Positions 1-64,000 of a DNA stretch of 64,000 nucleotides are shown here, piece after piece; the first letter of the stretch is position 1, and every line of letters begins with the position of its first letter. The stretch lies in IMG/VR virus record IMGVR_UViG_3300028840_006907, positions 1 through 64,000 of that record. One strand, given 5' to 3'. A model generated the notes under the pieces. The model saw nothing but the letters and a program-made list of their open reading frames with translations. It was not told the DNA's origin and did not search any database. The position numbers were made by a program, and so were the translations under genes. Source of the stretch: a virus.

Positions 1-356
1 ATTATATCTGGTGGAGTTCCAAACCATAGTTTTCTGGGAGTCTTATATTTCAGTTTACCAATAGCAATACCTAGGATCAATAAAATTTCCATGATACGAT
101 GATAACTAGCCCATTGATCACCGTTTTTATTTTTACACATATTTAGGAATGTGTCACCACCGTTACTTTCCAGAAATGATTCAGGAAGCTGATTTATGAG
201 TTCACCGATATTAGCTTTGTTCTCTTCAAGTCTGCCAGGGTGAAGTCCAAAAGTTTGAAGAATGCCTTCTGCTCTGACATGTTTGGTTGTATCTTCTCCA
301 TTTTGAAAGAGACAGTTGTTTAATATTTCCTCTACGTTATTTTCAGTTAATTCCAT
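1..356 (-). CDS. hypothetical protein (partial, C-terminus beyond window edge)
   Basis: ATG at 354-356 on minus strand, frame open to position 1; co-oriented with downstream genes. Confidence 0.35.
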   Translation of the reverse strand, partial: MELTENNVEEILNNCLFQNGEDTTKHVRAEGILQTFGLHPGRLEENKANIGELINQLPESFLESNGGDTFLNMCKNKNGDQWASYHRIMEILLILGIAIGKLKYKTPRKLWFGTPPDI

Positions 357-359
357 GGA

Positions 360-605
360 TTATTCTCCTACAATTTCATCATCTACACTAAGTACCGGTG
401 ATACTACGATATACCATTTTTTACATTTTAATAATGATGTGACAGATTGACTTGATCCTATTAGTCTTCCATTATCTAATTCAACCCACCAGACCCAGGT
501 TCCGGCTTTACGTTGCCAATAACCTGGGTAACATCGGTAGAAAGAGACAGCTTTTAAATTAAACTCATCTTCAAGTCTCTTAATTAGTTTTTCACTTTTT
601 TTCAT
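360..605 (-). CDS. hypothetical protein
   Basis: 81-aa ORF; stop/start abut neighbours. Confidence 0.45.
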   Translation of the reverse strand: MKKSEKLIKRLEDEFNLKAVSFYRCYPGYWQRKAGTWVWWVELDNGRLIGSSQSVTSLLKCKKWYIVVSPVLSVDDEIVGE

Positions 606-787
606 TATTCATCGTCATCATAGCTACTATCATCATCGCTATCAGAACCGAAGATAGAATCATCATCATCAAAGGAACTTGATGATTTATAGCTACCAGA
701 TCTCTTTATTACTTTACCACATCTAGGGCATTTAGAGCCATATACAGCAGTTCCGCATTTTGAACATTTAGTCATATCACCCTCCAT
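605..787 (-). CDS. small zinc-ribbon protein with acidic Asp/Ser-rich tail
   Basis: CSKCG...CPRCG motif pair then DDDD/SDSDDD tail. Confidence 0.5.
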   Translation of the reverse strand: MEGDMTKCSKCGTAVYGSKCPRCGKVIKRSGSYKSSSSFDDDDSIFGSDSDDDSSYDDDE

Positions 788-807
788 ATTTTATTTAGAT
801 CTTTTAT

Positions 808-1467
808 TTAATTGTTAGTTCTATTAAGTTTTTTTACTTTAGAACTTTCTTCTATTTTAATATTATCAATTTCTTTAAATGCATTATTAGCAATACCTTC
901 ATAAACTTTTCGAAATTGAACAACTATCCGATTTATAAGATCTTTAATAAGGTTATTTAAAAGATACCAAATAATGCTGATGGGCCAATACATAACCCAT
1001 ACAGATATTTTCTTTTTACTTTCTTTAAATACTGGCCTTTCATAGCCATAACGAATCTGGCTTTTCCATTCCTCATGTAATTTTTTAGATATTGTTTTAG
1101 TATCTTTAGGAAGTTCCTTATCTTTTAAAAAATCCTCCCATTTTTCTTCTGTCTTTTTTGCTATCTTATTAAGCAAGAGTCCCCATTTTACCCAGGACCA
1201 TATAATTCCGAAAAGGATATATCCTGGTATTATCCATAAAAGATGGATAGGATTTTCTATTATCCATTTGAAAATGTTAATTTTTGCGAAAAATTGGATA
1301 GCTAAACTGTAAAGGACTAGCAGAACTATAGCGAATTCAAAAGAATCATGCTCTTCACAAATAATAGCTATAATAATAAAAATAAGAGTAAAAATATAGA
1401 ACCAAATTGAAATGGCAAATAGCGCTGAAAATAACGCTACAATCACTAAACCCTCCTCTTTTATCAT
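808..1467 (-). CDS. multi-pass membrane protein
   Basis: 219 aa, several long hydrophobic segments in N-terminal half. Confidence 0.5.
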   Translation of the reverse strand: MIKEEGLVIVALFSALFAISIWFYIFTLIFIIIAIICEEHDSFEFAIVLLVLYSLAIQFFAKINIFKWIIENPIHLLWIIPGYILFGIIWSWVKWGLLLNKIAKKTEEKWEDFLKDKELPKDTKTISKKLHEEWKSQIRYGYERPVFKESKKKISVWVMYWPISIIWYLLNNLIKDLINRIVVQFRKVYEGIANNAFKEIDNIKIEESSKVKKLNRTNN

Positions 1468-1500
1468 TGTTATTAGAGTCTGTTAATTTATGGCCATTCT

Positions 1501-2574
1501 TTATTCTTTGTCCTGTTGAATTAATGTATTGTTATATTCAGTATTAAAAATTAGTGTGTTATCAGCATTAGAATTACCTAGTAATATCTCTTTTATTTGA
1601 TCTATTTGTATTTCAATCTCTTGATTTGTTTTTACCGGGCAGTTATGGCTCTTATTATGGTAATTAAAATTGTCTATACCATTTGTTTCTGTATAGGTAA
1701 AATGATTATTGAGTCTTTCTTTTATATACCCGTTCATGAAATCAATATTATTGGTAAGATTATTTTCAATAATTTCTTTAAAATCATTATTATATTCAAT
1801 ACCTATACTATTTCTACCAGATGCCATAGCAGCTAGTGAGGTTGTACCGGTACCGAGAAATGGATCTAATATCACATCTCCTTTCAAGGAATACATATTA
1901 ATTAATCGGTATGGTAATTCAAAAGGAAAGGCAGCACTTCGCTCAATATTTTTATGATTAAGTTTTTGCTTTGTACCTTTAAAACTCCAAGTATCAGAGA
2001 ACCATTGATTCCTTTCTTCCCAGAAGAAAGCACTTTGTTTTCTTCTAAGTTTATCCTCAGGAGTGAGAAAGGTTCTTTTACCCATTTTTCTAAATATGAG
2101 TATGTATTCATTTTCCAGGGTTACATAAGCCCCTGCGGGAAGCATACCAGAACCCATGAATTTATTCGGGGCATTTGTTGGTTTTCTCCATAGGATTAAT
2201 GGAAGGGGAATAAGTCCTATATCCATACAGAAATCCATAACTCTGGCATGATTTGGGAATAATTGAAAAGTTTTATAAAATGTTCGAACAGCATCTCCGA
2301 TATTGAGGCAAGCAAAGCCACCGGGTTTTAGTACCCGATAACATTCTGACCATACTTTATCTAGCTCTTGATGCATAGCTTCAAAAAGTGCATTTGTTTT
2401 CATTTCTTTATCTGGTTTGATATCCAGAAAATCAAAGAACAGCATATCCCACATTTCTATCATAGGGTATGGAGGAGAAGTAATTATTAAATCAACACTA
2501 TTGCTCTTTAGTGGAAAGTTATCCCTAGAATCCCCAAAACGTATAATATGGTTAGTGATCATTGGTTCAGTCAT
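1501..2574 (-). CDS. DNA methyltransferase, beta-class amino-MTase (likely N4-cytosine or N6-adenine)
   Basis: Motif IV SPPY near N-terminus (LIITSPPYPMIEMWD) and motif I DPFLGTGTT near C-terminus; order IV then I. Confidence 0.8.
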   Translation of the reverse strand: MTEPMITNHIIRFGDSRDNFPLKSNSVDLIITSPPYPMIEMWDMLFFDFLDIKPDKEMKTNALFEAMHQELDKVWSECYRVLKPGGFACLNIGDAVRTFYKTFQLFPNHARVMDFCMDIGLIPLPLILWRKPTNAPNKFMGSGMLPAGAYVTLENEYILIFRKMGKRTFLTPEDKLRRKQSAFFWEERNQWFSDTWSFKGTKQKLNHKNIERSAAFPFELPYRLINMYSLKGDVILDPFLGTGTTSLAAMASGRNSIGIEYNNDFKEIIENNLTNNIDFMNGYIKERLNNHFTYTETNGIDNFNYHNKSHNCPVKTNQEIEIQIDQIKEILLGNSNADNTLIFNTEYNNTLIQQDKE

Positions 2575-3170
2575 AAATTGTAAATTCCTTCTAGTATTTC
2601 AGCTTTTGTTAATTTTATTCTTGAAGTAGACGGTATAACTGAATCCACTTCTTCTATTACTTCACTTAAATTTAAATTTAAAATATTTGTAATATGAATA
2701 TCAAAGTGTCTCGCTAGAGCTGTCGCGTAACTTGTCCCTCCTATATCTGGGCTATAACATAATACGATTCGGCTTAATTCATGTACGGGATCTGTATGTC
2801 CAATAATCTGATTTACATTACGTTCCATTAATAATTGCACACCACGTTCCATTTCTTGATAAGGTTTTCTGGCAACAAGATCGCACATAAATTCAGCTAT
2901 TTCTTTTTCTCGTTCAGGAATAATAGCATTGCCGATAACTTCCATCCCTGGATCATTCTTATAGGGTCTAATCCCATAAGTTTTCCAAGGTAGGTAGATA
3001 TCGGCAAAACCGTTTGCACCCTTTTCACAGGCTCTATCGGCTCCTACAGCGTGCCCACTACGTAATTTCAATTTGTAGGTATCTACAATAAATCTGCTAA
3101 CATTTTCAAGAATATTTAAATATTTTTCTGGAGTATTACGGCTACCGATTCCTGTAAAAAAACCATCCAT
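2571..3170 (-). CDS. DprA/SLOG-like Rossmann-fold protein
   Basis: FTGIGSRNTP and RSGHAVGADRACEKGA resemble DprA/Smf-SLOG nucleotide-binding motifs; 4-nt overlap with MTase gene. Confidence 0.45.
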   Translation of the reverse strand: MDGFFTGIGSRNTPEKYLNILENVSRFIVDTYKLKLRSGHAVGADRACEKGANGFADIYLPWKTYGIRPYKNDPGMEVIGNAIIPEREKEIAEFMCDLVARKPYQEMERGVQLLMERNVNQIIGHTDPVHELSRIVLCYSPDIGGTSYATALARHFDIHITNILNLNLSEVIEEVDSVIPSTSRIKLTKAEILEGIYNL

Positions 3171-3181
3171 TTTTACCTCAT

Positions 3182-3403
3182 CTAAATTTTTAAAAATAAT
3201 GAACCATCATATTTTAATTTTAAATTTTCTATCCCATTAATAATTTTAGTAAAAACTGCCTTTTTCTCTTTAGTAGTCAAGGTAATATTTAAACAGCTAG
3301 CATAATGATTGATTCCCCAATTTATTATATCTTTGTAGATATATTTCATTTGAGAACAATCTGTGATTACATAGAATACAATATCGGTCATATTATCAGT
3401 CAT
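3182..3403 (-). CDS. hypothetical protein
   Basis: 73-aa ORF, coupled to neighbours. Confidence 0.4.
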   Translation of the reverse strand: MTDNMTDIVFYVITDCSQMKYIYKDIINWGINHYASCLNITLTTKEKKAVFTKIINGIENLKLKYDGSLFLKI

Positions 3404-3681
3404 AATTTGTCTGTATTTAAATCAACAATCTCTCTATCGTAAAGTAGATCAGACCAACAATTATTTGGATTGGGTTCGGTATCTTTATTCCAATCAGCTT
3501 TCAACCCATATACAGAATAATCAACTGGGCAGAATTTTTCCGCTTCCTCCTTTGTCTGCCATACAGAACCACCACGATAGTTTTCTGTCCTTCCAAGTTT
3601 CATACATTTTTCTTGTTTTGATAAATATTGTTTATAACTTTCTGTATGCCCTATCGTAAAAATCATATGTCTCCTTTTCAT
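3400..3681 (-). CDS. hypothetical protein
   Basis: 93-aa ORF; no confident family assignment. Confidence 0.4.
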   Translation of the reverse strand: MKRRHMIFTIGHTESYKQYLSKQEKCMKLGRTENYRGGSVWQTKEEAEKFCPVDYSVYGLKADWNKDTEPNPNNCWSDLLYDREIVDLNTDKL

Positions 3682-3736
3682 GATTAATCCTTATATATTT
3701 ATACGACGCTAGCAATGCAAAAATACAGAAGTTTTT

Positions 3737-4030
3737 TTAGGCTAACATATAAGTTGTTCTAAACCAATCTTTTACCATTTCATTTTCTACACAGATATAA
3801 GCGTAAGCTTTTTCTTTTTCAAAAAACCAATATGCCACAAATACATCAGCGAAACCTGCTTCTTCTATCATTTTTTTCAAATAATATTTATTTATTTTAA
3901 TAAATTTTCCTTTATCAGAATCATCATAATCTAAAGTAAGAGTAAATTGAGGTTCAGCTTGAACTTTATTTGATACGAAATAGACCCCTTTTTCTAAAAA
4001 GTTTAAATTTCTAATTAATCTTTGTTCCAT
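3737..4030 (-). CDS. hypothetical protein
   Basis: 97-aa ORF. Confidence 0.45.
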   Translation of the reverse strand: MEQRLIRNLNFLEKGVYFVSNKVQAEPQFTLTLDYDDSDKGKFIKINKYYLKKMIEEAGFADVFVAYWFFEKEKAYAYICVENEMVKDWFRTTYMLA

Positions 4031-4032
4031 AA

Positions 4033-4224
4033 TTAATTGGGCAATCTCCTATCAGGATAAAAGGTTTCTTCGAGTTTGCCTTTTATTACTTTTTGTGTTA
4101 AGATAAGTATCTCTAAACGTTCTATATGTTCTTTATTCGTTGTCATATGTTTTTTTATTTCATGGGGATCTGCCGTGATCTCATCCCCGCATACAGGACA
4201 ACATAATTTTAATTTTTTATTCAT
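4033..4224 (-). CDS. small zinc-ribbon protein
   Basis: CCPVCG motif; start moved to internal ATG abutting upstream stop at 4217. Confidence 0.4.
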   Translation of the reverse strand: MNKKLKLCCPVCGDEITADPHEIKKHMTTNKEHIERLEILILTQKVIKGKLEETFYPDRRLPN

Positions 4225-5053
4225 AATCAATTTCTTCCGATAAGAGTAATTTGAAAAATGTTTCAGCCAATTCTTGTTCAAAGAATTTTGGCTCTCGAAT
4301 TTTTATAGTATCAAGCTTTAATAGATCTGCAAATGAATCAATTTTGATATCAATCTCTGGATCTATTAAAGGTTGACACCATTCCATCTCTTTCAACATA
4401 TCTGGTGTGAGAAATGTTTTTGCAATAAAAATATCCCCTAAATCTTCCAGGGCCAAGACTCCCATTCGAATATTTAAATAGCAATAACCATCTTTCATAG
4501 CATATTCTTTATTGCTATTTAAGATTAATCCGACTAGGATATCAGCACTAGTTGGGTCAGTTTTATAAATCCTTTTTAAATCCTCTGTGAGGGGGCTGTA
4601 TGCCCTTGGATCCACTCGTTCTTCTAGTCGCTCAATGCAGTGTGAGGTGACGAAGATATTCCCACAGGAGCCCCTATTCGGGCTCCCATACAATATCCCG
4701 CTATTTTTTATTTTATATACTCTATTGAAGTTAGTTTGGTAGGAAGCATTCCCTACACCTTTGAATTTTATATTGGTTAAGTTTATCCAGCGACCATATT
4801 TAGATCTTAATTTTTGTAGGATTTTTTCTTTTATGGCTTTTTGTTTTCGTTGAGGAATTCTTTTTTTCTGGTAATTTTTTCCACATATTTCATCGAATGT
4901 GCGGGACCAGATGATACTTATCATTGCATCTGGATGTTCTTCGAACGTTGATACGTTATCTTTACCGAAATGTTTTTTTAAAAGTTTTAGGTAATAATTT
5001 TCTTCTTCTTTGCCGTATTTGCTTACTATCCATTGAGAGGGATTCTTTTTCAC
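4217..5053 (-). CDS. hypothetical protein
   Basis: 278-aa ORF overlapping SpoVG-like gene stop by 4 nt. Confidence 0.5.
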   Translation of the reverse strand: MKKNPSQWIVSKYGKEEENYYLKLLKKHFGKDNVSTFEEHPDAMISIIWSRTFDEICGKNYQKKRIPQRKQKAIKEKILQKLRSKYGRWINLTNIKFKGVGNASYQTNFNRVYKIKNSGILYGSPNRGSCGNIFVTSHCIERLEERVDPRAYSPLTEDLKRIYKTDPTSADILVGLILNSNKEYAMKDGYCYLNIRMGVLALEDLGDIFIAKTFLTPDMLKEMEWCQPLIDPEIDIKIDSFADLLKLDTIKIREPKFFEQELAETFFKLLLSEEIDYE

Positions 5054-5307
5054 TTGTTTAGCTCCGCTTCGTATTCATCTAATACGGCATTTTCAATAAG
5101 TATTCTGGTTTCATTTTGTATTGGATGTACCATATCTACAATTTTACCAGTTTTTGTTTTTCTGCTTGGCATTGCTACAAAGTGCCCTTGCGCTCCTTCA
5201 ATAATTTTCAATCCTCGGACAATAAAGCAATCATCAAGAACAATATCAACAAAAGCTCTTACATTTCTGCTTCTATGCATTGTTACTTTTATTTCAGTAA
5301 TTTCCAA
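5050..5307 (-). CDS. spoVG: SpoVG-family nucleic-acid-binding protein
   Basis: MEITEIKV...FVAMPSRKT...HPIQNETR matches the conserved SpoVG core along its length. Confidence 0.85.
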   Translation of the reverse strand: MEITEIKVTMHRSRNVRAFVDIVLDDCFIVRGLKIIEGAQGHFVAMPSRKTKTGKIVDMVHPIQNETRILIENAVLDEYEAELNK

Positions 5308-5352
5308 TTTTTGCCTCCTTAAATACAGAGCAAATATTACTACGAAATGAGA

Positions 5353-6360
5353 TTAATCTACCCATTGAATTTTTCTACGGTACTGACCTGTTACTTCATC
5401 TATATCAGAGACATTTCCTGCTTCCTTTACTATTAAATTTAATTTACGTTTTAATTCTAGCTGAAGATCATCACTTTTTATTATTTCGGGAGAAGTATGT
5501 TTCTCCAAAAAATTATTTTTTAAATCAAGCAATTGTTTTTCAATGCTCACATCTCCAACAAAATTGAGTTCTGAAAAATCATCAATAAATTTTTTAAGTG
5601 AATTAATAGTAGGGCCTTTAACAATTTTCCCTGATTTCATATTGGTGGCGATTTTATCACAAAGAGTTACTACTTGTTCACGAAGATTTGTAACAACCTC
5701 ATTGATAAAAGAACCAATCTTTTCTTGGGCCTCTTTCTGATAAACATCGTAGGCAATATTCTCTTTTGCAATTTTATCTTCAGAAACTTTTCTCATTTTC
5801 GGTAGAGCAATTTCAAATATATTCCAGGTTAAAGAGAACCTATTTCTTAATGAAGTTGTGCTTGGATAGTATGATTTTATTCGGTCAAGAAAATTTGTGA
5901 CGAATTCTTCCTCTTCGTTTTCTTTACCTTCAATACTGAATTCATGAACACCTATTTTTGTTTGTCGGTTATAGGCAGCTTTGGCTGCTTCCTCATAAAT
6001 AGGTAGCATCTCTTTTCGTAATTTGTCGTAATCAACAATCAGGTTATCGATTAATTTATTATATGCCTCCTGATATTCCTGAAGAGTTTGCAGTATTTTT
6101 AAAAATTTCTTTTTGGGTACAAACCGTGCTGAACTTATAGGGAATTTAAAACTGTTCGTCTCAACTAGAAACCGAGCTTTACTTTCAATAGATCTGAATT
6201 TATGTATGGTTTCTTTTGGAACGAGCATCTTCTTACCAAGAAGATAAACATTAGATATAGTGTCTTTTTCTAATCCCAAGTCTTGAGCAGTCAGGATTTT
6301 TGCTCCAGTCCAGAACCGCACTTTAATTTCAACTAAAACACCATCTTTAAATATATCCAT
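5353..6360 (-). CDS. DUF3150-like protein (plasmid/phage-associated)
   Basis: N-terminal VLVEIKVRFWTGAKILTAQDLGL pattern recalled as typical of DUF3150; 335 aa. Confidence 0.4.
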   Translation of the reverse strand: MDIFKDGVLVEIKVRFWTGAKILTAQDLGLEKDTISNVYLLGKKMLVPKETIHKFRSIESKARFLVETNSFKFPISSARFVPKKKFLKILQTLQEYQEAYNKLIDNLIVDYDKLRKEMLPIYEEAAKAAYNRQTKIGVHEFSIEGKENEEEEFVTNFLDRIKSYYPSTTSLRNRFSLTWNIFEIALPKMRKVSEDKIAKENIAYDVYQKEAQEKIGSFINEVVTNLREQVVTLCDKIATNMKSGKIVKGPTINSLKKFIDDFSELNFVGDVSIEKQLLDLKNNFLEKHTSPEIIKSDDLQLELKRKLNLIVKEAGNVSDIDEVTGQYRRKIQWVD

Positions 6361-6386
6361 AATTATTTTCCTATCATTAATAAGTG

Positions 6387-6420
6387 CTGTCCCTTTAATG
6401 AAAAAGGGACAGTGTTTTTT
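6387..6420 (+). terminator. hairpin plus T-run oriented for plus-strand transcription
   Basis: ctgtcccttt...aagggacag stem followed by tgtttttt, overlapping stop of 6419-7981 gene. Confidence 0.35.
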
Positions 6421-7981
6421 ATAAGTTTAATTTCCTTTTACCTATTACCTGTTCAGCCTTCATCTCTATTGAAGCTTTTTTCACTCTACGTTTTTCAGAC
6501 CATTCACGGCCTTTCTTAATATCCTCGGCATAAAGCTGTGCTGTAAGTGATACTTCTTTAGCACTTGTAACAAGATCTTCAGTGGAGATTTCCTGATTTT
6601 TGCTGAATGAAAATTTCAGAGTATCATTAATCCAAACTTCAATTTCAGATCCACTAAAATCTTTAGTGGATTTAACTAATTGCTTTATGTCGAAGTTGCT
6701 GGGGTCACGATTTATTTTTCCCAAATGTATTGAGATAATTTTCTCTCGTTCACTATCATAAGGGAAATCAACCCAGAAGATTGCATCCATACGACCACCA
6801 CGAATTAGTTCAGGAGGTAGTTTCGTTGCATCGTTTGAAGTAGCTGCAATGAATACATCAGTTGTTCTTTCAGCCATCCAGGTTAAAAGTGTTGCTAGCA
6901 TTTTTTGAGAAGTCTCATGAACATGCCCACTTTTATTATTAGGAAAAGCTTTTTCGATTTCATCTATTCGTAAGACACAGGGAGCATTTGCATCAACGAT
7001 ACTGAGACATCTTCTTATTTTCTCTTCTGATTCTCCTACAAGACTGCCTAAGAGTGCACCTACATCAAGACTGAATAATGGTCGTTCCCAAACATTGGCG
7101 ATAACTTTTGCAACAAGAGATTTCCCGGTTCCAGGAGGGCCTACGAATAGGGCACCTTTGGGAGGAAGTATTCCATATTCTCTGGCTTTCTCAGTGAAAC
7201 AATTCTTTCTAACCAGGAGCCATTCTTTAAGGTTATCAAGTCCACCAATGTCATCAAGAGTTTCTGTTACACTAATAACATTTAAGAGCCCTGTGTTTTT
7301 AACAACTGTGGCTTTTTCTCTATTAATAACATTAATGTCAAGACATTTTCTTTCAACAATGGAAAGAGAATAAGCATTCTCAGCTTCATCAGATGTCATT
7401 CCTAAGGCTGCTTCAATAAGGGAAGTATCGTTTTTGGGGTACTCTATGGAATCTTCAACTGATCTAGCGTTTTCATAAGCTCGTTGACATACTTTTCTTA
7501 AAGTATTTGTATTTGGAAGTTTAAAATCAATTACAGTTATTTCTTTCTTTAATTCATCTGGTATTGATGAACAGCAAGAAACAACAGCCAAAACTCTACC
7601 GGTAGATCTGCAGATTGGAATTATATTTCGTATTTTTCGTTGAATAAAATCTTTTTTAATATAATGGTGGAAATCTAATAGAAAAAAGATAGAATTCTCT
7701 TCCACCTCTTCTGAACTTATCCAATTAAGAGCCAACATTGGATCATCTGTTTTAGTTTTTATATCTAATTTATTTTCTAAAAGGATATTATTATCATTTA
7801 TTTCTCGGAGTTTGATTCCATCAACTCTGTCCCAAGAATAAAATTTATAATTTCCTTTGTCAAGTTTGTTCATTTCATTTGCTAGGGTTCTTATCGCCCT
7901 ATGTTCTTCATGGGTCTGTATCCACAAAATTGTATAACCGGCACGTATATAATTTGAAAAGATGTGTTCTTTATTTTCCAT
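6419..7981 (-). CDS. AAA+ ATPase with N-terminal domain of unknown function
   Basis: Walker A GPPGTGKS, Walker B VLRIDEIEKA, sensor region TSNDATKLPPELIRGGRMD. Confidence 0.85.
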   Translation of the reverse strand: MENKEHIFSNYIRAGYTILWIQTHEEHRAIRTLANEMNKLDKGNYKFYSWDRVDGIKLREINDNNILLENKLDIKTKTDDPMLALNWISSEEVEENSIFFLLDFHHYIKKDFIQRKIRNIIPICRSTGRVLAVVSCCSSIPDELKKEITVIDFKLPNTNTLRKVCQRAYENARSVEDSIEYPKNDTSLIEAALGMTSDEAENAYSLSIVERKCLDINVINREKATVVKNTGLLNVISVTETLDDIGGLDNLKEWLLVRKNCFTEKAREYGILPPKGALFVGPPGTGKSLVAKVIANVWERPLFSLDVGALLGSLVGESEEKIRRCLSIVDANAPCVLRIDEIEKAFPNNKSGHVHETSQKMLATLLTWMAERTTDVFIAATSNDATKLPPELIRGGRMDAIFWVDFPYDSEREKIISIHLGKINRDPSNFDIKQLVKSTKDFSGSEIEVWINDTLKFSFSKNQEISTEDLVTSAKEVSLTAQLYAEDIKKGREWSEKRRVKKASIEMKAEQVIGKRKLNL

Positions 7982-7998
7982 TTTTCAATTCCTTGAAT

Positions 7999-8202
7999 TT
8001 AAAATTGATTGACTATCTGCTTTATTACTAAAATTCTATTAAGGATTTTATTGTAGGATAGATTTAATTCGTTTTGAATATCTTTAAATGAATAGTTATT
8101 CAGAAAATAAAAAGATGCTATAGTATAAGTTATCCTATCTACTTTTGACTTTAAATAATTCATAATGTCTTTGGAATAATTATTTGCATGTGGCATATTC
8201 AT
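7999..8202 (-). CDS. sigma-70 region-4-like HTH protein
   Basis: ITYTIASFYFLNNYSFKDIQNELNLSYNKILNRI is paralogous to C-terminus of 8180-8800 product. Confidence 0.35.
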   Translation of the reverse strand: MNMPHANNYSKDIMNYLKSKVDRITYTIASFYFLNNYSFKDIQNELNLSYNKILNRILVIKQIVNQF

Positions 8203-8800
8203 TATCCTTTGACTTTGAAAACTTATATACTATTTGTTTAATTTTTGTAATTTTTCTGAGGATTGTATTGTAGGATACTTTTGCAGTATCTTGAATTTCT
8301 TTCATTGAATAACAATCCAGAAGATAAAGACATGCAATGAAATAAGTTATATCATTGAGTTGATTTCTTAGATATTTCATGGTTTCATCAGAGATCAAAG
8401 TATCATCTATTGTTTCGTTAAAGTTAGGCCGGGTAGTATAATCAATATGATTTTTAAGGGTTTTATTATTATTCCTTTCTTCACCATCACTATTATTTTC
8501 ACGCATTGTGATATACATATCAATAGGGAAAAATTTAGGTCTTCGTGATATTGTTCTTATGTAATGAAGGGCATAGCCTTGAACTTTATGTACAAAATAT
8601 GTTTTTAAATAACATCCTTTTGAAAGATCATATTGTTCAAGTAACTCGGATTCAGCTAGTTTTAAAATGAGGTGTTGAAACATCTCACATGGTTCAACAA
8701 TTTTCACAAATTTCATAATGTGAAAATTTAAAATATAATCAATTTCTTCTCTGTTTAGGGTATAGAATTCCCAGAAGTCAGGGTGATATTTTAAATCCAT
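8180..8800 (-). CDS. putative sigma-factor-like transcription protein
   Basis: C-terminal ITYFIACLYLLDCYSMKEIQDTAKVSYNTILRKI resembles sigma-70 region 4.2 HTH. Confidence 0.4.
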   Translation of the reverse strand: MDLKYHPDFWEFYTLNREEIDYILNFHIMKFVKIVEPCEMFQHLILKLAESELLEQYDLSKGCYLKTYFVHKVQGYALHYIRTISRRPKFFPIDMYITMRENNSDGEERNNNKTLKNHIDYTTRPNFNETIDDTLISDETMKYLRNQLNDITYFIACLYLLDCYSMKEIQDTAKVSYNTILRKITKIKQIVYKFSKSKDNEYATCK

Positions 8801-8809
8801 AATAAAACC

Positions 8810-9064
8810 TCATTTTGTGAGACCATCAATTTCTTTCTGGACATTGGTCCAATATTCATGGTCGGTTCCGTTTCCTTTAATTGTGTTAATTTTTTCTCGA
8901 ATCCTTTTTGTTTCTTTCGAGATTTGTCTTTGTGTATTTATGTTTGAAACAGCTCTGTCAGATAGATCATGTGACAGAGCATCAAATGATTTTCCTATAG
9001 CATTCATGATCTTTCTAAGAAAGATCAGTATAGCGATAAGTCCGATAAATGCTAAAAGGGCCAT
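8810..9064 (-). CDS. small membrane protein
   Basis: N-terminal hydrophobic helix ALLAFIGLIAILIFL. Confidence 0.4.
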   Translation of the reverse strand: MALLAFIGLIAILIFLRKIMNAIGKSFDALSHDLSDRAVSNINTQRQISKETKRIREKINTIKGNGTDHEYWTNVQKEIDGLTK

Positions 9065-9220
9065 GTAAGCCTCCTTTATTTTTAACCACAGTATGGATTA
9101 ATGTTAAAACATTTTTCCTTTTTATTTTTATTGCATTTCTCTTTGCATAGAGTACATAAAACCGGAGCAATTTTCGGGTGAAACCATGGACTGAATACCC
9201 GCTCACCGTCGAATACTAAT

Positions 9221-9499
9221 TCAATAGGTGTTAAAATCTCTGTTTTCTTCTTCATTATCTACCTCTGTATCTTGATAATACTCTGATTTCATTTCTCTAT
9301 TTTCTGTTTTATTACCAAAGGCTTTTTCAATAAATTCAGTTTTTTCAATACATTCATTACCTACAAAGCCCTCAGTTTCTTTATGGACAGTTTTACCATC
9401 CCATTCAAATGTTAATTTTATTTCAGGCATTGTTTTCATTCCTTTTTTGATTTGCTTCTTCAAATAGTTTGATAATAGTGCTATCATGAATAAATTCAT
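9221..9499 (-). CDS. hypothetical protein (start uncertain)
   Basis: ORF overlaps upstream gene; internal Met likely true start. Confidence 0.3.
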   Translation of the reverse strand: MNLFMIALLSNYLKKQIKKGMKTMPEIKLTFEWDGKTVHKETEGFVGNECIEKTEFIEKAFGNKTENREMKSEYYQDTEVDNEEENRDFNTY

Positions 9500-9743
9500 G
9501 TTCTTTTATAAAACCATGCTCTTCAAAAGTACTTCTTATTCCATGCATGATTAAATTGTAACGATTCATTAAGTCAGGAATTTTATCATCGGATTTAAGA
9601 ATGTTTATCATTTTCTTTCTATGTTTAATATTTATAATGATTGAGGTAATCATAATAGCAATAATAAAAGCCACAATAGAAAAAACTATTGTCATTACTA
9701 TACTTACATCTTGTAGAAAAAATTTTTGAATATTATTATACAT
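9423..9743 (-). CDS. membrane protein
   Basis: Hydrophobic helix VMTIVFSIVAFIIAIMITSIII. Confidence 0.4.
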   Translation of the reverse strand: MYNNIQKFFLQDVSIVMTIVFSIVAFIIAIMITSIIINIKHRKKMINILKSDDKIPDLMNRYNLIMHGIRSTFEEHGFIKEHEFIHDSTIIKLFEEANQKRNENNA

Positions 9744-10134
9744 AAGCTCTTAATACTATACGATCCTCTTCATCAACAGTTTCTTCATAACTTAAACACA
9801 TTGAATCATATTCTGATTTGGCCCTTTCAACATTATAATAAGTGAAAAGTTTCTTCTGCCACTCTTCACCATATCCATTTGCTTCATCAATATGAGCTAT
9901 ATAATTTCCTTCAACAGTTTGTTCAAAACCGAAGTCATTATGGTAATTACCAATATGTTCTTTACGGATAATAATATGACCTAGTTTTTCTGTTGGATTT
10001 CCTTGCCAATCATTTAACTTATTTGCTATATCAAATATCTCAATCTGCTCCTCGGTAAAACCCATTCGAATCAAGGCTTTAACCAAAGAATCTTTATCGT
10101 TGATTATTGTCACTATGTCAACGTAATGACTCAT
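9736..10134 (-). CDS. hypothetical protein
   Basis: 132-aa ORF. Confidence 0.5.
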   Translation of the reverse strand: MSHYVDIVTIINDKDSLVKALIRMGFTEEQIEIFDIANKLNDWQGNPTEKLGHIIIRKEHIGNYHNDFGFEQTVEGNYIAHIDEANGYGEEWQKKLFTYYNVERAKSEYDSMCLSYEETVDEEDRIVLRAYV

Positions 10135-10281
10135 ACATTTTCCTCGCTCTGATATTGTAAGTTTAATAATTTGAGGTAGTAAGGTTTAAAATAAACAGGA
10201 ATAAAAAACCTGTCAACACTTTTTTAATTGAGATCAATTAAAAATTTTTTACCTAGAAAAATACCTCAATTTAATCGATTT

Positions 10282-10761
10282 TTATTGATGATGCTCGATG
10301 GAATTTCCTCGAAAAAAAGGATTCGAAAATGTTCCATCTTCATCACCGGTGAAATATACCCAACCACTGTCAACGAAATTAAATTTATTACTTAAATATT
10401 TATATTTTCGTTCAAAAGCTTCTCTATCGGTATAAATAATACAAGTTAAAGCGCTGACTGTGTGGGGGTGTTCTTCTATAAATTCAGAATCCAGATCTTT
10501 TTTTTCTGATTCATAGGATAAAAGATCTGCAATTAATATAAAAGCATTGTATTTAGCGGTTAATTGTTTGAATTGTTTTCTGAATTTCGTTATATCTTCA
10601 GCAGTAATTAAATCAATATCATAAAAGATAAGCTCATATTTATCTGTTACTCCAAAAAGCATAGGAGGTAGGTTCTCAGTTGCTACCAATTGCGCCTTAG
10701 AATCCTTAATACATTCTTGAGCTTTCTCTTTTAACATCTTTAAATCCATCATTATACGCAA
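10282..10761 (-). CDS. hypothetical protein
   Basis: 159-aa ORF overlapping upstream gene end. Confidence 0.5.
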   Translation of the reverse strand: MRIMMDLKMLKEKAQECIKDSKAQLVATENLPPMLFGVTDKYELIFYDIDLITAEDITKFRKQFKQLTAKYNAFILIADLLSYESEKKDLDSEFIEEHPHTVSALTCIIYTDREAFERKYKYLSNKFNFVDSGWVYFTGDEDGTFSNPFFRGNSIEHHQ

Positions 10762-11786
10762 ACCTTTTCATTTAATTTTTTAACAATCTTTTTGTTTGTT
10801 AATCTTTCAAGTTCGCCATCCAATATATCATCATAAGCAGTCTTATCTTTACCTGGAATGATGTCCCAGGCATATGTTCCGTAATTTTCCTGTACATGTT
10901 GCATCAGATTTTTGATTTCAACTACTTCATCATCATTGAGGTAACCCAAAACATATGCAACACCAACTTTTGTAGGTAACCCATATTTACAGATTAATTC
11001 AATGGGAGCAAAGGCATCATCGGAAAATTTATTTTCCAAGACACAGATACTGGCTTCTGCAGTATGTCCTGCTTCGATATATCCTTTTAATTGTTTAGCC
11101 TCTTTTCGTAATGTACTGGCATTTATATCCTTCTTAACCAGATAATCGACAATTTCTTCTGGCAATCCGTATTTCTGGATTTCCTTTCTTAATTCATTCT
11201 CAATCTCGATCTCAGTATTTTCTTCTTCATAATTAGATAAATCATTTGCTAGCCCTCTCATATTAGGAGAGAGTTCTGGATAATACTTATAGATAGTATT
11301 CAGGAAAAGCATCCGTTTAACAATACTGGCTTTTTTATGGAGTTGATATTGAATCTTCATATACTGAATAAAATTGGAACGTAAAGTGTTATCAGTATCC
11401 AGAGCTTCGGGAGCCCATCTTAAATCAGAGTCAATGATGTTACCACTCTGCCATTCCTGAAACCAGGCAAAATATATCTGATTATTTTCTTTGTCTCTTT
11501 TATATTTGAGATCTTTATCAATGAATCGAACTTTGAATTGATTCATAGGATCATTGGGATCATCAATTGTTCTGACTCTTCGTGCCATCCTTTTTTCATG
11601 TATGATACGTTCAAATCTCTCTTCAACTTCATCCTGGGATAACATTCTAAGAGGTCTGAATATAAATTCAAATATTTGATAAATAACATAGAGTATGAAA
11701 CTACCAACAATGAGGTAAATCATATCATACTGTAATTTATCTGTCTTATTCTGTTTAGGTGCTGTTGGAGGTAAATTACTTTTCAT
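10752..11786 (-). CDS. membrane-anchored protein
   Basis: 344 aa; hydrophobic helix IYLIVGSFILYVIYQIF near N-terminus; overlaps upstream gene. Confidence 0.5.
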   Translation of the reverse strand: MKSNLPPTAPKQNKTDKLQYDMIYLIVGSFILYVIYQIFEFIFRPLRMLSQDEVEERFERIIHEKRMARRVRTIDDPNDPMNQFKVRFIDKDLKYKRDKENNQIYFAWFQEWQSGNIIDSDLRWAPEALDTDNTLRSNFIQYMKIQYQLHKKASIVKRMLFLNTIYKYYPELSPNMRGLANDLSNYEEENTEIEIENELRKEIQKYGLPEEIVDYLVKKDINASTLRKEAKQLKGYIEAGHTAEASICVLENKFSDDAFAPIELICKYGLPTKVGVAYVLGYLNDDEVVEIKNLMQHVQENYGTYAWDIIPGKDKTAYDDILDGELERLTNKKIVKKLNEKVCV

Positions 11787-12096
11787 CGGTTCTGTATTCC
11801 TTTATATATTTTTGTTTTGAATTTCGGTATACTTCTTGAACTCTTTTCTTTAATTCTTTACTATCGATATATCCAGTGGATTTTAAATCTCTGATAACTC
11901 GTAATTTTGATCTATTATATTTTTCGATTTCATAAGTACTGACTGAGTTATGTGATTTATTGACCGCCCAGTCACAGGCGAATTTTCCACAACAGAGTAA
12001 TAGTAATAATAAACCTATTCTTATGCCCATTCCAATAATCATAAAGATCGGATTAACATTCTTTTTCATATTTTCGAAACGTTCATCGGCATACAT
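11776..12096 (-). CDS. small membrane protein
   Basis: Helix IFMIIGMGIRIGLLLLLLCCG. Confidence 0.45.
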   Translation of the reverse strand: MYADERFENMKKNVNPIFMIIGMGIRIGLLLLLLCCGKFACDWAVNKSHNSVSTYEIEKYNRSKLRVIRDLKSTGYIDSKELKKRVQEVYRNSKQKYIKEYRTDEK

Positions 12097-12099
12097 AAT

Positions 12100-12354
12100 T
12101 TATTCCTCTTGAAATTCTTTATAATCTTTAACAACTTCACTCCAAGGTTTGTGCTCAGTTCCTCGACAGAAAGCAACAAAGCCTTCCAGGAAGTAACGAC
12201 CACCTAAGAAAAGGACATATAAAGTTACAAGAAAGAAAGCCAACCGCATAATTTTTTGTGGCACTCTTTTATATCCTTTTTTCTTCTGCTTCTTAGGTCT
12301 TTTTAATTGGACCTTTTTATTAAATTGTATCTCATTAAGAAATTCGTTGCTCAT
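12100..12354 (-). CDS. small membrane protein
   Basis: Helix LAFFLVTLYVLFLGG; 2-nt gap to FtsK-like gene. Confidence 0.45.
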   Translation of the reverse strand: MSNEFLNEIQFNKKVQLKRPKKQKKKGYKRVPQKIMRLAFFLVTLYVLFLGGRYFLEGFVAFCRGTEHKPWSEVVKDYKEFQEE

Positions 12355-12355
12355 A

Positions 12356-13540
12356 TTATCCTCTTACATAATCAGTTACACAGTTAATTTCATCATCACT
12401 TATCCAGGCACCGTGATATCGTTCAGGTTCAGAAGCACCAGGATAAATCATTAACATATCTCCCTTACCGGCCAGAGCTTCAGCTCCATTGCAATCAAGA
12501 ATAACTCTGGAATCATTTTTGGATGATACTTGGAATGAGATCCTTGAAGGCATATTGGATTTAATAAGACCAGTGATAACTTTAACGATAGGCTTTTGAG
12601 TTGCAAGTACCAGATGGATACCTACTGCTCTGGCTAATTGAGCCAACCGTACGATCATTTTCTCAAGTTCTTTACCTGAAGTCATCATAAGATCAGCCAT
12701 CTCATCAACCACAGTTACTATATAAGGAAGTTTTGTATCGGAATTTTTATTAAAACTTTCGATATTTCTTACTCGATAATCAGCTAAGAGTTTATATCTA
12801 CGATCCATTTCTTCAATTAAATCTGAGAACACATGCACCGCTTCTGAGGGCTCGGTAACCACAGGGCATCTCAGGTGGGATAAATTATTATATGACGCCA
12901 TTTCCACTCTCTTGGGATCGACAAGGACAAGCTGGCATTCATCTGGTGTTCGAGTAAATAATATTGAAAGAAGAATACTATTTATACATACAGATTTACC
13001 TGATCCAGTTTGACCTGCGATTAAAAGATGAGGCATAGTAGTCAAATCGATTATTTTTGGATTACCAATAGTATCGGTTCCAAGTACGATGGGAATCTTG
13101 GTATTGGAATCAGTGGTAAAGATATCACGGAAACCGATAATGGATCTTGTTTCATTCATCATTTCTATTCCAACACAAGCTGTACCTGGAATGGGTGCTT
13201 GGATTCTGATATTGGATGACATTAAAGCCATTGCGATATCTTCAGTGATCTTTTTAATCTGAGCAATCCTTACACCTTTTGATAATTTCAGTTCATATCG
13301 GGTAACCACTGGGCCATGTTTAATATCCTGGACAGCAGTATCGAATCCAAGTTCAGCGATCCTGTTTTCAAGATCATGAGAGCTTAAACTGTTGGGTATT
13401 CTATTGGATGAATACTCGTTTAAGAGTCCTAAATGAGGTTTTCTATATCTTTTGTTTTTCTTCTTTTTACATGCATCTTCCTCGGAATTAAGGAGTTGCA
13501 TTACATTTAAGAGCTTTCTGAATTTTGTTGATTTGTTCAT
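12356..13540 (-). CDS. FtsK/SpoIIIE-family DNA translocase motor (alpha/beta domains only)
   Basis: GPVVTRYEL, APIPGT..VGIE, Walker A GQTGSGKS, Walker B VVDEMADLMM; no N-terminal TM or gamma domain. Confidence 0.8.
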   Translation of the reverse strand: MNKSTKFRKLLNVMQLLNSEEDACKKKKNKRYRKPHLGLLNEYSSNRIPNSLSSHDLENRIAELGFDTAVQDIKHGPVVTRYELKLSKGVRIAQIKKITEDIAMALMSSNIRIQAPIPGTACVGIEMMNETRSIIGFRDIFTTDSNTKIPIVLGTDTIGNPKIIDLTTMPHLLIAGQTGSGKSVCINSILLSILFTRTPDECQLVLVDPKRVEMASYNNLSHLRCPVVTEPSEAVHVFSDLIEEMDRRYKLLADYRVRNIESFNKNSDTKLPYIVTVVDEMADLMMTSGKELEKMIVRLAQLARAVGIHLVLATQKPIVKVITGLIKSNMPSRISFQVSSKNDSRVILDCNGAEALAGKGDMLMIYPGASEPERYHGAWISDDEINCVTDYVRG

Positions 13541-13556
13541 AATTCCTCCACAATAT

Positions 13557-13571
13557 ATTATACGAGATCTC
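13557..13571 (-). promoter_or_regulatory. GAGATCTC palindrome fused to TATAAT box upstream of FtsK-like gene
   Basis: Minus strand reads GAGATCTCGTATAAT, then GGAGG and ATG at 13540. Confidence 0.4.
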
Positions 13572-13698
13572 TTAAAGAGATTCCAGGTTTTTCTTGGGGC
13601 AGAAGTCTATTTTCTTTTATATCAAACCTTTACAAGAGAAAAAATTAAATTAATAATCTTTTGATATTATTGCCTTTGTTTACAAAGAAAGGGTTATA

Positions 13699-14712
13699 AT
13701 GAAATATTTAATTTCTCATCAGATAAAAGTGTTGGCGAATTGTTTAGAGAACTATAAAGAGGTATGGGATATAGTTCCTATAATGATGCGGATCTCTTTT
13801 GAGAATCCCAAATTAAGTATGAAAGAGATTCAGGTTAAAAGTAAGATGGAAAATTATGGGAATCTTTTTTCAAGAATAATGGCAGATTTAAAAACTGCTC
13901 AGGAAAAGAATATTGTTTTCAAAAGACCTCATAAAGTTTTTAAGCAAGCGGATGATTTGCTTGTGTTATTTAATAAGTTGACAGGTAAAAAAGAAACCAC
14001 AAGTGAGAGTTCTGAAAATGAGTTATTAGATATTGTTAATATCCTTTCTGAAAATGTCAAACCTTTATCAAAAAGACCAAAGTGGGAAATTGAAAATCTT
14101 AAGGTCATGGATGATATCGATGCCTTAATGAAGAAGTTTCCTTTTACCATTCAAACGGTATTGCAACGCTCCATAAAAAGGAAAGAAGAAATAGAGCAGG
14201 AATTGGGAAAAGGTGTCACAGCAAAAAGAGAAATAAAAGTGTATCTCGATATGGATAGTTGTATCACCGACTGTGACAAGGCTATCAGGAAGCTAGGACC
14301 GAAAGTTGCCAAAGGTTTAGCAGATGATGCTTCCGAGGAAGAGAAGCAATACATGTATGATAAGATTGAAGAGAAGGGGGCTGAGTTCTGGTCTGAAATG
14401 GAATGGATGCCCAAAGGTGAAGAGCTTTGGAAAGTGGTAAAGAAATATGATCCTGTTTTGCTGTCCTCACCAGGATTATTTAAATGGGCTCCTGGTGGAA
14501 AGAAAAATTGGGTAGATAAAAATATTCCAGGAACAACTTTGTATCTTGATATTGACAAATATCAATGGGCTGAACCCGACTCAGTTCTCATCGATGATCG
14601 GGTTTCAAATATAGAGAGTTGGAAAGAGGCCGGTGGTGAAGCCATCCTTTATGAAAATGATCCAGAACTCGTTAAATTAAAACTAAAAGAGATCATCAGT
14701 CAACCGGGGTAA
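13699..14712 (+). CDS. protein with C-terminal HAD-like 5'(3')-deoxyribonucleotidase-type domain
   Basis: YLDMDSCI (DxD-type) and C-terminal VLIDDRVSNIESWKEAGGEAILYEND; only long plus-strand gene in the left arm. Confidence 0.45.
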   Translation: MKYLISHQIKVLANCLENYKEVWDIVPIMMRISFENPKLSMKEIQVKSKMENYGNLFSRIMADLKTAQEKNIVFKRPHKVFKQADDLLVLFNKLTGKKETTSESSENELLDIVNILSENVKPLSKRPKWEIENLKVMDDIDALMKKFPFTIQTVLQRSIKRKEEIEQELGKGVTAKREIKVYLDMDSCITDCDKAIRKLGPKVAKGLADDASEEEKQYMYDKIEEKGAEFWSEMEWMPKGEELWKVVKKYDPVLLSSPGLFKWAPGGKKNWVDKNIPGTTLYLDIDKYQWAEPDSVLIDDRVSNIESWKEAGGEAILYENDPELVKLKLKEIISQPG

Positions 14713-14935
14713 CTTTTTTATCTGCAAAACCTTCTACTTTGTAATGAACTAGAACTCGTGCAAGTTGTGTCGCGCTAACGATTTCAAATGTTAGATTTGC
14801 ATCTTTAATTTTATTCCACACTCTTTGCATTGCAGCACATTCTTCTTCATTTGGTTCTTCAGGAATAAAAAAGTATCCTTTTTGTTTTTTTCTTTTCCAC
14901 CAGAAAAATAAATCTAATAACCACATAATAACCAT
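14696..14935 (-). CDS. hypothetical protein
   Basis: 79-aa ORF, convergent overlap with 13699-14712. Confidence 0.35.
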   Translation of the reverse strand: MVIMWLLDLFFWWKRKKQKGYFFIPEEPNEEECAAMQRVWNKIKDANLTFEIVSATQLARVLVHYKVEGFADKKVTPVD

Positions 14936-14952
14936 CCTATATCAAAAAAAGA

Positions 14953-15168
14953 TCATTTAATGGTTATTATATCATTCGTGCTTTTTTGGTTCAAGAAATA
15001 AAGATTAATTTCTAACATTAAAAGTTCTGTACCATCACAGTAACCTTTCCACCATTCTTCGTATTCTTTTGTTCCTATATCATATAAGCATTCTTTAAAT
15101 GGTTCGTTTAATTTTTTGGTGGATGTGATAAGTCCTTTACGATACGGAGTAAGTGTAGATAAATCCAT
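14953..15168 (-). CDS. hypothetical protein
   Basis: 71-aa ORF. Confidence 0.4.
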   Translation of the reverse strand: MDLSTLTPYRKGLITSTKKLNEPFKECLYDIGTKEYEEWWKGYCDGTELLMLEINLYFLNQKSTNDIITIK

Positions 15169-15269
15169 ATGAAATCTCCTTGGAATGATTTGTGTGTAAA
15201 ATAAAAAAGGGACACTCTGAGAAAGCGCCCCTTTTTAACTTGAAGGAATTTGTGAATATATCAGATCAT

Positions 15270-17330
15270 TTATTCCACAGTGCGAACAAGTAAATATTTA
15301 GCTCCATTATATGTTGGAAAGTATGAATAATAATTTCCTCTATTGAAGAAACTTTCGGTCATAGTAAATTTTACCATTGGATCAATTACTGATGGACCAG
15401 TATAATCAGTTTGTGATTCACCTGGAATCGCATTTTCATATTTATCATTCAATCTGATCTCTCCCAGGACCACTACACCATTATTAAATGCGTAATGGAA
15501 TTCAGCTTCAGTAGAAATTCGGAATCCATTCTTGGTCAGATCCATTTGAATATCCAAACTATCAGTATAAGTATAAGCTGTATCCAATCCAGCACCTTTT
15601 GATTTCTCGTTACAGTATTTTATTGCTTCAAAGTAATTACCTAAACTGTAGGTAGTAGTATCAAACCAGAAATCATAACTGAAACTGACATCGATAGGAG
15701 GTAAAGGAAACCAATGATATTGGTATACATTATTCTGTAATTTACCGAACATGGTAGATTGATTTTTCGATTTTATCTTATACTCACCATTAAATAGGAA
15801 AAGAACTTTAAGTGTAACAGTATCCAAAGCAGTATTACCATCATCATCGGTAACCCGAAGGACACATTCAATAACAGAATCTGAGTTCATTGGAATAACA
15901 TATTCATATTTACTGGTATCTGTAGCAGATTCATCTGTAACAAATGTTCCGGTATTCCCAATGTCCCATTCCCATTTTACAATGTGACCATAGCCATCTG
16001 TGGCAGTACCATGAAGAATAACTGTATCTCCTACAACAATCATAGAGTCACTGTTATTAACGAGGAAAGAAGGTCTGCACTGTCCTTCAACAAAGGTACT
16101 CGCTATAGGCTCATCTTTGACCACTGTAACAGTTATTTGATCTGAAGATGTGTTACCATCATTATCAGTAACTCGAACCACATAGACCATATCACCATTT
16201 CTTTGTCCGGTGACATCGGGAACAATCACTGAGGTGTCACCTGTGCTTGTTTCTTTAAATCCTTCACCATTAATATCCAGTTCCCATTTTGAGATTCCTC
16301 TGCTACCGATAGGGTCAGTGGCAATACAGGTAATATGGATTGTATCATAGATACTAACAGTAGTATCATTTCCTATAATCTGTACTTCTGGTTTTGCATT
16401 TTCTGCACTAAAGGGAGGAATTTCAATATCACCAGCTATACTATTGAAAAGAATATTTGGACTTTGACCGATAAGTTTATCTTGGTTATTAAATACATCC
16501 ACATACACATTATATTTATTTGTACCTACAGAATAAATGAAGTAAACGAAACCACTATAGGTATTACTGGAAGTATTATGCCAGAGTTCAGCGGTCTTGG
16601 TACCATTGATATCATCACCAGTAATATTGGCTTGGATAAGGCTGATTGTATCAGGGAAAAACATAGGTAAGTATAAGTTTCCATAGATATCTCTCTGTAT
16701 GACAAACAGATCCGGTAGGGTATCAATCCATTCACTGATATTGGTAGTAGAGAGTACTTGGTTATCTTTAATCAGATTTAGAGTATCATTAATATCATCT
16801 TGTGATAATCTAGCAAAGACACCACCACTGATTGTGGCATTGTCCCCGATCCGGGTTAAACTTGGTTTACCTCTATCATAGAGACTTGGTGATTTAAAGT
16901 TATGTACTTTATTGCCAATCTTTAATTGAACGATATACATTTGTGCTGATAAACCAGTGGCAGGATTAATTGAATAGTTACCAGGATCAAGTTTTCGGTT
17001 TAAAGCAGTGAAGACATTTTGACCACTCAGATTATATACCTTAATAGAAACCTGAGTTTTCTTAAGAACCGGGAACCAGAGTCGAGAGTTATCATATTTA
17101 ATTGTATTAAGGGATACTGAAGATTGGTTTTTAATATCATTGGAAAGTTTTGATAAGATATAGATACCATCAGCACCGGTAGTATCAGAAATACCTTGTC
17201 CTTTTAATGTCGCAATAACGCCAAACATCGGACTGTTATTGTTGTCCAGAACCTTACCTGTAATATATAAGTCCTGGGCATTAACTGTAATTAATAAAAA
17301 TAAAACGATAAGAATAAAAGATTTGTACAT
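15270..17330 (-). CDS. secreted multi-domain protein with CarboxypepD_reg-like and PKD-like repeats
   Basis: Signal peptide MYKSFILIVLFLLITVNA; GKVLDNNNSPMFGVIATLKGQGISDTTGADGIYIL; two VRVTD(N/D)DGNT PKD-like units. Confidence 0.7.
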   Translation of the reverse strand: MYKSFILIVLFLLITVNAQDLYITGKVLDNNNSPMFGVIATLKGQGISDTTGADGIYILSKLSNDIKNQSSVSLNTIKYDNSRLWFPVLKKTQVSIKVYNLSGQNVFTALNRKLDPGNYSINPATGLSAQMYIVQLKIGNKVHNFKSPSLYDRGKPSLTRIGDNATISGGVFARLSQDDINDTLNLIKDNQVLSTTNISEWIDTLPDLFVIQRDIYGNLYLPMFFPDTISLIQANITGDDINGTKTAELWHNTSSNTYSGFVYFIYSVGTNKYNVYVDVFNNQDKLIGQSPNILFNSIAGDIEIPPFSAENAKPEVQIIGNDTTVSIYDTIHITCIATDPIGSRGISKWELDINGEGFKETSTGDTSVIVPDVTGQRNGDMVYVVRVTDNDGNTSSDQITVTVVKDEPIASTFVEGQCRPSFLVNNSDSMIVVGDTVILHGTATDGYGHIVKWEWDIGNTGTFVTDESATDTSKYEYVIPMNSDSVIECVLRVTDDDGNTALDTVTLKVLFLFNGEYKIKSKNQSTMFGKLQNNVYQYHWFPLPPIDVSFSYDFWFDTTTYSLGNYFEAIKYCNEKSKGAGLDTAYTYTDSLDIQMDLTKNGFRISTEAEFHYAFNNGVVVLGEIRLNDKYENAIPGESQTDYTGPSVIDPMVKFTMTESFFNRGNYYSYFPTYNGAKYLLVRTVE

Positions 17331-17497
17331 AAAAGTAACTCCTTTAATTTTAATGTGTATGATCCATATTACTTAACCTCAATATTTCGAGGACATTACA
17401 AAATCTTAATAAATTATACCCAGAAAATTTCAAATAAACAAGATTAAAGTTTTAGCATTTACTTGTGAGAAAGTTATTGGTAGGTACTCCTAAATGT

Positions 17498-17528
17498 CAA
17501 GGGCACCAGGAAGTAGCCAGTGCCCTTG
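17498..17528. promoter_or_regulatory. perfect 9-bp inverted repeat with 13-nt spacer
   Basis: caagggcac...gtgcccttg in the 310-bp gap upstream of the PKD gene start. Confidence 0.3.
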
Positions 17529-17639
17529 AAGTCATCATTAATCATCAGTGGAGTAAAGTATTGTTTATATTTCATTATATTTTTATGGGAAGGAATTTAC
17601 AAGAAAAATTTTGAATATAAAGTAACATGGAATGGATAA

Positions 17640-18146
17640 TTATTTTTTATTGTTTTTGATTTTTAATAGATTCATTTTTGTTTTAAGTGTTTTTTCATTA
17701 ATCGATAATGCAGTCGCAACTTTTCCAGCAGTTTTAAATTGATGAAATAAAGCTTCAATGATAACTTTTTCTTGTTCATCTGTGACATTTACATGTATCC
17801 CTAATTTCTTGATTCGAGCACGGACTGAAGACACACTGGTCTTTAATGCTTTTGCAGTATTTTGAATGTTATATTTATTCTTTTTCAGAATATTCTCAAA
17901 CCATTCTTTTCTTTTCTCAGGATCTTTTGGTTCTCCTTCCAGGTAACCATAATCGTTATCAATTCCTAAACGTTTCATTTGTTCATAAATAGTTTGGGGG
18001 GATTTACCCAGTGCTTCTGCAACTTTCTTACCGTTACCATATTGATTTAAAAGGGCTAAAAGAATAACTTTTTTCTTTTTATCTTCTTTTTGAATACGTT
18101 CTTTAAAACGTTTTTTCTTTACTTTTGAATCTAATTTGGTTGTCAT
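17640..18146 (-). CDS. DNA-binding protein with three tandem Fis-type-like HTH motifs
   Basis: KVAEALGKSPQTIYEQMKRLGI, NTAKALKTSVSSVRARIKKLGI, KVATALSINEKTLKTKMNLLKI. Confidence 0.55.
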   Translation of the reverse strand: MTTKLDSKVKKKRFKERIQKEDKKKKVILLALLNQYGNGKKVAEALGKSPQTIYEQMKRLGIDNDYGYLEGEPKDPEKRKEWFENILKKNKYNIQNTAKALKTSVSSVRARIKKLGIHVNVTDEQEKVIIEALFHQFKTAGKVATALSINEKTLKTKMNLLKIKNNKK

Positions 18147-18195
18147 TATAATTCCTTTGAAAATTGTGAATAAATATTTAATTTACAAATTTAAA

Positions 18196-18519
18196 TTATT
18201 GAATTAATTTTGTAGCCATCTCATAATAGATTTTGTCCATTTTAGGACATTGTCTTTCCATTTTCTTTAACCAGTCAATAACTGAATCGCTCTCTTCAAT
18301 TGGTGGTACAGTTTCAATAATTTTAAAAAACTTTTTGAAAATTCCAGTACCACATGTCTCATAGTAACCACTATTACCATAATCAGGATAAACTTGGTAA
18401 TATGGTCTACCATTTTTATCTTTCTCTTTATATTCACAGAAATAATGTTCTCCTAAAGAATAACCTTCCAATCCATTCCTGGCCATAGGAGCTTCGATAC
18501 ATAGACATAATTGAAACAT
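18196..18519 (-). CDS. hypothetical protein
   Basis: 107-aa ORF downstream of NAD-binding gene. Confidence 0.45.
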   Translation of the reverse strand: MFQLCLCIEAPMARNGLEGYSLGEHYFCEYKEKDKNGRPYYQVYPDYGNSGYYETCGTGIFKKFFKIIETVPPIEESDSVIDWLKKMERQCPKMDKIYYEMATKLIQ

Positions 18520-18539
18520 CTATTACCATCCTTTCATTT

Positions 18540-19607
18540 TTATGGTTTAAATTCTTTATCTATGGCATATTTAATCAATCCAGAGAAATGTTCCAAAACA
18601 TCTGGATATTGAATTGAATTAAATATTTCATGGGATAAATTAGAATTATATTTTTGATTATCTACAGTAATATAAGGAGCGAAAGTTTTACCTACAGTTC
18701 TGTAATATAATTTTTCAAATTTATTTAAATTATTTGGAAATTTATCAACAAATTCAAATTCCTTTACATTTAGCATATTTAAAATAACGGAAAAGTATTC
18801 TTTATGTAATGGAGGATTTGGGTTTATTATATTAAGTTCTGTAAAATCTTCATTGATAGATTTACATATGATTTTAGCAACATAATCTACAGGAACAATA
18901 TTAAGAGTTTCATTTAAATTAATGTGGATTCTAATTGGCATATCCATTTTATATCTATAAAAAAAGTATGCCCAACCATAGAATACATCAAATTTTAAAG
19001 TAATATATAAAGGGAAATCAATTAAACGACCACAGATAACTGAAGGTCGTAATATCTGATAATGAATATTATATTTTTTACAATAACTTGATATATATGT
19101 TTCCATAGTTGATTTAGTTTCTTCATAGGGATTTCTATAAATATTTTTAATTCTATTTACAAATGCTGTACTTATATAAATAAATTTATAAAGTTTTTTA
19201 CTATCGATATTATTTATCAAATTTATAGTTCCCAAATTATTATTTAATAAAAGTTCTTGTTCTGTAGCTTTATCTGTCATTAAATTTGTTGAAGCGGCAC
19301 AATGTATTACTGTCAATTTCTTAGTATCAATATTAGAAATTATATGAAATAATTCTTTACAATTTAAATGACATGGGATAATTTGAAACCTTTCTTTAAG
19401 TATATTTATTGAATATTTCTTTATGAATTCTGGAATATTTTCTGGAGCAAAAATATTTATGCCTCTTTCTATAGGAGTCATATTATTAAAAGGTCTAATT
19501 AATAAAAAAAGTTTAGATGATGAATTATATCTAATAATTTTTTCAAGCAATTCAAAAAAGATATGACTACCTAATAGACCTGTAACGCCTGTAATTAAAT
19601 AATCCAT
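18540..19607 (-). CDS. NAD(P)-binding epimerase/thioester-reductase-like protein
   Basis: N-terminal ITGVTGLLGSH Rossmann motif, YISTAFV, YEETK (YxxxK). Confidence 0.55.
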   Translation of the reverse strand: MDYLITGVTGLLGSHIFFELLEKIIRYNSSSKLFLLIRPFNNMTPIERGINIFAPENIPEFIKKYSINILKERFQIIPCHLNCKELFHIISNIDTKKLTVIHCAASTNLMTDKATEQELLLNNNLGTINLINNIDSKKLYKFIYISTAFVNRIKNIYRNPYEETKSTMETYISSYCKKYNIHYQILRPSVICGRLIDFPLYITLKFDVFYGWAYFFYRYKMDMPIRIHINLNETLNIVPVDYVAKIICKSINEDFTELNIINPNPPLHKEYFSVILNMLNVKEFEFVDKFPNNLNKFEKLYYRTVGKTFAPYITVDNQKYNSNLSHEIFNSIQYPDVLEHFSGLIKYAIDKEFKP

Positions 19608-19651
19608 ATTGAATCCTTTTTAATGGTTATGTGCGATATTGATTTTTTTAT

Positions 19652-19999
19652 TTACGATTTTTCCATTTCTTTTTTCCAAGTATATGTGATATATGAATAA
19701 TCAATATCTTTAAGTAATTTGATTTTCTCTACAGCATTTTCAATATCTGGAATTGATCCTGTTATAAAAAATCTTTTTATTGAAATATTTTCCTCATCAC
19801 AATATCCTGGATTAGAAAAGATAAGGGATAATTTCTCGGTTTTAATTTCTGGTTCTTCTGAAGAATCTTTATTTATTGTATTAAAAATTTCTTCCTCAGA
19901 TAATGAGTTATTTTCGGATAATTCTGATTTTATAAATTGAATAAAACTCTCTGTATTTACATCAAATAATTTGAACATACATTCAGGTAAATTAGGCAA
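19652..19999 (-). CDS. hypothetical protein
   Basis: 115-aa ORF. Confidence 0.45.
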   Translation of the reverse strand: MPNLPECMFKLFDVNTESFIQFIKSELSENNSLSEEEIFNTINKDSSEEPEIKTEKLSLIFSNPGYCDEENISIKRFFITGSIPDIENAVEKIKLLKDIDYSYITYTWKKEMEKS

Positions 20000-20018
20000 A
20001 ATTTTTATCCTTTATTGA

Positions 20019-20222
20019 TTAATCTTCTACAGTGACAGTGGCTTCAGCTCCGCAGGTACAGCATGTCCAAGTGTTATCTGGATTAGGGAATGCAACGGTC
20101 TCAACTGATTCATCGACAACTTCAAGAAAATTACCTGTTTCATCTACTTTCCAGTCCTGGGAGACATGGGCAACAGTTTCAAATGTTTTATGATCCGGGT
20201 TATTGGGACATATAGCTTTCAT
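20019..20222 (-). CDS. hypothetical protein
   Basis: Start moved to internal ATG abutting upstream stop. Confidence 0.4.
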   Translation of the reverse strand: MKAICPNNPDHKTFETVAHVSQDWKVDETGNFLEVVDESVETVAFPNPDNTWTCCTCGAEATVTVED

Positions 20223-20223
20223 A

Positions 20224-20526
20224 TTAAAAATCCTCTCCGAAAATGTATTTGTGATCCCAAGTACTAAGAACGATACCTTTATAATGTGTTTCTTTTTTCT
20301 TGTAATCAACAAAATATTTTTCAATTAAATGTTTATCTGTAAAGTAAAATACTTGTTTAAAATTTTCAGATGCAATGGCAATCAATTGACCAATCTTATT
20401 GAAAACAAGAAGATCATTCTCGTTAAGTGGAAAGAGAATGATCTCATCGTAATCATTTAAACATTGCATATTCCGTACACCTGCTTTGCGTTCAGGAAAT
20501 ATTATTTCAGTTATTTTCTTTGTCAT
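20224..20526 (-). CDS. hypothetical protein
   Basis: 100-aa ORF. Confidence 0.45.
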   Translation of the reverse strand: MTKKITEIIFPERKAGVRNMQCLNDYDEIILFPLNENDLLVFNKIGQLIAIASENFKQVFYFTDKHLIEKYFVDYKKKETHYKGIVLSTWDHKYIFGEDF

Positions 20527-20529
20527 AAA

Positions 20530-20772
20530 TTACTCCCTTTTAAAAATATCAGCGACAAGCGTTCCACCGTGTTTAAGTATTTGAATTGCACTAACAATAA
20601 TAATTGTTAAGATGAGAGGTGCTCCGACCATTACAATCAGTGGACCTAGAATCTTAAAAGTTTTTAACATATACTCCGCATCTTCTGCGGGAGTCGTTGA
20701 CCAGGTTCTTGAAGCATATATCTGTGCTACAAAAGCGAGACATAAGATAAGTAAAAAGACTTTTTGTTTCAT
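20530..20772 (-). CDS. small secreted/membrane protein
   Basis: Signal-like N-terminus MKQKVFLLILCLAFVAQIYA plus second hydrophobic helix. Confidence 0.45.
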   Translation of the reverse strand: MKQKVFLLILCLAFVAQIYASRTWSTTPAEDAEYMLKTFKILGPLIVMVGAPLILTIIIVSAIQILKHGGTLVADIFKRE

Positions 20773-20851
20773 GATTTTTTCTCCTATCTACTTGGAAATA
20801 TTGTACTTGACTTTAATTATACCATAAATTTATATTATTTTTCTCAATTTA

Positions 20852-20897
20852 AATGGGGTGGCTCCCATCATCTCATTTCTCCCCGGCTTTTCCGGGG
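20852..20897. other. GC-rich structured element: ATGGGGTGG box plus CCCCGG-N5-CCGGGG hairpin (copy 1)
   Basis: atggggtgg...ccccggcttttccgggg in intergenic gap; second copy at 45640-45669. Confidence 0.4.
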
Positions 20898-20973
20898 TTG
20901 TCCCACCACAATTATATATTTATTTCTTCAATTTTCCTTGGCAACACCGGGGTTCCCATCATAATCATACACA

Positions 20974-21882
20974 TCAATACTTCGACTGATTACATCCATG
21001 ATTAAATTTGTATTCATTTAATTCATCATTGGACATATGTCCATGTTTCTTGATCGTTTCTTCTAAAATCTGAGGTAATAACTTTTCACCCCAAACTCCC
21101 ATGTTCGGGACAATCTCTCCTCTTGAATTTTTGGATTTGGTAGGGTCTCCTTCAAGAGCATTGGCTCTGATTTTATTTCGTTCCAGTAGCTCCCATTCCT
21201 CATAGTCCTCACGATAAAATCTGTACAACCATAAAAGTTCGATCTCACTCATGAAAGGACATAATAAACAGTTCGATGGATAAGGCACATGCAAGCCCGT
21301 AGAGGCCATGTAATCCTGGCAATCCTTTCTATCCATTCCCATCTCTATGAGTGGATAGATAACCTCTATGGCTTTCTCCTGCCATTTTGGGCGCTCACCC
21401 TTGTTAACACGTTTTTCTTCTCCTTTGGCAATACCGATAAGCATATTGATTTTATCATATGTTTCAGCAAATTGTTTCAATCCTTTCTTTCTTCCTGATT
21501 TAAATCCATATTCTTTTTGAATCCAGTATTCGAGATATTTATATATAGGTCTCAATTTAAGTCTTTCGGTACAAGTTTTGGGAAAACATTTGCTTCCAAT
21601 TCTATTTTTTGTTTTATAGAAAAATCTTAATGTTTGCCAGTCGGGAGAGTGGAATCCCATGTCGTTTGTAAGATGAACAAATTCTACTACATTTTGAGAA
21701 CAGAATTCCTTTATAAATTGTATATGTTTATAGGTATGGGGATGCTCATCACCAGTATCGGCCATGATCACCAAAAGCCGTCCTGGTGCATATTTTTTTC
21801 TGAAATTGTTATCGAGGGCGTACTTGTAAAGTAAAGTGGTGCTGTCTTGTCCGCCCCCGTAACTTAAGACCGTAAGTTCCAT
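20974..21882 (-). CDS. PAPS-reductase/ATP-sulfurylase-like (adenine-nucleotide alpha-hydrolase) protein
   Basis: N-terminal LSYGGGQDSTTLL PP-loop variant of SGGxDS. Confidence 0.65.
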   Translation of the reverse strand: MELTVLSYGGGQDSTTLLYKYALDNNFRKKYAPGRLLVIMADTGDEHPHTYKHIQFIKEFCSQNVVEFVHLTNDMGFHSPDWQTLRFFYKTKNRIGSKCFPKTCTERLKLRPIYKYLEYWIQKEYGFKSGRKKGLKQFAETYDKINMLIGIAKGEEKRVNKGERPKWQEKAIEVIYPLIEMGMDRKDCQDYMASTGLHVPYPSNCLLCPFMSEIELLWLYRFYREDYEEWELLERNKIRANALEGDPTKSKNSRGEIVPNMGVWGEKLLPQILEETIKKHGHMSNDELNEYKFNHGCNQSKY

Positions 21883-22707
21883 CTATTTATTTTTCTCCTG
21901 GTTTGAAGTATCTTTTTTATAAAGGATAAGATCCTTTATTTCATGAGGATTATAATAGAATTGTGTACTCGGATTTTCTTGAGCCATTGAAGTAATTGTT
22001 TTCAGTAATTCTTTTATTAATTGATTTTCTATAGTTTTATATTTTTGAGATGGTAATGGCTCTCCTTTCTTTATAAATAAATTTCTTCCTTTGCATAGTA
22101 AAAGTACTCTACCTCTATTAATCAAATAAGAAGCTTTTTGTTTTGTTATCCCAACGGATTTAGCCCATTCATCAATAGACTGATAACCTGATGGTGGTTT
22201 AATATCTTTCAGTTTTGGTTGAAGAAGAGAAAGGTTTGAAAAGAATTGTTTATCTTTATGTCTATTTATTCGATTACCTTTACAATGTCTACAAGGTTTT
22301 TTACATAAACCTATAAAATGTATTCGTAGATTTCCACAATTTTTACAAAATCCAAGTCTAGGTTTATTTAAAAATAATGTTTTTAGACGCTCGGGATTAT
22401 GATAAATCTGTCTATATTCTTTTCTCTCATTAATTGTTTTGTCTTTGTCATAAGGTCTTGTAGGGATACCTGTATAATATAAATCTATAGCCTCTTTATT
22501 ATATTCTAAAAAAGATACCCAGGCTTTTTCAACTAATAATTCTGGGTCTTTTTTAGCAAGACTTACATGTATATCTTCAAAAAATATGTTATAATTTGAG
22601 AGTGTTTTAAATCCTTCATAAAGCTGTTCCATATCCCATACATGAAAGATATACCTATTAGCATGAAAGCAATTGAAGGCATCTAAAATTTCATCATAAT
22701 CCATCAT
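21883..22707 (-). CDS. zinc-finger protein with HTH-like segment
   Basis: CKNCGN...CKKPCRHCKG cluster; abuts PAPS-reductase-like gene. Confidence 0.5.
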   Translation of the reverse strand: MMDYDEILDAFNCFHANRYIFHVWDMEQLYEGFKTLSNYNIFFEDIHVSLAKKDPELLVEKAWVSFLEYNKEAIDLYYTGIPTRPYDKDKTINERKEYRQIYHNPERLKTLFLNKPRLGFCKNCGNLRIHFIGLCKKPCRHCKGNRINRHKDKQFFSNLSLLQPKLKDIKPPSGYQSIDEWAKSVGITKQKASYLINRGRVLLLCKGRNLFIKKGEPLPSQKYKTIENQLIKELLKTITSMAQENPSTQFYYNPHEIKDLILYKKDTSNQEKNK

Positions 22708-23279
22708 TTCTCCAATTGTACCAAAATTCTCACCAAGTCACTTTTAGTGAAAGTGACATTACCTACTATAAGTTTTCCCCTTTTTATTTGATAAGGGAGA
22801 GAAATATCTGCTGATTCTTTTTGTGAAGTTTCAATAGCTTTGGTAGTTTTAAGGGATTCAATATAAGCTCTTTGTTCTGATCGATTACGAATATGGTCAG
22901 AAGCAAAAACTTGTTTTACTTGATCTGGTTGAAGATTATGTATACTTACTTTCAACACATCATTATTTGGTAATAAAACATCTAGAGGTTCTTCTACATA
23001 TTTAGATTGTTCTGCAAAAGAACATTTTCCAAGTTTCTTTGCCCCTGTTGTAAGATTAGTGAGGAGTTTTACATGAAGAGAACCTCTTCCTACAGATTCA
23101 AACCTGCGCCATGCAGTAGAGGAAATATCAGGATAGGCTTCTTGAAAATCGTATATTGCATCTGGATTGTCATCTATTGTTTTAACATATAGCTTACATG
23201 CTTTTAAAAGATATCCAATACCTTTTGTAAATAACTCTCCAAATTTATTAATTGCTGTTTCTTGAATATTATTTTTCAT
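22704..23279 (-). CDS. hypothetical protein
   Basis: 191-aa ORF, 4-nt overlap with downstream gene. Confidence 0.5.
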   Translation of the reverse strand: MKNNIQETAINKFGELFTKGIGYLLKACKLYVKTIDDNPDAIYDFQEAYPDISSTAWRRFESVGRGSLHVKLLTNLTTGAKKLGKCSFAEQSKYVEEPLDVLLPNNDVLKVSIHNLQPDQVKQVFASDHIRNRSEQRAYIESLKTTKAIETSQKESADISLPYQIKRGKLIVGNVTFTKSDLVRILVQLEK

Positions 23280-23499
23280 TTATTGTACCTTCTAAAGAAA
23301 TATGTGAATTGAATCCTTTAGAGAAATATTGTGCTGGGTTAAATTTAAAAATTGCTATTCCTCCTATTGCCACAAGAAAAATAAAGAGAATGATTCTCCC
23401 GATCTTTCTTGGCAATTCTTTTCTTCGACGTTTAGCCATAAAATCTTTTTCATTTATTTTCATTATTATCCTCATTATTATCCTCATTATTATCCTCAT
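23269..23499 (-). CDS. small membrane protein with N-terminal (MRII)n repeat
   Basis: 12-nt tandem repeat encodes MRIIMRIIMRIIM; then basic stretch and TM helix; start set to first ATG. Confidence 0.35.
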   Translation of the reverse strand: MRIIMRIIMRIIMKINEKDFMAKRRRKELPRKIGRIILFIFLVAIGGIAIFKFNPAQYFSKGFNSHISLEGTINEK

Positions 23500-23508
23500 T
23501 ATTATTAA
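23461..23508. repeat. 12-bp tandem repeat, about 4 copies
   Basis: cattattatcct x3 plus one degenerate copy. Confidence 0.9.
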
Positions 23509-23708
23509 TCGCACTTTACATGGTAATTTAAGAATGATGCTTCATCCCATTTTTTTCCATTGTCTAATACAACTATATCACCTTCCCGTTCAATGACGGG
23601 AGGTTCAATAGCAACGACAACAACAATATCATTGTCTAATGTGCTTCGATATTTTATTCCAATTTCAATCATATCCTTCCTCCTGGTTAAATGGCATACT
23701 CCATCCAT
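23505..23708 (-). CDS. hypothetical protein
   Basis: 67-aa ORF. Confidence 0.35.
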   Translation of the reverse strand: MDGVCHLTRRKDMIEIGIKYRSTLDNDIVVVVAIEPPVIEREGDIVVLDNGKKWDEASFLNYHVKCD

Positions 23709-23887
23709 TTTAATTGTGCCCTTTCCATAAAGGAAAATTTATTATCGATCATCCAGGTTTCTAATTCATTTTTATTCTTGAAGTATCCGGCTTTTACTTT
23801 CCTGGTTAATAAGAGCATCAATTTAAATTTATTCATAGCTTCTGTTTCCATTATATCTTGGTTCTTTAATCTCAGGTATTGAGGCAT
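23687..23887 (-). CDS. hypothetical protein
   Basis: Start set to ATG at 23885-23887, preceded by AGGAGGA. Confidence 0.4.
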   Translation of the reverse strand: MPQYLRLKNQDIMETEAMNKFKLMLLLTRKVKAGYFKNKNELETWMIDNKFSFMERAQLKWMEYAI

Positions 23888-23903
23888 TATATCCTCCTTA
23901 ATT

Positions 23904-23918
23904 ATTATAAGAGATCTC
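23904..23918 (-). promoter_or_regulatory. GAGATCTC palindrome fused to TATAAT box
   Basis: Minus strand reads GAGATCTCTTATAAT, then AGGAGGA and ATG. Confidence 0.4.
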
Positions 23919-24247
23919 AGATAAAGATTCAATATGAATCTTTTAGAATACATTTAATTATATGATTTTTACATACATACGAAAGGCGTAATGGCAAATG
24001 CTATAAGAAAAATAGCAAGAAGAATGAGGCAGATATCGGGTGATTTCATAACATTTTACTCCTTTAAAAGATAGAACTTTGAATTTTTTGGGGTTTCATT
24101 ATCAAAGAAAGCTATTGCTATAATATCTCCTTTGACAAAGAATTGAGTTGCATTCCTAATATTATTAATATTGAATGTCTTATCTTTCATAAATTCTTGA
24201 AATTCAATCTCGGTCACAAGGGAAAGCTCATTCATATCTAATACCTT

Positions 24248-24628
24248 TTATTGGTGAAATTCATCAAATAATTCTTTGGCTTCTCCTCCTATTACAACTT
24301 CATTCTCAAGATTAGCGATCCTGGCAGTCCCTTCGAAGTCACCAGTAGATTTAGTATTGAATTTCTGGATCTCTTCGTCATCGGCACTATCGACATCTTT
24401 ATCGATGATCAATACTTCAGAATCATCTTCAGTAAAAATTTGTTCAACCAAACCACCATCAAGAATGATGACAATTTGTCTCTTTCTTTTTAATTCAGAT
24501 AGGATATTTTCAATTGCTCGAAGATGATACATGTGATGATCATTGAGCATGCATTCATCACAATCAGCCATTTCATCTAAAATATTTTGAATTTGTTTTA
24601 ATAAAGGATTCATTTTATTCCTCATCAA
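24248..24628 (-). CDS. hypothetical protein
   Basis: 126-aa ORF. Confidence 0.5.
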   Translation of the reverse strand: MMRNKMNPLLKQIQNILDEMADCDECMLNDHHMYHLRAIENILSELKRKRQIVIILDGGLVEQIFTEDDSEVLIIDKDVDSADDEEIQKFNTKSTGDFEGTARIANLENEVVIGGEAKELFDEFHQ

Positions 24629-24827
24629 TTGTTAAGGTTTTAGGATCTTCTTTATCATTCCATACATGGACTAAAACTTTTCCTTGAATATGCTCAATAA
24701 AGATCTGTCCATTACCGTCAGCATCGGTAGGGTTTCCTTTACATCCGGGGATGTTAATCTCAAGACCACCATTGCCCTTATCATTATTCAGATTATTTTT
24801 ATGTATTGTCAGTTTCATTTCACTCAT
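24615..24827 (-). CDS. hypothetical protein
   Basis: 70-aa ORF. Confidence 0.4.
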   Translation of the reverse strand: MSEMKLTIHKNNLNNDKGNGGLEINIPGCKGNPTDADGNGQIFIEHIQGKVLVHVWNDKEDPKTLTIDEE

Positions 24828-24999
24828 AACTATTCCTTATCCGTTAAGGTTTTCTTTTCTTTCTCCGAACGTTTCTTCTCAATCATTTCTTTTATCTTTG
24901 ATTTGGGAACCTGTGATAACAATCTCCTTGCTTCTGAAAAAGAGACACATACTCCTTCATCAACTAAAGTTTTTGCATCCATTTATTGCTCCTTGGTAT

Positions 25000-25269
25000 T
25001 TATATTCCCACTTTATTAAGAACAGCTTTTTCCTCTTCAGTGATCTCTATCCAATTGATCTTTTTGATACCAACTTCACCAGCACAATAGAGATAACTGG
25101 AAGCTTTTTCCATATCATCCTCATCCACGTCATCATAAAAAGTGATGAAATTATCATGAACAATATCTTCATCAGCATCATTTTGATTTCCAGTAAGGAT
25201 AGTGGTTCCATTAAATTCATACTCACCACATCGGACAGTATAACGCACTGCTAAATTTTTATTACTCAT
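25000..25269 (-). CDS. hypothetical protein
   Basis: 89-aa ORF. Confidence 0.45.
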   Translation of the reverse strand: MSNKNLAVRYTVRCGEYEFNGTTILTGNQNDADEDIVHDNFITFYDDVDEDDMEKASSYLYCAGEVGIKKINWIEITEEEKAVLNKVGI

Positions 25270-25283
25270 AGTTATATTTCCTT

Positions 25284-25595
25284 TTAATTAAGTTTTACCC
25301 AACCATCATTATCGCAATAATAAGTACCGCTTTCATTAGCAACGATGTCACCTACACTCATTGAAGTATGGTGTAAATCTTTATTCTCTTTAACAAGTGC
25401 ACCTATTTCATTATTATCCTGATATTTTATAAAGATTTTTTCCAGGTCATTCTCAGGTTCTTCGGTTAAGAGAACATGTGTCTCAGAGAAGTCCAAGGTT
25501 TCAAGTTTTAACATCAATTCAGGTAAATTTTTCTCTATGAACCTCCAGCCCATACCTAGATCTCTTAAATTTTTTGCATAATATATCTTTGCCAT
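25284..25595 (-). CDS. hypothetical protein
   Basis: 103-aa ORF. Confidence 0.5.
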   Translation of the reverse strand: MAKIYYAKNLRDLGMGWRFIEKNLPELMLKLETLDFSETHVLLTEEPENDLEKIFIKYQDNNEIGALVKENKDLHHTSMSVGDIVANESGTYYCDNDGWVKLN

Positions 25596-25604
25596 AACTA
25601 TATC

Positions 25605-25943
25605 TTATTTTTTTTTCTTTTCTTTTTTAAAAACTTTTTTTATAGCATCTTCCCATTGTTCCCAAGTTTCACATTTAAAATCTTCAAGATAGAGAATTAC
25701 TCTTTCACCACAATGAGGGCAGAAAAGTAAATCCAATGCTTCTCTTGGAGAACTATCTACATGAATTTTAATAGGCCAATCTCCTCCATGATCTTCTATA
25801 TTTGTTCCAACATAATGGAGAAAATATTTGGCAAAAATATGGAAAGCCATATCGGGACAACAGCATTCAAAAGATTTTATATAAAAAGCATCTACATAAT
25901 TTAATAATTTTTCTTTTGGATATTTATTATATCTGAAAATCAT
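25605..25943 (-). CDS. hypothetical Cys-containing protein
   Basis: 112 aa with CCCP and CPHCG motifs, K-rich tail. Confidence 0.5.
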   Translation of the reverse strand: MIFRYNKYPKEKLLNYVDAFYIKSFECCCPDMAFHIFAKYFLHYVGTNIEDHGGDWPIKIHVDSSPREALDLLFCPHCGERVILYLEDFKCETWEQWEDAIKKVFKKEKKKK

Positions 25944-25955
25944 CAGAACCTCCTC

Positions 25956-26261
25956 CTACCAATCAAATTTTTCAAGTTCATTATAGATTTGACCATCACG
26001 ATCCAATTTTAAATATTGGCATCCCTGATCCTTGGCCAATTGGATTAGATTCCAAACAGCATCGGAATAGAATTCATTTTTAATGGGATTATTAGAGACA
26101 CAGATATAATATCCGTAATTGAATTTATCGACAATTAATTTAGCTTTATCTGGAAAGATAGCATCATATTCCAAATGCTTATTATCTTTCAAAGTTATAT
26201 GTGCTGTAGAAATTACAAGTATTTTTTGAATTTCGAATTTTGTCAGTGTATTTATAGACAT
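25956..26261 (-). CDS. hypothetical protein
   Basis: 101-aa ORF. Confidence 0.5.
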   Translation of the reverse strand: MSINTLTKFEIQKILVISTAHITLKDNKHLEYDAIFPDKAKLIVDKFNYGYYICVSNNPIKNEFYSDAVWNLIQLAKDQGCQYLKLDRDGQIYNELEKFDW

Positions 26262-26262
26262 T

Positions 26263-26520
26263 TTATACCTCCGTTAATTGTTCAGCTTCAAACCAAAACT
26301 GTTTGGGCATGCTAGTATCCAGTTCCCGATTACTATGAGCAGAAAGATCAACACAGTATTCAGTAGTTTCACCAACTTTAACTGGATTCCAATTTGATTC
26401 ATAAGTTCTTTTTGTAATAATTTTTTTTCGTGTCTTAACGACAAAACCACTGAGACCATGTAGATATTCACAAATCGTTCCCAGTGGTTTTATCTTCACA
26501 CATGATTTTTTCTGTATCAT
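26263..26520 (-). CDS. hypothetical protein
   Basis: 85-aa ORF, 2-nt gap to next gene. Confidence 0.45.
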   Translation of the reverse strand: MIQKKSCVKIKPLGTICEYLHGLSGFVVKTRKKIITKRTYESNWNPVKVGETTEYCVDLSAHSNRELDTSMPKQFWFEAEQLTEV

Positions 26521-26576
26521 ATAATATACTCAATTTTCTCCTATAAGTTTAATATAAATACTTTGAATCATTGAAC

Positions 26577-26768
26577 TTAGTCTTCTATGATACCCGCTAA
26601 TTTGTATAGATCTTTCCATATTTCACGACAACTATTACAGGTTATTTCAACGATAATCTCAGCGCCATCAGCTTGTGGCTCTCCAGCATCCAATTCATCG
26701 GAGTTACAATGCGGACATCGTACTCCTTGGTTCTCGACATATTGTTTTTCTTGTTTAGAATTAATCAT
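26577..26768 (-). CDS. small zinc-ribbon protein
   Basis: CPHCNS...CNSC motif pair. Confidence 0.5.
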   Translation of the reverse strand: MINSKQEKQYVENQGVRCPHCNSDELDAGEPQADGAEIIVEITCNSCREIWKDLYKLAGIIED

Positions 26769-26771
26769 AAA

Positions 26772-27197
26772 TTATTTCTCCTGTGATTTTTCTTTTACCC
26801 ATGTCTCATAGCCAAATAGAGTACCGCCTTTGACTACTTCATTTACCCAAGCCTCCTCAGTATATTTTGCCTTTAATGCTATCATTTCATAATCAGGAGG
26901 CTTAATCTTTTCAAGATTGATAATGAAATCTTCTTGACCTAAATAATTATATCCTTTGGGGATATCAACATAAGCACCTTTCTTATCATACTCAACAGGT
27001 AAATATTTAGTCTCATGATATTCTTCACTGATATAATAAGGCACCATTAAATCAGTATCATGGATTTGAAAAGTATTACCTGTAATATAAGTAGCAGTTT
27101 CCCGAAGAGTCTCTTCACTGGTCTGTACTTCATCTCCGGCTTGCAGGTAGAGTCGGGTAATTCTTTTACCTTTATGTTTGATGACTTTTTTAATCAT
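26772..27197 (-). CDS. hypothetical protein
   Basis: 141-aa ORF. Confidence 0.5.
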   Translation of the reverse strand: MIKKVIKHKGKRITRLYLQAGDEVQTSEETLRETATYITGNTFQIHDTDLMVPYYISEEYHETKYLPVEYDKKGAYVDIPKGYNYLGQEDFIINLEKIKPPDYEMIALKAKYTEEAWVNEVVKGGTLFGYETWVKEKSQEK

Positions 27198-27481
27198 TAT
27201 TCAGTTTCCTCTAAGGTTTTAACAGCATTATGATAAATTGAGGCTAGTTCAGGGTAATTCAAAAGATTCTCATCAATTTCATCCCCATTACCAGTTCCGA
27301 AATCTTTTTTGATTGTTTCTATAAGCGATACCAAGACAGAATTTATCTTATCAAATTTAGTTGAAAGAAGTTTTAATAGTTGGGTTTGTGTTTCATCTTC
27401 ATTAGATAAATCTGATAAAGCATCGATCAATCCACTTATGTTATTCGTATAACCATTTTCATTTAATATATTTTTAATCAT
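27197..27481 (-). CDS. hypothetical protein
   Basis: 94-aa ORF, 1-nt overlap coupling. Confidence 0.45.
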   Translation of the reverse strand: MIKNILNENGYTNNISGLIDALSDLSNEDETQTQLLKLLSTKFDKINSVLVSLIETIKKDFGTGNGDEIDENLLNYPELASIYHNAVKTLEETE

Positions 27482-27491
27482 TTCAGTCTCC

Positions 27492-27752
27492 TTAAGAACT
27501 AAAAATTACTTCACCAATCTGTTCACCATTTTCTTTAACTTCTTTATCAAGTTCTTTTTCAATCCCAACAAGAAATTTATATAAACTTATATCATCTTTA
27601 TTTTCTTCTTCATTGAGCCATTCGGTAAGGGTATCGATATTAACAACAGCTTGACCATCACCCTCAGCAATACAATTAAGGGATGAAGTTATTTCATCCA
27701 GTATTCCGGAAGGACATGTAACATAAGCGATTTTCGAATAAGTAATTTTCAT
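27492..27752 (-). CDS. hypothetical protein
   Basis: 86-aa ORF. Confidence 0.45.
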   Translation of the reverse strand: MKITYSKIAYVTCPSGILDEITSSLNCIAEGDGQAVVNIDTLTEWLNEEENKDDISLYKFLVGIEKELDKEVKENGEQIGEVIFSS

Positions 27753-27763
27753 AATTGTTCTCC

Positions 27764-28150
27764 TTATTCCAGTTCAAAATTATTATTTAAATATTCAGTG
27801 ATTTTCCAAGATTCACTTTTCTTTTTCCAATCAACCATTTCATTATCAGTAAGTACATTTCCATTATCCAATTGGAATTTAAGATTTAAAATGTCATCAG
27901 CAACAGACTTTCTTCTATCTAACCAGATAGTTTGACATTCTTCACACCAAATAAGAATAGGTTCGGTTATCCAGGTATCATCACCTGATAAATCGAATTC
28001 AATATACTCACCTCTAATTTCAAGGCTATTACTATCACATATCTGTATACCTCTAGCCATAAGATTATCATGATTCTTACAAGTTATACATCCATATTTA
28101 ACGATATGATTTATAATTTTCCATTCATTTCCTGTAATTTCCATAATCAT
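27764..28150 (-). CDS. Cys-rich zinc-binding-like protein
   Basis: CITCKNH...CEECQ motifs. Confidence 0.5.
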   Translation of the reverse strand: MIMEITGNEWKIINHIVKYGCITCKNHDNLMARGIQICDSNSLEIRGEYIEFDLSGDDTWITEPILIWCEECQTIWLDRRKSVADDILNLKFQLDNGNVLTDNEMVDWKKKSESWKITEYLNNNFELE

Positions 28151-28248
28151 ATTCTCCTTATACGTTACAGCATATATTTGATTTGTATACCCTTCAGGGT
28201 ATAAATAAACCGATAATGGATATGTTTATACCTGATCGGGACTAATTT

Positions 28249-28854
28249 TTATATCTCTCTGATTTTAGATGTATCAAATTCACCTTTGATAAAATATTCA
28301 GGCGGTAAAATGTATGCAGTCAAATTTCCATCACTATCCAGATCAGCTTGCCCAGGATAGCATGGTGAACAAAAACCAACATTATCTATTATGTATTTTG
28401 ATTGCAATATCTGAAGAGTACAACCGTTCCCCATATTAACGATAACCGATAAGTCCTGATCAGGATCAGGAATATATTTATCATCAGCATCCTTAATGAA
28501 TCCATAAAGGTAAGTAGTATCAGAACATTCCCAACAATCACCTAGTTCTTCAATCTCATCTTGAGTCTTACCTTCAATAGCTTCTTCCCATGCTATATCA
28601 ATAGCATTATTGATCAATTGCTCATCCAACATATCCGGTTTAATACTTGCTGTATCTAAAACACCAGTTCTAATATTCAAAATTTCAATAAACTCTCTAT
28701 CATCAGATTGTACTTTTATTACAGCATATTCATTGAGAGAATCTTTACCAATTTTCATAGCATCTTTTCTTCTAGTTAATCCTTCATCAACAACCACATA
28801 ATCACGATTATCAAAATCCTCTTGTGTCTTATATCCATATACATCATAAGTCAT
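28249..28854 (-). CDS. hypothetical protein
   Basis: 201-aa ORF. Confidence 0.5.
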   Translation of the reverse strand: MTYDVYGYKTQEDFDNRDYVVVDEGLTRRKDAMKIGKDSLNEYAVIKVQSDDREFIEILNIRTGVLDTASIKPDMLDEQLINNAIDIAWEEAIEGKTQDEIEELGDCWECSDTTYLYGFIKDADDKYIPDPDQDLSVIVNMGNGCTLQILQSKYIIDNVGFCSPCYPGQADLDSDGNLTAYILPPEYFIKGEFDTSKIREI

Positions 28855-28857
28855 ATA

Positions 28858-29013
28858 TTACTCCTCTACTTTAAGCATTTTCCCATTACACATGGGACAT
28901 GGATCATCAGCATAGGTTTTATCACCCTCTACAACAATACCATTGATACCATTTTCACCTTCATTATCTTCAATGAAGTACCCACACTCAGTACATTTCC
29001 ATGATTCATTCAT
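28858..29013 (-). CDS. small zinc-ribbon protein (below ORF-track cutoff)
   Basis: 51 aa, CTECG...CPMCNG; ATG overlaps TAA of upstream gene. Confidence 0.45.
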   Translation of the reverse strand: MNESWKCTECGYFIEDNEGENGINGIVVEGDKTYADDPCPMCNGKMLKVEE

Positions 29014-29396
29014 TAGTTACTAAGCTCCTCAGCAATAGCAGAACTAATAACTTCCCAATTGATCCCAATGGTAGCATCAAAATGTTGCTTCAGGTATCTG
29101 AGAATATTGATTGCTTGCTCATCAGTAATTTCATGACCATCATCTTCCGCTTGACTTTTAATGTCAGCAATAGACCAACCTTCCAGGATGACTTCTTCAG
29201 CACCACCCAAATCAACCTTGGTCTCTTGTGCTTCCTGAATTAAACTGTCCATAGAAGCCTTTATATTTGATTGTGCATCCTTCCAATTATCAGCTTGTTC
29301 GATAGCTTCATTCACTAGGGCTTCAATGGTAGCACTCCCACGTCTTAAATCTTCGACTCTTTCTTTTAATTCTTCAGGTATATTTTCAAATTCCAT
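29013..29396 (-). CDS. hypothetical acidic protein
   Basis: 127-aa ORF. Confidence 0.5.
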   Translation of the reverse strand: MEFENIPEELKERVEDLRRGSATIEALVNEAIEQADNWKDAQSNIKASMDSLIQEAQETKVDLGGAEEVILEGWSIADIKSQAEDDGHEITDEQAINILRYLKQHFDATIGINWEVISSAIAEELSN

Positions 29397-29522
29397 ATCT
29401 TACTCCTTAATTAAATGACCGTAATAATTATTTCAATGACCTATAATGAAACTCAGAATTATTGTAGTAAATCCCACTATAAGAATTGAATGACTGTATA
29501 ATTTGTGCCATTCTTTTTCCTC

Positions 29523-30077
29523 TCAATTTTTAATATTATTAAATAGCCAATGTTTAACAGTAGCTTTGTTAGTATTTTTATATCCTTGTAGAACAATAGG
29601 ATCAATATCCCCACTCTCGGCTTCCGGGAAACTATTAGCAATCGATGCCCAAAAAACATCCTCCGCTTTTATAAGGGCATCATCCAATTTTTCCATGTAT
29701 TTAAAAACATTAGCGGTAAATTTGATATAAGTATCAATTGCTTCATCATAGGTGATCGGATAATTATCAAGAGTATAAATCAATGAATTGTTTTCCCATA
29801 TCTCTATGGAAAACCAACCCCATTTATTCATATCACCATTAGAATTAATTTCTTTTATTTTATCATCAGTTAATTCATCAATAACTTTATGAAAATTTTC
29901 GTTATTATAATTTTTCATTTTATAAGTAAATTCATATTCCCCTGCAACAGTAAGAATATAGGTAAGTCCTTTAAGTTCAATAGTAGCAAGATCACTATCA
30001 TAAAAGATGACATCGGTTTTATTATCAGCAATTTTTTCAAGATGATGTTCCATTGAACCAATAATATTAAAGTCCAT
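29523..30077 (-). CDS. hypothetical protein
   Basis: 184-aa ORF. Confidence 0.5.
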   Translation of the reverse strand: MDFNIIGSMEHHLEKIADNKTDVIFYDSDLATIELKGLTYILTVAGEYEFTYKMKNYNNENFHKVIDELTDDKIKEINSNGDMNKWGWFSIEIWENNSLIYTLDNYPITYDEAIDTYIKFTANVFKYMEKLDDALIKAEDVFWASIANSFPEAESGDIDPIVLQGYKNTNKATVKHWLFNNIKN

Positions 30078-30082
30078 AATTA

Positions 30083-30274
30083 TTACATCCCTTCTTCAAT
30101 TTCCTGAATTGATACATCACGTCCAGCCATAGCTTCCAATTTACTCCACTTACGCATGATATCATTATAGCGTTTTTTAGTTTCTGAAGAACTAATCTCA
30201 CCATCACAACTCAAGTTCTCCGGTGATAAATCAATCACTAAATCTTCGAACATTTTACGTATGCTTTTAATCAT
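30083..30274 (-). CDS. hypothetical protein
   Basis: 63-aa ORF. Confidence 0.4.
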   Translation of the reverse strand: MIKSIRKMFEDLVIDLSPENLSCDGEISSSETKKRYNDIMRKWSKLEAMAGRDVSIQEIEEGM

Positions 30275-30275
30275 G

Positions 30276-30524
30276 TTATTTTCCTTGTGTGTATTTTTTA
30301 AGTACTTTTTTTACTTCTCGTGCAGTCTCCCCACGCCATGTCTTCATATTATTCAATGCATATAATATCTGAAGTTTAAATGAATCAACAGCCATACCAT
30401 TTAAACCACCAAGTTCTATCGATTCAGAAATATTTTTTAGATATGATTGGGCATAAGGATTTTTACACTGTTCTTTAGCAATTCTTATAGCTTCATCAAC
30501 TGTCATATTTATTTTTCTATCCAT
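30276..30524 (-). CDS. hypothetical protein
   Basis: 82-aa ORF. Confidence 0.45.
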   Translation of the reverse strand: MDRKINMTVDEAIRIAKEQCKNPYAQSYLKNISESIELGGLNGMAVDSFKLQILYALNNMKTWRGETAREVKKVLKKYTQGK

Positions 30525-31458
30525 TAAATTCTACAAAAGTAGTATTGAGCATTGAATCATCCGGTAACGGGAAAGGCATAATTAAAGAAGTCGAATCATT
30601 ATTTGAAATAGTTACTGCGTGTTTCTTTGATTTGGGAAAATTTATATATCCCTGTGCAAGCTTTAAGACCTTCTTTAAATTATTAGCATCAAGCATAATA
30701 ACCTTATCAGGAAACAATTCAACACCAATATTGATTTTAAAAGAAAGCCCTGCACCACTCACAACTTTAATATCAGTACCATCAAATACCACAAACATAT
30801 TCAAGATATAGTGAGGCTTTAATAATTTAAGAGCTTTAAGAATATCCTTCTTAATCTTATCGGTGATTTCGATATGGGTATTCCCTTTAGGAACACAGTG
30901 AAACCAGGAAGGATAGACTTCTCTAGTAATAAGCTCACAGATAATTGTAACACCATCACCTTTTGCAATAGAATACTTATCATTAAAGAATATCTGAGTT
31001 AGTTTAAAATGGTGTAACAGTTTCCAGAACTCAGGTCTTATTAAAATCGATTCCGGTATATCTTTTAATTCATGAGTGTATAAGATCCGGCCATCAGTCG
31101 CAACAATACATTCATGTTCTTTATCGAAATAAATCCCTGATAAAGAATTATCTTTATCGTTACTTACGAAATTCACAATCTCGTATGGGATATCTGTGAC
31201 ATCAACCATAGGCATCTCAGCATTTAAATCAACACCGAGATTCATTTCTGGAATATCAGAGTAACCCATATTTAATAGTTCACCCTTACTGAATGTGTAA
31301 TGTCCTTCTTCCATTTCTGAATCTATGGTAACCCATATCCAACCATGTTCTTTATGATTCGTGAAATGAGCTTTCCCATTAGAGAAGAATATCCTATTGG
31401 TTTTTGATAACATTTTTATCTTTTTCAAAGTTTTGATACTCATAATTATTAACTCCAA
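30517..31458 (-). CDS. hypothetical protein
   Basis: 313-aa ORF overlapping both neighbours. Confidence 0.55.
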   Translation of the reverse strand: MELIIMSIKTLKKIKMLSKTNRIFFSNGKAHFTNHKEHGWIWVTIDSEMEEGHYTFSKGELLNMGYSDIPEMNLGVDLNAEMPMVDVTDIPYEIVNFVSNDKDNSLSGIYFDKEHECIVATDGRILYTHELKDIPESILIRPEFWKLLHHFKLTQIFFNDKYSIAKGDGVTIICELITREVYPSWFHCVPKGNTHIEITDKIKKDILKALKLLKPHYILNMFVVFDGTDIKVVSGAGLSFKINIGVELFPDKVIMLDANNLKKVLKLAQGYINFPKSKKHAVTISNNDSTSLIMPFPLPDDSMLNTTFVEFNG

Positions 31459-31838
31459 TCTTCCATGTGATGGATAATAGGTTCATCTTCACAAATTTCC
31501 CAAGCATCATTTAAATATTCTGTGACGTTCTTGGCACAGGTCTTATAATCCCAATCCAGGATTTCACCACCAAGGAATTTAGCAAAAGCAAAACGTTGAT
31601 ACTTTTGTGTCTTTGGATTCCAACGAGCAATTTCACAATAGATTCCTTCACTACCAGAGTTTTCTACCCGAGCGATACATTCATCTTTGATTTTGATTAA
31701 CTCTGATACTTTTATATGATTACACTCTTCTCCATATTGAGAAAAAGATAATTGTTCGATTAATTGTTTTGTTTCAGTATTCATACTTTTGTTGCTCCGC
31801 ATTTCTTTATTTGTATTCTCTATAAATTCTCTACTCAT
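31449..31838 (-). CDS. hypothetical protein
   Basis: Start set to second ATG, preceded by GGAGG. Confidence 0.45.
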   Translation of the reverse strand: MSREFIENTNKEMRSNKSMNTETKQLIEQLSFSQYGEECNHIKVSELIKIKDECIARVENSGSEGIYCEIARWNPKTQKYQRFAFAKFLGGEILDWDYKTCAKNVTEYLNDAWEICEDEPIIHHMEDWS

Positions 31839-31868
31839 AAAAACCTCCATTATTAATCATTATAAGAG

Positions 31869-31883
31869 ATCTCAGAAAAGGAT
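31869..31883 (-). promoter_or_regulatory. GAGATCTC palindrome fused to TATAAT box
   Basis: Minus strand reads GAGATCTCTTATAAT, then GGAGG and ATG. Confidence 0.4.
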
Positions 31884-31963
31884 TCAAGGAAATTCTTCTA
31901 AGATCTTTTAAATATAAATTATATGTATCTGGAAATATTATAGTTATAGGTAGGAAGAAATAT

Positions 31964-32206
31964 TTATTTCCATATTTCGTAGGTAATGATACTATCCTTT
32001 TCATGGAAAGAAGGACAGGAAACTAAACAAGTACCTTCATCATTTGCGTAATAGTATCCGGTAAGAGAGGTGTCTTGTTTCTTAATATTAAAACCCTTCT
32101 TTTTCGCCATAGCATCAAATTGAACTATGGGTATATTAGAAGCAATCACCTTAGCTTTATTTGTAACCAATGTATCATGATCAACTAAGACAACAGAGAT
32201 ATTCAT
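31964..32206 (-). CDS. hypothetical protein
   Basis: 80-aa ORF. Confidence 0.45.
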   Translation of the reverse strand: MNISVVLVDHDTLVTNKAKVIASNIPIVQFDAMAKKKGFNIKKQDTSLTGYYYANDEGTCLVSCPSFHEKDSIITYEIWK

Positions 32207-32240
32207 AATTAATAACCTTTCGATAAAAAACCTTTATAAT

Positions 32241-32570
32241 CTATCGAATTAAATATAAAGATAGATTTCGTTCATCTATTTGTTTAAAACCTTGAGAGAT
32301 ATACCATTTTTGAAGTTGTTCAAAGGATAAATCACTATCTAAAGGAGATGCATTTAATACTATTCCTGTATCGGGAAGGAGTGATTCAATAAATTGATTC
32401 AATAATTTTCTCCCATTTTTTTGATACTTAATAGTAACTTGTATATTTTCAATCATTATCCAGGTATGGGTTTTATTCCAGAAGGGGCTGTCTTCTTCAT
32501 CAAATTCATATCGGATGTCTTTAGTAACAAAATGATAAATTATATATCCTTCAAGTGTTTCAAATTGCAT
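32241..32570 (-). CDS. hypothetical protein, weakly GNAT-acetyltransferase-like
   Basis: QKNGRKLL and C-terminal WYISQGF loosely resemble GNAT motifs; start moved to internal ATG. Confidence 0.3.
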   Translation of the reverse strand: MQFETLEGYIIYHFVTKDIRYEFDEEDSPFWNKTHTWIMIENIQVTIKYQKNGRKLLNQFIESLLPDTGIVLNASPLDSDLSFEQLQKWYISQGFKQIDERNLSLYLIR

Positions 32571-32595
32571 AATTGATATACCCTCTCTTTTTTGA

Positions 32596-32898
32596 TCAGA
32601 CTTTTCTTCTGTCAATACAAGCTTCACATTGGCAATTCTTAGCAGCAATCTTATCCAGTTCACTACCAACAACATAAGAATCGATATTATAAATAAACCC
32701 GTGACTTCTCACAGTTCTATCTTTCTTATTCCAAAATCCCTGTGCTTTCATTCCACTTACACTACCACTTGAATCGATATTAGCATGAGCACTATGCCCT
32801 AAACCCGTAGTCCCATCTTTTATCCAGGCAATCCCGGTCTTTGGGCAACGATGTAACTCTACATAATCTCTGATATTTTTAATAAATGTATTATCCAT
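32596..32898 (-). CDS. hypothetical protein
   Basis: Start set to internal Met (MDNTFIKN). Confidence 0.4.
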   Translation of the reverse strand: MDNTFIKNIRDYVELHRCPKTGIAWIKDGTTGLGHSAHANIDSSGSVSGMKAQGFWNKKDRTVRSHGFIYNIDSYVVGSELDKIAAKNCQCEACIDRRKV

Positions 32899-33003
32899 GA
32901 TCTTAATCTCCTTTATAATTAAATACAAAGCCATAGAGAGCACATCTATGGTTCAGAGGTATCTTACTATCCCTGAACCATAGACAGGCTTAAACGGCCT
33001 TTA

Positions 33004-33318
33004 TTAACACCCCATCTGTTCCATAATACTTTTAACTTTACGCACAAACCATATAGGCAATCTTAATATTCCCCCTATACTATTGCCCTTGATATCTTCA
33101 TCTTCCTGTTTAATAGTTTTTAAATATGCTTCTGGTCGTATAAGTGTTCTACTATCCAAAGTAATTGAAGGATTGTTATTTGTATAAATAGAACTACCCG
33201 TAGTCGCTATAATAAACATGTCATCTTTAATCGGAATACCTAATTCCTCTGTAGGAATTATTGTAGTGATAATAGTCTTATCACCAACACATCGTAAGAA
33301 TACTGGATGCTGTATCAT
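33004..33318 (-). CDS. hypothetical protein
   Basis: 104-aa ORF. Confidence 0.45.
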   Translation of the reverse strand: MIQHPVFLRCVGDKTIITTIIPTEELGIPIKDDMFIIATTGSSIYTNNNPSITLDSRTLIRPEAYLKTIKQEDEDIKGNSIGGILRLPIWFVRKVKSIMEQMGC

Positions 33319-33324
33319 AATTAT

Positions 33325-33561
33325 TTACTCCCATGATAAAATTGACATACCTAAACAAGTCTCAAGCTCCTCTTGAGAACTAGGTACATGATCAGGTCGA
33401 AACTTAATCCAAGTAGAAGTTTTAACTCCCCGTACATAGGGAGGATTACATTCGATGGTCACCGCAGGAACAAAAGAAACTATGCAGTTAATCAAACCAT
33501 TACTTTCAAATTCATTGTATCGGGTAAACTTAAATGTATCCATAAATATAACTTCTTCCAT
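33325..33561 (-). CDS. hypothetical protein
   Basis: 78-aa ORF. Confidence 0.45.
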   Translation of the reverse strand: MEEVIFMDTFKFTRYNEFESNGLINCIVSFVPAVTIECNPPYVRGVKTSTWIKFRPDHVPSSQEELETCLGMSILSWE

Positions 33562-33689
33562 AAGTATTTCTGGTTTAATGGGTTACCATTGTCTACCGAC
33601 AAAATCCTCTTCATCTTCATCAGGATTGATCACATTATCCCATATGATCTTTTTAATTTTTACAAATAGCTGTATGATAAATTTCATAA

Positions 33690-33872
33690 TCAGTCCTCTG
33701 GCTGAAATGTTAAGATTAAATTCTCAATCTTTATTCCAAAGCTCCGTACCTTGTCCAATAAGGTCGGGAAATTATCCACTATAATAATTCTCGGTTTATC
33801 CTTAATAATCCCAAAAGCACTTATTGCCTTATCTGAATAATGAAGATTAATCTGTAATTCAATTTTATTCAT
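33690..33872 (-). CDS. small conserved protein, paralog of 35047-35238
   Basis: Shared DKPRIIIV(D/R)(N/D)FP...VR..GIK(I/L)E(N/D)L core. Confidence 0.55.
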   Translation of the reverse strand: MNKIELQINLHYSDKAISAFGIIKDKPRIIIVDNFPTLLDKVRSFGIKIENLILTFQPED

Positions 33873-33873
33873 A

Positions 33874-34542
33874 TCAACATGCCCTCTCTGAATAAATATT
33901 ATAATTCTCAGGTAAGTTTATCGGAACCTCCTGAAACAACTCATCAATAGCCTTCTCCGCTGTAATAGTATCATAAAAGTAGATGTCCTCTACTTCCTGC
34001 TCTAAATCCTCAGCATCCATATCACTCTCCGATAAATCCTCCCTACGAGATACCCTAACTTTAAATAACTTCACTTCATATTTCGATACCAACAAATCCG
34101 GGAAATCATCAGGGTCACCCAATACAATAACAAAAACATTCTTTAAATCATATGCCTCATAATCTATCCAGATACACTCCTGATGAAGGTATCCCCGAAA
34201 CCGAATACCTTTTACAATTGCACCACACTCTATGTAAGGTGCCATCTTAACATCACTAACCTTCTCAAGACTCTCATCCATACGGGCACAACTATTTATA
34301 ATATTACCCTTGTAACCATCATTGTATCTTAATACAACCTCCATAGTACGATCAGGACTAATATCAGCATCAAAGTCAAAATGAAAATCCACCAACAAAC
34401 TTAAACGCTCATACTCAGTTCCCGATCTAAATTTAACCAACCTAATTTTATCAATCTCGGAACCAACAGGCAATGAATTTAATAAATCCTTATCACCTAT
34501 CTTATAGCCACGACTACCATCTGCACTTATATTAACTCTCAT
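33874..34542 (-). CDS. hypothetical protein
   Basis: 222-aa ORF. Confidence 0.5.
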   Translation of the reverse strand: MRVNISADGSRGYKIGDKDLLNSLPVGSEIDKIRLVKFRSGTEYERLSLLVDFHFDFDADISPDRTMEVVLRYNDGYKGNIINSCARMDESLEKVSDVKMAPYIECGAIVKGIRFRGYLHQECIWIDYEAYDLKNVFVIVLGDPDDFPDLLVSKYEVKLFKVRVSRREDLSESDMDAEDLEQEVEDIYFYDTITAEKAIDELFQEVPINLPENYNIYSERAC

Positions 34543-34544
34543 AA

Positions 34545-34901
34545 TTACATTTCCTCCTCTATATATCTCCTTGCTTCATCTTCACTCTTAAAATAAAAAG
34601 TCGTTATATCCTTCAATTTTTTAATACGCCACTTCTTATCCTTATGATGAAATATCCTACCCTCTGAATCAACGATATAATAATAAGTCGAAGCAGCTCT
34701 ACCAAATCCATCAGGTAAATATTGATTACTAACTATCCAATAATCACCTACTCTCGGATACTTATCCAAATAGCCCAACCTCTCATAACAACTTTCACAT
34801 AATAACTCTTCAGAAGTAGCATCCTCCGGGACATCCGGGATACTAATCCCACAAACAATACATTTTATCTGATTTTCATATGCCATAATTATTTCTTCCA
34901 A
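34545..34901 (-). CDS. hypothetical Cys-containing protein
   Basis: CIVCG...CESC motifs; 118 aa. Confidence 0.5.
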   Translation of the reverse strand: MEEIIMAYENQIKCIVCGISIPDVPEDATSEELLCESCYERLGYLDKYPRVGDYWIVSNQYLPDGFGRAASTYYYIVDSEGRIFHHKDKKWRIKKLKDITTFYFKSEDEARRYIEEEM

Positions 34902-35046
34902 TCTTTTTCATAAAATTCACAGACTACATAATCAGCTTTTTTTTCTTTAAAATAAGAACAATAAATACAACCTTTTCCAACTTCAACTTCTTTGTCTTTA
35001 TAGAAAGGACATATTTTTACATTTTTATAATATATCTTCAACATGA

Positions 35047-35238
35047 TTATTTACTCCTTGTTAAATCCTCAAGCTTTATCCCCAATCCACGTACCTGTTT
35101 AAATAACTCCGGGAAATCTCTCACTATTATAATCCTCGGCTTATCCTCAATCAGCCCATAAGCACTTAGCTTATCTGAACTATATCCTAAATTAACCTGT
35201 AACGATACTTTATCCATATTCTTACCTCCATATAACAT
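35047..35238 (-). CDS. small conserved protein, paralog of 33690-33872
   Basis: About half the residues identical to 33690-33872 product. Confidence 0.55.
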   Translation of the reverse strand: MLYGGKNMDKVSLQVNLGYSSDKLSAYGLIEDKPRIIIVRDFPELFKQVRGLGIKLEDLTRSK

Positions 35239-35740
35239 TATATATACCCAATTACCTTTTTTATCCAGTAATATAACATTTTAATACTATCAAATACCAA
35301 CGTCCTATATGGTGCGTCCGTATTAATCTCTATTAAATCAGTCGTCCTATATCTTTAAACTATGGTCTATATAGTAATAAACACGATCTATAAATCAAAT
35401 AACAATTTTAAGGTAATCCTCTTACTCATCAATATCCATATCTTTATAATAAAAAACCCACACATAGCACCTATAAAAATGTGGAACCCTTTAAGGCATT
35501 TCTTAAGTAACTATGTATGGGCACTGAAAGGGATTTATACAAATCCCATTATTATCTTAATATATTAACTTACTATATGTCTATACCTATAAACATATCC
35601 CCCTATATATTACTAATTAGTAATATGAATGTAATTATCCCTATCCCCTATATCTAATAACCTATAAACTATCCATTAAGTATATCTGTATCCTATCCAT
35701 ATAATAACTCTGTAAGAGAAAATTAATATGTATCAGTATG

Positions 35741-35890
35741 CCCATTACCTTGAATAGAATAATGAGTAAGTCAGTACCAGGAACTATACCATCATGAACT
35801 ATGAACTCGGAACTATGTCAGGGAAAACTTGAGTACTTACCCATTACCTTGAATAGAATAATGGGTAAGTCAATACCAGGAACTATGTCG
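35741..35890. repeat. about 48-bp direct repeat x2 (period 99 bp), each with internal inverted repeat
   Basis: cccattaccttgaatagaataatg(a/g)gtaagtca(g/a)taccaggaactat at 35741 and 35840. Confidence 0.85.
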
Positions 35891-36057
35891 GGAATTTCCA
35901 ACGAGTATTTTGAAAAAATTTATTCTCCCTGCAAAACCCGGAACCGATTTCCTAGTTCCTACAATCATATATTAATAATCTTTTGTTATCTGTATAAGTA
36001 AATTTACACAGGGTAATTGACTGATCAAAGTAAGTTAATGTCTTCCCAAACCGAGTC

Positions 36058-36141
36058 TTTGACTTGGGGAAATTGGTTGTTGACTGTAGAGAAGAATAAT
36101 TTCACTTGCTCATTTGGGTATTTGACTTGGGGAAACTGGTT
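36058..36141. repeat. 21-bp direct repeat x2 (period 63 bp)
   Basis: tttgacttggggaaa(t/c)tggtt at 36058 and 36121. Confidence 0.85.
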
Positions 36142-36511
36142 CCCGACTATCAAAAGTGGGGTTAAAAACGAGGGGGGTTACCCCTAAATTTGATATTTCC
36201 AGACTGGGAACTCAGACAGGGGCGATTCCAGACTGTTTCTGGCCAGACTGGGGGAAAGACCTAAGACGGTCTTAGTCCACTCATCCAAGACCATTGCCAT
36301 TTATCTGATCCGTAGCTCCAGACCTGGAATGACTTGGATAGAATTTTATATGTTACTGCCAGACAGAAAATGATCTTTGAGTCTCCACGTCCCAGGATTT
36401 CCTGGACACCGTGTAATCCACGGAACTCTAGGCTATCGGCTGATTTAATTTCGTTCTGAACTTCTATGGGAAGTTCATTCATGTTTATTTGATCTATACT
36501 TGTGATATGCA

Positions 36512-36703
36512 TTAGTCTCTCAATGCCTCACAGGTAAGGGTAGCGGGAACTACTTCAAACTGAGTTCCAGGTTCAGTACCTTGTGTGAGTTCTACTGTAC
36601 GTATGCTGGCTATATTAAAGTCAGTATAGAACTCTGTGTTATCATCCCATGCGAATTTTTTATCTTTATTTATTATGATCCATCCTTGTAATTTCATAAT
36701 CAC
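36512..36703 (-). CDS. hypothetical protein
   Basis: 63-aa ORF. Confidence 0.35.
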   Translation of the reverse strand: MIMKLQGWIIINKDKKFAWDDNTEFYTDFNIASIRTVELTQGTEPGTQFEVVPATLTCEALRD

Positions 36704-36929
36704 CTCTCATTGTACGTTTAAATAGGTTTTCAGGCCATATCCAGACTGAAGAGGTATTCAGCTACCTCTCAGTTCCAGACAGGCTTAAAACAGGTTTATT
36801 CTTCTTCATCTTCGTGGTGTATGATTTCACCAGAAGTATATCCTTCTTTAATAAGTTCTGCTATGTGTTCTCTATCAAGATCGTTGAGTTCATCAACTCC
36901 AGAGAAGGTTAAATTCCACCATCCAGTCA

Positions 36930-37190
36930 TTAGTTTAACTCCTTGATACGTTTGTTAACGGTTATTACTGCTTGTTTATATGAACAGTTTGATTTATTCA
37001 TTTCCTGAGCATACCAGATAAGTCTGATAAAAGATACACAGGCGACTGCTCTGGCATGTTCACGTTCTTTCTTGGTTAATTCACCGGGATTGAAATGAAC
37101 TCCGGCAATAGTCGGGGTTGATAAGCTTCCAGGTGCACCAAATTGCTCAATCCCATACAATTGGTTATTGATTCTTTTGATTTCTGGCAT
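36930..37190 (-). CDS. hypothetical protein
   Basis: 86-aa ORF. Confidence 0.45.
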   Translation of the reverse strand: MPEIKRINNQLYGIEQFGAPGSLSTPTIAGVHFNPGELTKKEREHARAVACVSFIRLIWYAQEMNKSNCSYKQAVITVNKRIKELN

Positions 37191-37314
37191 AATTCTCTCC
37201 TTGATTGGGGGACACTGATTTAAGTTTTACCAGACAAGTCGATTCTGACTATTTTAGACTGAAATCCAGGCTGAATTTCCAGACTGATTTGGGGAACGGG
37301 ATTTCCAGACTGAA

Positions 37315-37512
37315 CTAGTCCGAATCTTCTAGGTTTGCAGATACTTCTCCATCGATTTCTTCAACATCGAAAGGATATTCAACAGAGATTTCGTCCTCAA
37401 GAGTTTCAATAGTACAGTTATCGGGTAAAGGATCTTGTACTTTAATTCTTCTATGAATAGTAATATTATAATAACGAGCCATTGCTACCTCCAGGTTTAG
37501 GTTTGTTTCCAA
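37315..37512 (-). CDS. hypothetical acidic protein
   Basis: 65-aa ORF. Confidence 0.4.
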   Translation of the reverse strand: METNLNLEVAMARYYNITIHRRIKVQDPLPDNCTIETLEDEISVEYPFDVEEIDGEVSANLEDSD

Positions 37513-37691
37513 CCAAAGTTATATTTGCTACTCCAATTTTTATAAAGCAGTTTAATATTTAAGTGAGTATTTCGTTTGATAAATGTTTTTGCCTGTTTCA
37601 ATGCAGAGTTAAATGGTCGGTCTACAAAGAAAACTTTGGTTAATTTATTCTTGGAATCAGTATACTCAATTTTGTATTTCTGTTTATTCAT
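37497..37691 (-). CDS. hypothetical basic protein
   Basis: 64-aa ORF. Confidence 0.4.
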   Translation of the reverse strand: MNKQKYKIEYTDSKNKLTKVFFVDRPFNSALKQAKTFIKRNTHLNIKLLYKNWSSKYNFGWKQT

Positions 37692-38011
37692 TTTCTGATA
37701 TTATGTTGTTCTTTTTGATGAGTCACCCAGCTATCATAACCCAGACGGGTCTCCTCATTAGAGACAGCGAGTCTCCATTCTTTCATAGGAAAGTCGGGAT
37801 CTTCAGTTTCGAGTTTAGGATTTTGTTTGATGTAATCTGCTATGGATAATTCTTTTTCCAGTACACCTTCACACCCATCATTGGTAAGATTGACTTCGAC
37901 TATTTTATAACCATCTTCGTTTAATTGTTTATGTTTTATCATGATCTCTTTTAAGGATGAAGATGTGAAAGTAACTCTTTTAATGATTAAATCTTGGTTT
38001 TGGATCTTCAT
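37688..38011 (-). CDS. hypothetical protein
   Basis: 107-aa ORF. Confidence 0.45.
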   Translation of the reverse strand: MKIQNQDLIIKRVTFTSSSLKEIMIKHKQLNEDGYKIVEVNLTNDGCEGVLEKELSIADYIKQNPKLETEDPDFPMKEWRLAVSNEETRLGYDSWVTHQKEQHNIRK

Positions 38012-38017
38012 AAATTT

Positions 38018-38239
38018 TTACTCCTGGTTATTCTGTACGAGGAATGGGTGAAAACATCCATCTATGTATTGAAGTTTATACTCATCAGTTCCTTCTCTGA
38101 ATACAGTAGGTAAAGTTTCACCTTTATTATTCACATAAGCATTCCCTGTATAGTAATGATGCTTCTTATCAAATGTGAGACCGTATTTCTTACCTATGGC
38201 GGTCAGAGTCCTACGGGCTTTAACAATTTTATTATTCAT
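38018..38239 (-). CDS. hypothetical protein
   Basis: 73-aa ORF. Confidence 0.45.
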   Translation of the reverse strand: MNNKIVKARRTLTAIGKKYGLTFDKKHHYYTGNAYVNNKGETLPTVFREGTDEYKLQYIDGCFHPFLVQNNQE

Positions 38240-38525
38240 TTTCCTTTTTCTCCTTTAAGCTCTTTAATAATAATTCAGCTCTTACACTTTCTTTTAGGAT
38301 CTCTCCATAGTGTTCATGGCCTTCCGGGAATATGAAGTATTGGATAGCTTCTTTCTTGATTGGGCAATCGGCTTCGCCATCTTTTGTGGCTGAATAGAAG
38401 TGGGGATATTGACTATATCCGTTATCCCATTGCAGGGCATAGTATCGGTTAGTCTTTTTTGATTTATATATGTTCTTAAGGAATCCGGTATGACTATATA
38501 CAAATCTTAATTCTTGATAATCCAT
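38232..38525 (-). CDS. hypothetical protein
   Basis: 97-aa ORF preceded by conserved 23-nt leader. Confidence 0.5.
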   Translation of the reverse strand: MDYQELRFVYSHTGFLKNIYKSKKTNRYYALQWDNGYSQYPHFYSATKDGEADCPIKKEAIQYFIFPEGHEHYGEILKESVRAELLLKSLKEKKENE

Positions 38526-38534
38526 ATTGGTTAA

Positions 38535-38557
38535 TCCTTTTTAAGAGATGTCAGATT
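38535..38557 (-). promoter_or_regulatory. conserved 23-nt leader/translation-initiation element (copy 1)
   Basis: Minus strand AATCTGACATCTCTTAAAAAGGA, 10 nt before ATG. Confidence 0.5.
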
Positions 38558-38579
38558 ATAACTTTTAGTTTCTTTTGAT

Positions 38580-38837
38580 TTATATGTTCTTAAGGATATC
38601 AATTAAGTCAGTTAATTCACATTCACAATAAATTGAATAATGTAGACCTTCTGCATCCAAAAAAGTTAATTTGGAATTAATTATTACTAGTTCCTCATAA
38701 TCAAATACATTTACTTTGATAGCGTTACTATCGATATGTTTTGATTTGGTCTTACTTTTATTGATCTCAGTTTTTAATGCTTCTTTAATTTCTTTTTCTA
38801 AATTATTGTATCGATTAAGTAAGTTTTGATATTTCAT
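38580..38837 (-). CDS. hypothetical protein
   Basis: 85-aa ORF preceded by conserved leader. Confidence 0.5.
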   Translation of the reverse strand: MKYQNLLNRYNNLEKEIKEALKTEINKSKTKSKHIDSNAIKVNVFDYEELVIINSKLTFLDAEGLHYSIYCECELTDLIDILKNI

Positions 38838-38843
38838 AATATT

Positions 38844-38866
38844 TCCTTTTTAAGAGATGTCAGATT
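38844..38866 (-). promoter_or_regulatory. conserved 23-nt leader/translation-initiation element (copy 2)
   Basis: Identical 23-mer, 7 nt before ATG. Confidence 0.5.
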
Positions 38867-38871
38867 GTCAT

Positions 38872-39243
38872 TTAATACTGGTTAGTTGTGATAGAGAAAG
38901 AATTATAACAACTACCAAAGACATTTTCGAATCCAGAATGACTAACTAGGTCACTGATTTTAACAGGGAGAGGTAACTTGTTAAATTCATTCTCTGTTAA
39001 TCCCAGGAAACTAAGTAGGTCATTTTTAGAGACCCAATCATATTCTTCCCAAAAATCTATATCAGCATTTACAGTGGCCCAATCAAATACACAATCGTTT
39101 GCTTTTTCTGCAACATTAACTTTATAGTAGAATCGATATTCATTTTCTTTCTTTATAAACTTCCATGCCAGACCGTATTCATAGAGAGATGTACCAAGAT
39201 CTGTATCTGTTCCTTCATATCCTTTGAGTTCTGATAAGTACAT
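38872..39243 (-). CDS. hypothetical protein
   Basis: 123-aa ORF preceded by conserved leader. Confidence 0.5.
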   Translation of the reverse strand: MYLSELKGYEGTDTDLGTSLYEYGLAWKFIKKENEYRFYYKVNVAEKANDCVFDWATVNADIDFWEEYDWVSKNDLLSFLGLTENEFNKLPLPVKISDLVSHSGFENVFGSCYNSFSITTNQY

Positions 39244-39246
39244 AGT

Positions 39247-39498
39247 TTAATCCTTTTTAAGAGATGTCAGATTACAACTTTTAGTTTGTTTAAATTTAAT
39301 GATGAATTGATCAGGGTTATCGAGTCTTACTAGGACAGTACTGGATTCATATTCATATATGATAGCTCCAGACTGTCGTAGGTCGTTCAGTATTTCTGTC
39401 TCTGGGATATTAGTATCTTTAAAGTGATAGATACTATCATTCATACCGGTAGCTCTGGGGAATTTATTATTAGGGTTTTTTGTATATTTTACTGACAT
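39247..39498 (-). CDS. hypothetical protein
   Basis: 83-aa ORF. Confidence 0.45.
   Translation of the reverse strand: MSVKYTKNPNNKFPRATGMNDSIYHFKDTNIPETEILNDLRQSGAIIYEYESSTVLVRLDNPDQFIIKFKQTKSCNLTSLKKD
39251..39273 (-). promoter_or_regulatory. conserved 23-nt leader/translation-initiation element (copy 3)
   Basis: Identical 23-mer, 8 nt before ATG; overlaps last codons of upstream gene. Confidence 0.5.
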
Positions 39499-39718
39499 TT
39501 TTTGTTAATCCTTTCTATTGGTTGTTATTTCATGTATACATAGAATTATGGCGGTAATAAAGCATATTCCCATAATTGGACCGATTGTCCATGACCATGA
39601 GAATGTTCCTATAGAACCTGCCATAATAGCCAGGATCATAATTATGCCTAGTGCGGTAGATATTTTTTCTTTCATGATGGGTATATCCTTTTTTATGAGT
39701 TACAAGATCTACTACAGT

Positions 39719-40375
39719 TTATTCCTCTTCTTTTTGTTTGAGTGAACAGAATTCACTTGCAGAAATAAGTTCTGTTACTGCATTGTATATTTCTAGGTCG
39801 TCATCACTTGGAACAAGTTCCTTTTCATACTCCAGAATAAATTCTAGGATACTTCCCATTTTATGTTCAATGTTTTCTATGTCTGGTAATCTTTTGATAT
39901 CTTCTAACCAGACATCTACATCATTACTATAGGATGAGATGAAACCGTCACAGCTAGTATAGATAGCTTTTAAGAAAGTAGAATAAGATTTAAGGACTTC
40001 TTTATTCTCAAAGAATTTTTTGATAGCTTCAAGATCAATTTCTACTTCAATATTTATCGAGTCGTTTTCATAGTTATACTGTTTAGGGGATGATACATTT
40101 TGTAGATTTATTTTAACAACATATGGTTTTAATTTCTTTTCTACAAATTCAACAAAGATTTTAGCGAGGGCTTTTTCATATCCTTCGTTATCGATTTCAA
40201 GATCATCATATTCGATTTCTTCATCCAGACTGTATCCTTTTTCTTTTCTTTCTTCATGATGCCAATCGTCATTTTCATTATAACCTTCTAATACTTTATC
40301 TGTATCCAGATCATACAGGGTATTATAGAACCCTGGAAAGAGAGGACACCAAGTTTCGATTTTAGTTGTTCTCAT
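39719..40375 (-). CDS. hypothetical acidic protein
   Basis: 218-aa ORF, D/E-rich. Confidence 0.5.
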   Translation of the reverse strand: MRTTKIETWCPLFPGFYNTLYDLDTDKVLEGYNENDDWHHEERKEKGYSLDEEIEYDDLEIDNEGYEKALAKIFVEFVEKKLKPYVVKINLQNVSSPKQYNYENDSINIEVEIDLEAIKKFFENKEVLKSYSTFLKAIYTSCDGFISSYSNDVDVWLEDIKRLPDIENIEHKMGSILEFILEYEKELVPSDDDLEIYNAVTELISASEFCSLKQKEEE

Positions 40376-40677
40376 GATAATCCTCCAGACACTATAATTT
40401 CTCTTCTCTTTTCGAGATGGTGATATCTATGTCTTTTTATAATGGTTAGATCATAACCAATGCTTTCTAGTTCTTCTTTAAGATCTTTATATTCTTCGGG
40501 AGTAGCTAATCTACTTTCCTGAATGATCCCGTAAGGGTTACAGGCTCCGTGTTGGCCTATATGTTCATAAGACGAACAGGTCATAGGATTAGTATTTCCG
40601 GGTTCTTCGGGGAAGATAGCTATTACTTCGTTTGATATTTTCCAGAAACGGAAGATCACTTTAGTTTTGTTATTCAT
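40372..40677 (-). CDS. hypothetical protein
   Basis: 101-aa ORF, 4-nt overlap. Confidence 0.45.
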   Translation of the reverse strand: MNNKTKVIFRFWKISNEVIAIFPEEPGNTNPMTCSSYEHIGQHGACNPYGIIQESRLATPEEYKDLKEELESIGYDLTIIKRHRYHHLEKRREIIVSGGLS

Positions 40678-40679
40678 AG

Positions 40680-40967
40680 TTAAGTCTCCTGTAGAGCGAT
40701 TTGAAATCTATTGGTATACTTCTGTATCTCTTTAGCGTATCTCTCATCACTCATAGTTTGGTTGTCGATTATTCTAATTTCTAGTACTTCTGAATCTTTA
40801 GTAAAAGTATTTATCATGGTAGTCTTGGTAATAGGGTAATATCCTTTCCAGTGTTTCACTATAAAGACTAAAGCCTCTTCTTTTATTACCCACTGTCTAC
40901 CGTACAATAAATCATGCTTTTTCATATCTTGGAGTATGTTTTCGAGTTTTATCCATGTTAATTTCAT
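40680..40967 (-). CDS. hypothetical protein
   Basis: 95-aa ORF. Confidence 0.45.
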   Translation of the reverse strand: MKLTWIKLENILQDMKKHDLLYGRQWVIKEEALVFIVKHWKGYYPITKTTMINTFTKDSEVLEIRIIDNQTMSDERYAKEIQKYTNRFQIALQET

Positions 40968-40968
40968 A

Positions 40969-41331
40969 TTATTTCACACACTTGTAACAGTGATTCATAA
41001 TAGTTGTGATGTTTGTATTAAAGAGTTTAACAAAGAAGTCTTTCTTATCATTATTAATAAGATATTCATAGACCGTATTAACTACATTGGCACTAAAGAG
41101 ATCCAGTAATACACCATCTACTAAAAGGCATTGTTTCTTTTTCAGTACCCATTTAATAGCGAGGATCTTTTTGATTTTACTACCATTAGTTTTACAGGTA
41201 TAATCTTTTACTGTATCGAGTATTTCTAATTTATCCTCACATGTACCATCATACCACCAATCCTTTATGATTTCAATTTCGTATTCTTTTAATTCGTTTT
41301 CGTTCATTGGATTTACTAATGTTGATGCCAT
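40969..41331 (-). CDS. hypothetical protein
   Basis: 120-aa ORF. Confidence 0.45.
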   Translation of the reverse strand: MASTLVNPMNENELKEYEIEIIKDWWYDGTCEDKLEILDTVKDYTCKTNGSKIKKILAIKWVLKKKQCLLVDGVLLDLFSANVVNTVYEYLINNDKKDFFVKLFNTNITTIMNHCYKCVK

Positions 41332-41465
41332 TATATGTTCTCCTTGTTATAATTACCTGGAACAGGTAGAGTTAAAAATATATATTACGTATTAGAAGTG
41401 CTTGAGTCGCGCTTTAAGGCATGGAGTAAGCCCGACCTTTACGGACAGTCGGGCTTCTCTATGCA

Positions 41466-42086
41466 TTACCAGTCCCAGCACCGGGCACATTCCAAACATC
41501 CCGATACTTCATGCCAGACTGCAAGACAGTCCAGAGGATGTTTAGGAACGTTTTTAACTACTGAACCATGACAGTGGTAGGGAAATACTATAATGATTCG
41601 GGGATCATCTGGAACAGTATCTACGTCTCTCCTAGGGCCAAAACACATCTTACCTGGAAATTTACTCCAGACTTTCTTTGGAGTTGTAGCATCGATACTT
41701 AATAATAATCTGAGATTAGGTAATTGATCATTAATGACCTTTGCTATTTCAGGTTTCCTTGTCATGCCATAGAACATAGTTTTAGGGCATTCATTAGCGA
41801 GGTTAATAATATTATTCACGTGATCAGGTAATAGATCACCACATCCATTTAAACGTACTGCATGACAGTTTTTACATTCGACTATGACTTTGAGTAGATC
41901 ATTACCGGTGAAGTAATCAGAAACATAGTTCTGTTTTTTCACGGTATTGGGTAAAGCCATATGTCCGGATCGGGCATAGCAAAGTTTCTGACATAACTTA
42001 CTAGGTCTACAATGCCCTTTCATGGGAAAGTTTATTGAGACACCAGTTTTCTTGTTTTCAGAAATGATAGTTAATGGAGTATACAT
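41466..42086 (-). CDS. Cys-cluster protein, possibly phage Gp37/Gp68-like
   Basis: N-terminal GHCRPSKLCQKLCYA cluster; weak resemblance only. Confidence 0.3.
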   Translation of the reverse strand: MYTPLTIISENKKTGVSINFPMKGHCRPSKLCQKLCYARSGHMALPNTVKKQNYVSDYFTGNDLLKVIVECKNCHAVRLNGCGDLLPDHVNNIINLANECPKTMFYGMTRKPEIAKVINDQLPNLRLLLSIDATTPKKVWSKFPGKMCFGPRRDVDTVPDDPRIIIVFPYHCHGSVVKNVPKHPLDCLAVWHEVSGCLECARCWDW

Positions 42087-42627
42087 ACTTATACCTCCTG
42101 TTAATATGTAACATTGTTCTTAATTTTATTCATATATTAAAGACTCTCTCGTATACTATCTTGAGAGAGGATTTTTCGAATTGATATTTATTTACTGAGC
42201 GAGTAATTGTTGTTGAATTTAATGAAATTTTAAGTACCCCAATGTGCGTGTAAGTAAATTTGAATTTTTCTGTGATAACAGACTGAAAACACTTAGGGAT
42301 GAAAACTGTAAGTACCGTCCCCCAAATAGGGCTAGGGAGGTTATTTTGTATCTGAGAAATCAGATTTGGAAAGTAAAAATAATAATATTTTTCTACTCTT
42401 TTTTGATCTTTTATAATAAATTATAAACGAGTCTCCAGGACATTCAGACCGTCTTGTGAGAAAATGATGAGTTAAATAGTTTGCGCCCCCTGGAAGCTGA
42501 AAACCGAGGGGGCGCATTAACACAAATAAAGGAACGCCCTCAAAAGAGGGTGTCACCCTTTATCTACTTAATATATCCTGAATCAACCAAAAAGTCAACT
42601 TTAATATTTCCAACACTTTATAATAAA

Positions 42628-43926
42628 TTACACGTTATAGTTCTCATTAACTGTTTCAGTTTTCTCAAATTCCTTTTTTAATAATGAGATACCATACATG
42701 CCTACGTCTGGTTGAAAGATTAATAGACGTTCATATTTAGTTCTGCCTTTTGAGAATTTCACTTTATCTCTGACAGAATCGGGGATTTCAGAAATACCAA
42801 AGAGGAGCTTATTAAGAAATTCATATTCTGCATAGAATTGATTCTTTTCATTTTCTTTATAAGATCTTTCTTTCATAAGATTAAGGATAGATCTTTCATT
42901 ACCATCAAATTTCTTTAAGAAGTTAGCATTAACAGTAAACTTCTTAGGTGATTTATATTCTTTCCATTCAACACCTTTCATCCAGTGCGGGAAAGGTTTA
43001 TCAGGATTGGCATATCTAAAGTTGGCGTATTCTTCACCACGAATATAGAACTGTAATTGAGATTTGATCTTATATGTTAGCCATTTCTTTCTTTTAACGA
43101 CTTCTACTAGAGTATCTTGGTTAAGGGGCATCATAGCATATTCCCCGACCAAGGGAGGAATATCTACTTCATAGGTGACTGATTTAATTTTAATTTTTTT
43201 CTCGTTACCAAGTTTAGTAGTTTCAGGCCATTCCTTTTTCTCTTCGGGAGGTAAGACAATACCTTTATCGTTCATAAGTTTAATAAGTCCACCAAGATAT
43301 TGTATTTCATCTTCCAGACGGGCTAGGGCTATTTTAATTACAAAGTAATTAGAGGAGAAGATATTAAATCTTCTTTGAGGAGCTATAAAATTATTAAAGG
43401 TTATCTTTCCATTGGAAGCTAGTTTAATAAAGAACTCGTTCTCTTTTGCAGTGGGCATGAACTCTATACGTTCCCAACCTTCATACCATTCACCGTCTAC
43501 ACCTACAACATTAAAGACTCGGAAGTCTCCGGTATCATCGAACTTCATGATATTAACATCAACTATTCTCATACCAAAAGACCAAAGATCTTTAGCACAA
43601 GAAAGGCCAACGACTTTACCGTGTCTATTTTCTTTTGAGACAAGGTGCTGTCCATCTTTTAAGACTGTGCCTCTCATGGCATGGTACTTAGATATATTGA
43701 TCACGGCATTACGTGACATAAAGTTATACATTGCAGACTGAAGATCGAGAGTAGTTCCGGTATAATTACCTTCAGCATCACAGACTGTTGTAGGATTTTT
43801 ACTGAATATATCGGGAATAAGACTTTTAACTAAGGTCTCATAATCTACATCCTGAGACCTGTTAATAAGAGTTTTTACGAATGGTTCTTTTAATATGTTT
43901 TTTAGTTTTTCAGGTACTTTCTTCAT
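42628..43926 (-). CDS. hypothetical protein (432 aa)
   Basis: Long ORF with TATAAT-type motif about 35 nt upstream. Confidence 0.55.
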   Translation of the reverse strand: MKKVPEKLKNILKEPFVKTLINRSQDVDYETLVKSLIPDIFSKNPTTVCDAEGNYTGTTLDLQSAMYNFMSRNAVINISKYHAMRGTVLKDGQHLVSKENRHGKVVGLSCAKDLWSFGMRIVDVNIMKFDDTGDFRVFNVVGVDGEWYEGWERIEFMPTAKENEFFIKLASNGKITFNNFIAPQRRFNIFSSNYFVIKIALARLEDEIQYLGGLIKLMNDKGIVLPPEEKKEWPETTKLGNEKKIKIKSVTYEVDIPPLVGEYAMMPLNQDTLVEVVKRKKWLTYKIKSQLQFYIRGEEYANFRYANPDKPFPHWMKGVEWKEYKSPKKFTVNANFLKKFDGNERSILNLMKERSYKENEKNQFYAEYEFLNKLLFGISEIPDSVRDKVKFSKGRTKYERLLIFQPDVGMYGISLLKKEFEKTETVNENYNV

Positions 43927-43966
43927 AATGAATATCCTTTTAAAGATTACGGTTCGGTATCATATA

Positions 43967-43978
43967 TTATACGAGATT
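43967..43978 (-). promoter_or_regulatory. CGTATAAT-type box upstream of 42628-43926
   Basis: Minus strand reads ATCTCGTATAAT; half-palindrome variant of the GAGATCTC motif. Confidence 0.35.
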
Positions 43979-44023
43979 TAGGAAAGAAAGTGATAAGAAA
44001 AAAATTTAATTATTTATTTAAGT

Positions 44024-44542
44024 CTAACCTTTCGAGGTATTTAAAGATTTAATATAATCCTTTCGTTTTGTATGATATTCTGTATAAACAAAAGGAATCT
44101 CAATAAATTGTTTCCCATACCAAGACTGGCCTTTAACATTACTTAATTGAACCTTAATATTCTGAGGAAACTCATAGTTATCCATCAACCACTTCCAGAC
44201 TTCTTCAGAGAAAAGGATATGTAGGTCAGAACAATAATTATTCATGTTCTCCTCTGGAATATTAAACATTTCTTGTAATAATTTTTTCCAGGTCATATCT
44301 AATTGATCCAAGATATCTTTCTTATCCTTTTTAGTAAGGATATAATCACACCCGTCCCCAAGGGGGACAAAGCCAGACTTAAGAGCGTGTATGGCTTTGC
44401 CTCCGGCATCGGTGGTTCCGTATAATTCAGAGGAGCATTGAAAATTAATTGATCCATCTTTATAAACTGTTATGGGAGTCTTTCTTTTAATAGTCATAAT
44501 AATCTCCAGGTTAATTGGTGAATAACCAGACTGTCGGTTCAT
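44024..44542 (-). CDS. hypothetical protein
   Basis: 172-aa ORF. Confidence 0.5.
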   Translation of the reverse strand: MNRQSGYSPINLEIIMTIKRKTPITVYKDGSINFQCSSELYGTTDAGGKAIHALKSGFVPLGDGCDYILTKKDKKDILDQLDMTWKKLLQEMFNIPEENMNNYCSDLHILFSEEVWKWLMDNYEFPQNIKVQLSNVKGQSWYGKQFIEIPFVYTEYHTKRKDYIKSLNTSKG

Positions 44543-44720
44543 AAGGTTTATTGTGGAGGTCTAACTTACCACGTAGATTCTTATGAAGGACTTTTACTGT
44601 TCGATAAGTTTTCTTATTAAGTTTAGCTTCTTTCAAAGCCTCTTCATAAGATTTACCAATTACTTTTCTTAATATCTTACCATTTACTTCTATTGATTCG
44701 GGTAGATTACATTGAATCAT
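44511..44720 (-). CDS. hypothetical protein
   Basis: 69-aa ORF. Confidence 0.4.
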   Translation of the reverse strand: MIQCNLPESIEVNGKILRKVIGKSYEEALKEAKLNKKTYRTVKVLHKNLRGKLDLHNKPYEPTVWLFTN

Positions 44721-44983
44721 AATCCCTCCTGTTCTTTATCTATCCATTCAGTTTCTATCTCAGTAAGAGCATTAATTAATTCTCTCATATGAGATATAGG
44801 AACTTCGATGAAACATTTTCCAGGTTGACCTTTACTTGTTATAGGTCTAATTTCTATGAAAGGTCTTTCACCTTCGAATGGACTTTCAAATTGCCCCAGA
44901 CTGAGACCGGAACATTTAAAAGAACCGTTACGTCCTAAGAACTTAGAATGATATCCGTCAAATTTAAAAGTTTTCTTTATCAT
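44717..44983 (-). CDS. hypothetical protein
   Basis: 88-aa ORF. Confidence 0.45.
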   Translation of the reverse strand: MIKKTFKFDGYHSKFLGRNGSFKCSGLSLGQFESPFEGERPFIEIRPITSKGQPGKCFIEVPISHMRELINALTEIETEWIDKEQEGL

Positions 44984-44997
44984 GATTTAATCTCCTG

Positions 44998-45567
44998 TTA
45001 GAGTTTTAATTCTTGTTGAATACCTTCAGTTTTTTCAATATGGTCTATATCGTGATCAATAATGCTTCGAGTATCGGGTAGTAACCCACTCTTTTCATGA
45101 TCATATCCAAAGAAGCCCCAGCAAGAGTGGATCTCTTCACCATCTTTATTTTTAACAATGTATCCGTAGACAGCATCTGTTAATAGACAGTCATAGGTCT
45201 CAACTTCAGACCGAAGAATATCTTTAATCTTTTCGATACGTTCTTCATTAAGTTCTGTCCAATTAAATTCAGACAGGGCTTTGCTTTTCTCTACGTAGAT
45301 CCAACCGACTTGACCACTGTCCCAAGGACAGTCAAAGCCAGTCGTATTCATGGTTAAACCACTGTGATCATATAGATACAGGGGTAGATAGATAACGTCC
45401 TCAAAGGGTATCGAATCGACGTCATATGGTGCGCCTTTATCATTGAAGTCGTAGCGTCTATGTTTAGATACCATTGATCCAAAATTATCCCATTCTGTTC
45501 TAGGGTTCAAGGGATCTTCATCAACATGAATTTCAATTGTGTAGTTTTTATATTTTATAGTTTCCAT
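44998..45567 (-). CDS. hypothetical protein
   Basis: 189-aa ORF. Confidence 0.5.
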   Translation of the reverse strand: METIKYKNYTIEIHVDEDPLNPRTEWDNFGSMVSKHRRYDFNDKGAPYDVDSIPFEDVIYLPLYLYDHSGLTMNTTGFDCPWDSGQVGWIYVEKSKALSEFNWTELNEERIEKIKDILRSEVETYDCLLTDAVYGYIVKNKDGEEIHSCWGFFGYDHEKSGLLPDTRSIIDHDIDHIEKTEGIQQELKL

Positions 45568-45639
45568 AATACCTCAATACCTCTCTTTTATTAAATATAA
45601 TTAACTGGAATGATTTGACTTAGATATATTTTATATATA

Positions 45640-45669
45640 ATGGGGTGGTCATCCCCGGATTTACCGGGG
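45640..45669. other. GC-rich structured element: ATGGGGTGG box plus CCCCGG-N5-CCGGGG hairpin (copy 2)
   Basis: atggggtggtcatccccggatttaccgggg; same bipartite element as 20852-20897. Confidence 0.4.
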
Positions 45670-45722
45670 CTGTCTCTGGGAGAATCGATACAAATGGCGG
45701 TGATTTAGACCACTCCATTTTA

Positions 45723-45980
45723 TTAGACATAGATATATTCTATAGCGGAATGTACAAGATAATAGCATCTTTGACCGTCATAAGTACTTTTATAGTACGC
45801 TACATGCCAGTCTTTTTTAATACTAGGGATGCACGTTCCTGTATATCCAAACTGTTCATTGACTTCTTGGAGGGAGACGTGTTTAAAGAAAGTATTGGCT
45901 GTTATCTTTCTTCCGTTATCAGTCATATCGTTAATAAGTTCTGCTGTGCTTGCAACACAGCATGTTAAATATTCATACAT
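45723..45980 (-). CDS. hypothetical protein
   Basis: 85-aa ORF. Confidence 0.45.
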   Translation of the reverse strand: MYEYLTCCVASTAELINDMTDNGRKITANTFFKHVSLQEVNEQFGYTGTCIPSIKKDWHVAYYKSTYDGQRCYYLVHSAIEYIYV

Positions 45981-46198
45981 GATTTACCTCCAGACTGGGT
46001 ATAACAATTATCTTCACAAGTTCCACCACGTCCAAGTCTATCACAAGCAATGCCATAATCTACTGGGCATATTTCAAGGTTAGATTTAATCTTTCGGTAA
46101 TCGTGGTGTTCACAACTGCGACAAATTGAACCATTTTGAGTGGTATCATTTCCAAGTTTATTACATATACTACCATTAACCGGACATTCTCTAGGCAT
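45965..46198 (-). CDS. cysteine-rich small protein
   Basis: 11 Cys in 77 aa. Confidence 0.45.
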   Translation of the reverse strand: MPRECPVNGSICNKLGNDTTQNGSICRSCEHHDYRKIKSNLEICPVDYGIACDRLGRGGTCEDNCYTQSGGKSCMNI

Positions 46199-46745
46199 TG
46201 TTACTTCTCCTTATCGTTATGATATTAGTTTTCTTCTTTTTCTTGACTCCAGACTTCTTTTGTCTCTGAAATTCATAGTAACTTTCCATATCACGAAGTT
46301 CAATCTCACCTTTCTTCACATACTTATGAAGCAGTGAAATAAATCCGGTAACCTGGAAGATTGCAGTCTTACTAGATAACTTATCTTTAATTTCCAGACA
46401 GGCATCTTCGTGTATCTCTCCATTAAGAGCGATAAACTCCTGTCTCATTAAATCTTTCTCCCAATCTTCCAGACTGCGTTTCTTTTCAATCTTGTGCCCG
46501 TTCTTAGATCCTTTAGGGATACGGGGGTCGAGTTCTTTATCTGTTTTCTCAGATACAGATTTAGTTGGAAGTTCCAAAGTGGTTTGTACTGGTGTTTTAA
46601 GTTCTTTCTGTTCAGGTTTAGAAGTATTCATCTTCTCTTGAACCATTGCAGGAATGATAACTTTTTTAACGAAGGTTAAAACGATAGTTCTATTTTCATC
46701 ATTGATTAAATCAAGTGTAGAATTTAAAAGATCATTAGTATTCAT
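46191..46745 (-). CDS. hypothetical protein
   Basis: 184-aa ORF, K-rich C-terminus. Confidence 0.5.
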   Translation of the reverse strand: MNTNDLLNSTLDLINDENRTIVLTFVKKVIIPAMVQEKMNTSKPEQKELKTPVQTTLELPTKSVSEKTDKELDPRIPKGSKNGHKIEKKRSLEDWEKDLMRQEFIALNGEIHEDACLEIKDKLSSKTAIFQVTGFISLLHKYVKKGEIELRDMESYYEFQRQKKSGVKKKKKTNIITIRRSNNA

Positions 46746-46877
46746 TGGATACCTCCATATTTATTATTTATGATATGTTATTTATTATCGATACTTTTTC
46801 GGGACTCTCAACTCTTATGGTATCGATAAGTCCCCCCAGTAGAGAGTTCCTATCTCTCTACCGGCCAGAGTTATATA

Positions 46878-48008
46878 TTAACCAACAAGATCTAAGATCT
46901 TATCAAGGGTTTCATTCTTTTCTTTCATTTGAACTGTAGGATTAGGATTATGTGAAGTCTCTTCAGGAGATTCAATTAATTCCAATACAGTTTCGAGAGC
47001 ATTGGATTTTAATTGAGCACCACTACCTACCCACGCACTATCGGCACGGGCTTGTTCTTGAGTAGTATATCCAGACGTAGATGTTACTCTACTAGGTCTT
47101 TTATGATCCACGTAATTAGTAACAGCATTCACCAAAGCCATACCCGTTCCAGCTTGTTCCGGGATAGCATTATCATCATTATCATTAAATAGTTTAGCTA
47201 TCTCAAGGGCTTTATCAGATTTCTTATCTGATTGTTCCCATTTCTCACCAAAGATACGAGTCATAGTCTGTGCAAAAAGTTCTTTGGTAACTTTATGAGT
47301 AATAATCTTTTCAAACTTTTCTTTAAGAGAATTTATATCCTGTTTTAATCCGGTTTGAATCTCAGTGGTTATTTTATTAAGTTTCTCTTTAGCACCTTTG
47401 GTATGTCTTACTTTAATCATTGCATCCTTAGTGCCTTTAGATAAGGCAAAATTCAAAGTGTTCTGACATACTACCCGTACATCGGTGAGCATAATTGTAT
47501 TACTCATAGTTCCATCATGAGCACTCATAAACATGATAAATGTTTCGTGTTTATCATTTCCGATGGAAGCGTTAAAGGGGACACGGGCCAAAGCCCAGAC
47601 ACGTTCTCCACGTCCTAAAACTCCGGCAGCTTCATAATGTGCACCATCAATCTGTTCTAAGACATTATCAATCCATCCACCGATTTCAATATTTTGCGTA
47701 GGTTCATAGGTATTACCTACGATACCAAGGGCGCTTTCCTTACCAGTTAAATCGGAACGAAAGATACCAAATTGATTCGGGAAAACATATCCTTTAGGTA
47801 CAGTGCTTCCAGGTTTCCATAAAGGATTCTTAAAGAATAACGGCCTTTTTTCGACCGTCCAATCTAATTGAGCCAGTTCATAAGCTTCTTTCCAGGTCAT
47901 TGCATGATTGACCATTTGTCCTAGTTCATGCCACGGTAAACCATGTTCATCTATGGCATATGCAGCCGATACTAAACCGTTTTTTGCTGTAAATAAATTA
48001 TGAGCCAT
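46878..48008 (-). CDS. DUF932-like phage/plasmid protein
   Basis: N-terminal AYAIDEHGLPWHELG...MTWKEAYELAQLDWTVEKRPL pattern recalled as typical of DUF932. Confidence 0.5.
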   Translation of the reverse strand: MAHNLFTAKNGLVSAAYAIDEHGLPWHELGQMVNHAMTWKEAYELAQLDWTVEKRPLFFKNPLWKPGSTVPKGYVFPNQFGIFRSDLTGKESALGIVGNTYEPTQNIEIGGWIDNVLEQIDGAHYEAAGVLGRGERVWALARVPFNASIGNDKHETFIMFMSAHDGTMSNTIMLTDVRVVCQNTLNFALSKGTKDAMIKVRHTKGAKEKLNKITTEIQTGLKQDINSLKEKFEKIITHKVTKELFAQTMTRIFGEKWEQSDKKSDKALEIAKLFNDNDDNAIPEQAGTGMALVNAVTNYVDHKRPSRVTSTSGYTTQEQARADSAWVGSGAQLKSNALETVLELIESPEETSHNPNPTVQMKEKNETLDKILDLVG

Positions 48009-48274
48009 TGAAAGACTCCTTTCATGATAAGGGTTCCACTAACTTATTAAAGTCAGCTATTATAGTTATTTGGGTTTTTTATTTACTATGAGGGATTGAC
48101 CAGACTATAAAGAGCATTGCCTTTATTATCAGTCTGGCCTGTTTTCTTCCAGAGACCGAAAGAACTATTTATATATTCAGGTTCAGTCTCTACACCATGT
48201 AATCTGATATATTCAGACCATGAATATTCAGACCATGAAGTAGTGCAGACAGGGGGAGAAGGGAAAGCAATCAT

Positions 48275-48763
48275 TTATACAATGCTCCAGATTTCTTTAG
48301 TCTCACCGTCTTTAACTTCGTAAAAGGTCACGTTACCGTGATCATTCACTAAGAACAATTCACCGGTATAGTTATCAGGGACTTCAGACAAGTCTGAAAC
48401 TTTAATACCGTCGAAATCAATATCATCTAAGTCACACGGCCAGTAACCGTAATCGGAACCATCACCGGGATGGGCACCGAAGTAACAATATGGCGGAGCA
48501 AAAGAATCAAGTGCATTCCAAAGATCTTCATTGAGATATTCTGAAACGTTCTCACTGTCCCAGTCTAAATCTTTGTCCTCTGGAATATTAAGATCTTCTT
48601 TTTCTTCGTTATATTTAATGATCTTTTCACCTTCAGCAATAACTGAAGTATACTCGTTATTTTCATCCAGTTCTTTCAGAAGATCTAAGAAACACGGGAT
48701 AAGATCTTCTGGTTTCATTGTTGCATGACTAACTGTACCTAATGTTATTTTCATGTTATTCAC
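48275..48763 (-). CDS. hypothetical acidic protein
   Basis: 162-aa ORF. Confidence 0.5.
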   Translation of the reverse strand: MNNMKITLGTVSHATMKPEDLIPCFLDLLKELDENNEYTSVIAEGEKIIKYNEEKEDLNIPEDKDLDWDSENVSEYLNEDLWNALDSFAPPYCYFGAHPGDGSDYGYWPCDLDDIDFDGIKVSDLSEVPDNYTGELFLVNDHGNVTFYEVKDGETKEIWSIV

Positions 48764-48770
48764 TCCTTCG

Positions 48771-49079
48771 TTATATTATATCTTCGATTGATTCATTATC
48801 AATGTGCCATTGTTCGCATTCATCAATTTCTTTTTCAATGGCTTCAGTAATTTCCTCATCCAGGTCGAGAACATTATTTAAATAATCTCTCCAGTTCTGG
48901 ATAGTATCATTATGAGTCACTCCCCACATACCGTTTTCGTTGTGTTCTTCCATAGTATCTACATCGGTATCGTATTGATTAGGATTAATGCAATGATCTT
49001 GTATACTGTGTACAGTTTCACTTGCATAAATCTGATATTCTTCAGAGTTAATTAAATCTTTCAATGTCTTTATAGTCAT
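48771..49079 (-). CDS. hypothetical acidic protein
   Basis: 102-aa ORF. Confidence 0.45.
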   Translation of the reverse strand: MTIKTLKDLINSEEYQIYASETVHSIQDHCINPNQYDTDVDTMEEHNENGMWGVTHNDTIQNWRDYLNNVLDLDEEITEAIEKEIDECEQWHIDNESIEDII

Positions 49080-49100
49080 AGTTAATTCCCCCGATAAGGT

Positions 49101-49613
49101 TTATATTTTATTTAATAGATCTTCAAAGCTTTCAGCAGTGTTCAAAGTAATGAGGAAATCCTTAATATCACTTTCTTTAATGATCTTCTCATGACTATTA
49201 TTGTTTCGAGTTATCTCTTCAGCTAAAAGAGAAACTTTGTTGCCATTTAAATAAATCTCAAATGTTTCGAAATAACCATCTTTATCAATTCTGTCTCTGA
49301 TATTGGCTATATCTTCGAGATATAAATTTATCTTACTTTCGACATTAATAATTACATGACGTTCCTTAGTATCAAAATTGACCTTACAGTTTATATCAAG
49401 ATGTTTAAACATGTTTTCGATTGCATCCAATGTACTTTCTTTTGGTGCTATCTGGTAAGTTATTTCTGTGTTCTCAGAAACGATTGCTTTAATCTTATCT
49501 TTGATAGAGTTATCTATCTCCTGTGAGCACGTGAGGATAATTTTATTATTGCCGTTTTTTGTGAGTTCAATGTTATTATCCTCACATACTCTTAATAGTT
49601 CATTGTTACTCAT
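49101..49613 (-). CDS. hypothetical protein
   Basis: 170-aa ORF. Confidence 0.5.
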   Translation of the reverse strand: MSNNELLRVCEDNNIELTKNGNNKIILTCSQEIDNSIKDKIKAIVSENTEITYQIAPKESTLDAIENMFKHLDINCKVNFDTKERHVIINVESKINLYLEDIANIRDRIDKDGYFETFEIYLNGNKVSLLAEEITRNNNSHEKIIKESDIKDFLITLNTAESFEDLLNKI

Positions 49614-49618
49614 AATAT

Positions 49619-50077
49619 CTATATCCTTTTGTGATGTTTAATCATTCTTGCAGAATTATCCCGACCTGTACTAACATGAATCAGGAAGTTATATTTAACT
49701 TTATCCTTCCTGATTATTTCAATGTACAAATGATCAGAAACAAAACCGTTTTCTTTAAGATCTTCAGTATCACCGGCACCTTGGTACCATACTAACTGTA
49801 TAGTATCATTCTCCCGTAATAAACTGATAACAGTCTTTAACGGGCAAAATTCGAAGTCATACATACTGTGATGACTGAAACAGTATGTCTTATTTTTGTA
49901 GCTATAATTTATATATCTTTGTTTCGATTCTACGTTAAATACATGATCACTATCGAACGGGTTATCGTCAGATTTCTTTTTATAGCACTCCACTGTACTA
50001 ATAGAGTTTTCAGTTCTAAAACATATTGTATCGGCTTGTTTCATTGCCTGTATATCGATCTTCTTAATGGTTTTCAT
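49619..50077 (-). CDS. hypothetical protein
   Basis: 152-aa ORF. Confidence 0.5.
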   Translation of the reverse strand: MKTIKKIDIQAMKQADTICFRTENSISTVECYKKKSDDNPFDSDHVFNVESKQRYINYSYKNKTYCFSHHSMYDFEFCPLKTVISLLRENDTIQLVWYQGAGDTEDLKENGFVSDHLYIEIIRKDKVKYNFLIHVSTGRDNSARMIKHHKRI

Positions 50078-50090
50078 AGTCTGTATCTCC

Positions 50091-50300
50091 TTATTTATTA
50101 TGTGCTGTTCTAATCATTGGATCATATGTCCCATTGTTCCAAGCTTGAATTTTATTAATAGCAGTCTCGAAAGACTGCAATTCTTCTGGTGATCTTTCTC
50201 TAATTTCTCTTTTTGCTTCAATCTTCATAGTAAGACTGAAAGCACCAAATAATATTATTACACCTATACATATACTTAAAAATAACATAATATATTCCAA
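50091..50300 (-). CDS. small membrane protein
   Basis: Helix FLSICIGVIILFGAFSL. Confidence 0.4.
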   Translation of the reverse strand: MEYIMLFLSICIGVIILFGAFSLTMKIEAKREIRERSPEELQSFETAINKIQAWNNGTYDPMIRTAHNK

Positions 50301-50344
50301 TCATTAAAGTTATGGGGGAAGTTATTCCCCCGTTAATTATTTAA

Positions 50345-50650
50345 TTATTTAATAGGCATTCCCAAAGTTTTTGCTACATTGTTCCAAGTTTCTTTCTCTT
50401 TCCATCCAGTCTCAAGAGCATTGAGAGCGGTTACAGCATGATTATATTGCTCTGTTGTGCCCTTATTAACTATTCGACTGAGAAAAGGCTTTGCCTGATT
50501 AAAGAACATAAAATGATGACCGTCCTTAACGATTCGTTTATGTGCGAGTTCTCTGAGAGCGGTATAATTATCTTTCCGGTATTTCTTAGCTCTCATTACG
50601 ATTTTTTTGCCATTGGTTGAATTTTGCAGTGCGTCTTGAATAGAGTTCAT
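50345..50650 (-). CDS. hypothetical basic protein
   Basis: 101-aa ORF. Confidence 0.45.
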   Translation of the reverse strand: MNSIQDALQNSTNGKKIVMRAKKYRKDNYTALRELAHKRIVKDGHHFMFFNQAKPFLSRIVNKGTTEQYNHAVTALNALETGWKEKETWNNVAKTLGMPIK

Positions 50651-50908
50651 GGTTCCTCCATGTTAAGGTTTATGTTAGTTATTTAATTATTATCTTTGTT
50701 ACGTATTAGTCTACGTAGAGTATTAATAGTCCGGTGACTTGTTCTTTGGTCATTCCGCTTAAGGCTTTGATAAATTCTATCGTTGTCCTTTCACCTTGTG
50801 TTTTGAGAAGAGTATTTATACATGCTTTCATTTCGGGTATCATCTCTATTGTGTTCATTGGTGTTATAGTTACAGTCTCCATGTTTTTTCTCCTGTCTGG
50901 TTTAAGTT

Positions 50909-51517
50909 TTAGTTATAGCGAGTTATTCCGTCACTGGATTCAAAATCCATTGCGAGTATGGTATATAATTCCGTTTCCTGTGTATTAATTGTGTCTGGAT
51001 TGACTTGTCTGGAATATCCATCACTGCTTTCAAAATCCATTGCGAGTGAAGCAAATTCATTTGATATGGTTACAAGCGAGTTAACTGGTTGAATTTCAAC
51101 GATTTCAGTCTGGGTTTGGACTTCTTTAATACATTCATCCATTAAACTATTTAGAGTATCTAAGTCGGTAGTTTTTACGAAGGTTTCCCAGTCCTCTTTG
51201 GACATATTAAAATATTCTCGTACGACTTCGAGTTTATCTATATCTGTTATAGTTTTTACTTTGTTCCCGTTTTGCCAAATACTTTTAGCTTTATTAGTAT
51301 ATATAATCTCGCCTGTAAAGTTATGGTTGAAATTTAACCAGCGAGTCTCGTTATTTACTGACGGGTCAATGACTTCAGCGAGTTTATTACCAAAACGGTT
51401 TATACGATAACGGCCAGTACATTGAACGTTTATCCATTCACGAATTGTTTTTCTTGCGGTTTGGTTTGTGCCATTAATAACAGCACCAATTAATTTATCG
51501 TTCATTAGTATAGACAT
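50909..51517 (-). CDS. hypothetical protein with duplicated C-terminal LAMDFESSDG motif
   Basis: First gene of the leftward array next to the control hub; about 35-nt DNA direct repeat inside its 3' end. Confidence 0.5.
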   Translation of the reverse strand: MSILMNDKLIGAVINGTNQTARKTIREWINVQCTGRYRINRFGNKLAEVIDPSVNNETRWLNFNHNFTGEIIYTNKAKSIWQNGNKVKTITDIDKLEVVREYFNMSKEDWETFVKTTDLDTLNSLMDECIKEVQTQTEIVEIQPVNSLVTISNEFASLAMDFESSDGYSRQVNPDTINTQETELYTILAMDFESSDGITRYN

Positions 51518-51572
51518 AATATTTCCCCTTGTCTAATGTATATATTAACAGTCAATTATTTTTTTCTGTTGT

Positions 51573-51940
51573 CATGAATAATGAAAAAAGTTTAGTAACT
51601 TTCCGAAGTTTTAAGAAACTTTTTCTTTGACGTTTGTTTTTTGTGGCTTTCATGAGTAATGAAAAAAGTTTAGTAACTTTCCGAAGTTTTAAAAATTTTT
51701 TCTTTCATGTAAACTTTTCCTTGTCTACATGAGTAATGAAAAAAGTTTAGTAACTTTCCGAAGTTTTAAAAATTTTTTCTTTCATGTAAACTTTTCCTTG
51801 TCTACATGAGTAATGAAATTAGTTTGGTAACTTTCCGAAGTTTTAAAAATTTTTTCTTTCATGTAAACTTTTCCTTGTCTACATGAGTAATGAAATTAGT
51901 TTGGTAACTTTCCGGAAAAAATTGTAAAAACGCTATTTTC
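51573..51940. repeat. 77-bp tandem direct repeats, about 4.4 copies
   Basis: Units begin at 51573 (degenerate), 51651, 51728, 51805, 51882 (partial). Confidence 0.95.
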
Positions 51941-52312
51941 CTTTATATAGGGGAGAGCCAGAAATCGCCCGTTTGATGTGCGTGATATATACGCCCGAAA
52001 ATGTTCCCGGTTCTAACCCCCCAGTGAAATACCCTTTCCACAAAAGTGAAATACCCCAATACAACTATACCATACCCGACCATACCCCACCCCCGGGACC
52101 TGTCTTCGGGATCATCATCATGCGCTTGCTTTTCGTGCGCTCAATGCCATACCCACCCCCTTTTTGTAAAGATTTTTGGAAGTTGGAAATGGATGGAGTT
52201 AGATTGGATTTTTTGGATGGTAGAAAATTTTGGCTGGTGGGAGAGACCCCACAGTAAAGTACCCGGTTGGTTCAGGGAAGTACCAATATGGTTCAGTGGA
52301 GTGTCTTTTTTG

Positions 52313-52370
52313 TGGCGCATATCCTGTTATAGTGGCGCATATTCTATTATAATGGCGCATATTTCAGTTC
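52313..52370. repeat. three direct GTGGCGCATAT boxes at about 20-bp spacing
   Basis: gtggcgcatatcctgttata / gtggcgcatattctattata / atggcgcatatttcagttca. Confidence 0.9.
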
Positions 52371-52397
52371 AAAGCTCTCAGAACCCAGTTCAAAGAA

Positions 52398-52628
52398 CAG
52401 GGAACAGGGAACTGAGCACAGGGAACTGAGCACAGGGAACCGAGCACAGGGAACCGAGCACAGGGAACTGAGCACAGGGAACTGAGCACAGGGAACTGAG
52501 CACAGGGAACCGAGCACAGGGAACCGAGCACAGGGAACTGAGCACAGGGAACCGAGCACAGGGAACTGAGAACAGGGAACCGAGCACAGGGAACTGAGAA
52601 CAGGGAACTGAGAACAGGGAACCGAGCA
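52398..52628. repeat. 14-bp tandem repeat array, 16 copies, GC-rich
   Basis: CAGGGAAC(T/C)GAGCA with T/C and C/A variants; partial copy then units from 52405. Confidence 0.95.
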
Positions 52629-52872
52629 CCTGTATCTGTGATCTCGGAAAAGTTTCGGGAAAAAAATCGGGAACGGCTCAGGGCTGAGAAATAGGTATGA
52701 ATTTTTTTGGGGTATAATTTTTGGAGTTAAACAGTTGGGGAAATTGGAGTTATCTTATGTGAGGTGATGGGATAGTTTATGGAGGGTGAAAATTTTTTGG
52801 TATAGTTTGATGGAGAAACAGGTATAATACTTATAGGACGGAAAAATTTAAGTCTAATGGTTCGAGGATCTT

Positions 52873-53064
52873 GTGAAGAAGAACACAAAGCGTAAATTAA
52901 ATAAATTGATAGCATTTTGCAAGGATGAGGGGATGGACATAAGTGCGGATGGTGGTTTAATTTATGTCACGGTAGGAAATGGTCGGATGAATGAGGAGGT
53001 TTGGTGTGAGAAGGCTATCAGTGGTTTTTCGGAGGTTGGTGATTTTGGTTTTAACGAGGATTAA
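52873..53064 (+). CDS. hypothetical protein, first gene of rightward array
   Basis: 63-aa ORF; GGTATAAT box about 40 nt upstream. Confidence 0.45.
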   Translation: MKKNTKRKLNKLIAFCKDEGMDISADGGLIYVTVGNGRMNEEVWCEKAISGFSEVGDFGFNED

Positions 53065-53095
53065 AACCTATTAACATTAAACAATTGAGGTAGTT

Positions 53096-53815
53096 ATGAA
53101 CAATAAGATGTATTTAAACAGTTTTATAGATGCATTGAAGGTTTTATCAGTAGGGACTCTTGATAATTATAAGGAGGAGTTTACTGTGGGATTACCTTTG
53201 GACCCGGAGATATTTAAGGAGGTCATACGGAATGGAGTTATGGCTATTCGTGATGGGTCTCATTTTTTTCTTCGTGACATTAAGAAGGTTCGGATTAGGG
53301 ATATGCCGAATGAGTTGCATGAGATTCCAGATCTTTTCACGATATCTTATAAGGCTGATGTTTTTAATGATGAGTTAGTGAAGGAGGATGTTGAGGCTCA
53401 TACTTTGGTGGTTCGTAGATTATCAGATTTGGCATATTCTGTTGTATTGTGGGCATCTCAGGATTTGGAGGTATGGCAACCTATACCTATTTATAATGTT
53501 GTAAATTTTGATGCTGACTTTAATGTTGAAGATGGGGCGTTGCCTTATAGTTATTGGGCGCATGAGTGTTTTTTAAATGGTCAGGGTGATATGATGATTC
53601 GCCAATTACCGTTTGAGAAATTGAATGAAGATCAGGTTGAATATTTAAATCAAACTTATTTATTCCCGATTTTATTTGAGTTATTTCTTGGATTTTGGAA
53701 CAAGTATCCCAGGCTTAGCTTTAAGGATCAGGTTTTACGAAATCGGACGTTGGTACATGATGAGGAGGGTGATGTTTTTTCATTGGATTGGATAAAATAC
53801 AAGGAGATAGTATGA
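53096..53815 (+). CDS. hypothetical protein
   Basis: 239-aa ORF. Confidence 0.55.
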   Translation: MNNKMYLNSFIDALKVLSVGTLDNYKEEFTVGLPLDPEIFKEVIRNGVMAIRDGSHFFLRDIKKVRIRDMPNELHEIPDLFTISYKADVFNDELVKEDVEAHTLVVRRLSDLAYSVVLWASQDLEVWQPIPIYNVVNFDADFNVEDGALPYSYWAHECFLNGQGDMMIRQLPFEKLNEDQVEYLNQTYLFPILFELFLGFWNKYPRLSFKDQVLRNRTLVHDEEGDVFSLDWIKYKEIV

Positions 53816-54702
53816 AAAATTTACGTGAGATGAAAGATATCCCGGAGGTCATGTATCGGAAGTCGCGTGAAGCGATTTGGTATGACATGAGTCAAGGGGG
53901 GGAATTATTTAATCGGTGTTATGTTTGTGGTCATCATAAGGATGATATGGAGACGTGTACTCATTTTATAAGGGGTATTGAGAATGAGATAGATATTAAG
54001 GAAGTGGCGTCTTGGTTTAATCAACCACCTGAGGTCATAGAGGACCGCGTGATTAATAACACGTTTATTTTACCGTATAATGCAACAAAGGGAGTTGAAT
54101 ATTTACCGGTGAAATATCATGGTGAAAATATAGCGGTATTTCCGATTTGTGGTGGGTGTCAGGCACTTATGCGTATACCTTTTGCAACTGAAGCAGATGT
54201 AATCAAAATGAAGGAGATGAACATGGATAGAGCGATAATAATGACAGGTAAGGCGGTAGAAACTGGTGATATAAACGAGAAGAAGTGTTGTTATTTATGT
54301 GGAAGGCCGGAGGGATCTGACAGTCTTTCGGTTCCTTATAATAAGAGGACTGAGGAGACGTTATTAGCGAAAATTACCTTACGGATGGTGACCTTTAATA
54401 CATCTGAAGAGATGAATATAAAATTTAAGTATTTGGTATGCCCGGAGTGTGAGATTTTATTGGGGGTATCTCCTCGGATCTTTATGAGTCATGATGGTGG
54501 TCATTTAAATGAAGATCATGATCCGTTTGATCTTACTGAATTAAACAATGGGATTCAGGCGATTTTAAATGGCAATATTTCTCCGACATTACAGGCAAAG
54601 GTTTTGGAATACATAAAGGCAGCGGGTCCTGAGTTTTTCATTAATGAGATTTTAACTATTACCAGTAAGAAGAGGAAGAGGAAGAAGAAAAATGGCAAAT
54701 AA
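53788..54702 (+). CDS. Cys-rich protein with several CxxC pairs
   Basis: CYVCGHH, CGGCQ, CCYLCG, CPECE; true start possibly an internal Met near 53812. Confidence 0.5.
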   Translation: MDKIQGDSMKNLREMKDIPEVMYRKSREAIWYDMSQGGELFNRCYVCGHHKDDMETCTHFIRGIENEIDIKEVASWFNQPPEVIEDRVINNTFILPYNATKGVEYLPVKYHGENIAVFPICGGCQALMRIPFATEADVIKMKEMNMDRAIIMTGKAVETGDINEKKCCYLCGRPEGSDSLSVPYNKRTEETLLAKITLRMVTFNTSEEMNIKFKYLVCPECEILLGVSPRIFMSHDGGHLNEDHDPFDLTELNNGIQAILNGNISPTLQAKVLEYIKAAGPEFFINEILTITSKKRKRKKKNGK

Positions 54703-54919
54703 ATTACAATCGGAAGAGAACACGGTATCTTTTACAGATTGTATCAGGGTTGAAGTTCGTGGAGAGTTAGCGGGATCATTTATGGAGTATTGTTTAAAGA
54801 ATAAGATTTATTCGATGAGAGCTGGGATGTCTGGTCCTGGCATTCATATTGGATTTTATTTGTTGGAGCACCGGGCCAAGATAGAGTCATTTTTTGATGG
54901 AGTCATAGATGAAGAATGA
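54692..54919 (+). CDS. hypothetical protein
   Basis: 75-aa ORF. Confidence 0.45.
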   Translation: MANKLQSEENTVSFTDCIRVEVRGELAGSFMEYCLKNKIYSMRAGMSGPGIHIGFYLLEHRAKIESFFDGVIDEE

Positions 54920-55160
54920 GCGGACTCGTATACTTCTATTATATAAGCCTGAGCAGAAGCTTCTTAAGACGGTTTTGCGGACGATACATGAGATTCGGGA
55001 GGTTTACGGGTATTATTATGTGGGCTGGTTTGTTTATGATCGTTTTGATCATTTTTGTTTTCGTTCAAAGAATGCGACTACGTGGATTGAGCTTTATGGC
55101 TGGAGTCCTTTGATCGTGGCTTGGAAGCGATACAACTTTAACAAGCGGAGGTACTTATGA
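54909..55160 (+). CDS. hypothetical protein
   Basis: 83-aa ORF. Confidence 0.45.
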   Translation: MKNERTRILLLYKPEQKLLKTVLRTIHEIREVYGYYYVGWFVYDRFDHFCFRSKNATTWIELYGWSPLIVAWKRYNFNKRRYL

Positions 55161-55354
55161 ACGCATCAACATCTATTAAATTGGATAAATTTTTAGAATA
55201 TTGTCGTGAGAATGGGATTCGGTTGAGTGCAGTTGGTCAGATTTTTCTCAATGTTGATGGTGATATCATTTTTACTCCCTATGGCAAGATCACCGAAGAG
55301 ACAGTGGTGGATGATTTTCAGAATGAGAAGTTTATTGGTAATTATACAATATAG
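55157..55354 (+). CDS. hypothetical protein
   Basis: 65-aa ORF, 4-nt overlap. Confidence 0.45.
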   Translation: MNASTSIKLDKFLEYCRENGIRLSAVGQIFLNVDGDIIFTPYGKITEETVVDDFQNEKFIGNYTI

Positions 55355-55363
55355 GAGATTTTT

Positions 55364-55780
55364 ATGGTACCCAATACATTCACAGACGAAGAAGTTGATA
55401 TAGCCCGAAAATATGTTTTATCTCAGATTAGGAGATATAGTCGGTTTAAGAACGGGAAGAAGTTAGGGAACCCGTTTGTCTTTTATAAGGACGTTTTGGC
55501 TCAGATAGGGTATTATATAGAATCTGAGCATGACGGGGATCGTGCTGGTATACTTGCTGCGCGTATTTCAGAGGCAGAATTTTCTGAGCATGGAGTGCTT
55601 ATAGGTGCGGTTATAGTGAGTCAGGAGTATCGTCGTCCTGGTCCTGGTTTTTATGTATTTGCCGAGGAGAATGGGTTATTTAATTGTCATGGTAATGCCG
55701 ATCCGGACGGGGCTCGGGAGTTGAATTTTTGGGATCAGCATGTTACTGAAATTGTAAGACATTATGGGAGGCAGAGATAA
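55364..55780 (+). CDS. hypothetical protein
   Basis: 138-aa ORF. Confidence 0.5.
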   Translation: MVPNTFTDEEVDIARKYVLSQIRRYSRFKNGKKLGNPFVFYKDVLAQIGYYIESEHDGDRAGILAARISEAEFSEHGVLIGAVIVSQEYRRPGPGFYVFAEENGLFNCHGNADPDGARELNFWDQHVTEIVRHYGRQR

Positions 55781-55933
55781 TGATACATTCTTATCAGGTT
55801 GGGGAGATATGTAATGATCCTTTATATGTGGACTATGCAATGAGAGGTGATATTGTTGAAGTCAGTCTTGATGAGGTAGAACTTGTACAAGCCTCTGATT
55901 CAGATGCTTTTTTATCAGAAGAGGATTTAATAA

Positions 55934-56359
55934 ATGAAAAGAGTTAAATGTCGTTCAGATAAAGTGACTGTTTTTCCTGTTACTGGAGGTCATTATCAAC
56001 AAAGGATTGAGGAAGTAACAATTGGAAATGTTTATGAAGTGATTAGGGTTGTTCGTGATGATTATTATGAAATCCTTCCTGATGAGGGATTCCAAACCAA
56101 AGTGCTTCCTGATTACATGTTTGAGTCAACCAATGAACCGGTTACCATTAACCCGGATCGGGAGAAGAATGAAAAGAAGAGACAGGAACGATTAGAGAAG
56201 GAGCGAAAGGAACGGGAAGCTCAGAGAATTCGCGAGGAGATTCAAGATAGAGCATTAGCATATTATAATCCGGTTGCATGGTATAAAAAACAGAAAGCGA
56301 AAAAGCGCTTATCAGATGCTCTTTCTCAGATTTTTACCTCTGGTTTACCTTATGGATAA
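55934..56359 (+). CDS. hypothetical protein with charged coiled-coil-like segment
   Basis: EKNEKKRQERLEKERKEREAQRIREE. Confidence 0.5.
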   Translation: MKRVKCRSDKVTVFPVTGGHYQQRIEEVTIGNVYEVIRVVRDDYYEILPDEGFQTKVLPDYMFESTNEPVTINPDREKNEKKRQERLEKERKEREAQRIREEIQDRALAYYNPVAWYKKQKAKKRLSDALSQIFTSGLPYG

Positions 56360-56370
56360 AGGAGATAAGC

Positions 56371-56694
56371 ATGGTTGAAAAATCATGGGAAGAAATAGAA
56401 GGAAGAGACTGGACTGCTATACAGATAAAAGATGCTCAAAAAAAGCATAATGATGGCATAATAGAAAACATAGTTATGAAATTTGATAAGCCAGAGACAG
56501 CGAATGGTTTCAATAGATGGTTACAATTTTGCGGGGAATTTAAAATAACTGTAGAAGACATTACTCCTGCAGATGTCCGTCTTGTATGGTATGGCCCGAA
56601 TTTGAATAACATCACATTTATGACTGAGAAGAATTCTCAAAAGTACATTAATGAAAAGACGAGATTGATTTTAATAAAGGATATTGAAAGATGA
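56371..56694 (+). CDS. hypothetical protein
   Basis: 107-aa ORF. Confidence 0.5.
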   Translation: MVEKSWEEIEGRDWTAIQIKDAQKKHNDGIIENIVMKFDKPETANGFNRWLQFCGEFKITVEDITPADVRLVWYGPNLNNITFMTEKNSQKYINEKTRLILIKDIER

Positions 56695-56939
56695 TCACAC
56701 GCATTGGATTGGATGCTGCGATCAGCATGATCGATAAGGATATCCCCGAGGCCCTGGAGCCTTACTGGGCTACTGTGAAGCAATTTATAGATGAGTTGCC
56801 AGAAGATACCTTAATCCAGTTGCTTCAATCTATTGCTAATCAGATAAATACTAGGGGTAATTGTCTGATAATTCAGCAGGAAGAAGATTTACGAGTAGTA
56901 AAAGATATTGATTTAGTATTATTTAAAGATTTAAAATAG
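56691..56939 (+). CDS. small protein, tandem paralog A
   Basis: Shares I.E.LE.YW.TV...DDLPE.TL..L..SIA core with next gene. Confidence 0.5.
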   Translation: MITRIGLDAAISMIDKDIPEALEPYWATVKQFIDELPEDTLIQLLQSIANQINTRGNCLIIQQEEDLRVVKDIDLVLFKDLK

Positions 56940-56949
56940 GAGCGGTAGT

Positions 56950-57195
56950 ATGAAAGTTAAACGTTCTGATTTAACAAAAGCTATACGTGAACTTGATGAA
57001 AAAATACCTAGTGAATTAGAATCTTATTGGAAAACAGTCAGATTAGCCCTAGATGATTTACCAGAAGAAACTTTATGTAATTTGTTTGGATCTATTGCCA
57101 GAGAACTGGGTTTAAAAAATCAATGTCTTCTGATTCGTAAAGGGGATGATATTGGTATAGTTACAAAATTTAAAGCGATAAGGATACCTGATTAA
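56950..57195 (+). CDS. small protein, tandem paralog B
   Basis: Same length and motif spacing as 56691-56939 product. Confidence 0.5.
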   Translation: MKVKRSDLTKAIRELDEKIPSELESYWKTVRLALDDLPEETLCNLFGSIARELGLKNQCLLIRKGDDIGIVTKFKAIRIPD

Positions 57196-57197
57196 TT

Positions 57198-57545
57198 ATG
57201 AGACAGATAAAATTGGCTTCAAATGATAATGATATTACAGCTAAATTAAAAATGACTATAAATTCTAAAATACACCAATTACATGTATTATTGAGTAAAA
57301 ATATAGAACTTGGTAATCTCTTGGAATTAAAAGATGAAGCCTCCGATAATGATTATATCGAATTCGGTGATATAATGTTGAGACAAAGGTTACTCTTGGC
57401 AGAAATAGATTCTTTAATGATTTCTTTAAAACAGATGATTATGATGATTTCAAAAAATAAAAGAGTACAAATAGAGTGGGATGAAATTTCAGAGGAAGAT
57501 TTAAAAGCTGTACGAGATAGTTATTTCCATAAAATAATGGAGTAA
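57198..57545 (+). CDS. hypothetical protein
   Basis: 115-aa ORF. Confidence 0.45.
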   Translation: MRQIKLASNDNDITAKLKMTINSKIHQLHVLLSKNIELGNLLELKDEASDNDYIEFGDIMLRQRLLLAEIDSLMISLKQMIMMISKNKRVQIEWDEISEEDLKAVRDSYFHKIME

Positions 57546-57547
57546 TA

Positions 57548-57829
57548 ATGAATCAAGAGTTTTCAGAGACACCAGTTTCCATTGAGATAGAATTTGATTT
57601 GGATAGATTCAAAATTGATCCGGAAAAAAGTGTGAGGTATACTTTTCATTTTAAAGGCAGTGATGAGTTAAATTCGATAGAAGAAGCTGATATAAAAAGT
57701 TTACATAGTCTATACGCATGTTCTAGTGCTGTTACTATTATGCTTAAAAAATGTATAGATTCTTATTATCATTATATGAATAAAGCTGGAGAAGAAATTA
57801 ACACAATAGTAGAAGAGGGAAAAAAGTGA
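57548..57829 (+). CDS. hypothetical protein
   Basis: 93-aa ORF. Confidence 0.45.
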   Translation: MNQEFSETPVSIEIEFDLDRFKIDPEKSVRYTFHFKGSDELNSIEEADIKSLHSLYACSSAVTIMLKKCIDSYYHYMNKAGEEINTIVEEGKK

Positions 57830-58215
57830 AACAATTAATCCTAAATGAAGGAGATGGTGTAACAACGGTAATTCTAAAAGCAATGATAAATTCATCAATG
57901 GCTGAACTGGATTATTATGAAAACACTGCTTCGAAGATGAATATAGAGAATTGGGATGTTACCGTAGATGTTGAGAGAATCCAAGTTAAAATTGATTCTT
58001 TGGTTAGAATGTTACAAGTACATTTAAAGAAGATCTATTTGACATGGGAAGAAATTGATACTAAAGATCTGGTTATAAAAGATTGGAAAGTATGGAGTTC
58101 AAAGAATAATAAAAATACTTGTTTTGGATCAAAACCAGGTTCCCAGGCTCAGGCAGAGAATGGTTGTGAAAATTGTTGGGATCAGAATGAATGCTTTTCT
58201 AATATAGAAAAATAA
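57826..58215 (+). CDS. hypothetical protein
   Basis: 129-aa ORF, 4-nt overlap. Confidence 0.5.
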   Translation: MKQLILNEGDGVTTVILKAMINSSMAELDYYENTASKMNIENWDVTVDVERIQVKIDSLVRMLQVHLKKIYLTWEEIDTKDLVIKDWKVWSSKNNKNTCFGSKPGSQAQAENGCENCWDQNECFSNIEK

Positions 58216-58389
58216 TATGATTTCAAGATGGAATGTGTTTTTTAACGTGATACTCATCCAGATAATTATGTTATTTGTTACTGAGGCAAAGGAAGGTTTA
58301 CATTTAGTTCGATATTTATCATTTGCCGTTATAGATGTGTTACTTCTCATCTACGCATTAATAGGTTATAGGAAATCAAAAGAAAAATA

Positions 58390-58833
58390 GTGAGGGAAAG
58401 AATGTCATTTTTAGAACCTGAAGATGTTGTTGATCAATTAAAGATTTATAAAAGAGATAGTAGTGATATAGTTCTTTTAAAAGCCATGATAAATAAAGAA
58501 GTGGCTAAATTATTTGTTTTAAATCAAACAAGTGAAGTTATTTTGGAAGATATTCTGAAAATGGATTCAGGATCTGTTCCTGTTTTTTCAATTGAAAAAG
58601 TCACTGAGATGGGACTTGATTATTGTATCTCGGTTGCAAAGATAATTTCTTTAATAAATTCTTTGATACAATCTGGTCATGATGTTCTGGAGTGGGAAGA
58701 AGTGAGTCTATATAAGATAGGTAAAATAGACGGTTTAAAAATATTGGAAAAATTAAGCAATAATATGGACAAATTAAATGAAGCAATGAAAAGTTTTAAG
58801 ATGGATGAGGATTCTTCCGAGGATATAAATTGA
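58390..58833 (+). CDS. hypothetical protein
   Basis: 147-aa ORF. Confidence 0.5.
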   Translation: MRERMSFLEPEDVVDQLKIYKRDSSDIVLLKAMINKEVAKLFVLNQTSEVILEDILKMDSGSVPVFSIEKVTEMGLDYCISVAKIISLINSLIQSGHDVLEWEEVSLYKIGKIDGLKILEKLSNNMDKLNEAMKSFKMDEDSSEDIN

Positions 58834-59198
58834 TGGATTTTTTATTCGAAAAATCAAGGAAAGTCCCTAAGCATAGATGCACGAAATGTTTTAAAGAGAT
58901 GGATCATCTGACAGGAGATGGTATACCTACTGTTGGAAGTCTTATTGCCTGTATAAATTGTGGCCATATTATGATGATTGGAGAATCTTTTAAAATGCTT
59001 GAGGTAGATATACCTCAATTAGCAAGAGAATCAGATATCAAAGATTATTGTAAAATATGTCTTGCTAGTAAAGTTCTTGCTAATGTATTTCACAAAAGAA
59101 ATGGATATTATGCTTCTACCATTTTTGAGGATATTGAAAAACATTGTCCAGGAGGTTGCCATTGGATTGAAGGTACTGGCCAAGGTTTGTATAATTGA
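58830..59198 (+). CDS. zinc-ribbon-like protein
   Basis: CTKCF...CINCGH and CKIC...CPGGCH. Confidence 0.5.
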   Translation: MMDFLFEKSRKVPKHRCTKCFKEMDHLTGDGIPTVGSLIACINCGHIMMIGESFKMLEVDIPQLARESDIKDYCKICLASKVLANVFHKRNGYYASTIFEDIEKHCPGGCHWIEGTGQGLYN

Positions 59199-59250
59199 TT
59201 TTTAGAAATAACTATTGAAGAAATAAAAGATATTTTAGAAAAATTATAAT

Positions 59251-59757
59251 ATGGATCAAATAATAACAGAAATAGCAGAAGTAGCCAAGCAGAATTTAAT
59301 TAAACATGGAAGTTTGGCTCCGGTAGTATTACCTCATAAAAATGGTGTGATTGTACCACAATTAGTAATGAATCTGAGATTTGAAAATGATGAACAGAAA
59401 TACAAAGCATTTGTAATGATTGGAATAACTGCTCAGAAATTTTTTAAAAATGGCTTTATTGACAGAATAGTTCTTGTAATAGAAGGTGCTATGAAAGCTT
59501 ATGATGAGCATACAAGCGAATTGGTAAAAAGAAATCCTGAGCTTTATGCCCCTTTAACATATCCAGAGAGTCAGCGCCAAGAAATCATAATTATTAATGA
59601 CTTTGATTTGATAAAAAAGACGGATTGTTTTTATAGTATAGAATTCAAGAAAAACGGGACTAGCTTTACATTTAAACAATTAGAAAAATATGGATCGATG
59701 CCAGGAGGCATGCGGGATAAATTTTACCTTGGATTAAATTATGAAAAAAATCTATAA
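59251..59757 (+). CDS. hypothetical protein
   Basis: 168-aa ORF. Confidence 0.5.
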   Translation: MDQIITEIAEVAKQNLIKHGSLAPVVLPHKNGVIVPQLVMNLRFENDEQKYKAFVMIGITAQKFFKNGFIDRIVLVIEGAMKAYDEHTSELVKRNPELYAPLTYPESQRQEIIIINDFDLIKKTDCFYSIEFKKNGTSFTFKQLEKYGSMPGGMRDKFYLGLNYEKNL

Positions 59758-60082
59758 ATATTTTATATCTTTTTTTGTTGTGTTATCAACAATATCTATC
59801 GTAATATTGTATATCATTGTTTTTAATTGCTTGAAACATGAAAGATATTATCCTTATAGTTATTTCCATTCCCTAAAACATTATCGTTATAAACCTTTTG
59901 ATTATAATAAATATTATGCCATAACATTTACAGGTTCTCTGGAAAATCAAGATAGTTGCTATGTTTTAAAGAATAACAATCTTATAAAAGCTCGTTTTTA
60001 TAATTCGCCACAATTAGATCTATTAAATATAAAAGACAGTTCAAAAGTAGAAGTAATTATACAAGGAGTAATGGAAGAATGA
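59741..60082 (+). CDS. membrane protein
   Basis: Helix FISFFVVLSTISIVILYIIVF. Confidence 0.45.
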   Translation: MKKIYKYFISFFVVLSTISIVILYIIVFNCLKHERYYPYSYFHSLKHYRYKPFDYNKYYAITFTGSLENQDSCYVLKNNNLIKARFYNSPQLDLLNIKDSSKVEVIIQGVMEE

Positions 60083-60351
60083 AAGACAAAGAATATAATT
60101 TAAATCTTAAAGCTGGGTTCAAAATAGGTAATAATAAAATATGTGGCAAAAGAACTAAATATAGATCTGAAGAAACAGCTCGTAAGGCACTTTTCATGAG
60201 ATTAGAGAGGAAAAAAAGTCAAAATTTTTTAGGATATTACCCATGTGTATTCTGTGGAGGATGGCATATCGGTTTGAAAATGTTTATGAAATCATTAATA
60301 AAATATGAGAAGATAGAACTTCCAAAAGAAAAAGTAGATATGTTGAGATAA
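60079..60351 (+). CDS. hypothetical basic protein
   Basis: 90-aa ORF, 4-nt overlap. Confidence 0.45.
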   Translation: MKDKEYNLNLKAGFKIGNNKICGKRTKYRSEETARKALFMRLERKKSQNFLGYYPCVFCGGWHIGLKMFMKSLIKYEKIELPKEKVDMLR

Positions 60352-60747
60352 AGTTTTTTAGAGGTATTTAATATGGCATTAGAAGTATTATCTATACCGG
60401 AAGAACAATTACTTGAAGTAGTTATGGTCATTCGTGCAGGCTTGCAAGTCGTTGATGTTTCACGTGAAACATCAGATTACTTAATAAATTGGTGTAAAGA
60501 AGAAGAGGAGTATCTAAATGGGTGATTTGAAAGGAAAAGTAGAATGCCCCGTTTGCGGAGAAGAAGTGGATTTAGATGATTCGGAAAAAGCAGTAGCCCA
60601 TATGTCAAAAAGATGAAGCTCATAAAAATCATTTGGATAGGGCTCGAATTAATCATCTGATGGAGATGTTTACTGGATCTGGAATTATAAGGAAGGTCTG
60701 AATAGTTATAAAAATTATTAATTTAGTTAAAAAGAAGGAGTAAAAAA

Positions 60748-61041
60748 GTGCAGACAGATAATTTATTCTGTGATTTAAGAGAAGATGATGAATACTTTCC
60801 TATTGGATGTAATACAAGTCCGATAGCTCTAATATGGATAGAGAAAGGGGAAATTCAAACAAAGTATATGCAAGGTTGGTGTAAAAGTCGTTCCCGAATG
60901 GTAGCTGAAAATATAAGAGAATTACGAGATAAAAAGATCCCTTTTAAAATTATAGGTACATGGAGTGGTGAGTATAGCTCGAATATGTTTAATCTTAATC
61001 CTGAGAGAATTGAAAAGCTTTTGGAACTTCATGGTAATTAA
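60748..61041 (+). CDS. hypothetical protein
   Basis: 97-aa ORF. Confidence 0.45.
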   Translation: MQTDNLFCDLREDDEYFPIGCNTSPIALIWIEKGEIQTKYMQGWCKSRSRMVAENIRELRDKKIPFKIIGTWSGEYSSNMFNLNPERIEKLLELHGN

Positions 61042-61045
61042 TACA

Positions 61046-61498
61046 ATGCTTGTTGAAGAAAAAATCATAGAGGTTTTGGATTTAGATGAATGTCATGTTC
61101 TTTTGGAGAATTTCAAGAGTGAGATTTTTTGCCATTATAATGTGCCAGAAGATTTCAGTACCAGAATTTTAGTAAATGTCCTTAAGAAGATCGGGTTTGA
61201 AAATCAAGTTAACCGTCTCGATGCTACTCTTGATATGTGTCATTTAGAATATTCTGAGGATGGGGATTTCTATAAGAAAATTGTAAAGCATGCAGTTTAT
61301 TTATTTCAATTGTTTATAATTTGGGATAGGCAAGAAGAATTATGTGAAATAGAAATACCTACCCAAAGCCTGATCGATGATCTGCCCGAATTACCGCTGG
61401 TGAAATTTAAAGAAGATGGAAATGCAGAATGTCAGATTGAGTTAATGGTTCAAGTTAGGGAATTTATGAGATCGATGGTAATTAAGGATTGGGTATAA
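61046..61498 (+). CDS. hypothetical protein
   Basis: Start moved to ATG just after upstream stop (MLVEEKIIEV). Confidence 0.45.
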   Translation: MLVEEKIIEVLDLDECHVLLENFKSEIFCHYNVPEDFSTRILVNVLKKIGFENQVNRLDATLDMCHLEYSEDGDFYKKIVKHAVYLFQLFIIWDRQEELCEIEIPTQSLIDDLPELPLVKFKEDGNAECQIELMVQVREFMRSMVIKDWV

Positions 61499-61510
61499 GG
61501 TTCCGTTTTT

Positions 61511-61732
61511 ATGGGTAGTTGTAGGTATAAATATGTTTTAGATCCAGATATTACCCAAATGAATATTTGGGATGATATAAAAAGGCGCATTGAGAGAGAA
61601 AAATTGGTACAGGCTTTAAAAAATGGTGATGATAAAACTATACAAAGATTGATGCCTGATAAAGACCTACAGGAAATGCTGAAACAATTTCATGATGCTT
61701 GGATAAGCAGATTCCCGGAAGATGACATCTGA
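61511..61732 (+). CDS. hypothetical protein
   Basis: 73-aa ORF. Confidence 0.45.
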   Translation: MGSCRYKYVLDPDITQMNIWDDIKRRIEREKLVQALKNGDDKTIQRLMPDKDLQEMLKQFHDAWISRFPEDDI

Positions 61733-62109
61733 TGGCGAGTAGATACGAAATATTATTAAGACAAGAGGATCCCTTTTATGGGAAATGCCCTAAGGGTGGG
61801 AACCATGAATGGGGAACTGATGGACAGCATTCAAATCAATATTGTAAGAAATGTTTTTTAAATAGACCAGAACCACCGAAACTTGAGGATAAATACATAA
61901 CTGAAAATAATAAGACTATAAGTTTATTTAGTGAAAAAAAGTGCTTTGATGGCCAGGATCATGTGTGGGGTATTGATGGTGCTCATTCAAATGTTTATTG
62001 TAAAAAATGCTTTATGAGTAAACCTGAAGATACCCCTGCAGATCCGTATGAAGATGAAGTTGATTTAAAGAAGAAAAAGGAGTTTGATATAACAGATTTG
62101 AATGGCTAA
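61732..62109 (+). CDS. protein with two tandem zinc-ribbon-like repeats
   Basis: CPKGGNHEWGTDGQHSNQYCKKCF and CFDGQDHVWGIDGAHSNVYCKKCF. Confidence 0.5.
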   Translation: MASRYEILLRQEDPFYGKCPKGGNHEWGTDGQHSNQYCKKCFLNRPEPPKLEDKYITENNKTISLFSEKKCFDGQDHVWGIDGAHSNVYCKKCFMSKPEDTPADPYEDEVDLKKKKEFDITDLNG

Positions 62110-62812
62110 TGGAGGGAAAGTGACTAAAGATAAAAATGTTTCAAAATATAAAATAACCGATCCAGAATTTTGGATTAATGAAAAAGGGGATCATCCGACT
62201 CCTAGAACGATGATAACTGTTAATCATGTACAAAGAGGTATTTGGAAACCTGCTGATAGTATTATCAGTGTAGAAAGTGTTTTAAAATATCTGAAAAGTT
62301 TAGCAGAAGTGAAAGATGAAATCCCTATGGAGGATGACGGATCTGATAGAATTTCTGTAGCATTGACATGTTCAAGAATGTTAAATTTTGAGAATAATTC
62401 CAAAGAAGAAGTTGAACCTTTTCTTAGATTAGATCTCCCAATAGTTTCAGTTAAAGCACCCTTGGCTCTTTTTGGAAACATTGAATATGAAGAACATAAA
62501 CTTTCTAAAATGATTATAGAAATGGCTCAGAAAGTTCATATCGATGTTGAAAAAAAATATGTGGAGATTGGGGGTTTAAAAGGGCTTTATGGTAACATGA
62601 ATTTGGTAGAATATACTCAAAATAATGAAAATGAATTATCAGAAGTTTTTTTTGGAAGATGGCTTGAATGTCAATCTATAATTTTTGAATTCAGTATTCT
62701 TAATTTTAATGATGATAATTTATTTACTATTCGAGGTCTTTGGTTAGTAGACCATTGGGATTTTATAGACGTTTTTACTTCTCCAATATTTAATATCATG
62801 ATAAAAGAGTAA
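62102..62812 (+). CDS. hypothetical protein
   Basis: 236-aa ORF. Confidence 0.5.
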   Translation: MANGGKVTKDKNVSKYKITDPEFWINEKGDHPTPRTMITVNHVQRGIWKPADSIISVESVLKYLKSLAEVKDEIPMEDDGSDRISVALTCSRMLNFENNSKEEVEPFLRLDLPIVSVKAPLALFGNIEYEEHKLSKMIIEMAQKVHIDVEKKYVEIGGLKGLYGNMNLVEYTQNNENELSEVFFGRWLECQSIIFEFSILNFNDDNLFTIRGLWLVDHWDFIDVFTSPIFNIMIKE

Positions 62813-62816
62813 TAGA

Positions 62817-63362
62817 ATGGTGAAAAAAGAAGAAGTAGTTAAGTTACTTGAAGAACGGGGCTATGGAAGATTTAATGAAGAGTCCTGGATATTGGGATTT
62901 GCAGAACTTCGATCAATATGTGAGATCCAAGCGCATCTAACTGAAACCAAATATGCTGGTACCGATGAATCCGATTCTTGGAGAATACAAATAATGTATG
63001 AATTTGAGAAGGGGATCTTCGTTATGAGCCAGCGCAATATAGTTGAAAACGGAGTCCTTTTACGTGATGAATTTATAGAATGGGATACCAATTTAAGGCT
63101 TTTTATCGAGAGGTTCAGAATACTATCTCCCAATCAATTAATATTTGTGGGACCTGAGAAGGAACCTATGATCCTAAATCCAGGAGAACATGTTAATGAT
63201 ATTCATCCAATAACCGGTTTATGCACTAAGTTAACTCCTCTTTATGGTAGTTGGTTGAAATTGTTAAGGAGTGATTTGGATGAACTGGAAGAATTAGTCA
63301 AATTGTTAAAAAAAGCTAAGATAGAATTAAAACCATTAGTAGAAGATCTTACCAATGAATAA
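62817..63362 (+). CDS. hypothetical protein
   Basis: 181-aa ORF. Confidence 0.5.
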   Translation: MVKKEEVVKLLEERGYGRFNEESWILGFAELRSICEIQAHLTETKYAGTDESDSWRIQIMYEFEKGIFVMSQRNIVENGVLLRDEFIEWDTNLRLFIERFRILSPNQLIFVGPEKEPMILNPGEHVNDIHPITGLCTKLTPLYGSWLKLLRSDLDELEELVKLLKKAKIELKPLVEDLTNE

Positions 63363-63372
63363 GGAGTATGTA

Positions 63373-63552
63373 TGGATGAAATGATTAGTTGCCCACGCTG
63401 TGATGGGGATCCTGGAGCAATTTTGGATGGTGGTCATCCATGTTTTATGTGTAATGGTACTGGAAAAGTCAGAGGTAAGGATTTTACTTTTCATCCTGAT
63501 TACAGAGAACCTGAAAGAGACAAAGAAGAATGATATTCAGATTTATACGTAA
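63373..63552 (+). CDS. small zinc-finger protein (below ORF-track cutoff)
   Basis: CPRCDG...CFMCNGTGKV (CxxCxGxG-like); AAGGAG upstream of ATG. Confidence 0.35.
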
Positions 63553-63838
63553 ATCGTTTTGGACGTTTATTATGATTATAGCCTTTCCAATTGATTACGT
63601 TGGATGGAATTTAATATATGGTGGCACATTTGGCTATAGACCATTAAAACAATGTGTCAAAGATGGATTAAAACAATTAGAAGAATATAAAAGAAAGATA
63701 GATAAATTTTGAAAGAATTTTGGTTAAAAGTACTAGCTGCTTTCATAGGTAATGCTATTGGTGCCCCTTTAGCAATTTTATTTATTTGGCTAATTATAAA
63801 ATTCACAAATTTATAATCATAGAGAAGGAACCCTTATA

Positions 63839-64000
63839 ATGGAACAAGAGATGTTACATGGAATTAATATCATGGAATTCGGGAATACTATTCAGATAGC
63901 TGGTATTATCATGAATAGCGATAGTATGTCTTATTTGATCCCGTTGCCCGATGATGATATCTTGGAAGCAAAGAATTTCCCACTTGATACTGATCAGTGG
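63839..64000 (+). CDS. hypothetical protein (partial, runs off window end)
   Basis: ATG at 63839 preceded by AGAAGGAA; open to window end. Confidence 0.35.
   Translation, partial: MEQEMLHGINIMEFGNTIQIAGIIMNSDSMSYLIPLPDDDILEAKNFPLDTDQW

Follow-up and report, generated by a model that had tools for sequence, protein, structure and literature searches.

A highly divergent sigma factor and a predicted free-standing copy of its region 4 domain in a conserved gene block of a huge mobile element

Sigma factors encoded by mobile elements are already common. The ECF-type (group 4) and other two-domain sigmas, among them the proteins described by TIGR02937, the Fusobacterium sigma-H (PDB 3mzy) and phage-encoded sigmas, combine a sigma2 domain, a disordered linker and a sigma4 domain in ∼200 aa. 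Free flap-binding helix-turn-helix (HTH) proteins, such as T4 gp33, and minimal single-HTH sigmas exist in jumbo phages (Iyer et al. 2021, PMC7824862). Here, we analysed a locus in a 64,000-nt stretch of DNA (the window, by which we mean the whole stretch that was analysed) that contains a counterpart of the former and a candidate counterpart of the latter. A sequence-only reading had described three ORFs of 520, 67 and 206 aa, and these are present: an AAA+ ATPase gene (6419..7981), a mini-ORF (7999..8202) and a sigma gene (8180..8800), all on the minus strand. That reading placed the AAA+ gene before the two HTH genes, which holds in plus-strand coordinates, but transcription runs from sigma (8800-8180) through the mini-ORF (8202/8196-7999) to AAA+ (7981-6419). 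The genome is tightly packed, with ∼9% intergenic sequence around the locus.

Profile, family-level and fold evidence together establish that the 206-aa protein is a genuine, very divergent, ECF-sized sigma-70-family factor with two domains, sigma2 and sigma4. Both HTH products had been described as ending in region-4-like segments; this is correct for the HTH itself, but the 206-aa protein also carries sigma region 2. Searching for regions 2 and 4 by profile, as the same reading had proposed, gave, contrary to the refuting outcome named there, a sigma-family match that spans both domains: TIGR02937 (sigma70-ECF) aligned with residues 37-189 from model position 28 (E 2e-6), and it likewise matched the related P0002 protein across both domains. 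The score of 27.4 bits is below the curated cut-off of 42.9, and neither Pfam Sigma70_r2 nor Sigma70_r4 matched the 206-aa protein at E<=1. This sub-threshold score is compensated by evidence from the family, since 36 of the 38 sigma family members match TIGR02937, with a best E of 2e-16. The family profile also matched the solved structure of sigma-H (3mzy) over its full length (E 1.5e-12), aligning from profile position 36 with a DLvQE-type region 2.1/2.2, as well as sigma4 segments in the PDB.

The AF2 model of the 206-aa protein (pLDDT 84) has two helical domains. Profile and model together place the sigma2 domain at residues ∼9-102 (nt 8776-8495, minus strand), where the helical N-domain is modelled with pLDDT above 95, and the sigma4 domain at residues ∼131-203 (nt 8410-8192, minus strand), with helices at residues 131-203; between them lies a disordered linker (residues 107-130). 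Foldseek searches with this model returned almost exclusively sigma factors among the top-ranked matches, over both domains. A helix with a DFWxFY motif at the N-terminus is specific to this sigma family, which comprises ∼117 clusters at 50% identity in a search of 1.84 billion representatives. Among cultured phage genomes and plasmids, neither the sigma protein nor the region DNA had a match in DNA or protein searches, and scanning IMG/VR with the sigma gave none either.

The mini-ORF begins at ATG 8202 (67 aa) or at a second ATG at 8196 (65 aa). Because an AAGGA Shine-Dalgarno motif is located 8 nt before the second ATG, the product is probably 65 aa, which is also the length given by public gene calls. 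The mini-ORF overlaps the sigma stop by 23 nt in a different reading frame, and an in-frame TAG occurs 9 codons upstream of its ATG. The proposal that the 67-aa product is a free-standing copy of the C-terminal HTH of the 206-aa protein was borne out by alignment: residues 10-67 of the 67-aa form align with sigma residues 137-194 without gaps, 28 of the 58 positions being identical (48%; E 8e-16), a likeness in sequence far beyond chance. The AF2 model of the 65-aa form has four helices (pLDDT 92), with no sigma2 domain in the same ORF. Its best Foldseek matches were the sigma4 domains of ECF factors (SigL, SigE, SigR and SigD; TM 0.70-0.77), including SigE region 4 bound to -35 DNA. As modelled, the 65/67-aa protein is predicted to be a complete, free-standing four-helix sigma4 domain.

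Comparison of the two copies with related loci demonstrates that the mini-ORF is specific to this lineage and originated when the ∼200-bp stretch encoding sigma4 at the 3′ end of the sigma gene was duplicated in tandem, at the junction with the AAA+ gene. The adjacent sigma4 is its closest relative (48% identity, compared with 37-40% for other family members), and the two have seven shared-derived residues in common; in related loci, the sigma stop overlaps the AAA+ start and there is no mini-ORF. The duplication is not an assembly artefact, an origin ruled out because the two sigma4 copies are 66% identical in DNA and the same proteins recur on several independently assembled contigs of ∼469 kb. 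No other paralogues of the sigma or of sigma4 were found within the 64-kb window. The copies have diverged unequally: at sites fixed in outgroups, lineage-specific changes number 13 in the mini-ORF versus 2 in the parent sigma4, and the mini-ORF is diverging ∼6 times faster. In the recognition helix, the copies disagree at five of the ten positions of the N-terminal half; kept between them are helix 2 (7/12 identical) and an identical IKQIV at the C-terminal end of the last helix. The mini-ORF protein is net basic and has no dimerisation element outside the four-helix domain.

Our preferred explanation is that a real sigma factor in a conserved gene block has acquired a lineage-specific sigma4 duplicate, which is translated and acts as a competitor, with the AAA+ ATPase being a mere neighbour; taken jointly, we give these parts an even chance of all being correct. 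Expression of the block would be driven by what appear to be host-type promoters, after which the sigma would recruit the core enzyme of the host RNA polymerase to promoters that belong to the element. Translation of the mini-ORF most probably yields a sigma4 domain on its own, which would then modulate initiation by competing for a sigma4 ligand. Candidate ligands are the beta-flap tip of RNA polymerase, a -35-like DNA element or a sigma4-binding partner, for example an 84-aa membrane protein encoded in the block. By analogy with described flap-binding proteins, a competitor or decoy role for the free sigma4 is plausible.

The mini-ORF could also be a still-open, non-functional leftover of the tandem duplication, with only the full-length sigma being of consequence; we regard this as a real possibility while holding it to be less probable than a translated competitor. 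None of the related loci that were examined has the mini-ORF, and the search of 1.84 billion representatives returned 117 hits, of which only the window's own product was a region-4-only protein; a function for it thus gains no support from conservation. Confinement to one lineage is what a remnant would show, as is the 13:2 excess of change in the mini-ORF at outgroup-fixed sites. Furthermore, the paralogue pair has a dN/dS of 0.5; given a constrained parent, this means an omega close to 0.8-0.9 in the mini-copy, and in simulation the amino-acid similarity fits a neutrally drifting mini-copy if about two thirds of the divergence is on its branch. The dN/dS of 0.5 and the 13:2 asymmetry are also to be expected from relaxed constraint or early decay. 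Neither dN/dS, the codon-position pattern nor the neutral simulation discriminated function of the mini-ORF from decay. Several features speak against a remnant. The mini-ORF is intact and ungapped over the 58 homologous codons, yet in simulations of neutral divergence it was still open in only 4-9% of runs. Its well-spaced Shine-Dalgarno motif and ATG lie precisely at the domain boundary (motifs of this type precede 60% of genes compared with 9% of random ATGs). In addition, its substitutions include many conservative ones (E>D, L>V, L>F and K>R), its fold is predicted with confidence and the surrounding sequence is tightly packed.

If the mini-ORF is functional, its product could instead be a small DNA-binding regulator in its own right, comparable to GerE, KorA/ArdK or YlxM, that binds a separate operator rather than competing with sigma, which we consider unlikely. 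KorA and ArdK repressors and YlxM-type proteins were among its structural matches (TM ∼0.7), and both the net basic charge and the five changed positions in the recognition helix are in keeping with this reading. A palindrome, GAGATCTC, adjoins repeated TATAAT promoter-like sites in the window. However, nothing ties the mini-ORF to any operator, and such a regulator would have to do without a dimerisation element beyond the four helices. A basic residue has also been lost (K>V) at the position that we take to be the equivalent of E. coli SigE R176.

The sigma gene lies in a co-directional block with the order DUF1257-like, DUF2997, 84-aa membrane protein, sigma, (AAA+), DUF3150 and then SpoVG. 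At the upstream end, a 132-aa protein (9736..10134, minus strand) resembles DUF1257 (Ycf35) at its N-terminus only: the first 27 residues share 44% identity with a protein annotated as DUF1257 (pairwise E 6e-4). A Pfam scan of the 132-aa protein gave no match, and the resemblance weakly suggests DUF1257 membership; in one related locus (L022), a gene with a weak DUF1257 match occupies the same position. Next is a 69-aa DUF2997 protein (9221..9430, minus strand; PF11211 on the public gene call), which has the same position in L011, L013, L019 and L022 and in Manganitrophus replicons. The 84-aa protein (8810..9064, minus strand) has an N-terminal transmembrane helix, is encoded directly upstream of the sigma in every related locus and shows 26-45% identity among six lineages (alignment A5). 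The downstream end of the block is formed by a DUF3150 protein (5353..6360, minus strand; PF11348, E 9e-11), which follows the AAA+ or sigma gene in all related loci, and by a SpoVG homologue (5050..5307, minus strand; PF04026, E 6e-29), also found downstream of DUF3150 in relatives L002/L004. In the literature on DUF3150, DUF2997 and DUF1257, we found nothing on this block. A known anti-phage defence system was considered and rejected: PADLOC profiles gave only generic AAA-domain likeness of the AAA+ protein to IetA and TRIP13, and none for the sigma, mini-ORF, DUF3150 or DUF2997.

The 520-aa product is an AAA+ ATPase, as first read (PF00004 at residues 278-405, E 4e-30), and its N-terminal domain, for which no function had been assigned, indeed matches no Pfam family (residues 1-∼235; nt 7981-7277, minus strand). 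This domain may be a degenerate AAA module, as suggested by its hhalign match to the C-domain (E 0.005). The remainder (residues ∼236-520) is a classic-clade AAA module, most similar to Cdc48 D2 (E 3e-53), with Walker A GPPGTGKS (281), Walker B IDE (339), sensor-1 TSN (381) and arginine fingers RGGRMD (394). The Walker A/B, sensor-1 and arginine fingers of the second region of homology are kept in 118 AAA+ homologues, and the protein is predicted from these motifs to be an active ATPase. The pore loop of p97 D2 is WFGESE. Here, pore loop 1 is SLVGESE; Leu/Val replaces the aromatic residue across the AAA+ family, a departure from the aromatic-hydrophobic-Gly pattern. The protein also matches phrog_8638 over its full length (E 2e-120).

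The sequence-only reading combined the sigma, the region 4 copy and the ATPase in a three-part takeover module. This is partly supported: the sigma is real and the mini-ORF is predicted to encode a free sigma4 domain, but the AAA+ protein is not specifically tied to this pair. A stronger form of that proposal, in which the three constitute one dedicated takeover machine and an AAA+ unfoldase remodels RNA polymerase, the sigma or an anti-sigma, would account for the position of the AAA+ gene directly after the sigma gene in five related lineages, three of them with overlapping stop and start codons, and for the conserved ATPase motifs. Nevertheless, the closest sigma relatives (L002-L004 and the P0002 contig) have no AAA+ gene, and the mini-ORF is outside the conserved arrangement. 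Conversely, homologues that match the AAA+ protein from end to end are found where there is no sigma. Manganitrophus replicons carry AAA+ (32% identity over its full length, E 3e-77)-DUF1257-DUF2997-DUF3150, in bacterial chromosomes the gene stands by itself, and in cultured phages it has no sigma next to it. We consider a dedicated machine of this kind unlikely. Separately, Rhizobium phage L338C and Aeromonas phage HJ05 have genes of ∼210 aa downstream of AAA+; these were examined as hidden sigmas and discarded (hhalign probability 0.1%). The AAA+ protein belongs to the wider conserved gene block, and synteny demonstrates that its consistent partners are DUF1257, DUF2997 and DUF3150 and that it is a neighbour of the sigma rather than a dedicated sigma co-factor.

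With respect to the promoters used, a sigma-A-type promoter-like site (TTGACA-17-TATTTT; 10188..10216, minus strand; 10/12 match in a consensus scan) lies within the 147-nt gap upstream of the DUF1257-like gene and could be the block promoter. Sigma-70-like consensus sites were fewer than in shuffled sequence and were not enriched in the region. A promoter motif shared by middle or late genes had been proposed as a check, but no cognate sigma promoter motif could be defined from 64 kb: the k-mers enriched across 36 intergenic regions amounted to host-type TATAAT or extended -10 elements plus a single repeated 16-mer, with no ECF-like bipartite motif. No Rfam families or tRNAs were found, and PHROG and Pfam scans of 40 ORFs detected no virion hallmark genes in the 64 kb. 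The ∼469-kb contig represents a huge mobile element that is probably a huge phage, and a phage-takeover setting is likely.

A more elaborate and quite speculative idea is that huge mobile elements have an undescribed circuit for sigma control, made up of the 84-aa membrane protein, the sigma, the free sigma4 and possibly the AAA+ ATPase. In this circuit, the membrane protein would be an N-terminally anchored, unconventional anti-sigma that sequesters the sigma, and the free sigma4 would be a mimic that titrates the membrane protein or occupies the beta-flap, timing the switch to element-specific transcription (anti-anti-sigma by domain duplication). A +1 ribosomal frameshift late in the sigma gene, which would append the mini-ORF and give a sigma with two tandem sigma4 domains, is highly improbable. 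In its favour, the mini-ORF is in the +1 frame relative to sigma and is open for 9 codons upstream of its ATG, overlapping the sigma tail. Against it, no slippery or shifty site can be recognised, the mini-ORF carries a Shine-Dalgarno site and an ATG of its own, and no relative's sigma has a second sigma4.

These results reveal a sizeable unannotated sigma family (the ∼117 clusters) that escapes current Pfam models and whose genes keep the same position within a conserved block, itself uncharacterised, in very large mobile elements. They also provide a fresh case of a regulatory domain that became a gene of its own when part of its parent gene was duplicated in tandem, a process that could be the source of decoy regulators or of flap-binding co-factors like T4 gp33. 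Should the 65-aa protein prove functional, the modulation of RNA polymerase by free sigma4 domains would have a simple, testable model. The recurrent association of AAA+, DUF1257, DUF2997 and DUF3150 is a concrete lead on four families with no assigned function.

Compared with known systems, each component has clear counterparts and distinct features. The AAA+ protein is homologous over its full length, including the ∼250-aa N-domain, to COG0464-type (SpoVK/Ycf46/Vps4) proteins in PHROG 8638, mycobacteriophage Corndog (gp96) and Rhizobium phage L338C (gp050); it differs in that it and its relatives sit directly after a sigma gene and in the non-aromatic pore loop. None of these homologues has an assigned function. 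The 206-aa protein has the sigma2-linker-sigma4 plan, disordered linker and size of the ECF-type sigmas, but is extremely divergent from them, below curated cut-offs and Pfam region 2 and 4 models, has its own DFWxFY helix and lies inside the DUF1257/DUF2997/AAA+/DUF3150 block with no classical anti-sigma gene adjoining downstream. By structural and profile matches, the mini protein shares its HTH architecture with GerE (1fse), the KorA/ArdK plasmid repressors (5clv, 7bcb) and YlxM/UPF0122 (1s7o, 1xsv), proteins of ∼65-110 aa, but it is clearly sigma-family by sequence and has no extra dimerisation segment. Like T4 gp33 alongside gp55, and the minimal single-HTH sigmas of group 2 jumbo phages, it would be a small free helical protein accompanying a phage sigma, here in a large phage-like element, and by analogy of fold and size only, it could occupy the beta-flap site normally taken by sigma region 4. 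Unlike gp33, it has no evident sliding-clamp-binding tail and, whereas gp55 lacks region 4, its partner sigma keeps this domain. In further contrast to gp33, the mini protein is a recent, sequence-recognisable paralogue of region 4 of the neighbouring sigma.

The three ORFs are close-packed on the minus strand, and the ORF calls and alignment agree with the sequence-only reading, which had noticed an AAA+ ATPase beside two HTH genes. The 206-aa ORF (8800-8180) is followed in transcription order by a 67-aa mini-ORF (8202-7999), which overlaps its 3′ end by 23 nt in a different reading frame, and then by the 520-aa AAA+ ORF (7981-6419). The AAA+ gene was said to precede the HTH genes, but does so in plus-strand coordinates only, as it is transcribed last.

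No sigma match was returned by a Pfam search of the 206-aa protein. NCBIfam TIGR02937 (sigma70-ECF superfamily) aligned with residues 37-189 (model positions 28-159 of 165; E 2e-6), scoring 27 bits, under the 42.9-bit cut-off. The sole close homologue, P0002, matched this model at E 1e-8, and a profile search of 1.84 billion representatives recovered 117 related clusters, mostly of 190-230 aa; 36/38 aligned full-length family members matched TIGR02937 (best E 2e-16). The family profile aligned over its full length with the Fusobacterium sigma-H structure 3mzy (E 1.5e-12), followed by FliA, SigA and RpoE chains. The AlphaFold model (pLDDT 84) has helical domains at residues 9-102 and 131-203 separated by a disordered linker, and its Foldseek matches were almost exclusively sigma factors. 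Since profile, family and fold evidence all point to sigma, a sigma factor with both region 2 (sigma2) and region 4 (sigma4) is strongly supported, and the sigma-family profile match (TIGR02937) on which the sequence-only reading depended was found. Some family members carry 130-270-aa C-terminal extensions after sigma4 (L013/L014:4469-5875, 468 aa; L019:4983-6008, 341 aa), and these are still immediately 5′ of an AAA+ gene.

The short ORF was correctly recognised as a copy of the C-terminal HTH of the longer one: mini-ORF residues 10-67 and sigma residues 137-194 form a gap-free alignment (28/58 identical, E 8e-16). No further ORF or frame resembling either protein was found within the 64-kb window. 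The product is likely 65 aa, starting at 8196, because an AAGGA motif lies 8 nt 5′ of this second ATG but just 2 nt from the first, and Shine-Dalgarno motifs are common in the window (preceding ∼60% of genes ≥80 aa vs 9% of all ATGs); public gene calls also give a 65-aa product. Its predicted model (pLDDT 92) has four helices and best matches ECF sigma4 domains, isolated or in complex (SigL, SigE region 4 on −35 DNA, SigR and SigD; TM 0.70-0.77), although KorA and ArdK repressors and YlxM-type proteins were also matched. The closest relative is the sigma4 of the adjacent gene (48% identity), with 37-40% identity to the sigma proteins P0002, P0003 and that of locus L009, and 7 derived residues are common to the mini-ORF and the parent sigma4 (outgroups P0002 and P0003). 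Because the nearest relative is next door and these derived residues are shared, sequence comparison places the duplication within the window lineage. Predicted fold and sequence identify the mini-ORF as an entire sigma4 domain that arose by local duplication.

The mini-ORF is a real sequence feature, but is putative and unproven as a gene, and its sequence would fit a working gene as well as a remnant that is still open. The DNA of the two copies is 66% identical (dN 0.39, dS 0.78), and outgroup-fixed sites show 13 changes in the mini copy vs 2 in the parent (binomial p 0.007). In neutral simulations, the 58 homologous codons remained open in 4-9% of runs, but the amino-acid similarity is compatible with neutral drift provided that some two thirds of the divergence fell on the mini-ORF branch. 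Between mini copy and parent, helix 2 keeps 7/12 positions and the last helix has the same C-terminal IKQIV, whereas the recognition helix differs at 5/10 positions in its N-terminal half (parent YNTILRKITK vs mini YNKILNRILV). No equivalent was present in the related loci compared, and of the 117 family hits just one, the window's own product, consists of region 4 only. The mini-ORF is an unusual lineage-specific domain-duplication variant.

Related loci have a common gene order: FtsK and, farther along, DUF1257(-like), DUF2997, an ∼85-aa protein, sigma, AAA+ and DUF3150. The AAA+ gene immediately follows sigma in the window, L009, L011/L012, L013/L014 and L019, and the sigma stop and AAA+ start overlap in L009, L011/L012 and L019. 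In L002-L004 and the P0002 contig, which carry the closest sigma relatives, DUF3150 comes directly after sigma and AAA+ is absent, and the distant L022 has DUF1257, DUF2997 and a 98-aa gene before sigma. Circular Candidatus Manganitrophus replicons lack sigma and have an AAA+ gene homologous over its full length (32% identity, E 3e-77), with DUF1257, DUF2997 and DUF3150 directly after it. The cluster lies at 5353-10134 (−) in the window and at L015:6854-9876 and L016:4854-7561 in these replicons (CP114559 and CP114562). A sigma neighbour was also not found for homologues in Corndog-like mycobacteriophages, Rhizobium phage L338C or Aeromonas phage HJ05, and chromosomal homologues have unrelated neighbours. 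We therefore rejected AAA+ as a dedicated sigma accessory, because it occurs without sigma elsewhere and is missing beside the closest sigma relatives. It is part of a wider block, present in some loci and absent from others, with DUF1257, DUF2997 and DUF3150 as steady partners. In the recurrent cluster, AAA+ is COG0464-type with an N-domain, and the large replicons are unrelated, with sigma present or absent. Neither this association nor the conserved block around sigma was described in the literature searched. A SpoVG homologue (PF04026, E 6e-29) lies a few genes 3′ of sigma at 5050-5307 (−), a position kept in relatives (L002:7065-7361, L004:1964-2260).

Sequence features assign the AAA+ protein to the classic-clade ATPases: PF00004 covers residues 278-405 (E 4e-30), the AAA module is nearest to Cdc48 D2 (E 3e-53), and Walker A/B, sensor-1 and arginine fingers are kept across 118 homologues, as is a non-aromatic pore loop 1 (SLVGESE). 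The first ∼235 residues matched no Pfam family. Residues 83-211 align weakly but in register with the protein's own AAA module (325-459; hhalign E 0.005, probability 7%), and the N-domain may be a degenerate first AAA module.

Immediately 5′ of sigma in every lineage is the ∼85-aa protein (84 aa in the window, 8810-9064 (−); L002:4933-5187, L011:5131-5403, L013:4002-4250, L019:4713-4979, L022:1144-1440). It matched no known family and is 26-45% identical across six loci. Its N-terminus forms a transmembrane helix and its C-terminal portion is charged and helical; it may act as a sigma partner or anti-sigma anchored in the membrane.

Sigma is located in a long co-directional array, and nearby promoter-like elements are host-type only; a TTGACA-17-TATTTT site lies at 10216-10188 (−). 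Motif searches of the 64-kb window yielded nothing that could be assigned to the new sigma as its promoter motif. One TATAAT-containing 16-mer, ATCTCGTATAATATAT, has two exact copies, at 13553-13568 (−), 13 nt 5′ of the FtsK start, and at 43962-43977 (−), 36 nt 5′ of the start of a 432-aa gene; a related copy, GAGATCTCTTATAAT, lies at 23900-23915 (−). The palindrome GAGATCTC precedes the TATAAT box in the FtsK and 23900 copies, while the 432-aa gene copy has AAATCTC instead. With ≤3 mismatches there were 7 matches vs 2.6 expected, and the repeat resembles a promoter of host type paired with an operator. Intergenic extended −10 promoter-like sequences were seen at 17419 (−; TGGGTATAATTT) and 52712 (+; GGGGTATAATTT). 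Together with the frequent Shine-Dalgarno sites, these suggest a host with Firmicutes-like, not Bacteroidota, expression signals.

The window belongs to a metagenomic contig of ∼469 kb. Small genes, long one-strand arrays and PHROG matches (FtsK-like, DUF932, PAPS reductase-like and DprA-like) fit a huge phage, while a plasmid-like element would be the alternative; searches of the 64-kb window for virion hallmark genes, tRNAs and Rfam elements found none. Recognisable genes encode an N6/N4 DNA methylase (1501-2574), DprA-like (2571-3170), FtsK/SpoIIIE-like (12356-13540), a 686-aa PKD-domain protein (15270-17330), a nucleotide-sugar epimerase (18540-19607), PAPS reductase-like (20974-21882), GP88 family (41466-42086) and DUF932 (46878-48008) proteins; most remaining ORFs matched no family. 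The strand switches and GC skew inverts near 51.5-52 kb.

We infer that the block is transcribed by host RNA polymerase, after which sigma would steer the core enzyme towards promoters of the element. If free sigma4 is made, its simplest mode of action would be competition for a sigma4 ligand. Candidate ligands are the tip of the beta-flap, a −35-like element and a partner protein, for which the 84-aa protein encoded 5′ of sigma is a candidate. Jumbo phages offer precedents (PMC7824862), both in HTH proteins that bind the flap on their own (T4 gp33) and in minimal sigma factors with a single HTH. The proposed three-part takeover module is only partly supported: the sigma factor stands, the sigma4-only copy stands as a sequence feature, and the AAA+ is not sigma-dedicated. 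The sigma factor represents a new and very divergent family within a known class, the sigma factors that mobile elements encode.

Follow-up and report, generated by a model that had tools for sequence, protein, structure and literature searches.

Gene organization of the operon and its surroundings

The analyzed window, a stretch of 64,000 nt, is part of a 469,617-bp contig (IMG/VR record IMGVR_UViG_3300028840_006907) that represents a very large phage-like element. An operon of five genes, encoding FtsK, SP1, SP2, P344, and P156 in this order, is located on the minus strand at 10282–13540. The first gene (12356..13540) encodes an FtsK alpha+beta dsDNA translocase motor of 394 aa, with matches in Pfam, PHROG, PDB, and NCBIfam. 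It is followed by the genes of two single-pass membrane proteins, SP1 (84 aa; 12100..12354; membrane helix at residues 34–52) and SP2 (106 aa; 11776..12096; helix at 17–35), of P344, an N-terminally anchored all-alpha protein of 344 aa (10752..11786), which is the constant partner of the motor, and of P156, a soluble alpha/beta protein of 156 aa (10282..10752). The initial annotation had recognized the first four open reading frames, all of which were present on the minus strand at these positions; the block itself is real, but its extent had been underestimated, since the fifth coupled gene, P156, was overlooked.

Direct reading of the sequence showed that FtsK and SP1 are joined by TAA, 1 nt, and ATG, and SP1 and SP2 by TAA, ATT, and ATG. 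The SP2 and P344 genes overlap by 11 nt (P344 ATG at 11786; SP2 stop at 11776–11778), and P344 is coupled to P156 via a TAATG overlap. The true start of P156 is the ATG at 10752, which gives 156 aa; the TTG at 10761 is not the start. Thus, the tight coupling described earlier was confirmed, whereas the spacing of 2–4 nt is corrected to 1 nt, 3 nt, and an 11-nt overlap. A Kyte-Doolittle scan revealed no membrane helices in FtsK and exactly one each in SP1, SP2, and P344. SP1 and SP2 had been described as tiny hydrophobic proteins; each has its single membrane helix, but the remainder of both is highly charged rather than broadly hydrophobic.

The operon is preceded by a divergent intergenic region of 158 nt (13541–13698), in which a Shine-Dalgarno sequence GGAGG (13545–13549, minus strand) lies ahead of the FtsK start and a putative sigma-70-type -10 box, GTATAATA, was read at 13556–13563 on the same strand. 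A GTATAAT(A) box occurs at an equal distance from the ribosome-binding site in the related loci L002, L012, and L013, and L096 has GTATACT at the corresponding position together with a TTTACA -35 element. The -10 octamer is not enriched across the window (6 found vs 5.3 expected), so the argument for this short motif is one of positional conservation, and the promoter assignment is putative.

A neighboring block of genes (5353..10134, minus strand) begins after a gap of 147 nt beyond the operon. Pfam, PHROG, and NCBIfam searches identified in it DUF1257-like (9736–10134) and DUF2997-like (9221–9499) proteins, a sigma-70/ECF-like factor (8180–8800), a CDC48-like AAA ATPase (6419–7981), and DUF3150 (5353–6360); the block also includes a gene for an 84-aa membrane protein (8810–9064). 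The annotated neighbors of the AAA homolog in Aeromonas phage HJ05 are all hypothetical. The order of the block is kept in L002, L005, L012, and L013 and partly in L004 and L096, and an FtsK-205aa-DUF3150 arrangement was also found in L044, an unrelated 466-kb IMG/VR contig. The block is thus linked to the FtsK operon by synteny, and a machine shared by both is a candidate interpretation. Capsid, portal, and tail genes were absent among the window ORFs scanned, and the scanned neighbors and larger window ORFs gave no structural PHROG match, with the exception of a weak one of the motor itself. The element is probably a phage; a megablast search of GenBank phages with 20 kb of window sequence gave no match, so it has no close cultured relative there. 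Stop-codon recoding was considered as the reason for the many short ORFs and rejected, as reading TAG or TGA as sense brought no gain. One stretch (34.9–38.9 kb) is ORF-poor, with small ORFs only, and has no tandem array, Rfam family, or tRNA.

Domain composition and origin of the motor

The FtsK motifs named in the initial annotation were all present in the 394-aa product. In Pfam, the protein matched FtsK_SpoIIIE (PF01580; 1.5e-54, 185 bits vs a cutoff of 24) and FtsK_alpha (PF17854; 3.5e-22, 79 bits vs a cutoff of 22.9), and in PHROG it matched family 1358 (FtsK/SpoIIIE-like; 1.4e-95). With P. aeruginosa FtsK (PDB 2IUU; E 3.4e-99), the Walker A and B and downstream motifs were aligned. The NCBIfam score for FtsK was 323 bits, vs 108 for EssC (cutoff 778), 97 for EccCa (cutoff 509), and 58 for TraB (NF041214; cutoff 800); the motor has one ATPase domain and neither a membrane helix nor a C-terminal extension. 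DUF87 was matched below the cutoff (8.9e-4), the PADLOC HerA matches were at 3e-6 or weaker, and the match to PHROG 2666 (terminase large subunit) was weak (3.5e-10). The profile comparison thus placed the protein as an FtsK relative, far above EssC/EccC, TraB, and HerA. An origin from a defense system was rejected, because PADLOC gave only generic FtsK/HerA/AAA domain matches. The motor is a true FtsK relative and, as judged by its motifs, catalytically intact; its approximately 50% identity to characterized motors and its conserved motif residues imply that it would translocate dsDNA as an ATP-dependent hexamer.

The absence of the N-terminal membrane domain and of the gamma domain, as originally proposed, was borne out by Pfam and by the family and PDB alignments. 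No Pfam match to Ftsk_gamma (PF09397) was found in the motor, which ends about 5 residues past the last helix of the beta domain in the family alignment, whereas cellular relatives, for example P0116 and P0120, run on into a gamma domain of about 70 aa. Neither the window nor the related loci contained a stand-alone gamma ORF, with the positive control in L006. The multi-pass membrane domain and linker are likewise missing: no segment of the motor reaches the hydropathy threshold, and the alignment leaves just some 30 residues ahead of the alpha domain, among them a family-specific conserved N-terminal helix (about residues 1–25). Without the membrane domain, linker, and gamma domain, the motor lacks targeting to the divisome, recognition of KOPS/SRS, and activation of XerD.

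The clade that includes the motor has over 100 members, which are gamma-less proteins of approximately 390–400 aa from metagenomic contigs of up to 590 kb. The loss of the gamma and N-terminal domains is precise across the whole clade, whereas the nearest cellular relatives retain gamma; the closest gamma-bearing relatives are about 50% identical, and just one of these has its source annotated, as Cloacimonadota. The motor was captured from a cellular FtsK, of which the membrane domain, the linker, and gamma were trimmed away. In a neighbor-joining (NJ) tree, the clade was separate from the proteins of cluster J mycobacteriophages, and in this rough tree the gamma-less, helix-free viral FtsK motors fell on several separate branches. 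Such phage motors are a common, known, and functionally uncharacterized kind, of which the present clade is a variant.

Conservation of the operon and the partner families

A total of nine related loci were compared. The FtsK gene is followed by P344 in eight of them (L002/L003, L004, L005, L012, L013, L096, and the P0218 and P0067 loci), and in the ninth, the P0109 locus, by a shorter gene of 243 aa, possibly a short form of P344. A gene of 152–174 aa comes next in all eight loci that extend far enough, and its sequence confirmed it as P156 in six. The number of small membrane proteins between FtsK and P344 varies from 0 to 3 per locus. This synteny persists where identity falls to 52% for FtsK and to 27% for P344, and 16 of the 22 P344 homologs are on contigs equal in length to those that bear members of the FtsK clade. 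As the arrangement recurs in every related locus examined, it is more than chance. The downstream genes are thus conserved with the motor, the opposite of what would have refuted the original proposal, although not as a block of four: P344, together with P156, is constant, and the two tiny proteins are variable or dispensable. Because FtsK and P344 are constant across the related loci and P344 is absent from the other collections searched, their functional linkage is well supported.

Homologs of SP1 were found in L002, L004, L005, and L012; in L013, L096, and the P0067 locus, the gene is either missing or substituted by another. The N-terminus of SP1 is basic and conserved (FLNxVKF..KLKRPKK), and a single juxtamembrane Cys lies beyond the helix. 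In SP2, a conserved motif, G(K/R)xxC(D/E), comes after the membrane helix, and positional homologs with this motif occur in L002, L004, L005, and L096 at no BLAST-level similarity; the gene is absent in L012 and the P0067 locus. The N-terminus of SP2 is basic in three of four homologs, and that of the window copy is nearly neutral. Since neither SP1 nor SP2 is universal, an essential role as the anchor is ruled out for both.

The P344 family comprises 94 clusters among 1.84 billion representatives. P344 matched nothing in Pfam or PHROG, and its fold had no significant counterpart in PDB or BFVD; searches with the single protein and with the alignment found no relatives in IMG/VR, GenBank phages, or PDB sequences, and none were present in 72,556 PLSDB plasmids or 185,579 species genomes either. 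No annotation can therefore be transferred to it. Its homologs have a uniform architecture with no fusions to other domains. By the positive-inside rule, the topology is ambiguous (61 K/R before the helix vs 58 after it, summed over 23 homologs), so the large domain might face the periplasm instead of the motor. P156 has a conserved C-terminal GW...G(R)F.NPF motif. P344 and P156 are thus two newly defined ORFan families with a testable functional context.

Possible role of the operon and comparison with known systems

No dsDNA pump faster than FtsK is known; where it acts and which way it moves are ordinarily dictated by the gamma and membrane domains that it carries itself. The virus-like element has dropped both, and the bare motor is strongly conserved beside a private P344 family. 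The motor is inherited en bloc with P344, P156, and 0–3 tiny membrane proteins, and we see about an even chance that the operon encodes a virus-adapted FtsK DNA pump operating as outlined below. The previously undescribed membrane-anchored partner suggests that the virus builds a pump for DNA at the membrane of the cell, and the locus is best read as serving, in a generic sense, to transport or handle DNA there; physical anchoring in trans and such a biological role are what we infer. The operon would be transcribed early by the host RNA polymerase from the conserved TATAAT promoter, and the coupling of its genes would lead to matched protein amounts. P344, together with SP1 and SP2 where present, would enter the inner membrane and recruit the motor hexamer, probably via the family-specific N-terminal helix. 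Lacking gamma, the motor would neither read KOPS-type polarity nor activate XerD, so that any duplex DNA could be pumped, with the direction set by tethering. In FtsK, DNA exits through the N-terminal alpha ring (PMC7321959), and hence an N-terminal tether would reel DNA towards the membrane.

The role that we favor, speculatively, is the movement of the half-megabase DNA of the element relative to the membrane, in the completion of genome entry or in the removal of this DNA from a septum that is closing. It seems unlikely to us that P344, with P156 and the small helices, is specifically a membrane adaptor that makes a sequence-blind FtsK ring a dedicated huge-phage genome-transport motor. In that case, a genome of about 0.5 Mb would be actively reeled across or along the inner membrane, either for DNA entry to be finished after early expression from the leading end or for export or segregation of the replicon, which would be a mechanism of DNA internalization or transfer undescribed for any phage. 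Should the partners indeed tether the motor and set its orientation, the operon would show FtsK as a module that has been re-targeted in nature and would provide a handle on how half-megabase phage genomes move into, within, and between cells.

Alternatively, the motor may be a soluble, unanchored translocase of host takeover or DNA metabolism, which could remove proteins from the host nucleoid or from phage DNA under replication, or reshape either of them, and the membrane proteins would merely share the early operon and do a separate job, for example in excluding superinfecting phages or altering the envelope. Consistent membrane-protein neighbors are lacking for many other viral FtsK motors that have neither gamma nor a membrane helix, so such motors may work unanchored; moreover, the alpha-beta part of FtsK is by itself able to translocate DNA in vitro (PMC7321959), both SP1 and SP2 vary between loci, and PHROG classes such proteins as host takeover. 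However, P344 was found only beside this motor clade, with position and coupling kept at 27–63% identity, and the five genes of the operon overlap or abut, which makes a soluble motor doubtful, albeit with an appreciable chance of being correct. Conjugation-like, cell-to-cell export of dsDNA by a giant plasmid-like element, similar to that by Streptomyces TraB and Spd, would have an N-terminally tethered motor pump DNA outwards via a channel of its membrane partners. Exit through the alpha ring would give such a tether export polarity. Genes for DUF932, DUF3150, and ParB/KorB-like proteins are typical of plasmids and ICEs; the first two occur in the window and a ParB/KorB-like gene lies upstream in L096, and the element is putatively viral. 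The TraB profile, however, scored far below FtsK, the motor has no clt-binding C-terminal domain, a dsDNA channel made of single-pass partners is unlikely, the plasmid and genome collections contained no P344, and the PHROG-type neighbors and HNH endonucleases suit phages better, and we regard export as very unlikely.

Capsid packaging and dimer resolution are both disfavored. In PRD1, the packaging ATPase P9 works with the small membrane proteins P20/P22 at the unique vertex, and the combination of an FtsK/HerA-superfamily ATPase with small membrane proteins recalls this arrangement. The motor could by analogy package the genome of a giant phage with an internal membrane, and both the weak terminase-family match and the absence of a terminase gene among the window ORFs scanned fit this. 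On the other hand, the motor, which has an alpha domain, arose recently from cellular FtsK and is no ATPase of the A32/P9 type, and it heads an operon with a sigma-70-type promoter beside a sigma-like factor and regulators, not structural genes. Large prokaryotic viruses with an internal membrane are not known according to a review (PMC7824862). The packaging role raised in the initial annotation thus appears unlikely, given the -10 box, the adjoining sigma-like factor, and the lack of structural PHROGs among the scanned neighbors and window ORFs, and its membrane-virion form is extremely improbable. The same low likelihood applies to a replacement of host FtsK in XerCD dimer resolution at dif-like sites or to a type VII secretion-type export ATPase, for which general FtsK homology and the weaker EssC/EccC homology could be cited. 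The KOPS-reading, XerD-activating gamma domain is absent from the protein and its neighborhood, which excludes the hijacking of segregation under XerCD-type control that had also been considered; the EssC/EccC scores are a third of that of FtsK, and one ATPase domain with an FtsK alpha domain is unlike the type VII secretion ATPases, in which two or three FtsK-like ATPase domains lie in tandem behind N-terminal FHA/membrane segments.

TraB-Spd, PRD1 P9-P20/P22, and EssC/EccC-EssA/EssB are known to combine an ATPase of the FtsK/HerA superfamily with small membrane proteins encoded in the same operon, and the present operon shares this principle with them. Unlike the motor, the ATPases of these systems either contain membrane segments themselves or have several ATPase domains, and TraB and EssC are distant from the motor by profile score. 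Their partners are unrelated to P344, SP1, and SP2, for which the Pfam, PHROG, and PDB-sequence searches gave no match. Bacillus subtilis SftA, a soluble FtsK-type motor localized by other factors, also has no membrane domain; however, it keeps gamma and is encoded by a chromosomal housekeeping gene, and it is not known to have dedicated co-operonic membrane partners.

Gamma-less motors with no membrane domain are widespread in viromes, and a function is known for none. The phage proteins used for comparison were those of cluster J mycobacteriophages (Omega gp203 and KashFlow gp192), Bastille-like Bacillus phages, and PHROG 1358/3551. Phage-encoded FtsK/SpoIIIE-like proteins are 46% identical to the motor over 90% of the query; they have been annotated and are functionally uncharacterized (PMC4528723). 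The literature on phage FtsK held annotations only, none of them on this clade; among these are a Bastille-like SpoIIIE homolog and a gamma domain fused to the small terminase in Sam46. The cluster J proteins examined also have no membrane helix, but their C-terminus has the length of a gamma-bearing one (about 312 aa past Walker A vs about 220 in the motor), and they have no P344/P156 or membrane-protein neighbors. Other FtsK-like viral motors in IMG/VR (350–400 aa and 625–710 aa) likewise have neither gamma nor membrane helices, which suggests that such trimming is common in viruses; these are at most 50% identical to the motor, belong to other lineages, and are followed by other genes, none with P344. 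In comparison with cellular FtsK/SpoIIIE (P. aeruginosa FtsK, PDB 2IUU/6T8B), the motor has no four-helix N-terminal membrane domain, linker, or gamma winged helix and instead carries the short clade-specific N-terminal helix, whereas its alpha and beta domains can be aligned over their full length, and the mechanism of the hexameric dsDNA pump is expected to be the same.

A five-gene operon headed by an FtsK alpha-beta motor

The initial annotation described an FtsK-like motor followed by three membrane proteins in a run of four genes. The run was recovered on the minus strand, where the 394-aa motor (12356–13540) is followed by the small proteins SP1 (84 aa, 12100–12354) and SP2 (106 aa, 11776–12096) and by the 344-aa protein P344 (10752–11786); a hydropathy scan gave one membrane helix in each of the three partners and none in the motor. 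Tight coupling also held, although the junctions, reported as 2–4 nt or overlaps, were read from the sequence as a 1-nt gap, a 3-nt gap and an 11-nt overlap. In addition, the block had been closed too early, as a fifth gene, encoding the 156-aa soluble protein P156 (10282–10752, minus strand), joins P344 through a TAATG overlap. The five genes are translationally coupled. Upstream lies a divergent intergenic region of 158 nt, with GGAGG 4 nt ahead of the FtsK ATG and a putative sigma-70-type -10 box, GTATAATA, another 6 nt upstream of GGAGG. The position of this GTATAAT(A)-type box is kept in five of seven loci, and the octamer itself shows no enrichment across the window.

Pfam profiles matched the motor to FtsK_alpha (3.5e-22) and FtsK_SpoIIIE (1.5e-54) and returned no gamma domain, in agreement with the earlier description of a motor with neither that domain nor an N-terminal membrane domain. 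PHROGs placed it in FtsK/SpoIIIE-like family 1358 (1.4e-95). The closest solved structure was P. aeruginosa FtsK alpha-beta (2IUU/6T8B, 3.4e-99), with which Walker A (GQTGSGKS), Walker B (VVDEMADLMM) and the downstream QKP, SRI and DSR stretches were all aligned. The NCBIfam score for FtsK was 323 bits, far above those for EssC (108), EccCa (97) and TraB (58), and HerA-type matches in Pfam and PADLOC were marginal. Thus, the protein is a bona fide FtsK motor. A distant FtsK/HerA ATPase as its identity was rejected on the FtsK-specific profile and structure matches.

A search of 5.8 billion proteins yielded a clade of more than 100 members (386–427 aa, 50–79% identity), all with alpha and beta domains only; the largest contigs bearing them measure 469,617 (the window's own), 474,422, 512,380 and 589,645 bp. 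In the alignment, each member ends a few residues past the last beta helix; P0116 and P0120, the cellular sequences closest to the clade (~50% identity; the source name of P0120 is Cloacimonadota), continue after beta into a typical gamma domain. An N-terminal helix, MN..T.L+KKL.vM+.LN, is conserved across the clade immediately ahead of the alpha domain. On a rough neighbour-joining tree, the clade formed a single group, sister to these gamma-bearing cellular FtsKs and separate from other viral FtsK-like lineages. A search that recovered the gamma domain of an unrelated viral FtsK gave no stand-alone gamma gene, neither within the window nor in the related loci's flanks. Judged from its sequence, the motor is shown to be an intact FtsK alpha-beta unit that has cleanly lost both targeting modules.

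Conservation of the partner proteins

Gene order after FtsK was compared in nine independent related loci, in which the motor is followed by proteins of 95-55-343-152 aa (L002/L003, 512-kb contig), 53-97-103-347-155 aa (L004, 589 kb), 114-66-346-104-152 aa (L005, 151 kb), 166-87-351-155 aa (L012, 74.7 kb, the 166-aa gene being an HTH insertion), 96-90-341-155 aa (L013, 48 kb), 53-349-157 aa (L096, 43 kb), 333-174 aa (P0067, 40 kb), 126-108-74-333 aa (P0218, 4.4 kb) and 76-243-164 aa (P0109, 302 kb). The protein of L012 was also found, unchanged, on a contig of 474 kb. The proteins of ~340 aa are homologues of P344 (28–45% identity by tblastn and alignments), and those of ~155 aa are homologues of P156, sharing the motif GW...G(R)F.NPF. 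The 243-aa gene of the P0109 locus may encode a short P344, since the family includes forms of 238–297 aa in which both the conserved core (LRWAP / YPEF(S/T)P) and the membrane helix are kept. A gene of 152–174 aa follows P344 in every locus reaching that far, with P156 homology confirmed by sequence in six. Moreover, 16 of the 22 P344 homologues from a word-indexed search lie on contigs equal in length to those of the listed FtsK-clade matches. The motor and P344 are therefore strictly co-inherited, and so is a P156-sized gene on contigs that are long enough. The gene order marks the motor and P344 as invariant and the tiny proteins as accessory, so that the proposed conservation of the downstream genes stands for P344 and fails in some loci for SP1 and SP2, each of which may be missing or replaced.

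P344 had no match in Pfam, PHROG or PADLOC profiles. Among 1.84 billion representatives, scanned exhaustively with HMMER, only 94 clusters were recovered, nearly all of 300–380 aa and of one architecture, and the family was not found in GenBank phages, PLSDB plasmids, IMG/VR or 185,579 species genomes. K and R residues are almost equally numerous on the two sides of its membrane helix (61 before and 58 after, summed over 23 homologues), which makes the orientation of P344 in the membrane ambiguous. The predicted model of P156 (pLDDT 75) has a helix packed against a sheet, and its search for fold relatives gave only insignificant pilin-like resemblances.

SP1 was recognisable in five loci by FLNxVKF..KLKRPKK, a helix and one Cys, and SP2 in five by position, helix and a G(K/R)xxC(D/E) motif. 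The N-termini of SP1 and of three of four SP2 homologues are strongly basic and so probably face the cytoplasm; that of the window's SP2 is nearly neutral. With this topology, each protein would carry a single Cys just past the helix on the outer side, which suggests a possible disulfide-linked pair.

Genomic surroundings and nature of the element

After a 147-nt gap, the operon is followed on the same strand by a block (5353–10134) encoding DUF1257-like and DUF2997-like proteins, an 84-aa membrane protein, a sigma-70/ECF-like factor, a CDC48-like AAA ATPase (PHROG 8638, 1.7e-120) and DUF3150; the operon has this block behind it in most of the related loci, L002, L005, L012 and L013 among them. 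Aeromonas phage HJ05 has distant AAA and DUF2997-like pairs, and homologues of the ATPase are found in Rhizobium and cluster O mycobacteriophages. On the unrelated IMG/VR contig L044 (466,729 bp, about 10001–12771), a different FtsK-like protein of 403 aa, also gamma-less, is encoded ahead of a 205-aa protein and a homologue of the window's DUF3150 (27% identity), which hints that the FtsK-DUF3150 association is recurrent in huge phages. An extra 106-aa single-helix ORF (9423–9743, minus strand) sits between the genes for the DUF1257-like and DUF2997-like proteins, and tblastn found no counterpart in related loci; an internal Met at about 9430, rather than 9499, is the probable start of the DUF2997-like gene.

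Divergent from the operon is a 337-aa protein (13699–14712, plus strand), the C-terminal half of which matches phage 5'-3' deoxyribonucleotidases (PHROG 2643, 2.2e-18) and the ~170-aa N-terminal half of which has no assignment; an NT5C-like gene likewise lies upstream of FtsK in L013. The N-terminus of a 686-aa protein (15270–17330, minus strand) resembles a signal peptide; the protein also contains a CarboxypepD_reg-like domain and PKD repeats, and it weakly matches a lipoprotein family of Fibrobacter. Taken with a motor of Cloacimonadota-like origin, these features hint at a host in the FCB group. The 168-aa protein at 17640–18146 (minus strand) has several HTH-type Pfam matches, and the 166-aa L012 protein inserted between FtsK and SP1 (9210–9710) shares this Pfam HTH signature, which suggests that an HTH regulator gene is mobile around the FtsK region.

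Elsewhere, the window encodes an adenine DNA methyltransferase (1501–2574), a PAPS-reductase-like protein beside a 274-aa protein without family assignment (20974–22707), a GP88-family protein (41466–42086) and DUF932 (46878–48008); methyltransferase, PAPS-reductase-like, GP88 and DUF932 genes belong to the usual accessory repertoire of phages and other mobile elements. The rest is mostly ORFans: the remaining scanned ORFs of at least 120 aa had no match in the profile libraries each was run against, and neither tRNAs nor Rfam families were found in the window. At ~51500–53100, gene orientation changes from minus to plus and GC skew from about 0 or negative to +0.3, which could mark the boundary of a module or a site where replication starts or ends. 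All ORFs in the stretch 34900–38900 are very small (up to ~107 aa), and the skew is the most negative of the window (-0.435 at 34–36 kb); searches there gave no tandem array, Rfam family or tRNA, and no sign of stop-codon recoding.

Contigs of 150–590 kb, small, dense and co-directional genes, neighbours of PHROG type, the homing-type HNH genes of related loci and absence from cellular genomes are huge-phage-like features. About 46 of the ~56 window ORFs of at least 120 aa were run against at least one profile library and gave no capsid, portal or tail gene, so it is from these features that we infer a huge phage.

Possible role and comparison with known phage FtsK proteins

The split translocase proposed in the initial annotation, with its membrane anchor supplied in trans, is plausible as a hypothesis. 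The host polymerase would express the operon early, from the positionally conserved -10 box, and P344, with or without SP1 and SP2, would recruit the motor to the membrane. The gamma domain is the KOPS reader and XerD activator of FtsK; since both functions belong to a domain absent here, translocation would be sequence-independent. The clade-specific helix lies about 30 residues ahead of alpha. In FtsK, DNA moves from beta to alpha and leaves via the alpha ring (PMC7321959), and a tether through this helix would have DNA pumped towards the membrane. Such a trans-anchored pump has, in our estimate, an even chance of being correct. The role we favour, moving the very long DNA of the element itself at the membrane, for entry completion or septal clearance, is speculation, and any single biological role is at best unlikely.

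Of the other explanations, a soluble motor whose membrane neighbours are unrelated to its work appears rather doubtful. Export of the TraB kind is improbable, given 58 bits for TraB against 323 for FtsK. PRD1-like packaging is very improbable, and Xer activation or type VII secretion is hardly to be expected of a motor that has no gamma and scores 108 and 97 bits with EssC and EccCa against 323 with FtsK.

FtsK/SpoIIIE homologues without known function have already been annotated in cluster J mycobacteriophages and Bastille-like Bacillus phages, and among 80 FtsK-like loci of IMG/VR, many proteins are gamma-less in length after Walker A (~205–260 aa) and have no membrane helix. Phage FtsKs stripped of gamma and anchor are therefore known already; the novelty is the dedicated, clade-specific partner set. 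The module is real and conserved and had not been described before, and it attaches two new protein families to a class of phage FtsK-like translocases of known but uncharacterised kind, in which the cluster J mycobacteriophage proteins, unlike the present clade, are longer and of gamma-bearing length after Walker A.

What the first reader, a model, noticed from the sequence alone, without database searches (positions are those of the whole stretch)
13699..14712. Single opposite-strand gene encoding a HAD-like nucleotidase-type domain
This is the only substantial rightward gene inside the 51-kb leftward array, with its own divergent intergenic region (13541-13698). The C-terminal half resembles 5'(3')-deoxyribonucleotidases (DMD motif, LIDDR), fused to an unknown 160-aa N-terminal domain. 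It could alter dNMP pools or remove a modified nucleotide.
Basis: partly seen in the sequence, partly recalled or inferred. Interest (0 to 1): 0.4.

Follow-up and report, generated by a model that had tools for sequence, protein, structure and literature searches.

The report
Phage nucleotidase fused to orphan domain
This is a real, lone opposite-strand gene in a huge, probably viral DNA element; it encodes an ordinary-looking nucleotide-dephosphorylating enzyme joined to a small helical domain found in almost no other protein, a modest new variant rather than a new kind of system.

Summary
ORF 13699..14712 (+), 337 aa, is a real gene. It is the only + strand ORF in the ~51-kb leftward array with coding-like codon usage.

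**C-terminal half (residues 180-337).** This is a HAD phosphatase of the NT5C / 5'(3')-deoxyribonucleotidase lineage. All catalytic positions are invariant in 63/63 relatives: D184, D186, K268, K287, D299, D300, plus S/T at 256. It matches phrog_2643 at E 2e-18. A family profile hits human mdN/cdN at E 1e-17 to 1e-13. The best structural match of the AlphaFold model is the NT5C-like protein 3bwv. It fails Pfam's NT5C threshold and lacks the mdN cap loop, so its substrate cannot be transferred from mdN.

**N-terminal half (residues 1-170).** This is a confidently modelled seven-helix domain with no Pfam, PDB or BFVD relative. Only five 50%-identity clusters carry it among 1.84 billion proteins. 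No polar residue is conserved across all its forms.

**Link between the halves.** In relatives the N-domain is a separate ORF directly upstream of the nucleotidase gene. This fusion/fission pattern argues the two work together.

**Placement.** The opposite-strand position beside an FtsK-like gene is conserved in every close relative with enough context.

**Verdict.** A new variant of a known kind. Interest is low to moderate. Substrate and biological role remain untested.

The parts
13541..13698 (.). 158-bp divergent intergenic region between the FtsK-like gene (-) and the nucleotidase gene (+). It presumably holds both promoters. An AAAGGG Shine-Dalgarno-like element lies 5 nt upstream of the ATG.
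   Evidence: The sigma-70-like matches are no more frequent than in shuffled sequence. Only the last ~25 nt (TTTACAA-GAAAGGGTT-A-ATG) are conserved with L002.
13699..14712 (+). Complete gene, 337 codons plus TAA. It encodes a two-domain protein: an orphan helical domain followed by an NT5C-type HAD phosphatase.
13699..14208 (+). N-terminal orphan domain, residues 1-170, made of seven alpha-helices (H2-17, 19-35, 41-69, 79-95, 108-124, 131-144, 147-170).
   Evidence: AF2 pLDDT is about 90-98 in the full-length model and 83 for the domain modelled alone. There is no PDB or BFVD fold match and no Pfam family. Only 5 clusters carry it among 1.84e9 representatives.
14209..14235 (+). Charged linker, residues 171-179 (KGVTAKREI), with the lowest pLDDT in the model (73-85).
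   Evidence: Gene fission occurs at this position in relatives L005 and L007.
14236..14709 (+). HAD/NT5C-like phosphatase domain, residues 180-337: a Rossmann-like core with a short helical C1 cap (about residues 192-248).
14248..14262 (+). HAD motif I, D184-M-D186-S-C188. By homology D184 is the nucleophile and D186 the general acid/base.
   Evidence: Both aspartates are invariant in 63/63. They align to mdN D41/D43.
14464..14469 (+). HAD motif II, S256-S257.
   Evidence: S or T at position 256 in 63/63. It aligns to mdN T130/S131.
14500..14502 (+). Conserved lysine K268 (motif III region).
   Evidence: Invariant in 63/63. It aligns to mdN K143.
14557..14559 (+). HAD motif III lysine, K287.
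   Evidence: Invariant in 63/63. It aligns to mdN K165.
14593..14598 (+). HAD motif IV, D299-D300 within LIDDR, the Mg2+ ligands by homology.
   Evidence: Invariant in 63/63. It aligns to mdN D175/D176.
14696..14712 (.). 17-nt convergent overlap between the 3' end of this gene and the 3' end of the leftward 79-aa ORF 14696..14935. No terminator lies between them.
   Evidence: The same 17-nt overlap occurs in L002 and in L039/L040.
12356..13540 (-). Divergently transcribed FtsK/SpoIIIE-like ATPase. It is the conserved syntenic neighbour, not part of the protein.
   Evidence: Pfam FtsK_SpoIIIE at E 1.5e-54. It is adjacent or close in L002, L003, L005 and L041/L042.

Best explanation
The gene encodes a two-domain enzyme.

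**C-terminal domain (residues 180-337).** It is an active, Mg2+-dependent HAD phosphatase of the NT5C (5'(3')-deoxyribonucleotidase) lineage.
- D184 attacks the phosphate of a small mononucleotide-type substrate to form an aspartyl-phosphate intermediate.
- D186 acts as general acid/base.
- S256, K268 and K287 hold the phosphate.
- D299 and D300 hold the metal.
- The product is a nucleoside plus inorganic phosphate.

In an infected cell this would drain one or more (deoxy)nucleoside monophosphates from the pool. Characterised precedents are the PBS1 dTMP phosphatase and, by analogy only, T5 Dmp.

**N-terminal domain (residues 1-170).** This seven-helix domain is non-catalytic. It is an accessory partner specific to this small clade of huge mobile elements and is made either fused to the phosphatase or as a separate, translationally coupled upstream protein. 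It most likely tunes the enzyme through substrate gating over the short cap, oligomerisation, or recruitment to a partner.

**Transcription.** The gene forms its own transcription unit, on the opposite strand to all its neighbours. That arrangement is conserved, which suggests expression timing distinct from the surrounding array.

**Shown here:** the gene is real; the fold and family; the intact catalytic residues; the rarity of the N-domain; fusion and fission of the two halves; the conserved orientation.

**Inferred, not shown:** catalysis, substrate class, the role of the N-domain, and timing of expression.
For: **Family assignment**
- phrog_2643 at E 2e-18.
- tblastn finds 35% identity to annotated phage 5'-nucleotidases.
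- A profile search reaches 168 proteins, most carrying PF06941.
- The A2 profile hits mdN/cdN/3bwv at E 1e-17 to 1e-13 with the motifs aligned.
- The AF2 model has pLDDT 94.5. Its best PDB match is 3bwv (TM 0.67 on the target), followed only by C1-capped HAD phosphatases.

**Catalytic residues**
- D184, D186, K268, K287, D299 and D300 are invariant in 63/63, and position 256 is S or T in 63/63.

**N-domain is non-catalytic and an orphan**
- No polar residue is invariant across 11 N-domains.
- There is no Pfam, PDB or BFVD match.
- Only 5 clusters carry it in 1.84e9 proteins.

**Functional coupling of the two halves**
- They are fused in the window, P0002-P0007 and P0128.
- In L005 the two ORFs overlap by ATGA. 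That upstream ORF is 35% identical to P0129 at E 5e-15, and P0129 itself matches the N-domain profile at E 2e-4 against the whole library.
- In L007 the two ORFs are adjacent.
- In L006 a GIY-YIG endonuclease gene separates them.

**Conserved orientation**
-.

**Precedents**
- The PBS1 Dtm of family PF06941 is a dTMP phosphatase (PMC12697855).
- T5 Dmp depletes dNMPs and blocks Kongming defence (bioRxiv 10.1101/2024.12.20.629578).
Against: - The single sequence scores only 16 bits on Pfam NT5C, below the cut-off of 24.8.
- The profile of the close subfamily alone (A1) does not reach any PDB nucleotidase at E < 1.
- The cap is about 12-16 residues shorter than in mdN and lacks the loop carrying mdN W76/S78.
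- The window protein has Cys192 where 51 of 63 relatives have Phe. From my own knowledge of mdN, this is the position of base-stacking F49. Substrate specificity therefore cannot be transferred.
- No partner nucleotide-metabolism gene (thymidylate synthase, dNMP kinase, deaminase, dUTPase) was detected in the 64-kb window.
- Distant relatives sit with a P-loop kinase and an HxGH nucleotidyltransferase, or are fused to one. This hints that parts of the family may handle other mononucleotides.
- Nothing was assayed.
Confidence: 0.62

Rival explanations
1. The HAD domain is active, but its physiological substrate is not a canonical dNMP. It could be another small mononucleotide or phosphoester, such as NMN or NaMN, a ribonucleotide, a 3'- or 2'-phosphate, a modified dNMP, or a signalling-nucleotide precursor. 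The role would then be NAD or nucleotide salvage, or anti-defence, rather than reshaping the dNMP pool.
For: - The mdN base-recognition loop is absent and position 192 is Cys rather than Phe.
- The cap of the close subfamily is very strongly conserved, with lysines at 194, 198 and 202 that are not conserved in the wider family.
- Many more distant family members are fused to a cytidylyltransferase-like domain (PF01467) or NTP_transf_2 (PF01909).
- In 13 of 18 IMG/VR loci a neighbour is a Zeta_toxin-like P-loop kinase, and the gene in between carries an HxGH nucleotidyltransferase motif.
- A phage dNMP phosphatase acting as an anti-defence factor has a precedent.
Against: - Those contexts belong to relatives at 39% identity or less. 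None of these partner genes has a detectable homologue in the window (tblastn).
- There is no PADLOC hit.
- All characterised members nearest in sequence and structure (mdN, cdN, PBS1 Dtm) are deoxyribonucleotidases.
Confidence: 0.25
2. The protein is a macromolecular end-processing phosphatase, removing 3'- or 5'-phosphates from DNA or RNA in the manner of the T4 PNKP phosphatase domain. It would work with the adjacent FtsK-like DNA translocase, and the helical N-domain would bind nucleic acid.
For: - Adjacency to the FtsK-like gene is conserved.
- The cap of the close subfamily is lysine-rich.
- HAD phosphatases of phages include PNK-type enzymes. T5 Dmp itself falls in a PHROG labelled 'polynucleotide kinase'.
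Against: - The model retains a C1 helical cap over the active site (helices within residues 192-248). By established knowledge of HAD cap types, such a cap restricts access to small molecules.
- The nearest relatives are mononucleotidases, not PNKP.
- T5 Dmp / phrog_415 is not detectably related beyond motif IV (hhalign probability 18%).
- The two genes are divergently transcribed, not co-transcribed.
- The N-domain shows no match to any nucleic-acid-binding fold.
Confidence: 0.06
3. The gene is a decaying or non-functional passenger: a pseudo-enzyme, or a selfish insertion that happens to lie on the other strand.
For: - The gene is on the opposite strand to everything around it.
- The locus attracts homing endonucleases in relatives.
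- The window protein carries an unusual F-to-C change at position 192.
Against: - All catalytic residues are invariant.
- Codon usage is that of a well-adapted resident gene.
- Position, orientation and even the 17-nt 3' overlap are conserved down to 45% protein identity.
- The identical protein is seen on 7 contigs.
Confidence: 0.03

Closest known systems
Human mitochondrial and cytosolic 5'(3')-deoxyribonucleotidases (mdN/NT5M, cdN/NT5C; PDB 1mh9, 4mum, 2i7d; Pfam PF06941)
   Same: Same HAD core. Motif I is of the DMDG/S-V/C-L/I-A/T-D type. Motif II is S/T-S-P. Both lysines and the LIDDR motif IV align. Both have a C1 helical cap and are Mg2+ phosphomonoesterases by homology.
   Different: - Identity is low.
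- The single sequence is below Pfam's threshold.
- The cap is shorter and lacks the mdN loop with W76/S78.
- Residue 192 is Cys rather than Phe.
- It carries an extra 170-aa N-terminal helical domain that no NT5C enzyme in the PDB has.
Staphylococcus epidermidis deoxyribonucleotidase-like protein NP_764060 (PDB 3bwv)
   Same: This is the best structural match of the model (Foldseek E 2e-4, TM 0.67 normalised to the target) and a strong profile hit (E 4.7e-16). Its size (about 170-180 aa) is similar to the HAD domain.
   Different: It is a single-domain bacterial protein with no described activity, and identity is about 20%.
Phage NT5C-like nucleotidases (phrog_2643; for example the Flavobacterium phage vB_FspM_immuto '5' nucleotidase', Caulobacter phiCbK-like phages, Pseudomonas phage pf16)
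   Same: These are the closest annotated viral relatives: 28-35% identity over residues ~172-326 and a PHROG match at E 2e-18.
   Different: They are stand-alone proteins of about 160-190 aa without the N-domain. None of those listed has been assayed, as far as the records show.
Bacillus phage PBS1 dTMP phosphatase Dtm (PF06941)
   Same: It is an experimentally characterised phage member of the same Pfam family, which removes dTMP so that dU-DNA can be made (PMC12697855). It is the best functional precedent for a phage enzyme of this family reshaping the dNMP pool.
   Different: It was not detected by tblastn at E <= 1e-3 and is single-domain. There is no evidence that this element has modified DNA.
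Phage T5 deoxynucleoside-5'-monophosphatase Dmp
   Same: It is a HAD-type, Mg2+-dependent dNMP phosphatase encoded by a phage, with a demonstrated pool-clearing and anti-Kongming role. The resemblance is functional only.
   Different: It belongs to a different HAD family. T5 Dmp falls in phrog_415 and not phrog_2643, and it aligns to this family's profile only around motif IV (probability 18%).

Membership tests
HAD superfamily phosphatase | Motif I DxDx(T/V), carrying the nucleophile Asp and the Asp+2 acid/base | tested here: met
   The window has D184-M-D186-S-C188. Both Asp are invariant in 63/63. The fifth position is Cys in the close subfamily and Val in 51/63.
HAD superfamily phosphatase | Motif II Ser/Thr, motif III Lys and motif IV acidic pair (DD) | tested here: met
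   Position 256 is S or T in 63/63. K268, K287, D299 and D300 are invariant in 63/63. They align to the corresponding mdN residues.
HAD superfamily phosphatase | Rossmann-like core fold with a cap insertion | tested here: met
   The AF2 model has pLDDT 94.5 and shows alternating strand and helix from residue 180, with helices 192-248 inserted after motif I. All of the top 50 Foldseek PDB hits are HAD proteins.
NT5C / 5'(3')-deoxyribonucleotidase (Pfam PF06941) | Score at or above Pfam's gathering threshold | tested here: not met
   16.0 bits against a cut-off of 24.8, E 0.012, covering only profile positions 52-151.
NT5C / 5'(3')-deoxyribonucleotidase (Pfam PF06941) | Significant profile-level homology to solved mdN/cdN structures | tested here: met
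   The A2 profile (63 sequences) hits 4mum, 1mh9, 3bwv and 2i7d at E 1e-17 to 4e-13. Many intermediate homologues carry PF06941. Caveat: the profile of the 10 closest sequences alone (A1) does not reach them, so the link runs through intermediates.
NT5C / 5'(3')-deoxyribonucleotidase (Pfam PF06941) | Cap residues that bind the (deoxy)nucleoside in mdN: F49, F102 and the W76/S78 loop (residue roles from my own knowledge of the mdN structures) | tested here: inconclusive
   F102 corresponds to W231, so an aromatic is kept. F49 corresponds to C192 in the window but to F in 51/63 relatives. The loop with W76/S78 has no counterpart.
NT5C / 5'(3')-deoxyribonucleotidase (Pfam PF06941) | Mg2+-dependent dephosphorylation of 5'- (and 3'-) dNMPs | not testable with these tools
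   This needs an enzyme assay.
PHROG phrog_2643 (phage 5'-3' deoxyribonucleotidase) | Significant match to the family HMM over most of its length | tested here: met
   E 2.2e-18, residues 176-325 against profile positions 4-163 of 182. Relatives L005, P0128 and L006 behave the same way.
T5 Dmp-type deoxynucleoside-5'-monophosphatase (phrog_415) | Sequence or profile homology to T5 Dmp | tested here: not met
   T5 Dmp matches phrog_415 and not phrog_2643. hhalign against A2 gives probability 18% over 32 columns around motif IV only.
Known anti-phage defence proteins (PADLOC-DB) | Match to any defence-system model | tested here: not met
   No family at E <= 0.01.

The most novel reading that the evidence does not exclude
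The orphan helical domain and the NT5C-like phosphatase form a dedicated two-component enzyme. It is fused in some huge elements and made as two translationally coupled subunits in others. The helical partner would redefine what the phosphatase acts on. For example, it could close over the unusually short, lysine-rich cap to select a non-canonical or modified nucleotide, or a defence-signalling precursor. This would give the clade a new nucleotide-pool or anti-defence function, expressed from its own conserved opposite-strand unit.
Probability: 0.15. Interest if true: 0.6.

Novelty: new variant of a known kind. Interest (0 to 1): 0.3.

Why it matters
Phage-encoded nucleotidases are now known to do decisive things. 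The PBS1 enzyme enables fully dU-substituted DNA (PMC12697855). T5 Dmp disarms the Kongming defence system by removing dAMP (bioRxiv 10.1101/2024.12.20.629578).

A clade-specific version with an obligate helical partner domain would extend this in three ways:
- It would show how HAD nucleotidases acquire new specificity or regulation.
- It would give a function to an orphan fold.
- It could flag nucleotide-pool manipulation in a group of very large, uncultivated elements.

If the enzyme simply hydrolyses ordinary dNMPs, this is a routine auxiliary metabolic gene with an unusual appendage.

Tried and rejected
**Identifying the N-domain**
- Single-sequence search against PDB sequences gave only noise, E > 0.2.
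- The A1 (close subfamily) profile against PDB hit only helical or coiled-coil noise on the N-domain, such as de novo four-helix bundles and haemagglutinin HA2, and no nucleotidase. I rejected these as low-complexity helical matches.
- NCBIfam gave nothing meaningful.
- Foldseek of the N-domain against PDB and BFVD gave a best E of 0.27-0.8 and mostly low TM-scores (0.37 at best, for a hit at E 3.1). No assignment was possible.
- I considered a MazG-like or HD-like all-alpha hydrolase. I rejected this because no acidic or His motif is conserved and there is no structural hit.
- Pfam on 11 N-domains: no family was hit by more than one member.
- I tested whether the C-terminal helical extension seen in L006 and P0010 is a displaced N-domain. 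It is not (hhalign probability 0.2%).

**Identifying the source element**
- megablast of 25 kb against phage genomes gave no match.
- IMG/VR holds only relatives at 39% identity or less.
- GTDB genomes hold only 30%-identical spirochaete hits.
- No paper mentions the sample.
- No phage hallmark gene was found within the window, so 'huge phage' remains an inference from gene content and the 469,617-bp contig length.

**Regulatory signals**
- Promoter and terminator scans and an upstream-region alignment showed nothing above chance beyond the RBS-proximal 25 nt shared with the closest relative.
- The palindrome CTCTTAAAGAG upstream of the gene is not a recurrent motif.
- Rfam gave no hits.

**Literature**
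- Searches for mdN active-site residue numbering in open-access text found nothing. Those residue roles rest on my own knowledge.

**Other rightward ORFs**
- ORFs such as 24751..25254, 5033..5350, 23252..23596 and 45645..45968 were rejected as shadow ORFs.
Full report
**1. The observation**

The window contains an ATG-initiated ORF at 13699..14712 on the + strand, 337 aa. I trained a codon-usage log-odds model on 37 long ORFs of the window.
- This ORF scores 0.375 bits per codon. The leftward genes average 0.30 with SD 0.09.
- Its antisense frames score at most -0.285.
- Every other + strand ORF of at least 60 aa between 1 and 51600 scores 0.17 or less. Most lie antisense to a better-scoring leftward gene.
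- The largest alternative, 24751..25254, translates to low-complexity hydrophobic sequence over three small leftward ORFs.

This is the only credible rightward gene in the leftward array. It is separated from the leftward FtsK-like gene (12356..13540) by a 158-bp divergent spacer. Both quoted motifs are present: DMD at residues 184-186 and LIDDR at 297-301.

**2. Source of the window**

- The identical protein is recorded on 7 contigs, the longest 469,617 bp.
- The window has about 32% G+C and no tRNA genes.
- Most ORFs have no Pfam or PHROG annotation.
- The recognisable genes are typical of large phages and other mobile elements: FtsK/SpoIIIE-like ATPase, AAA ATPase, N6/N4 DNA methylase, DUF932, DUF3150, a PAPS-reductase/SspD-like protein, GP88 and DUF2997.
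- No hallmark virion gene lies within these 64 kb.
- The element is absent from the phage, IMG/VR and GTDB collections searched.

'Huge phage' is therefore an inference, not a demonstration.

**3. The C-terminal half is an NT5C-type HAD phosphatase**

Sequence evidence:
- Residues 176-325 match phrog_2643 ('5'-3' deoxyribonucleotidase') at E 2e-18.
- tblastn finds annotated phage 5'-nucleotidases at up to 35% identity, always over residues ~170-326 only.
- Pfam NT5C is hit only weakly: 16 bits against a cut-off of 24.8.
- A profile of the ten closest homologues retrieves 168 proteins. Most are stand-alone proteins of 160-190 aa carrying PF06941.
- A 63-sequence alignment of these (A2) hits the crystal structures of human mitochondrial and cytosolic 5'(3')-deoxyribonucleotidases and the S. 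epidermidis homologue 3bwv at E 1e-17 to 4e-13. All four HAD motifs are in register.
- The narrower A1 profile does not reach them, so the link runs through intermediate sequences.

Conservation in A2:
- D184, D186, K268, W271, K287, L297, D299, D300 and G313 are invariant in 63/63.
- Position 256 is always Ser or Thr.

Alignment to mdN through the A2 HMM gives these equivalences (the roles of the mdN residues come from my own knowledge of the mdN structures):

| Window residue | mdN residue |
|---|---|
| D184 / D186 | D41 / D43 |
| S256 / S257 | T130 / S131 |
| K268 | K143 |
| K287 | K165 |
| D299 / D300 | D175 / D176 |

Structural evidence:
- AlphaFold2 with this alignment gives mean pLDDT 94.5. 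The model has a Rossmann-like core from residue 180 and a short helical cap at about 192-248.
- Foldseek against the PDB ranks 3bwv first (E 2e-4, TM 0.67 on the target). Only capped HAD phosphatases follow.

**4. What cannot be transferred from mdN**

- The cap is shorter than in mdN, and the mdN loop carrying W76/S78 has no counterpart.
- The window protein alone has Cys at position 192, where 51 of 63 relatives have Phe.
- The cap of the close subfamily is very strongly conserved. It contains lysines at 194, 198 and 202 that the wider family lacks.

The enzyme class, a small-molecule phosphomonoesterase of the nucleotidase lineage, is well supported. The exact substrate is not.

**5. The N-terminal half is an orphan helical domain that travels with the phosphatase**

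Structure and relatives:
- Residues 1-170 are modelled as seven helices. pLDDT is 90-98 within the full-length model and 83 when the domain is modelled alone from seven sequences.
- Foldseek finds nothing in the PDB or in BFVD. The best E-values are 0.8 and 0.27, and TM-scores are mostly low, 0.37 at best.
- Pfam scans of 11 versions of the domain give no family hit by more than one member.
- An HMM of the domain searched against 1.84 billion cluster representatives finds five clusters only.

Two of those five are stand-alone proteins:
- P0127 (179 aa) is followed on its contig by an overlapping ORF that is the HAD domain.
- P0129 (149 aa) is followed by a GIY-YIG/NUMOD3 homing-endonuclease gene and then by the HAD gene.

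A third split case is locus L005:
- The 175-aa HAD protein P0017 is preceded by a 156-aa ORF whose stop overlaps its start (ATGA).
- That ORF begins MKKLISSYIKKFAESILNAY, compared with MKYLISHQIKVLANCLENY in the window.
- It is 35% identical to P0129 at E 5e-15.
- It aligns colinearly with the N-domain profile (hhalign E 6e-4).

The two halves thus occur fused, or as adjacent translationally coupled genes. This is classic evidence that they function together.

Across the 11 N-domains no polar residue is invariant; only M1, I5, P37, L87 and L94 are. This argues against a second catalytic site and for a structural, regulatory or binding role. The N-domain also evolves faster than the HAD domain: 31-55% identity to the window, against 45-61% identity over the whole protein in the search.

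**6. Conserved placement**

In every close relative with enough flanking sequence, the gene or the split pair is on the strand opposite to nearly all flanking genes, and wherever the flank extends far enough an FtsK-like gene lies next to it or close by. This holds for L002, L003, L005 and L041/L042; in L039/L040 the upstream ORF is cut by the contig end and is not identified.
- The downstream neighbours recur: two small ORFs, a large CarboxypepD_reg-like secreted protein (with a PKD domain as well in the window) and an HTH protein.
- Even the 17-nt convergent overlap of the 3' ends recurs, in L002 and L039/L040.
- No terminator-like site separates the convergent genes.

More distant HAD-only relatives in IMG/VR (39% identity or less) are arranged differently. 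They are co-directional with their neighbours. In 13 of 18 loci a neighbour is a Zeta_toxin-like P-loop kinase. The gene in between carries an HxGH nucleotidyltransferase motif. None of these partners has a detectable homologue in the window.

**7. Most likely mechanism**

- Shown: an intact HAD/NT5C catalytic apparatus under a C1-type cap.
- Inferred from established HAD chemistry: Mg2+-dependent phosphoryl transfer through an aspartyl-phosphate on D184, releasing a nucleoside and phosphate from a mononucleotide.
- Inferred from precedents: the enzyme changes the nucleotide pool of the infected cell.

Two precedents support the last point:
- The PBS1 Dtm, a PF06941 member, removes dTMP so that dU-DNA is made (PMC12697855).
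- T5 Dmp clears dNMPs and thereby blocks the Kongming defence (bioRxiv 10.1101/2024.12.20.629578).

T5 Dmp belongs to a different HAD family: phrog_415, with hhalign probability 18% against A2. That comparison is therefore one of function, not membership.

The N-domain is inferred to be a non-catalytic partner that gates, regulates, oligomerises or localises the enzyme. The conserved separate transcription unit suggests distinct timing of expression. Confidence in this overall picture is about 0.6. Confidence that the protein is an active HAD phosphatase is higher, about 0.85. Confidence in canonical dNMPs as substrate is lower, about 0.45.

**8. Rivals**

| Rival | Confidence | Main point for or against |
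|---|---|---|
| Different small substrate (NMN or other mononucleotides, modified dNMPs, signalling precursors) | about 0.25 | Favoured by the divergent cap and by the nucleotidyltransferase and kinase associations of distant relatives |
| Polynucleotide-end phosphatase working with the FtsK-like protein | about 0.06 | Disfavoured by the retained cap and by the nearest relatives being mononucleotidases |
| Decaying passenger gene | about 0.03 | Contradicted by invariant catalytic residues, resident codon usage and conserved synteny |

There is no PADLOC match.

**9. Novelty and interest**

NT5C-like nucleotidases are common auxiliary genes of phages, so the catalytic half is a new member of a known kind. 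Three features are new:
- the architecture, with an orphan seven-helix domain that is either fused or encoded as a coupled upstream gene;
- its restriction to a handful of clusters worldwide;
- the conserved opposite-strand placement.

This makes the finding a new variant of a known kind. A specialist would find it mildly interesting rather than surprising, so I score interest at 0.3. The most novel reading still allowed is that the helical partner redefines substrate choice and gives a new pool-manipulating or anti-defence activity. I put that at about 0.15 probability and 0.6 interest if true.

Noticed in passing
window 51573-52629: Three tandem-repeat arrays lie in the ~1.5-kb gap where gene orientation flips. 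They are 77 bp x 4.4 at 51573-51914, 20 bp x 2.5 at 52313-52363, and the 14-bp unit ACAGGGAACTGAGC x 16 at 52404-52629. Leftward genes end at 51517 and rightward genes start at 53096. GC skew switches there from about -0.1 to +0.3. This is a candidate replication origin with iterons.
   Followed up: partly
window ~35240-36260: About 1 kb has no credible ORF on either strand. The 34-36 kb interval has a strong C-over-G skew (-0.435). The region contains internal repeats: a ~45-nt unit 'cccattaccttgaatagaataatgRgtaagtcaRtaccaggaactat' at ~35741 and ~35841, and 'tttgacttggggaaaYtggtt' twice near 36060-36140. There is no Rfam match. It could be a non-coding RNA or a regulatory or packaging region.
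   Followed up: partly
L006:487-1446; P0010 (residues ~165-290): The nucleotidase locus attracts homing endonucleases in relatives. In L006 a GIY-YIG/NUMOD3 gene sits between the N-domain ORF and the HAD ORF. In P0010 an HNH_3 domain is inserted in frame between the HAD domain and a helical C-terminal extension.
   Followed up: partly
L006:1416-2513; P0010 C-terminus: Some relatives carry a third accessory region: a ~190-aa helical C-terminal extension shared by the L006 protein and P0010 (motifs KDPxxRGL and AEKLxDDGxLLK). It is unrelated to the N-domain (hhalign probability 0.2%) and absent from the window protein.
   Followed up: partly
L008-L036 (IMG/VR loci): Distant HAD-only relatives (32-39% identity) sit in a co-directional operon. 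In 13 of 18 loci a neighbour is a Zeta_toxin-like P-loop kinase. The ~400-aa protein in between carries an N-terminal HxGH nucleotidyltransferase motif and a C-terminal HExxH motif. Other family members are fused to PF01467 or PF01909. This suggests a kinase, nucleotidyltransferase and nucleotidase pathway in those phages.
   Followed up: partly
window 14272-14274 (codon 192): The window protein has Cys (TGT) at position 192, where 51 of 63 relatives, including every other close homologue, have Phe. The identical protein is seen on 7 contigs, so this is not a read error.
   Followed up: partly
window 20974-21882 (-) and 12356-13540 (-): The 302-aa protein matches PAPS-reductase-like phrog_424 (E 3e-29) and PADLOC SspD (E 2e-13). 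The FtsK-like protein matches the C-terminal ATPase part of PADLOC SspH (E 5e-59). This may point to a DndC/SspD-like DNA-modification function in the element.
   Followed up: no
window 15270-17330 (-): A 686-aa protein with an N-terminal signal-like hydrophobic segment, a CarboxypepD_reg-like domain and two PKD-like domains. A CarboxypepD_reg-like protein occupies the same downstream position in relatives L039/L040.
   Followed up: no
window 23460-23505: A perfect 12-bp tandem repeat (TCATTATTATCC x 3.8) lies inside the small leftward ORF 23269..23514, where it encodes the repeated peptide IIMR.
   Followed up: no
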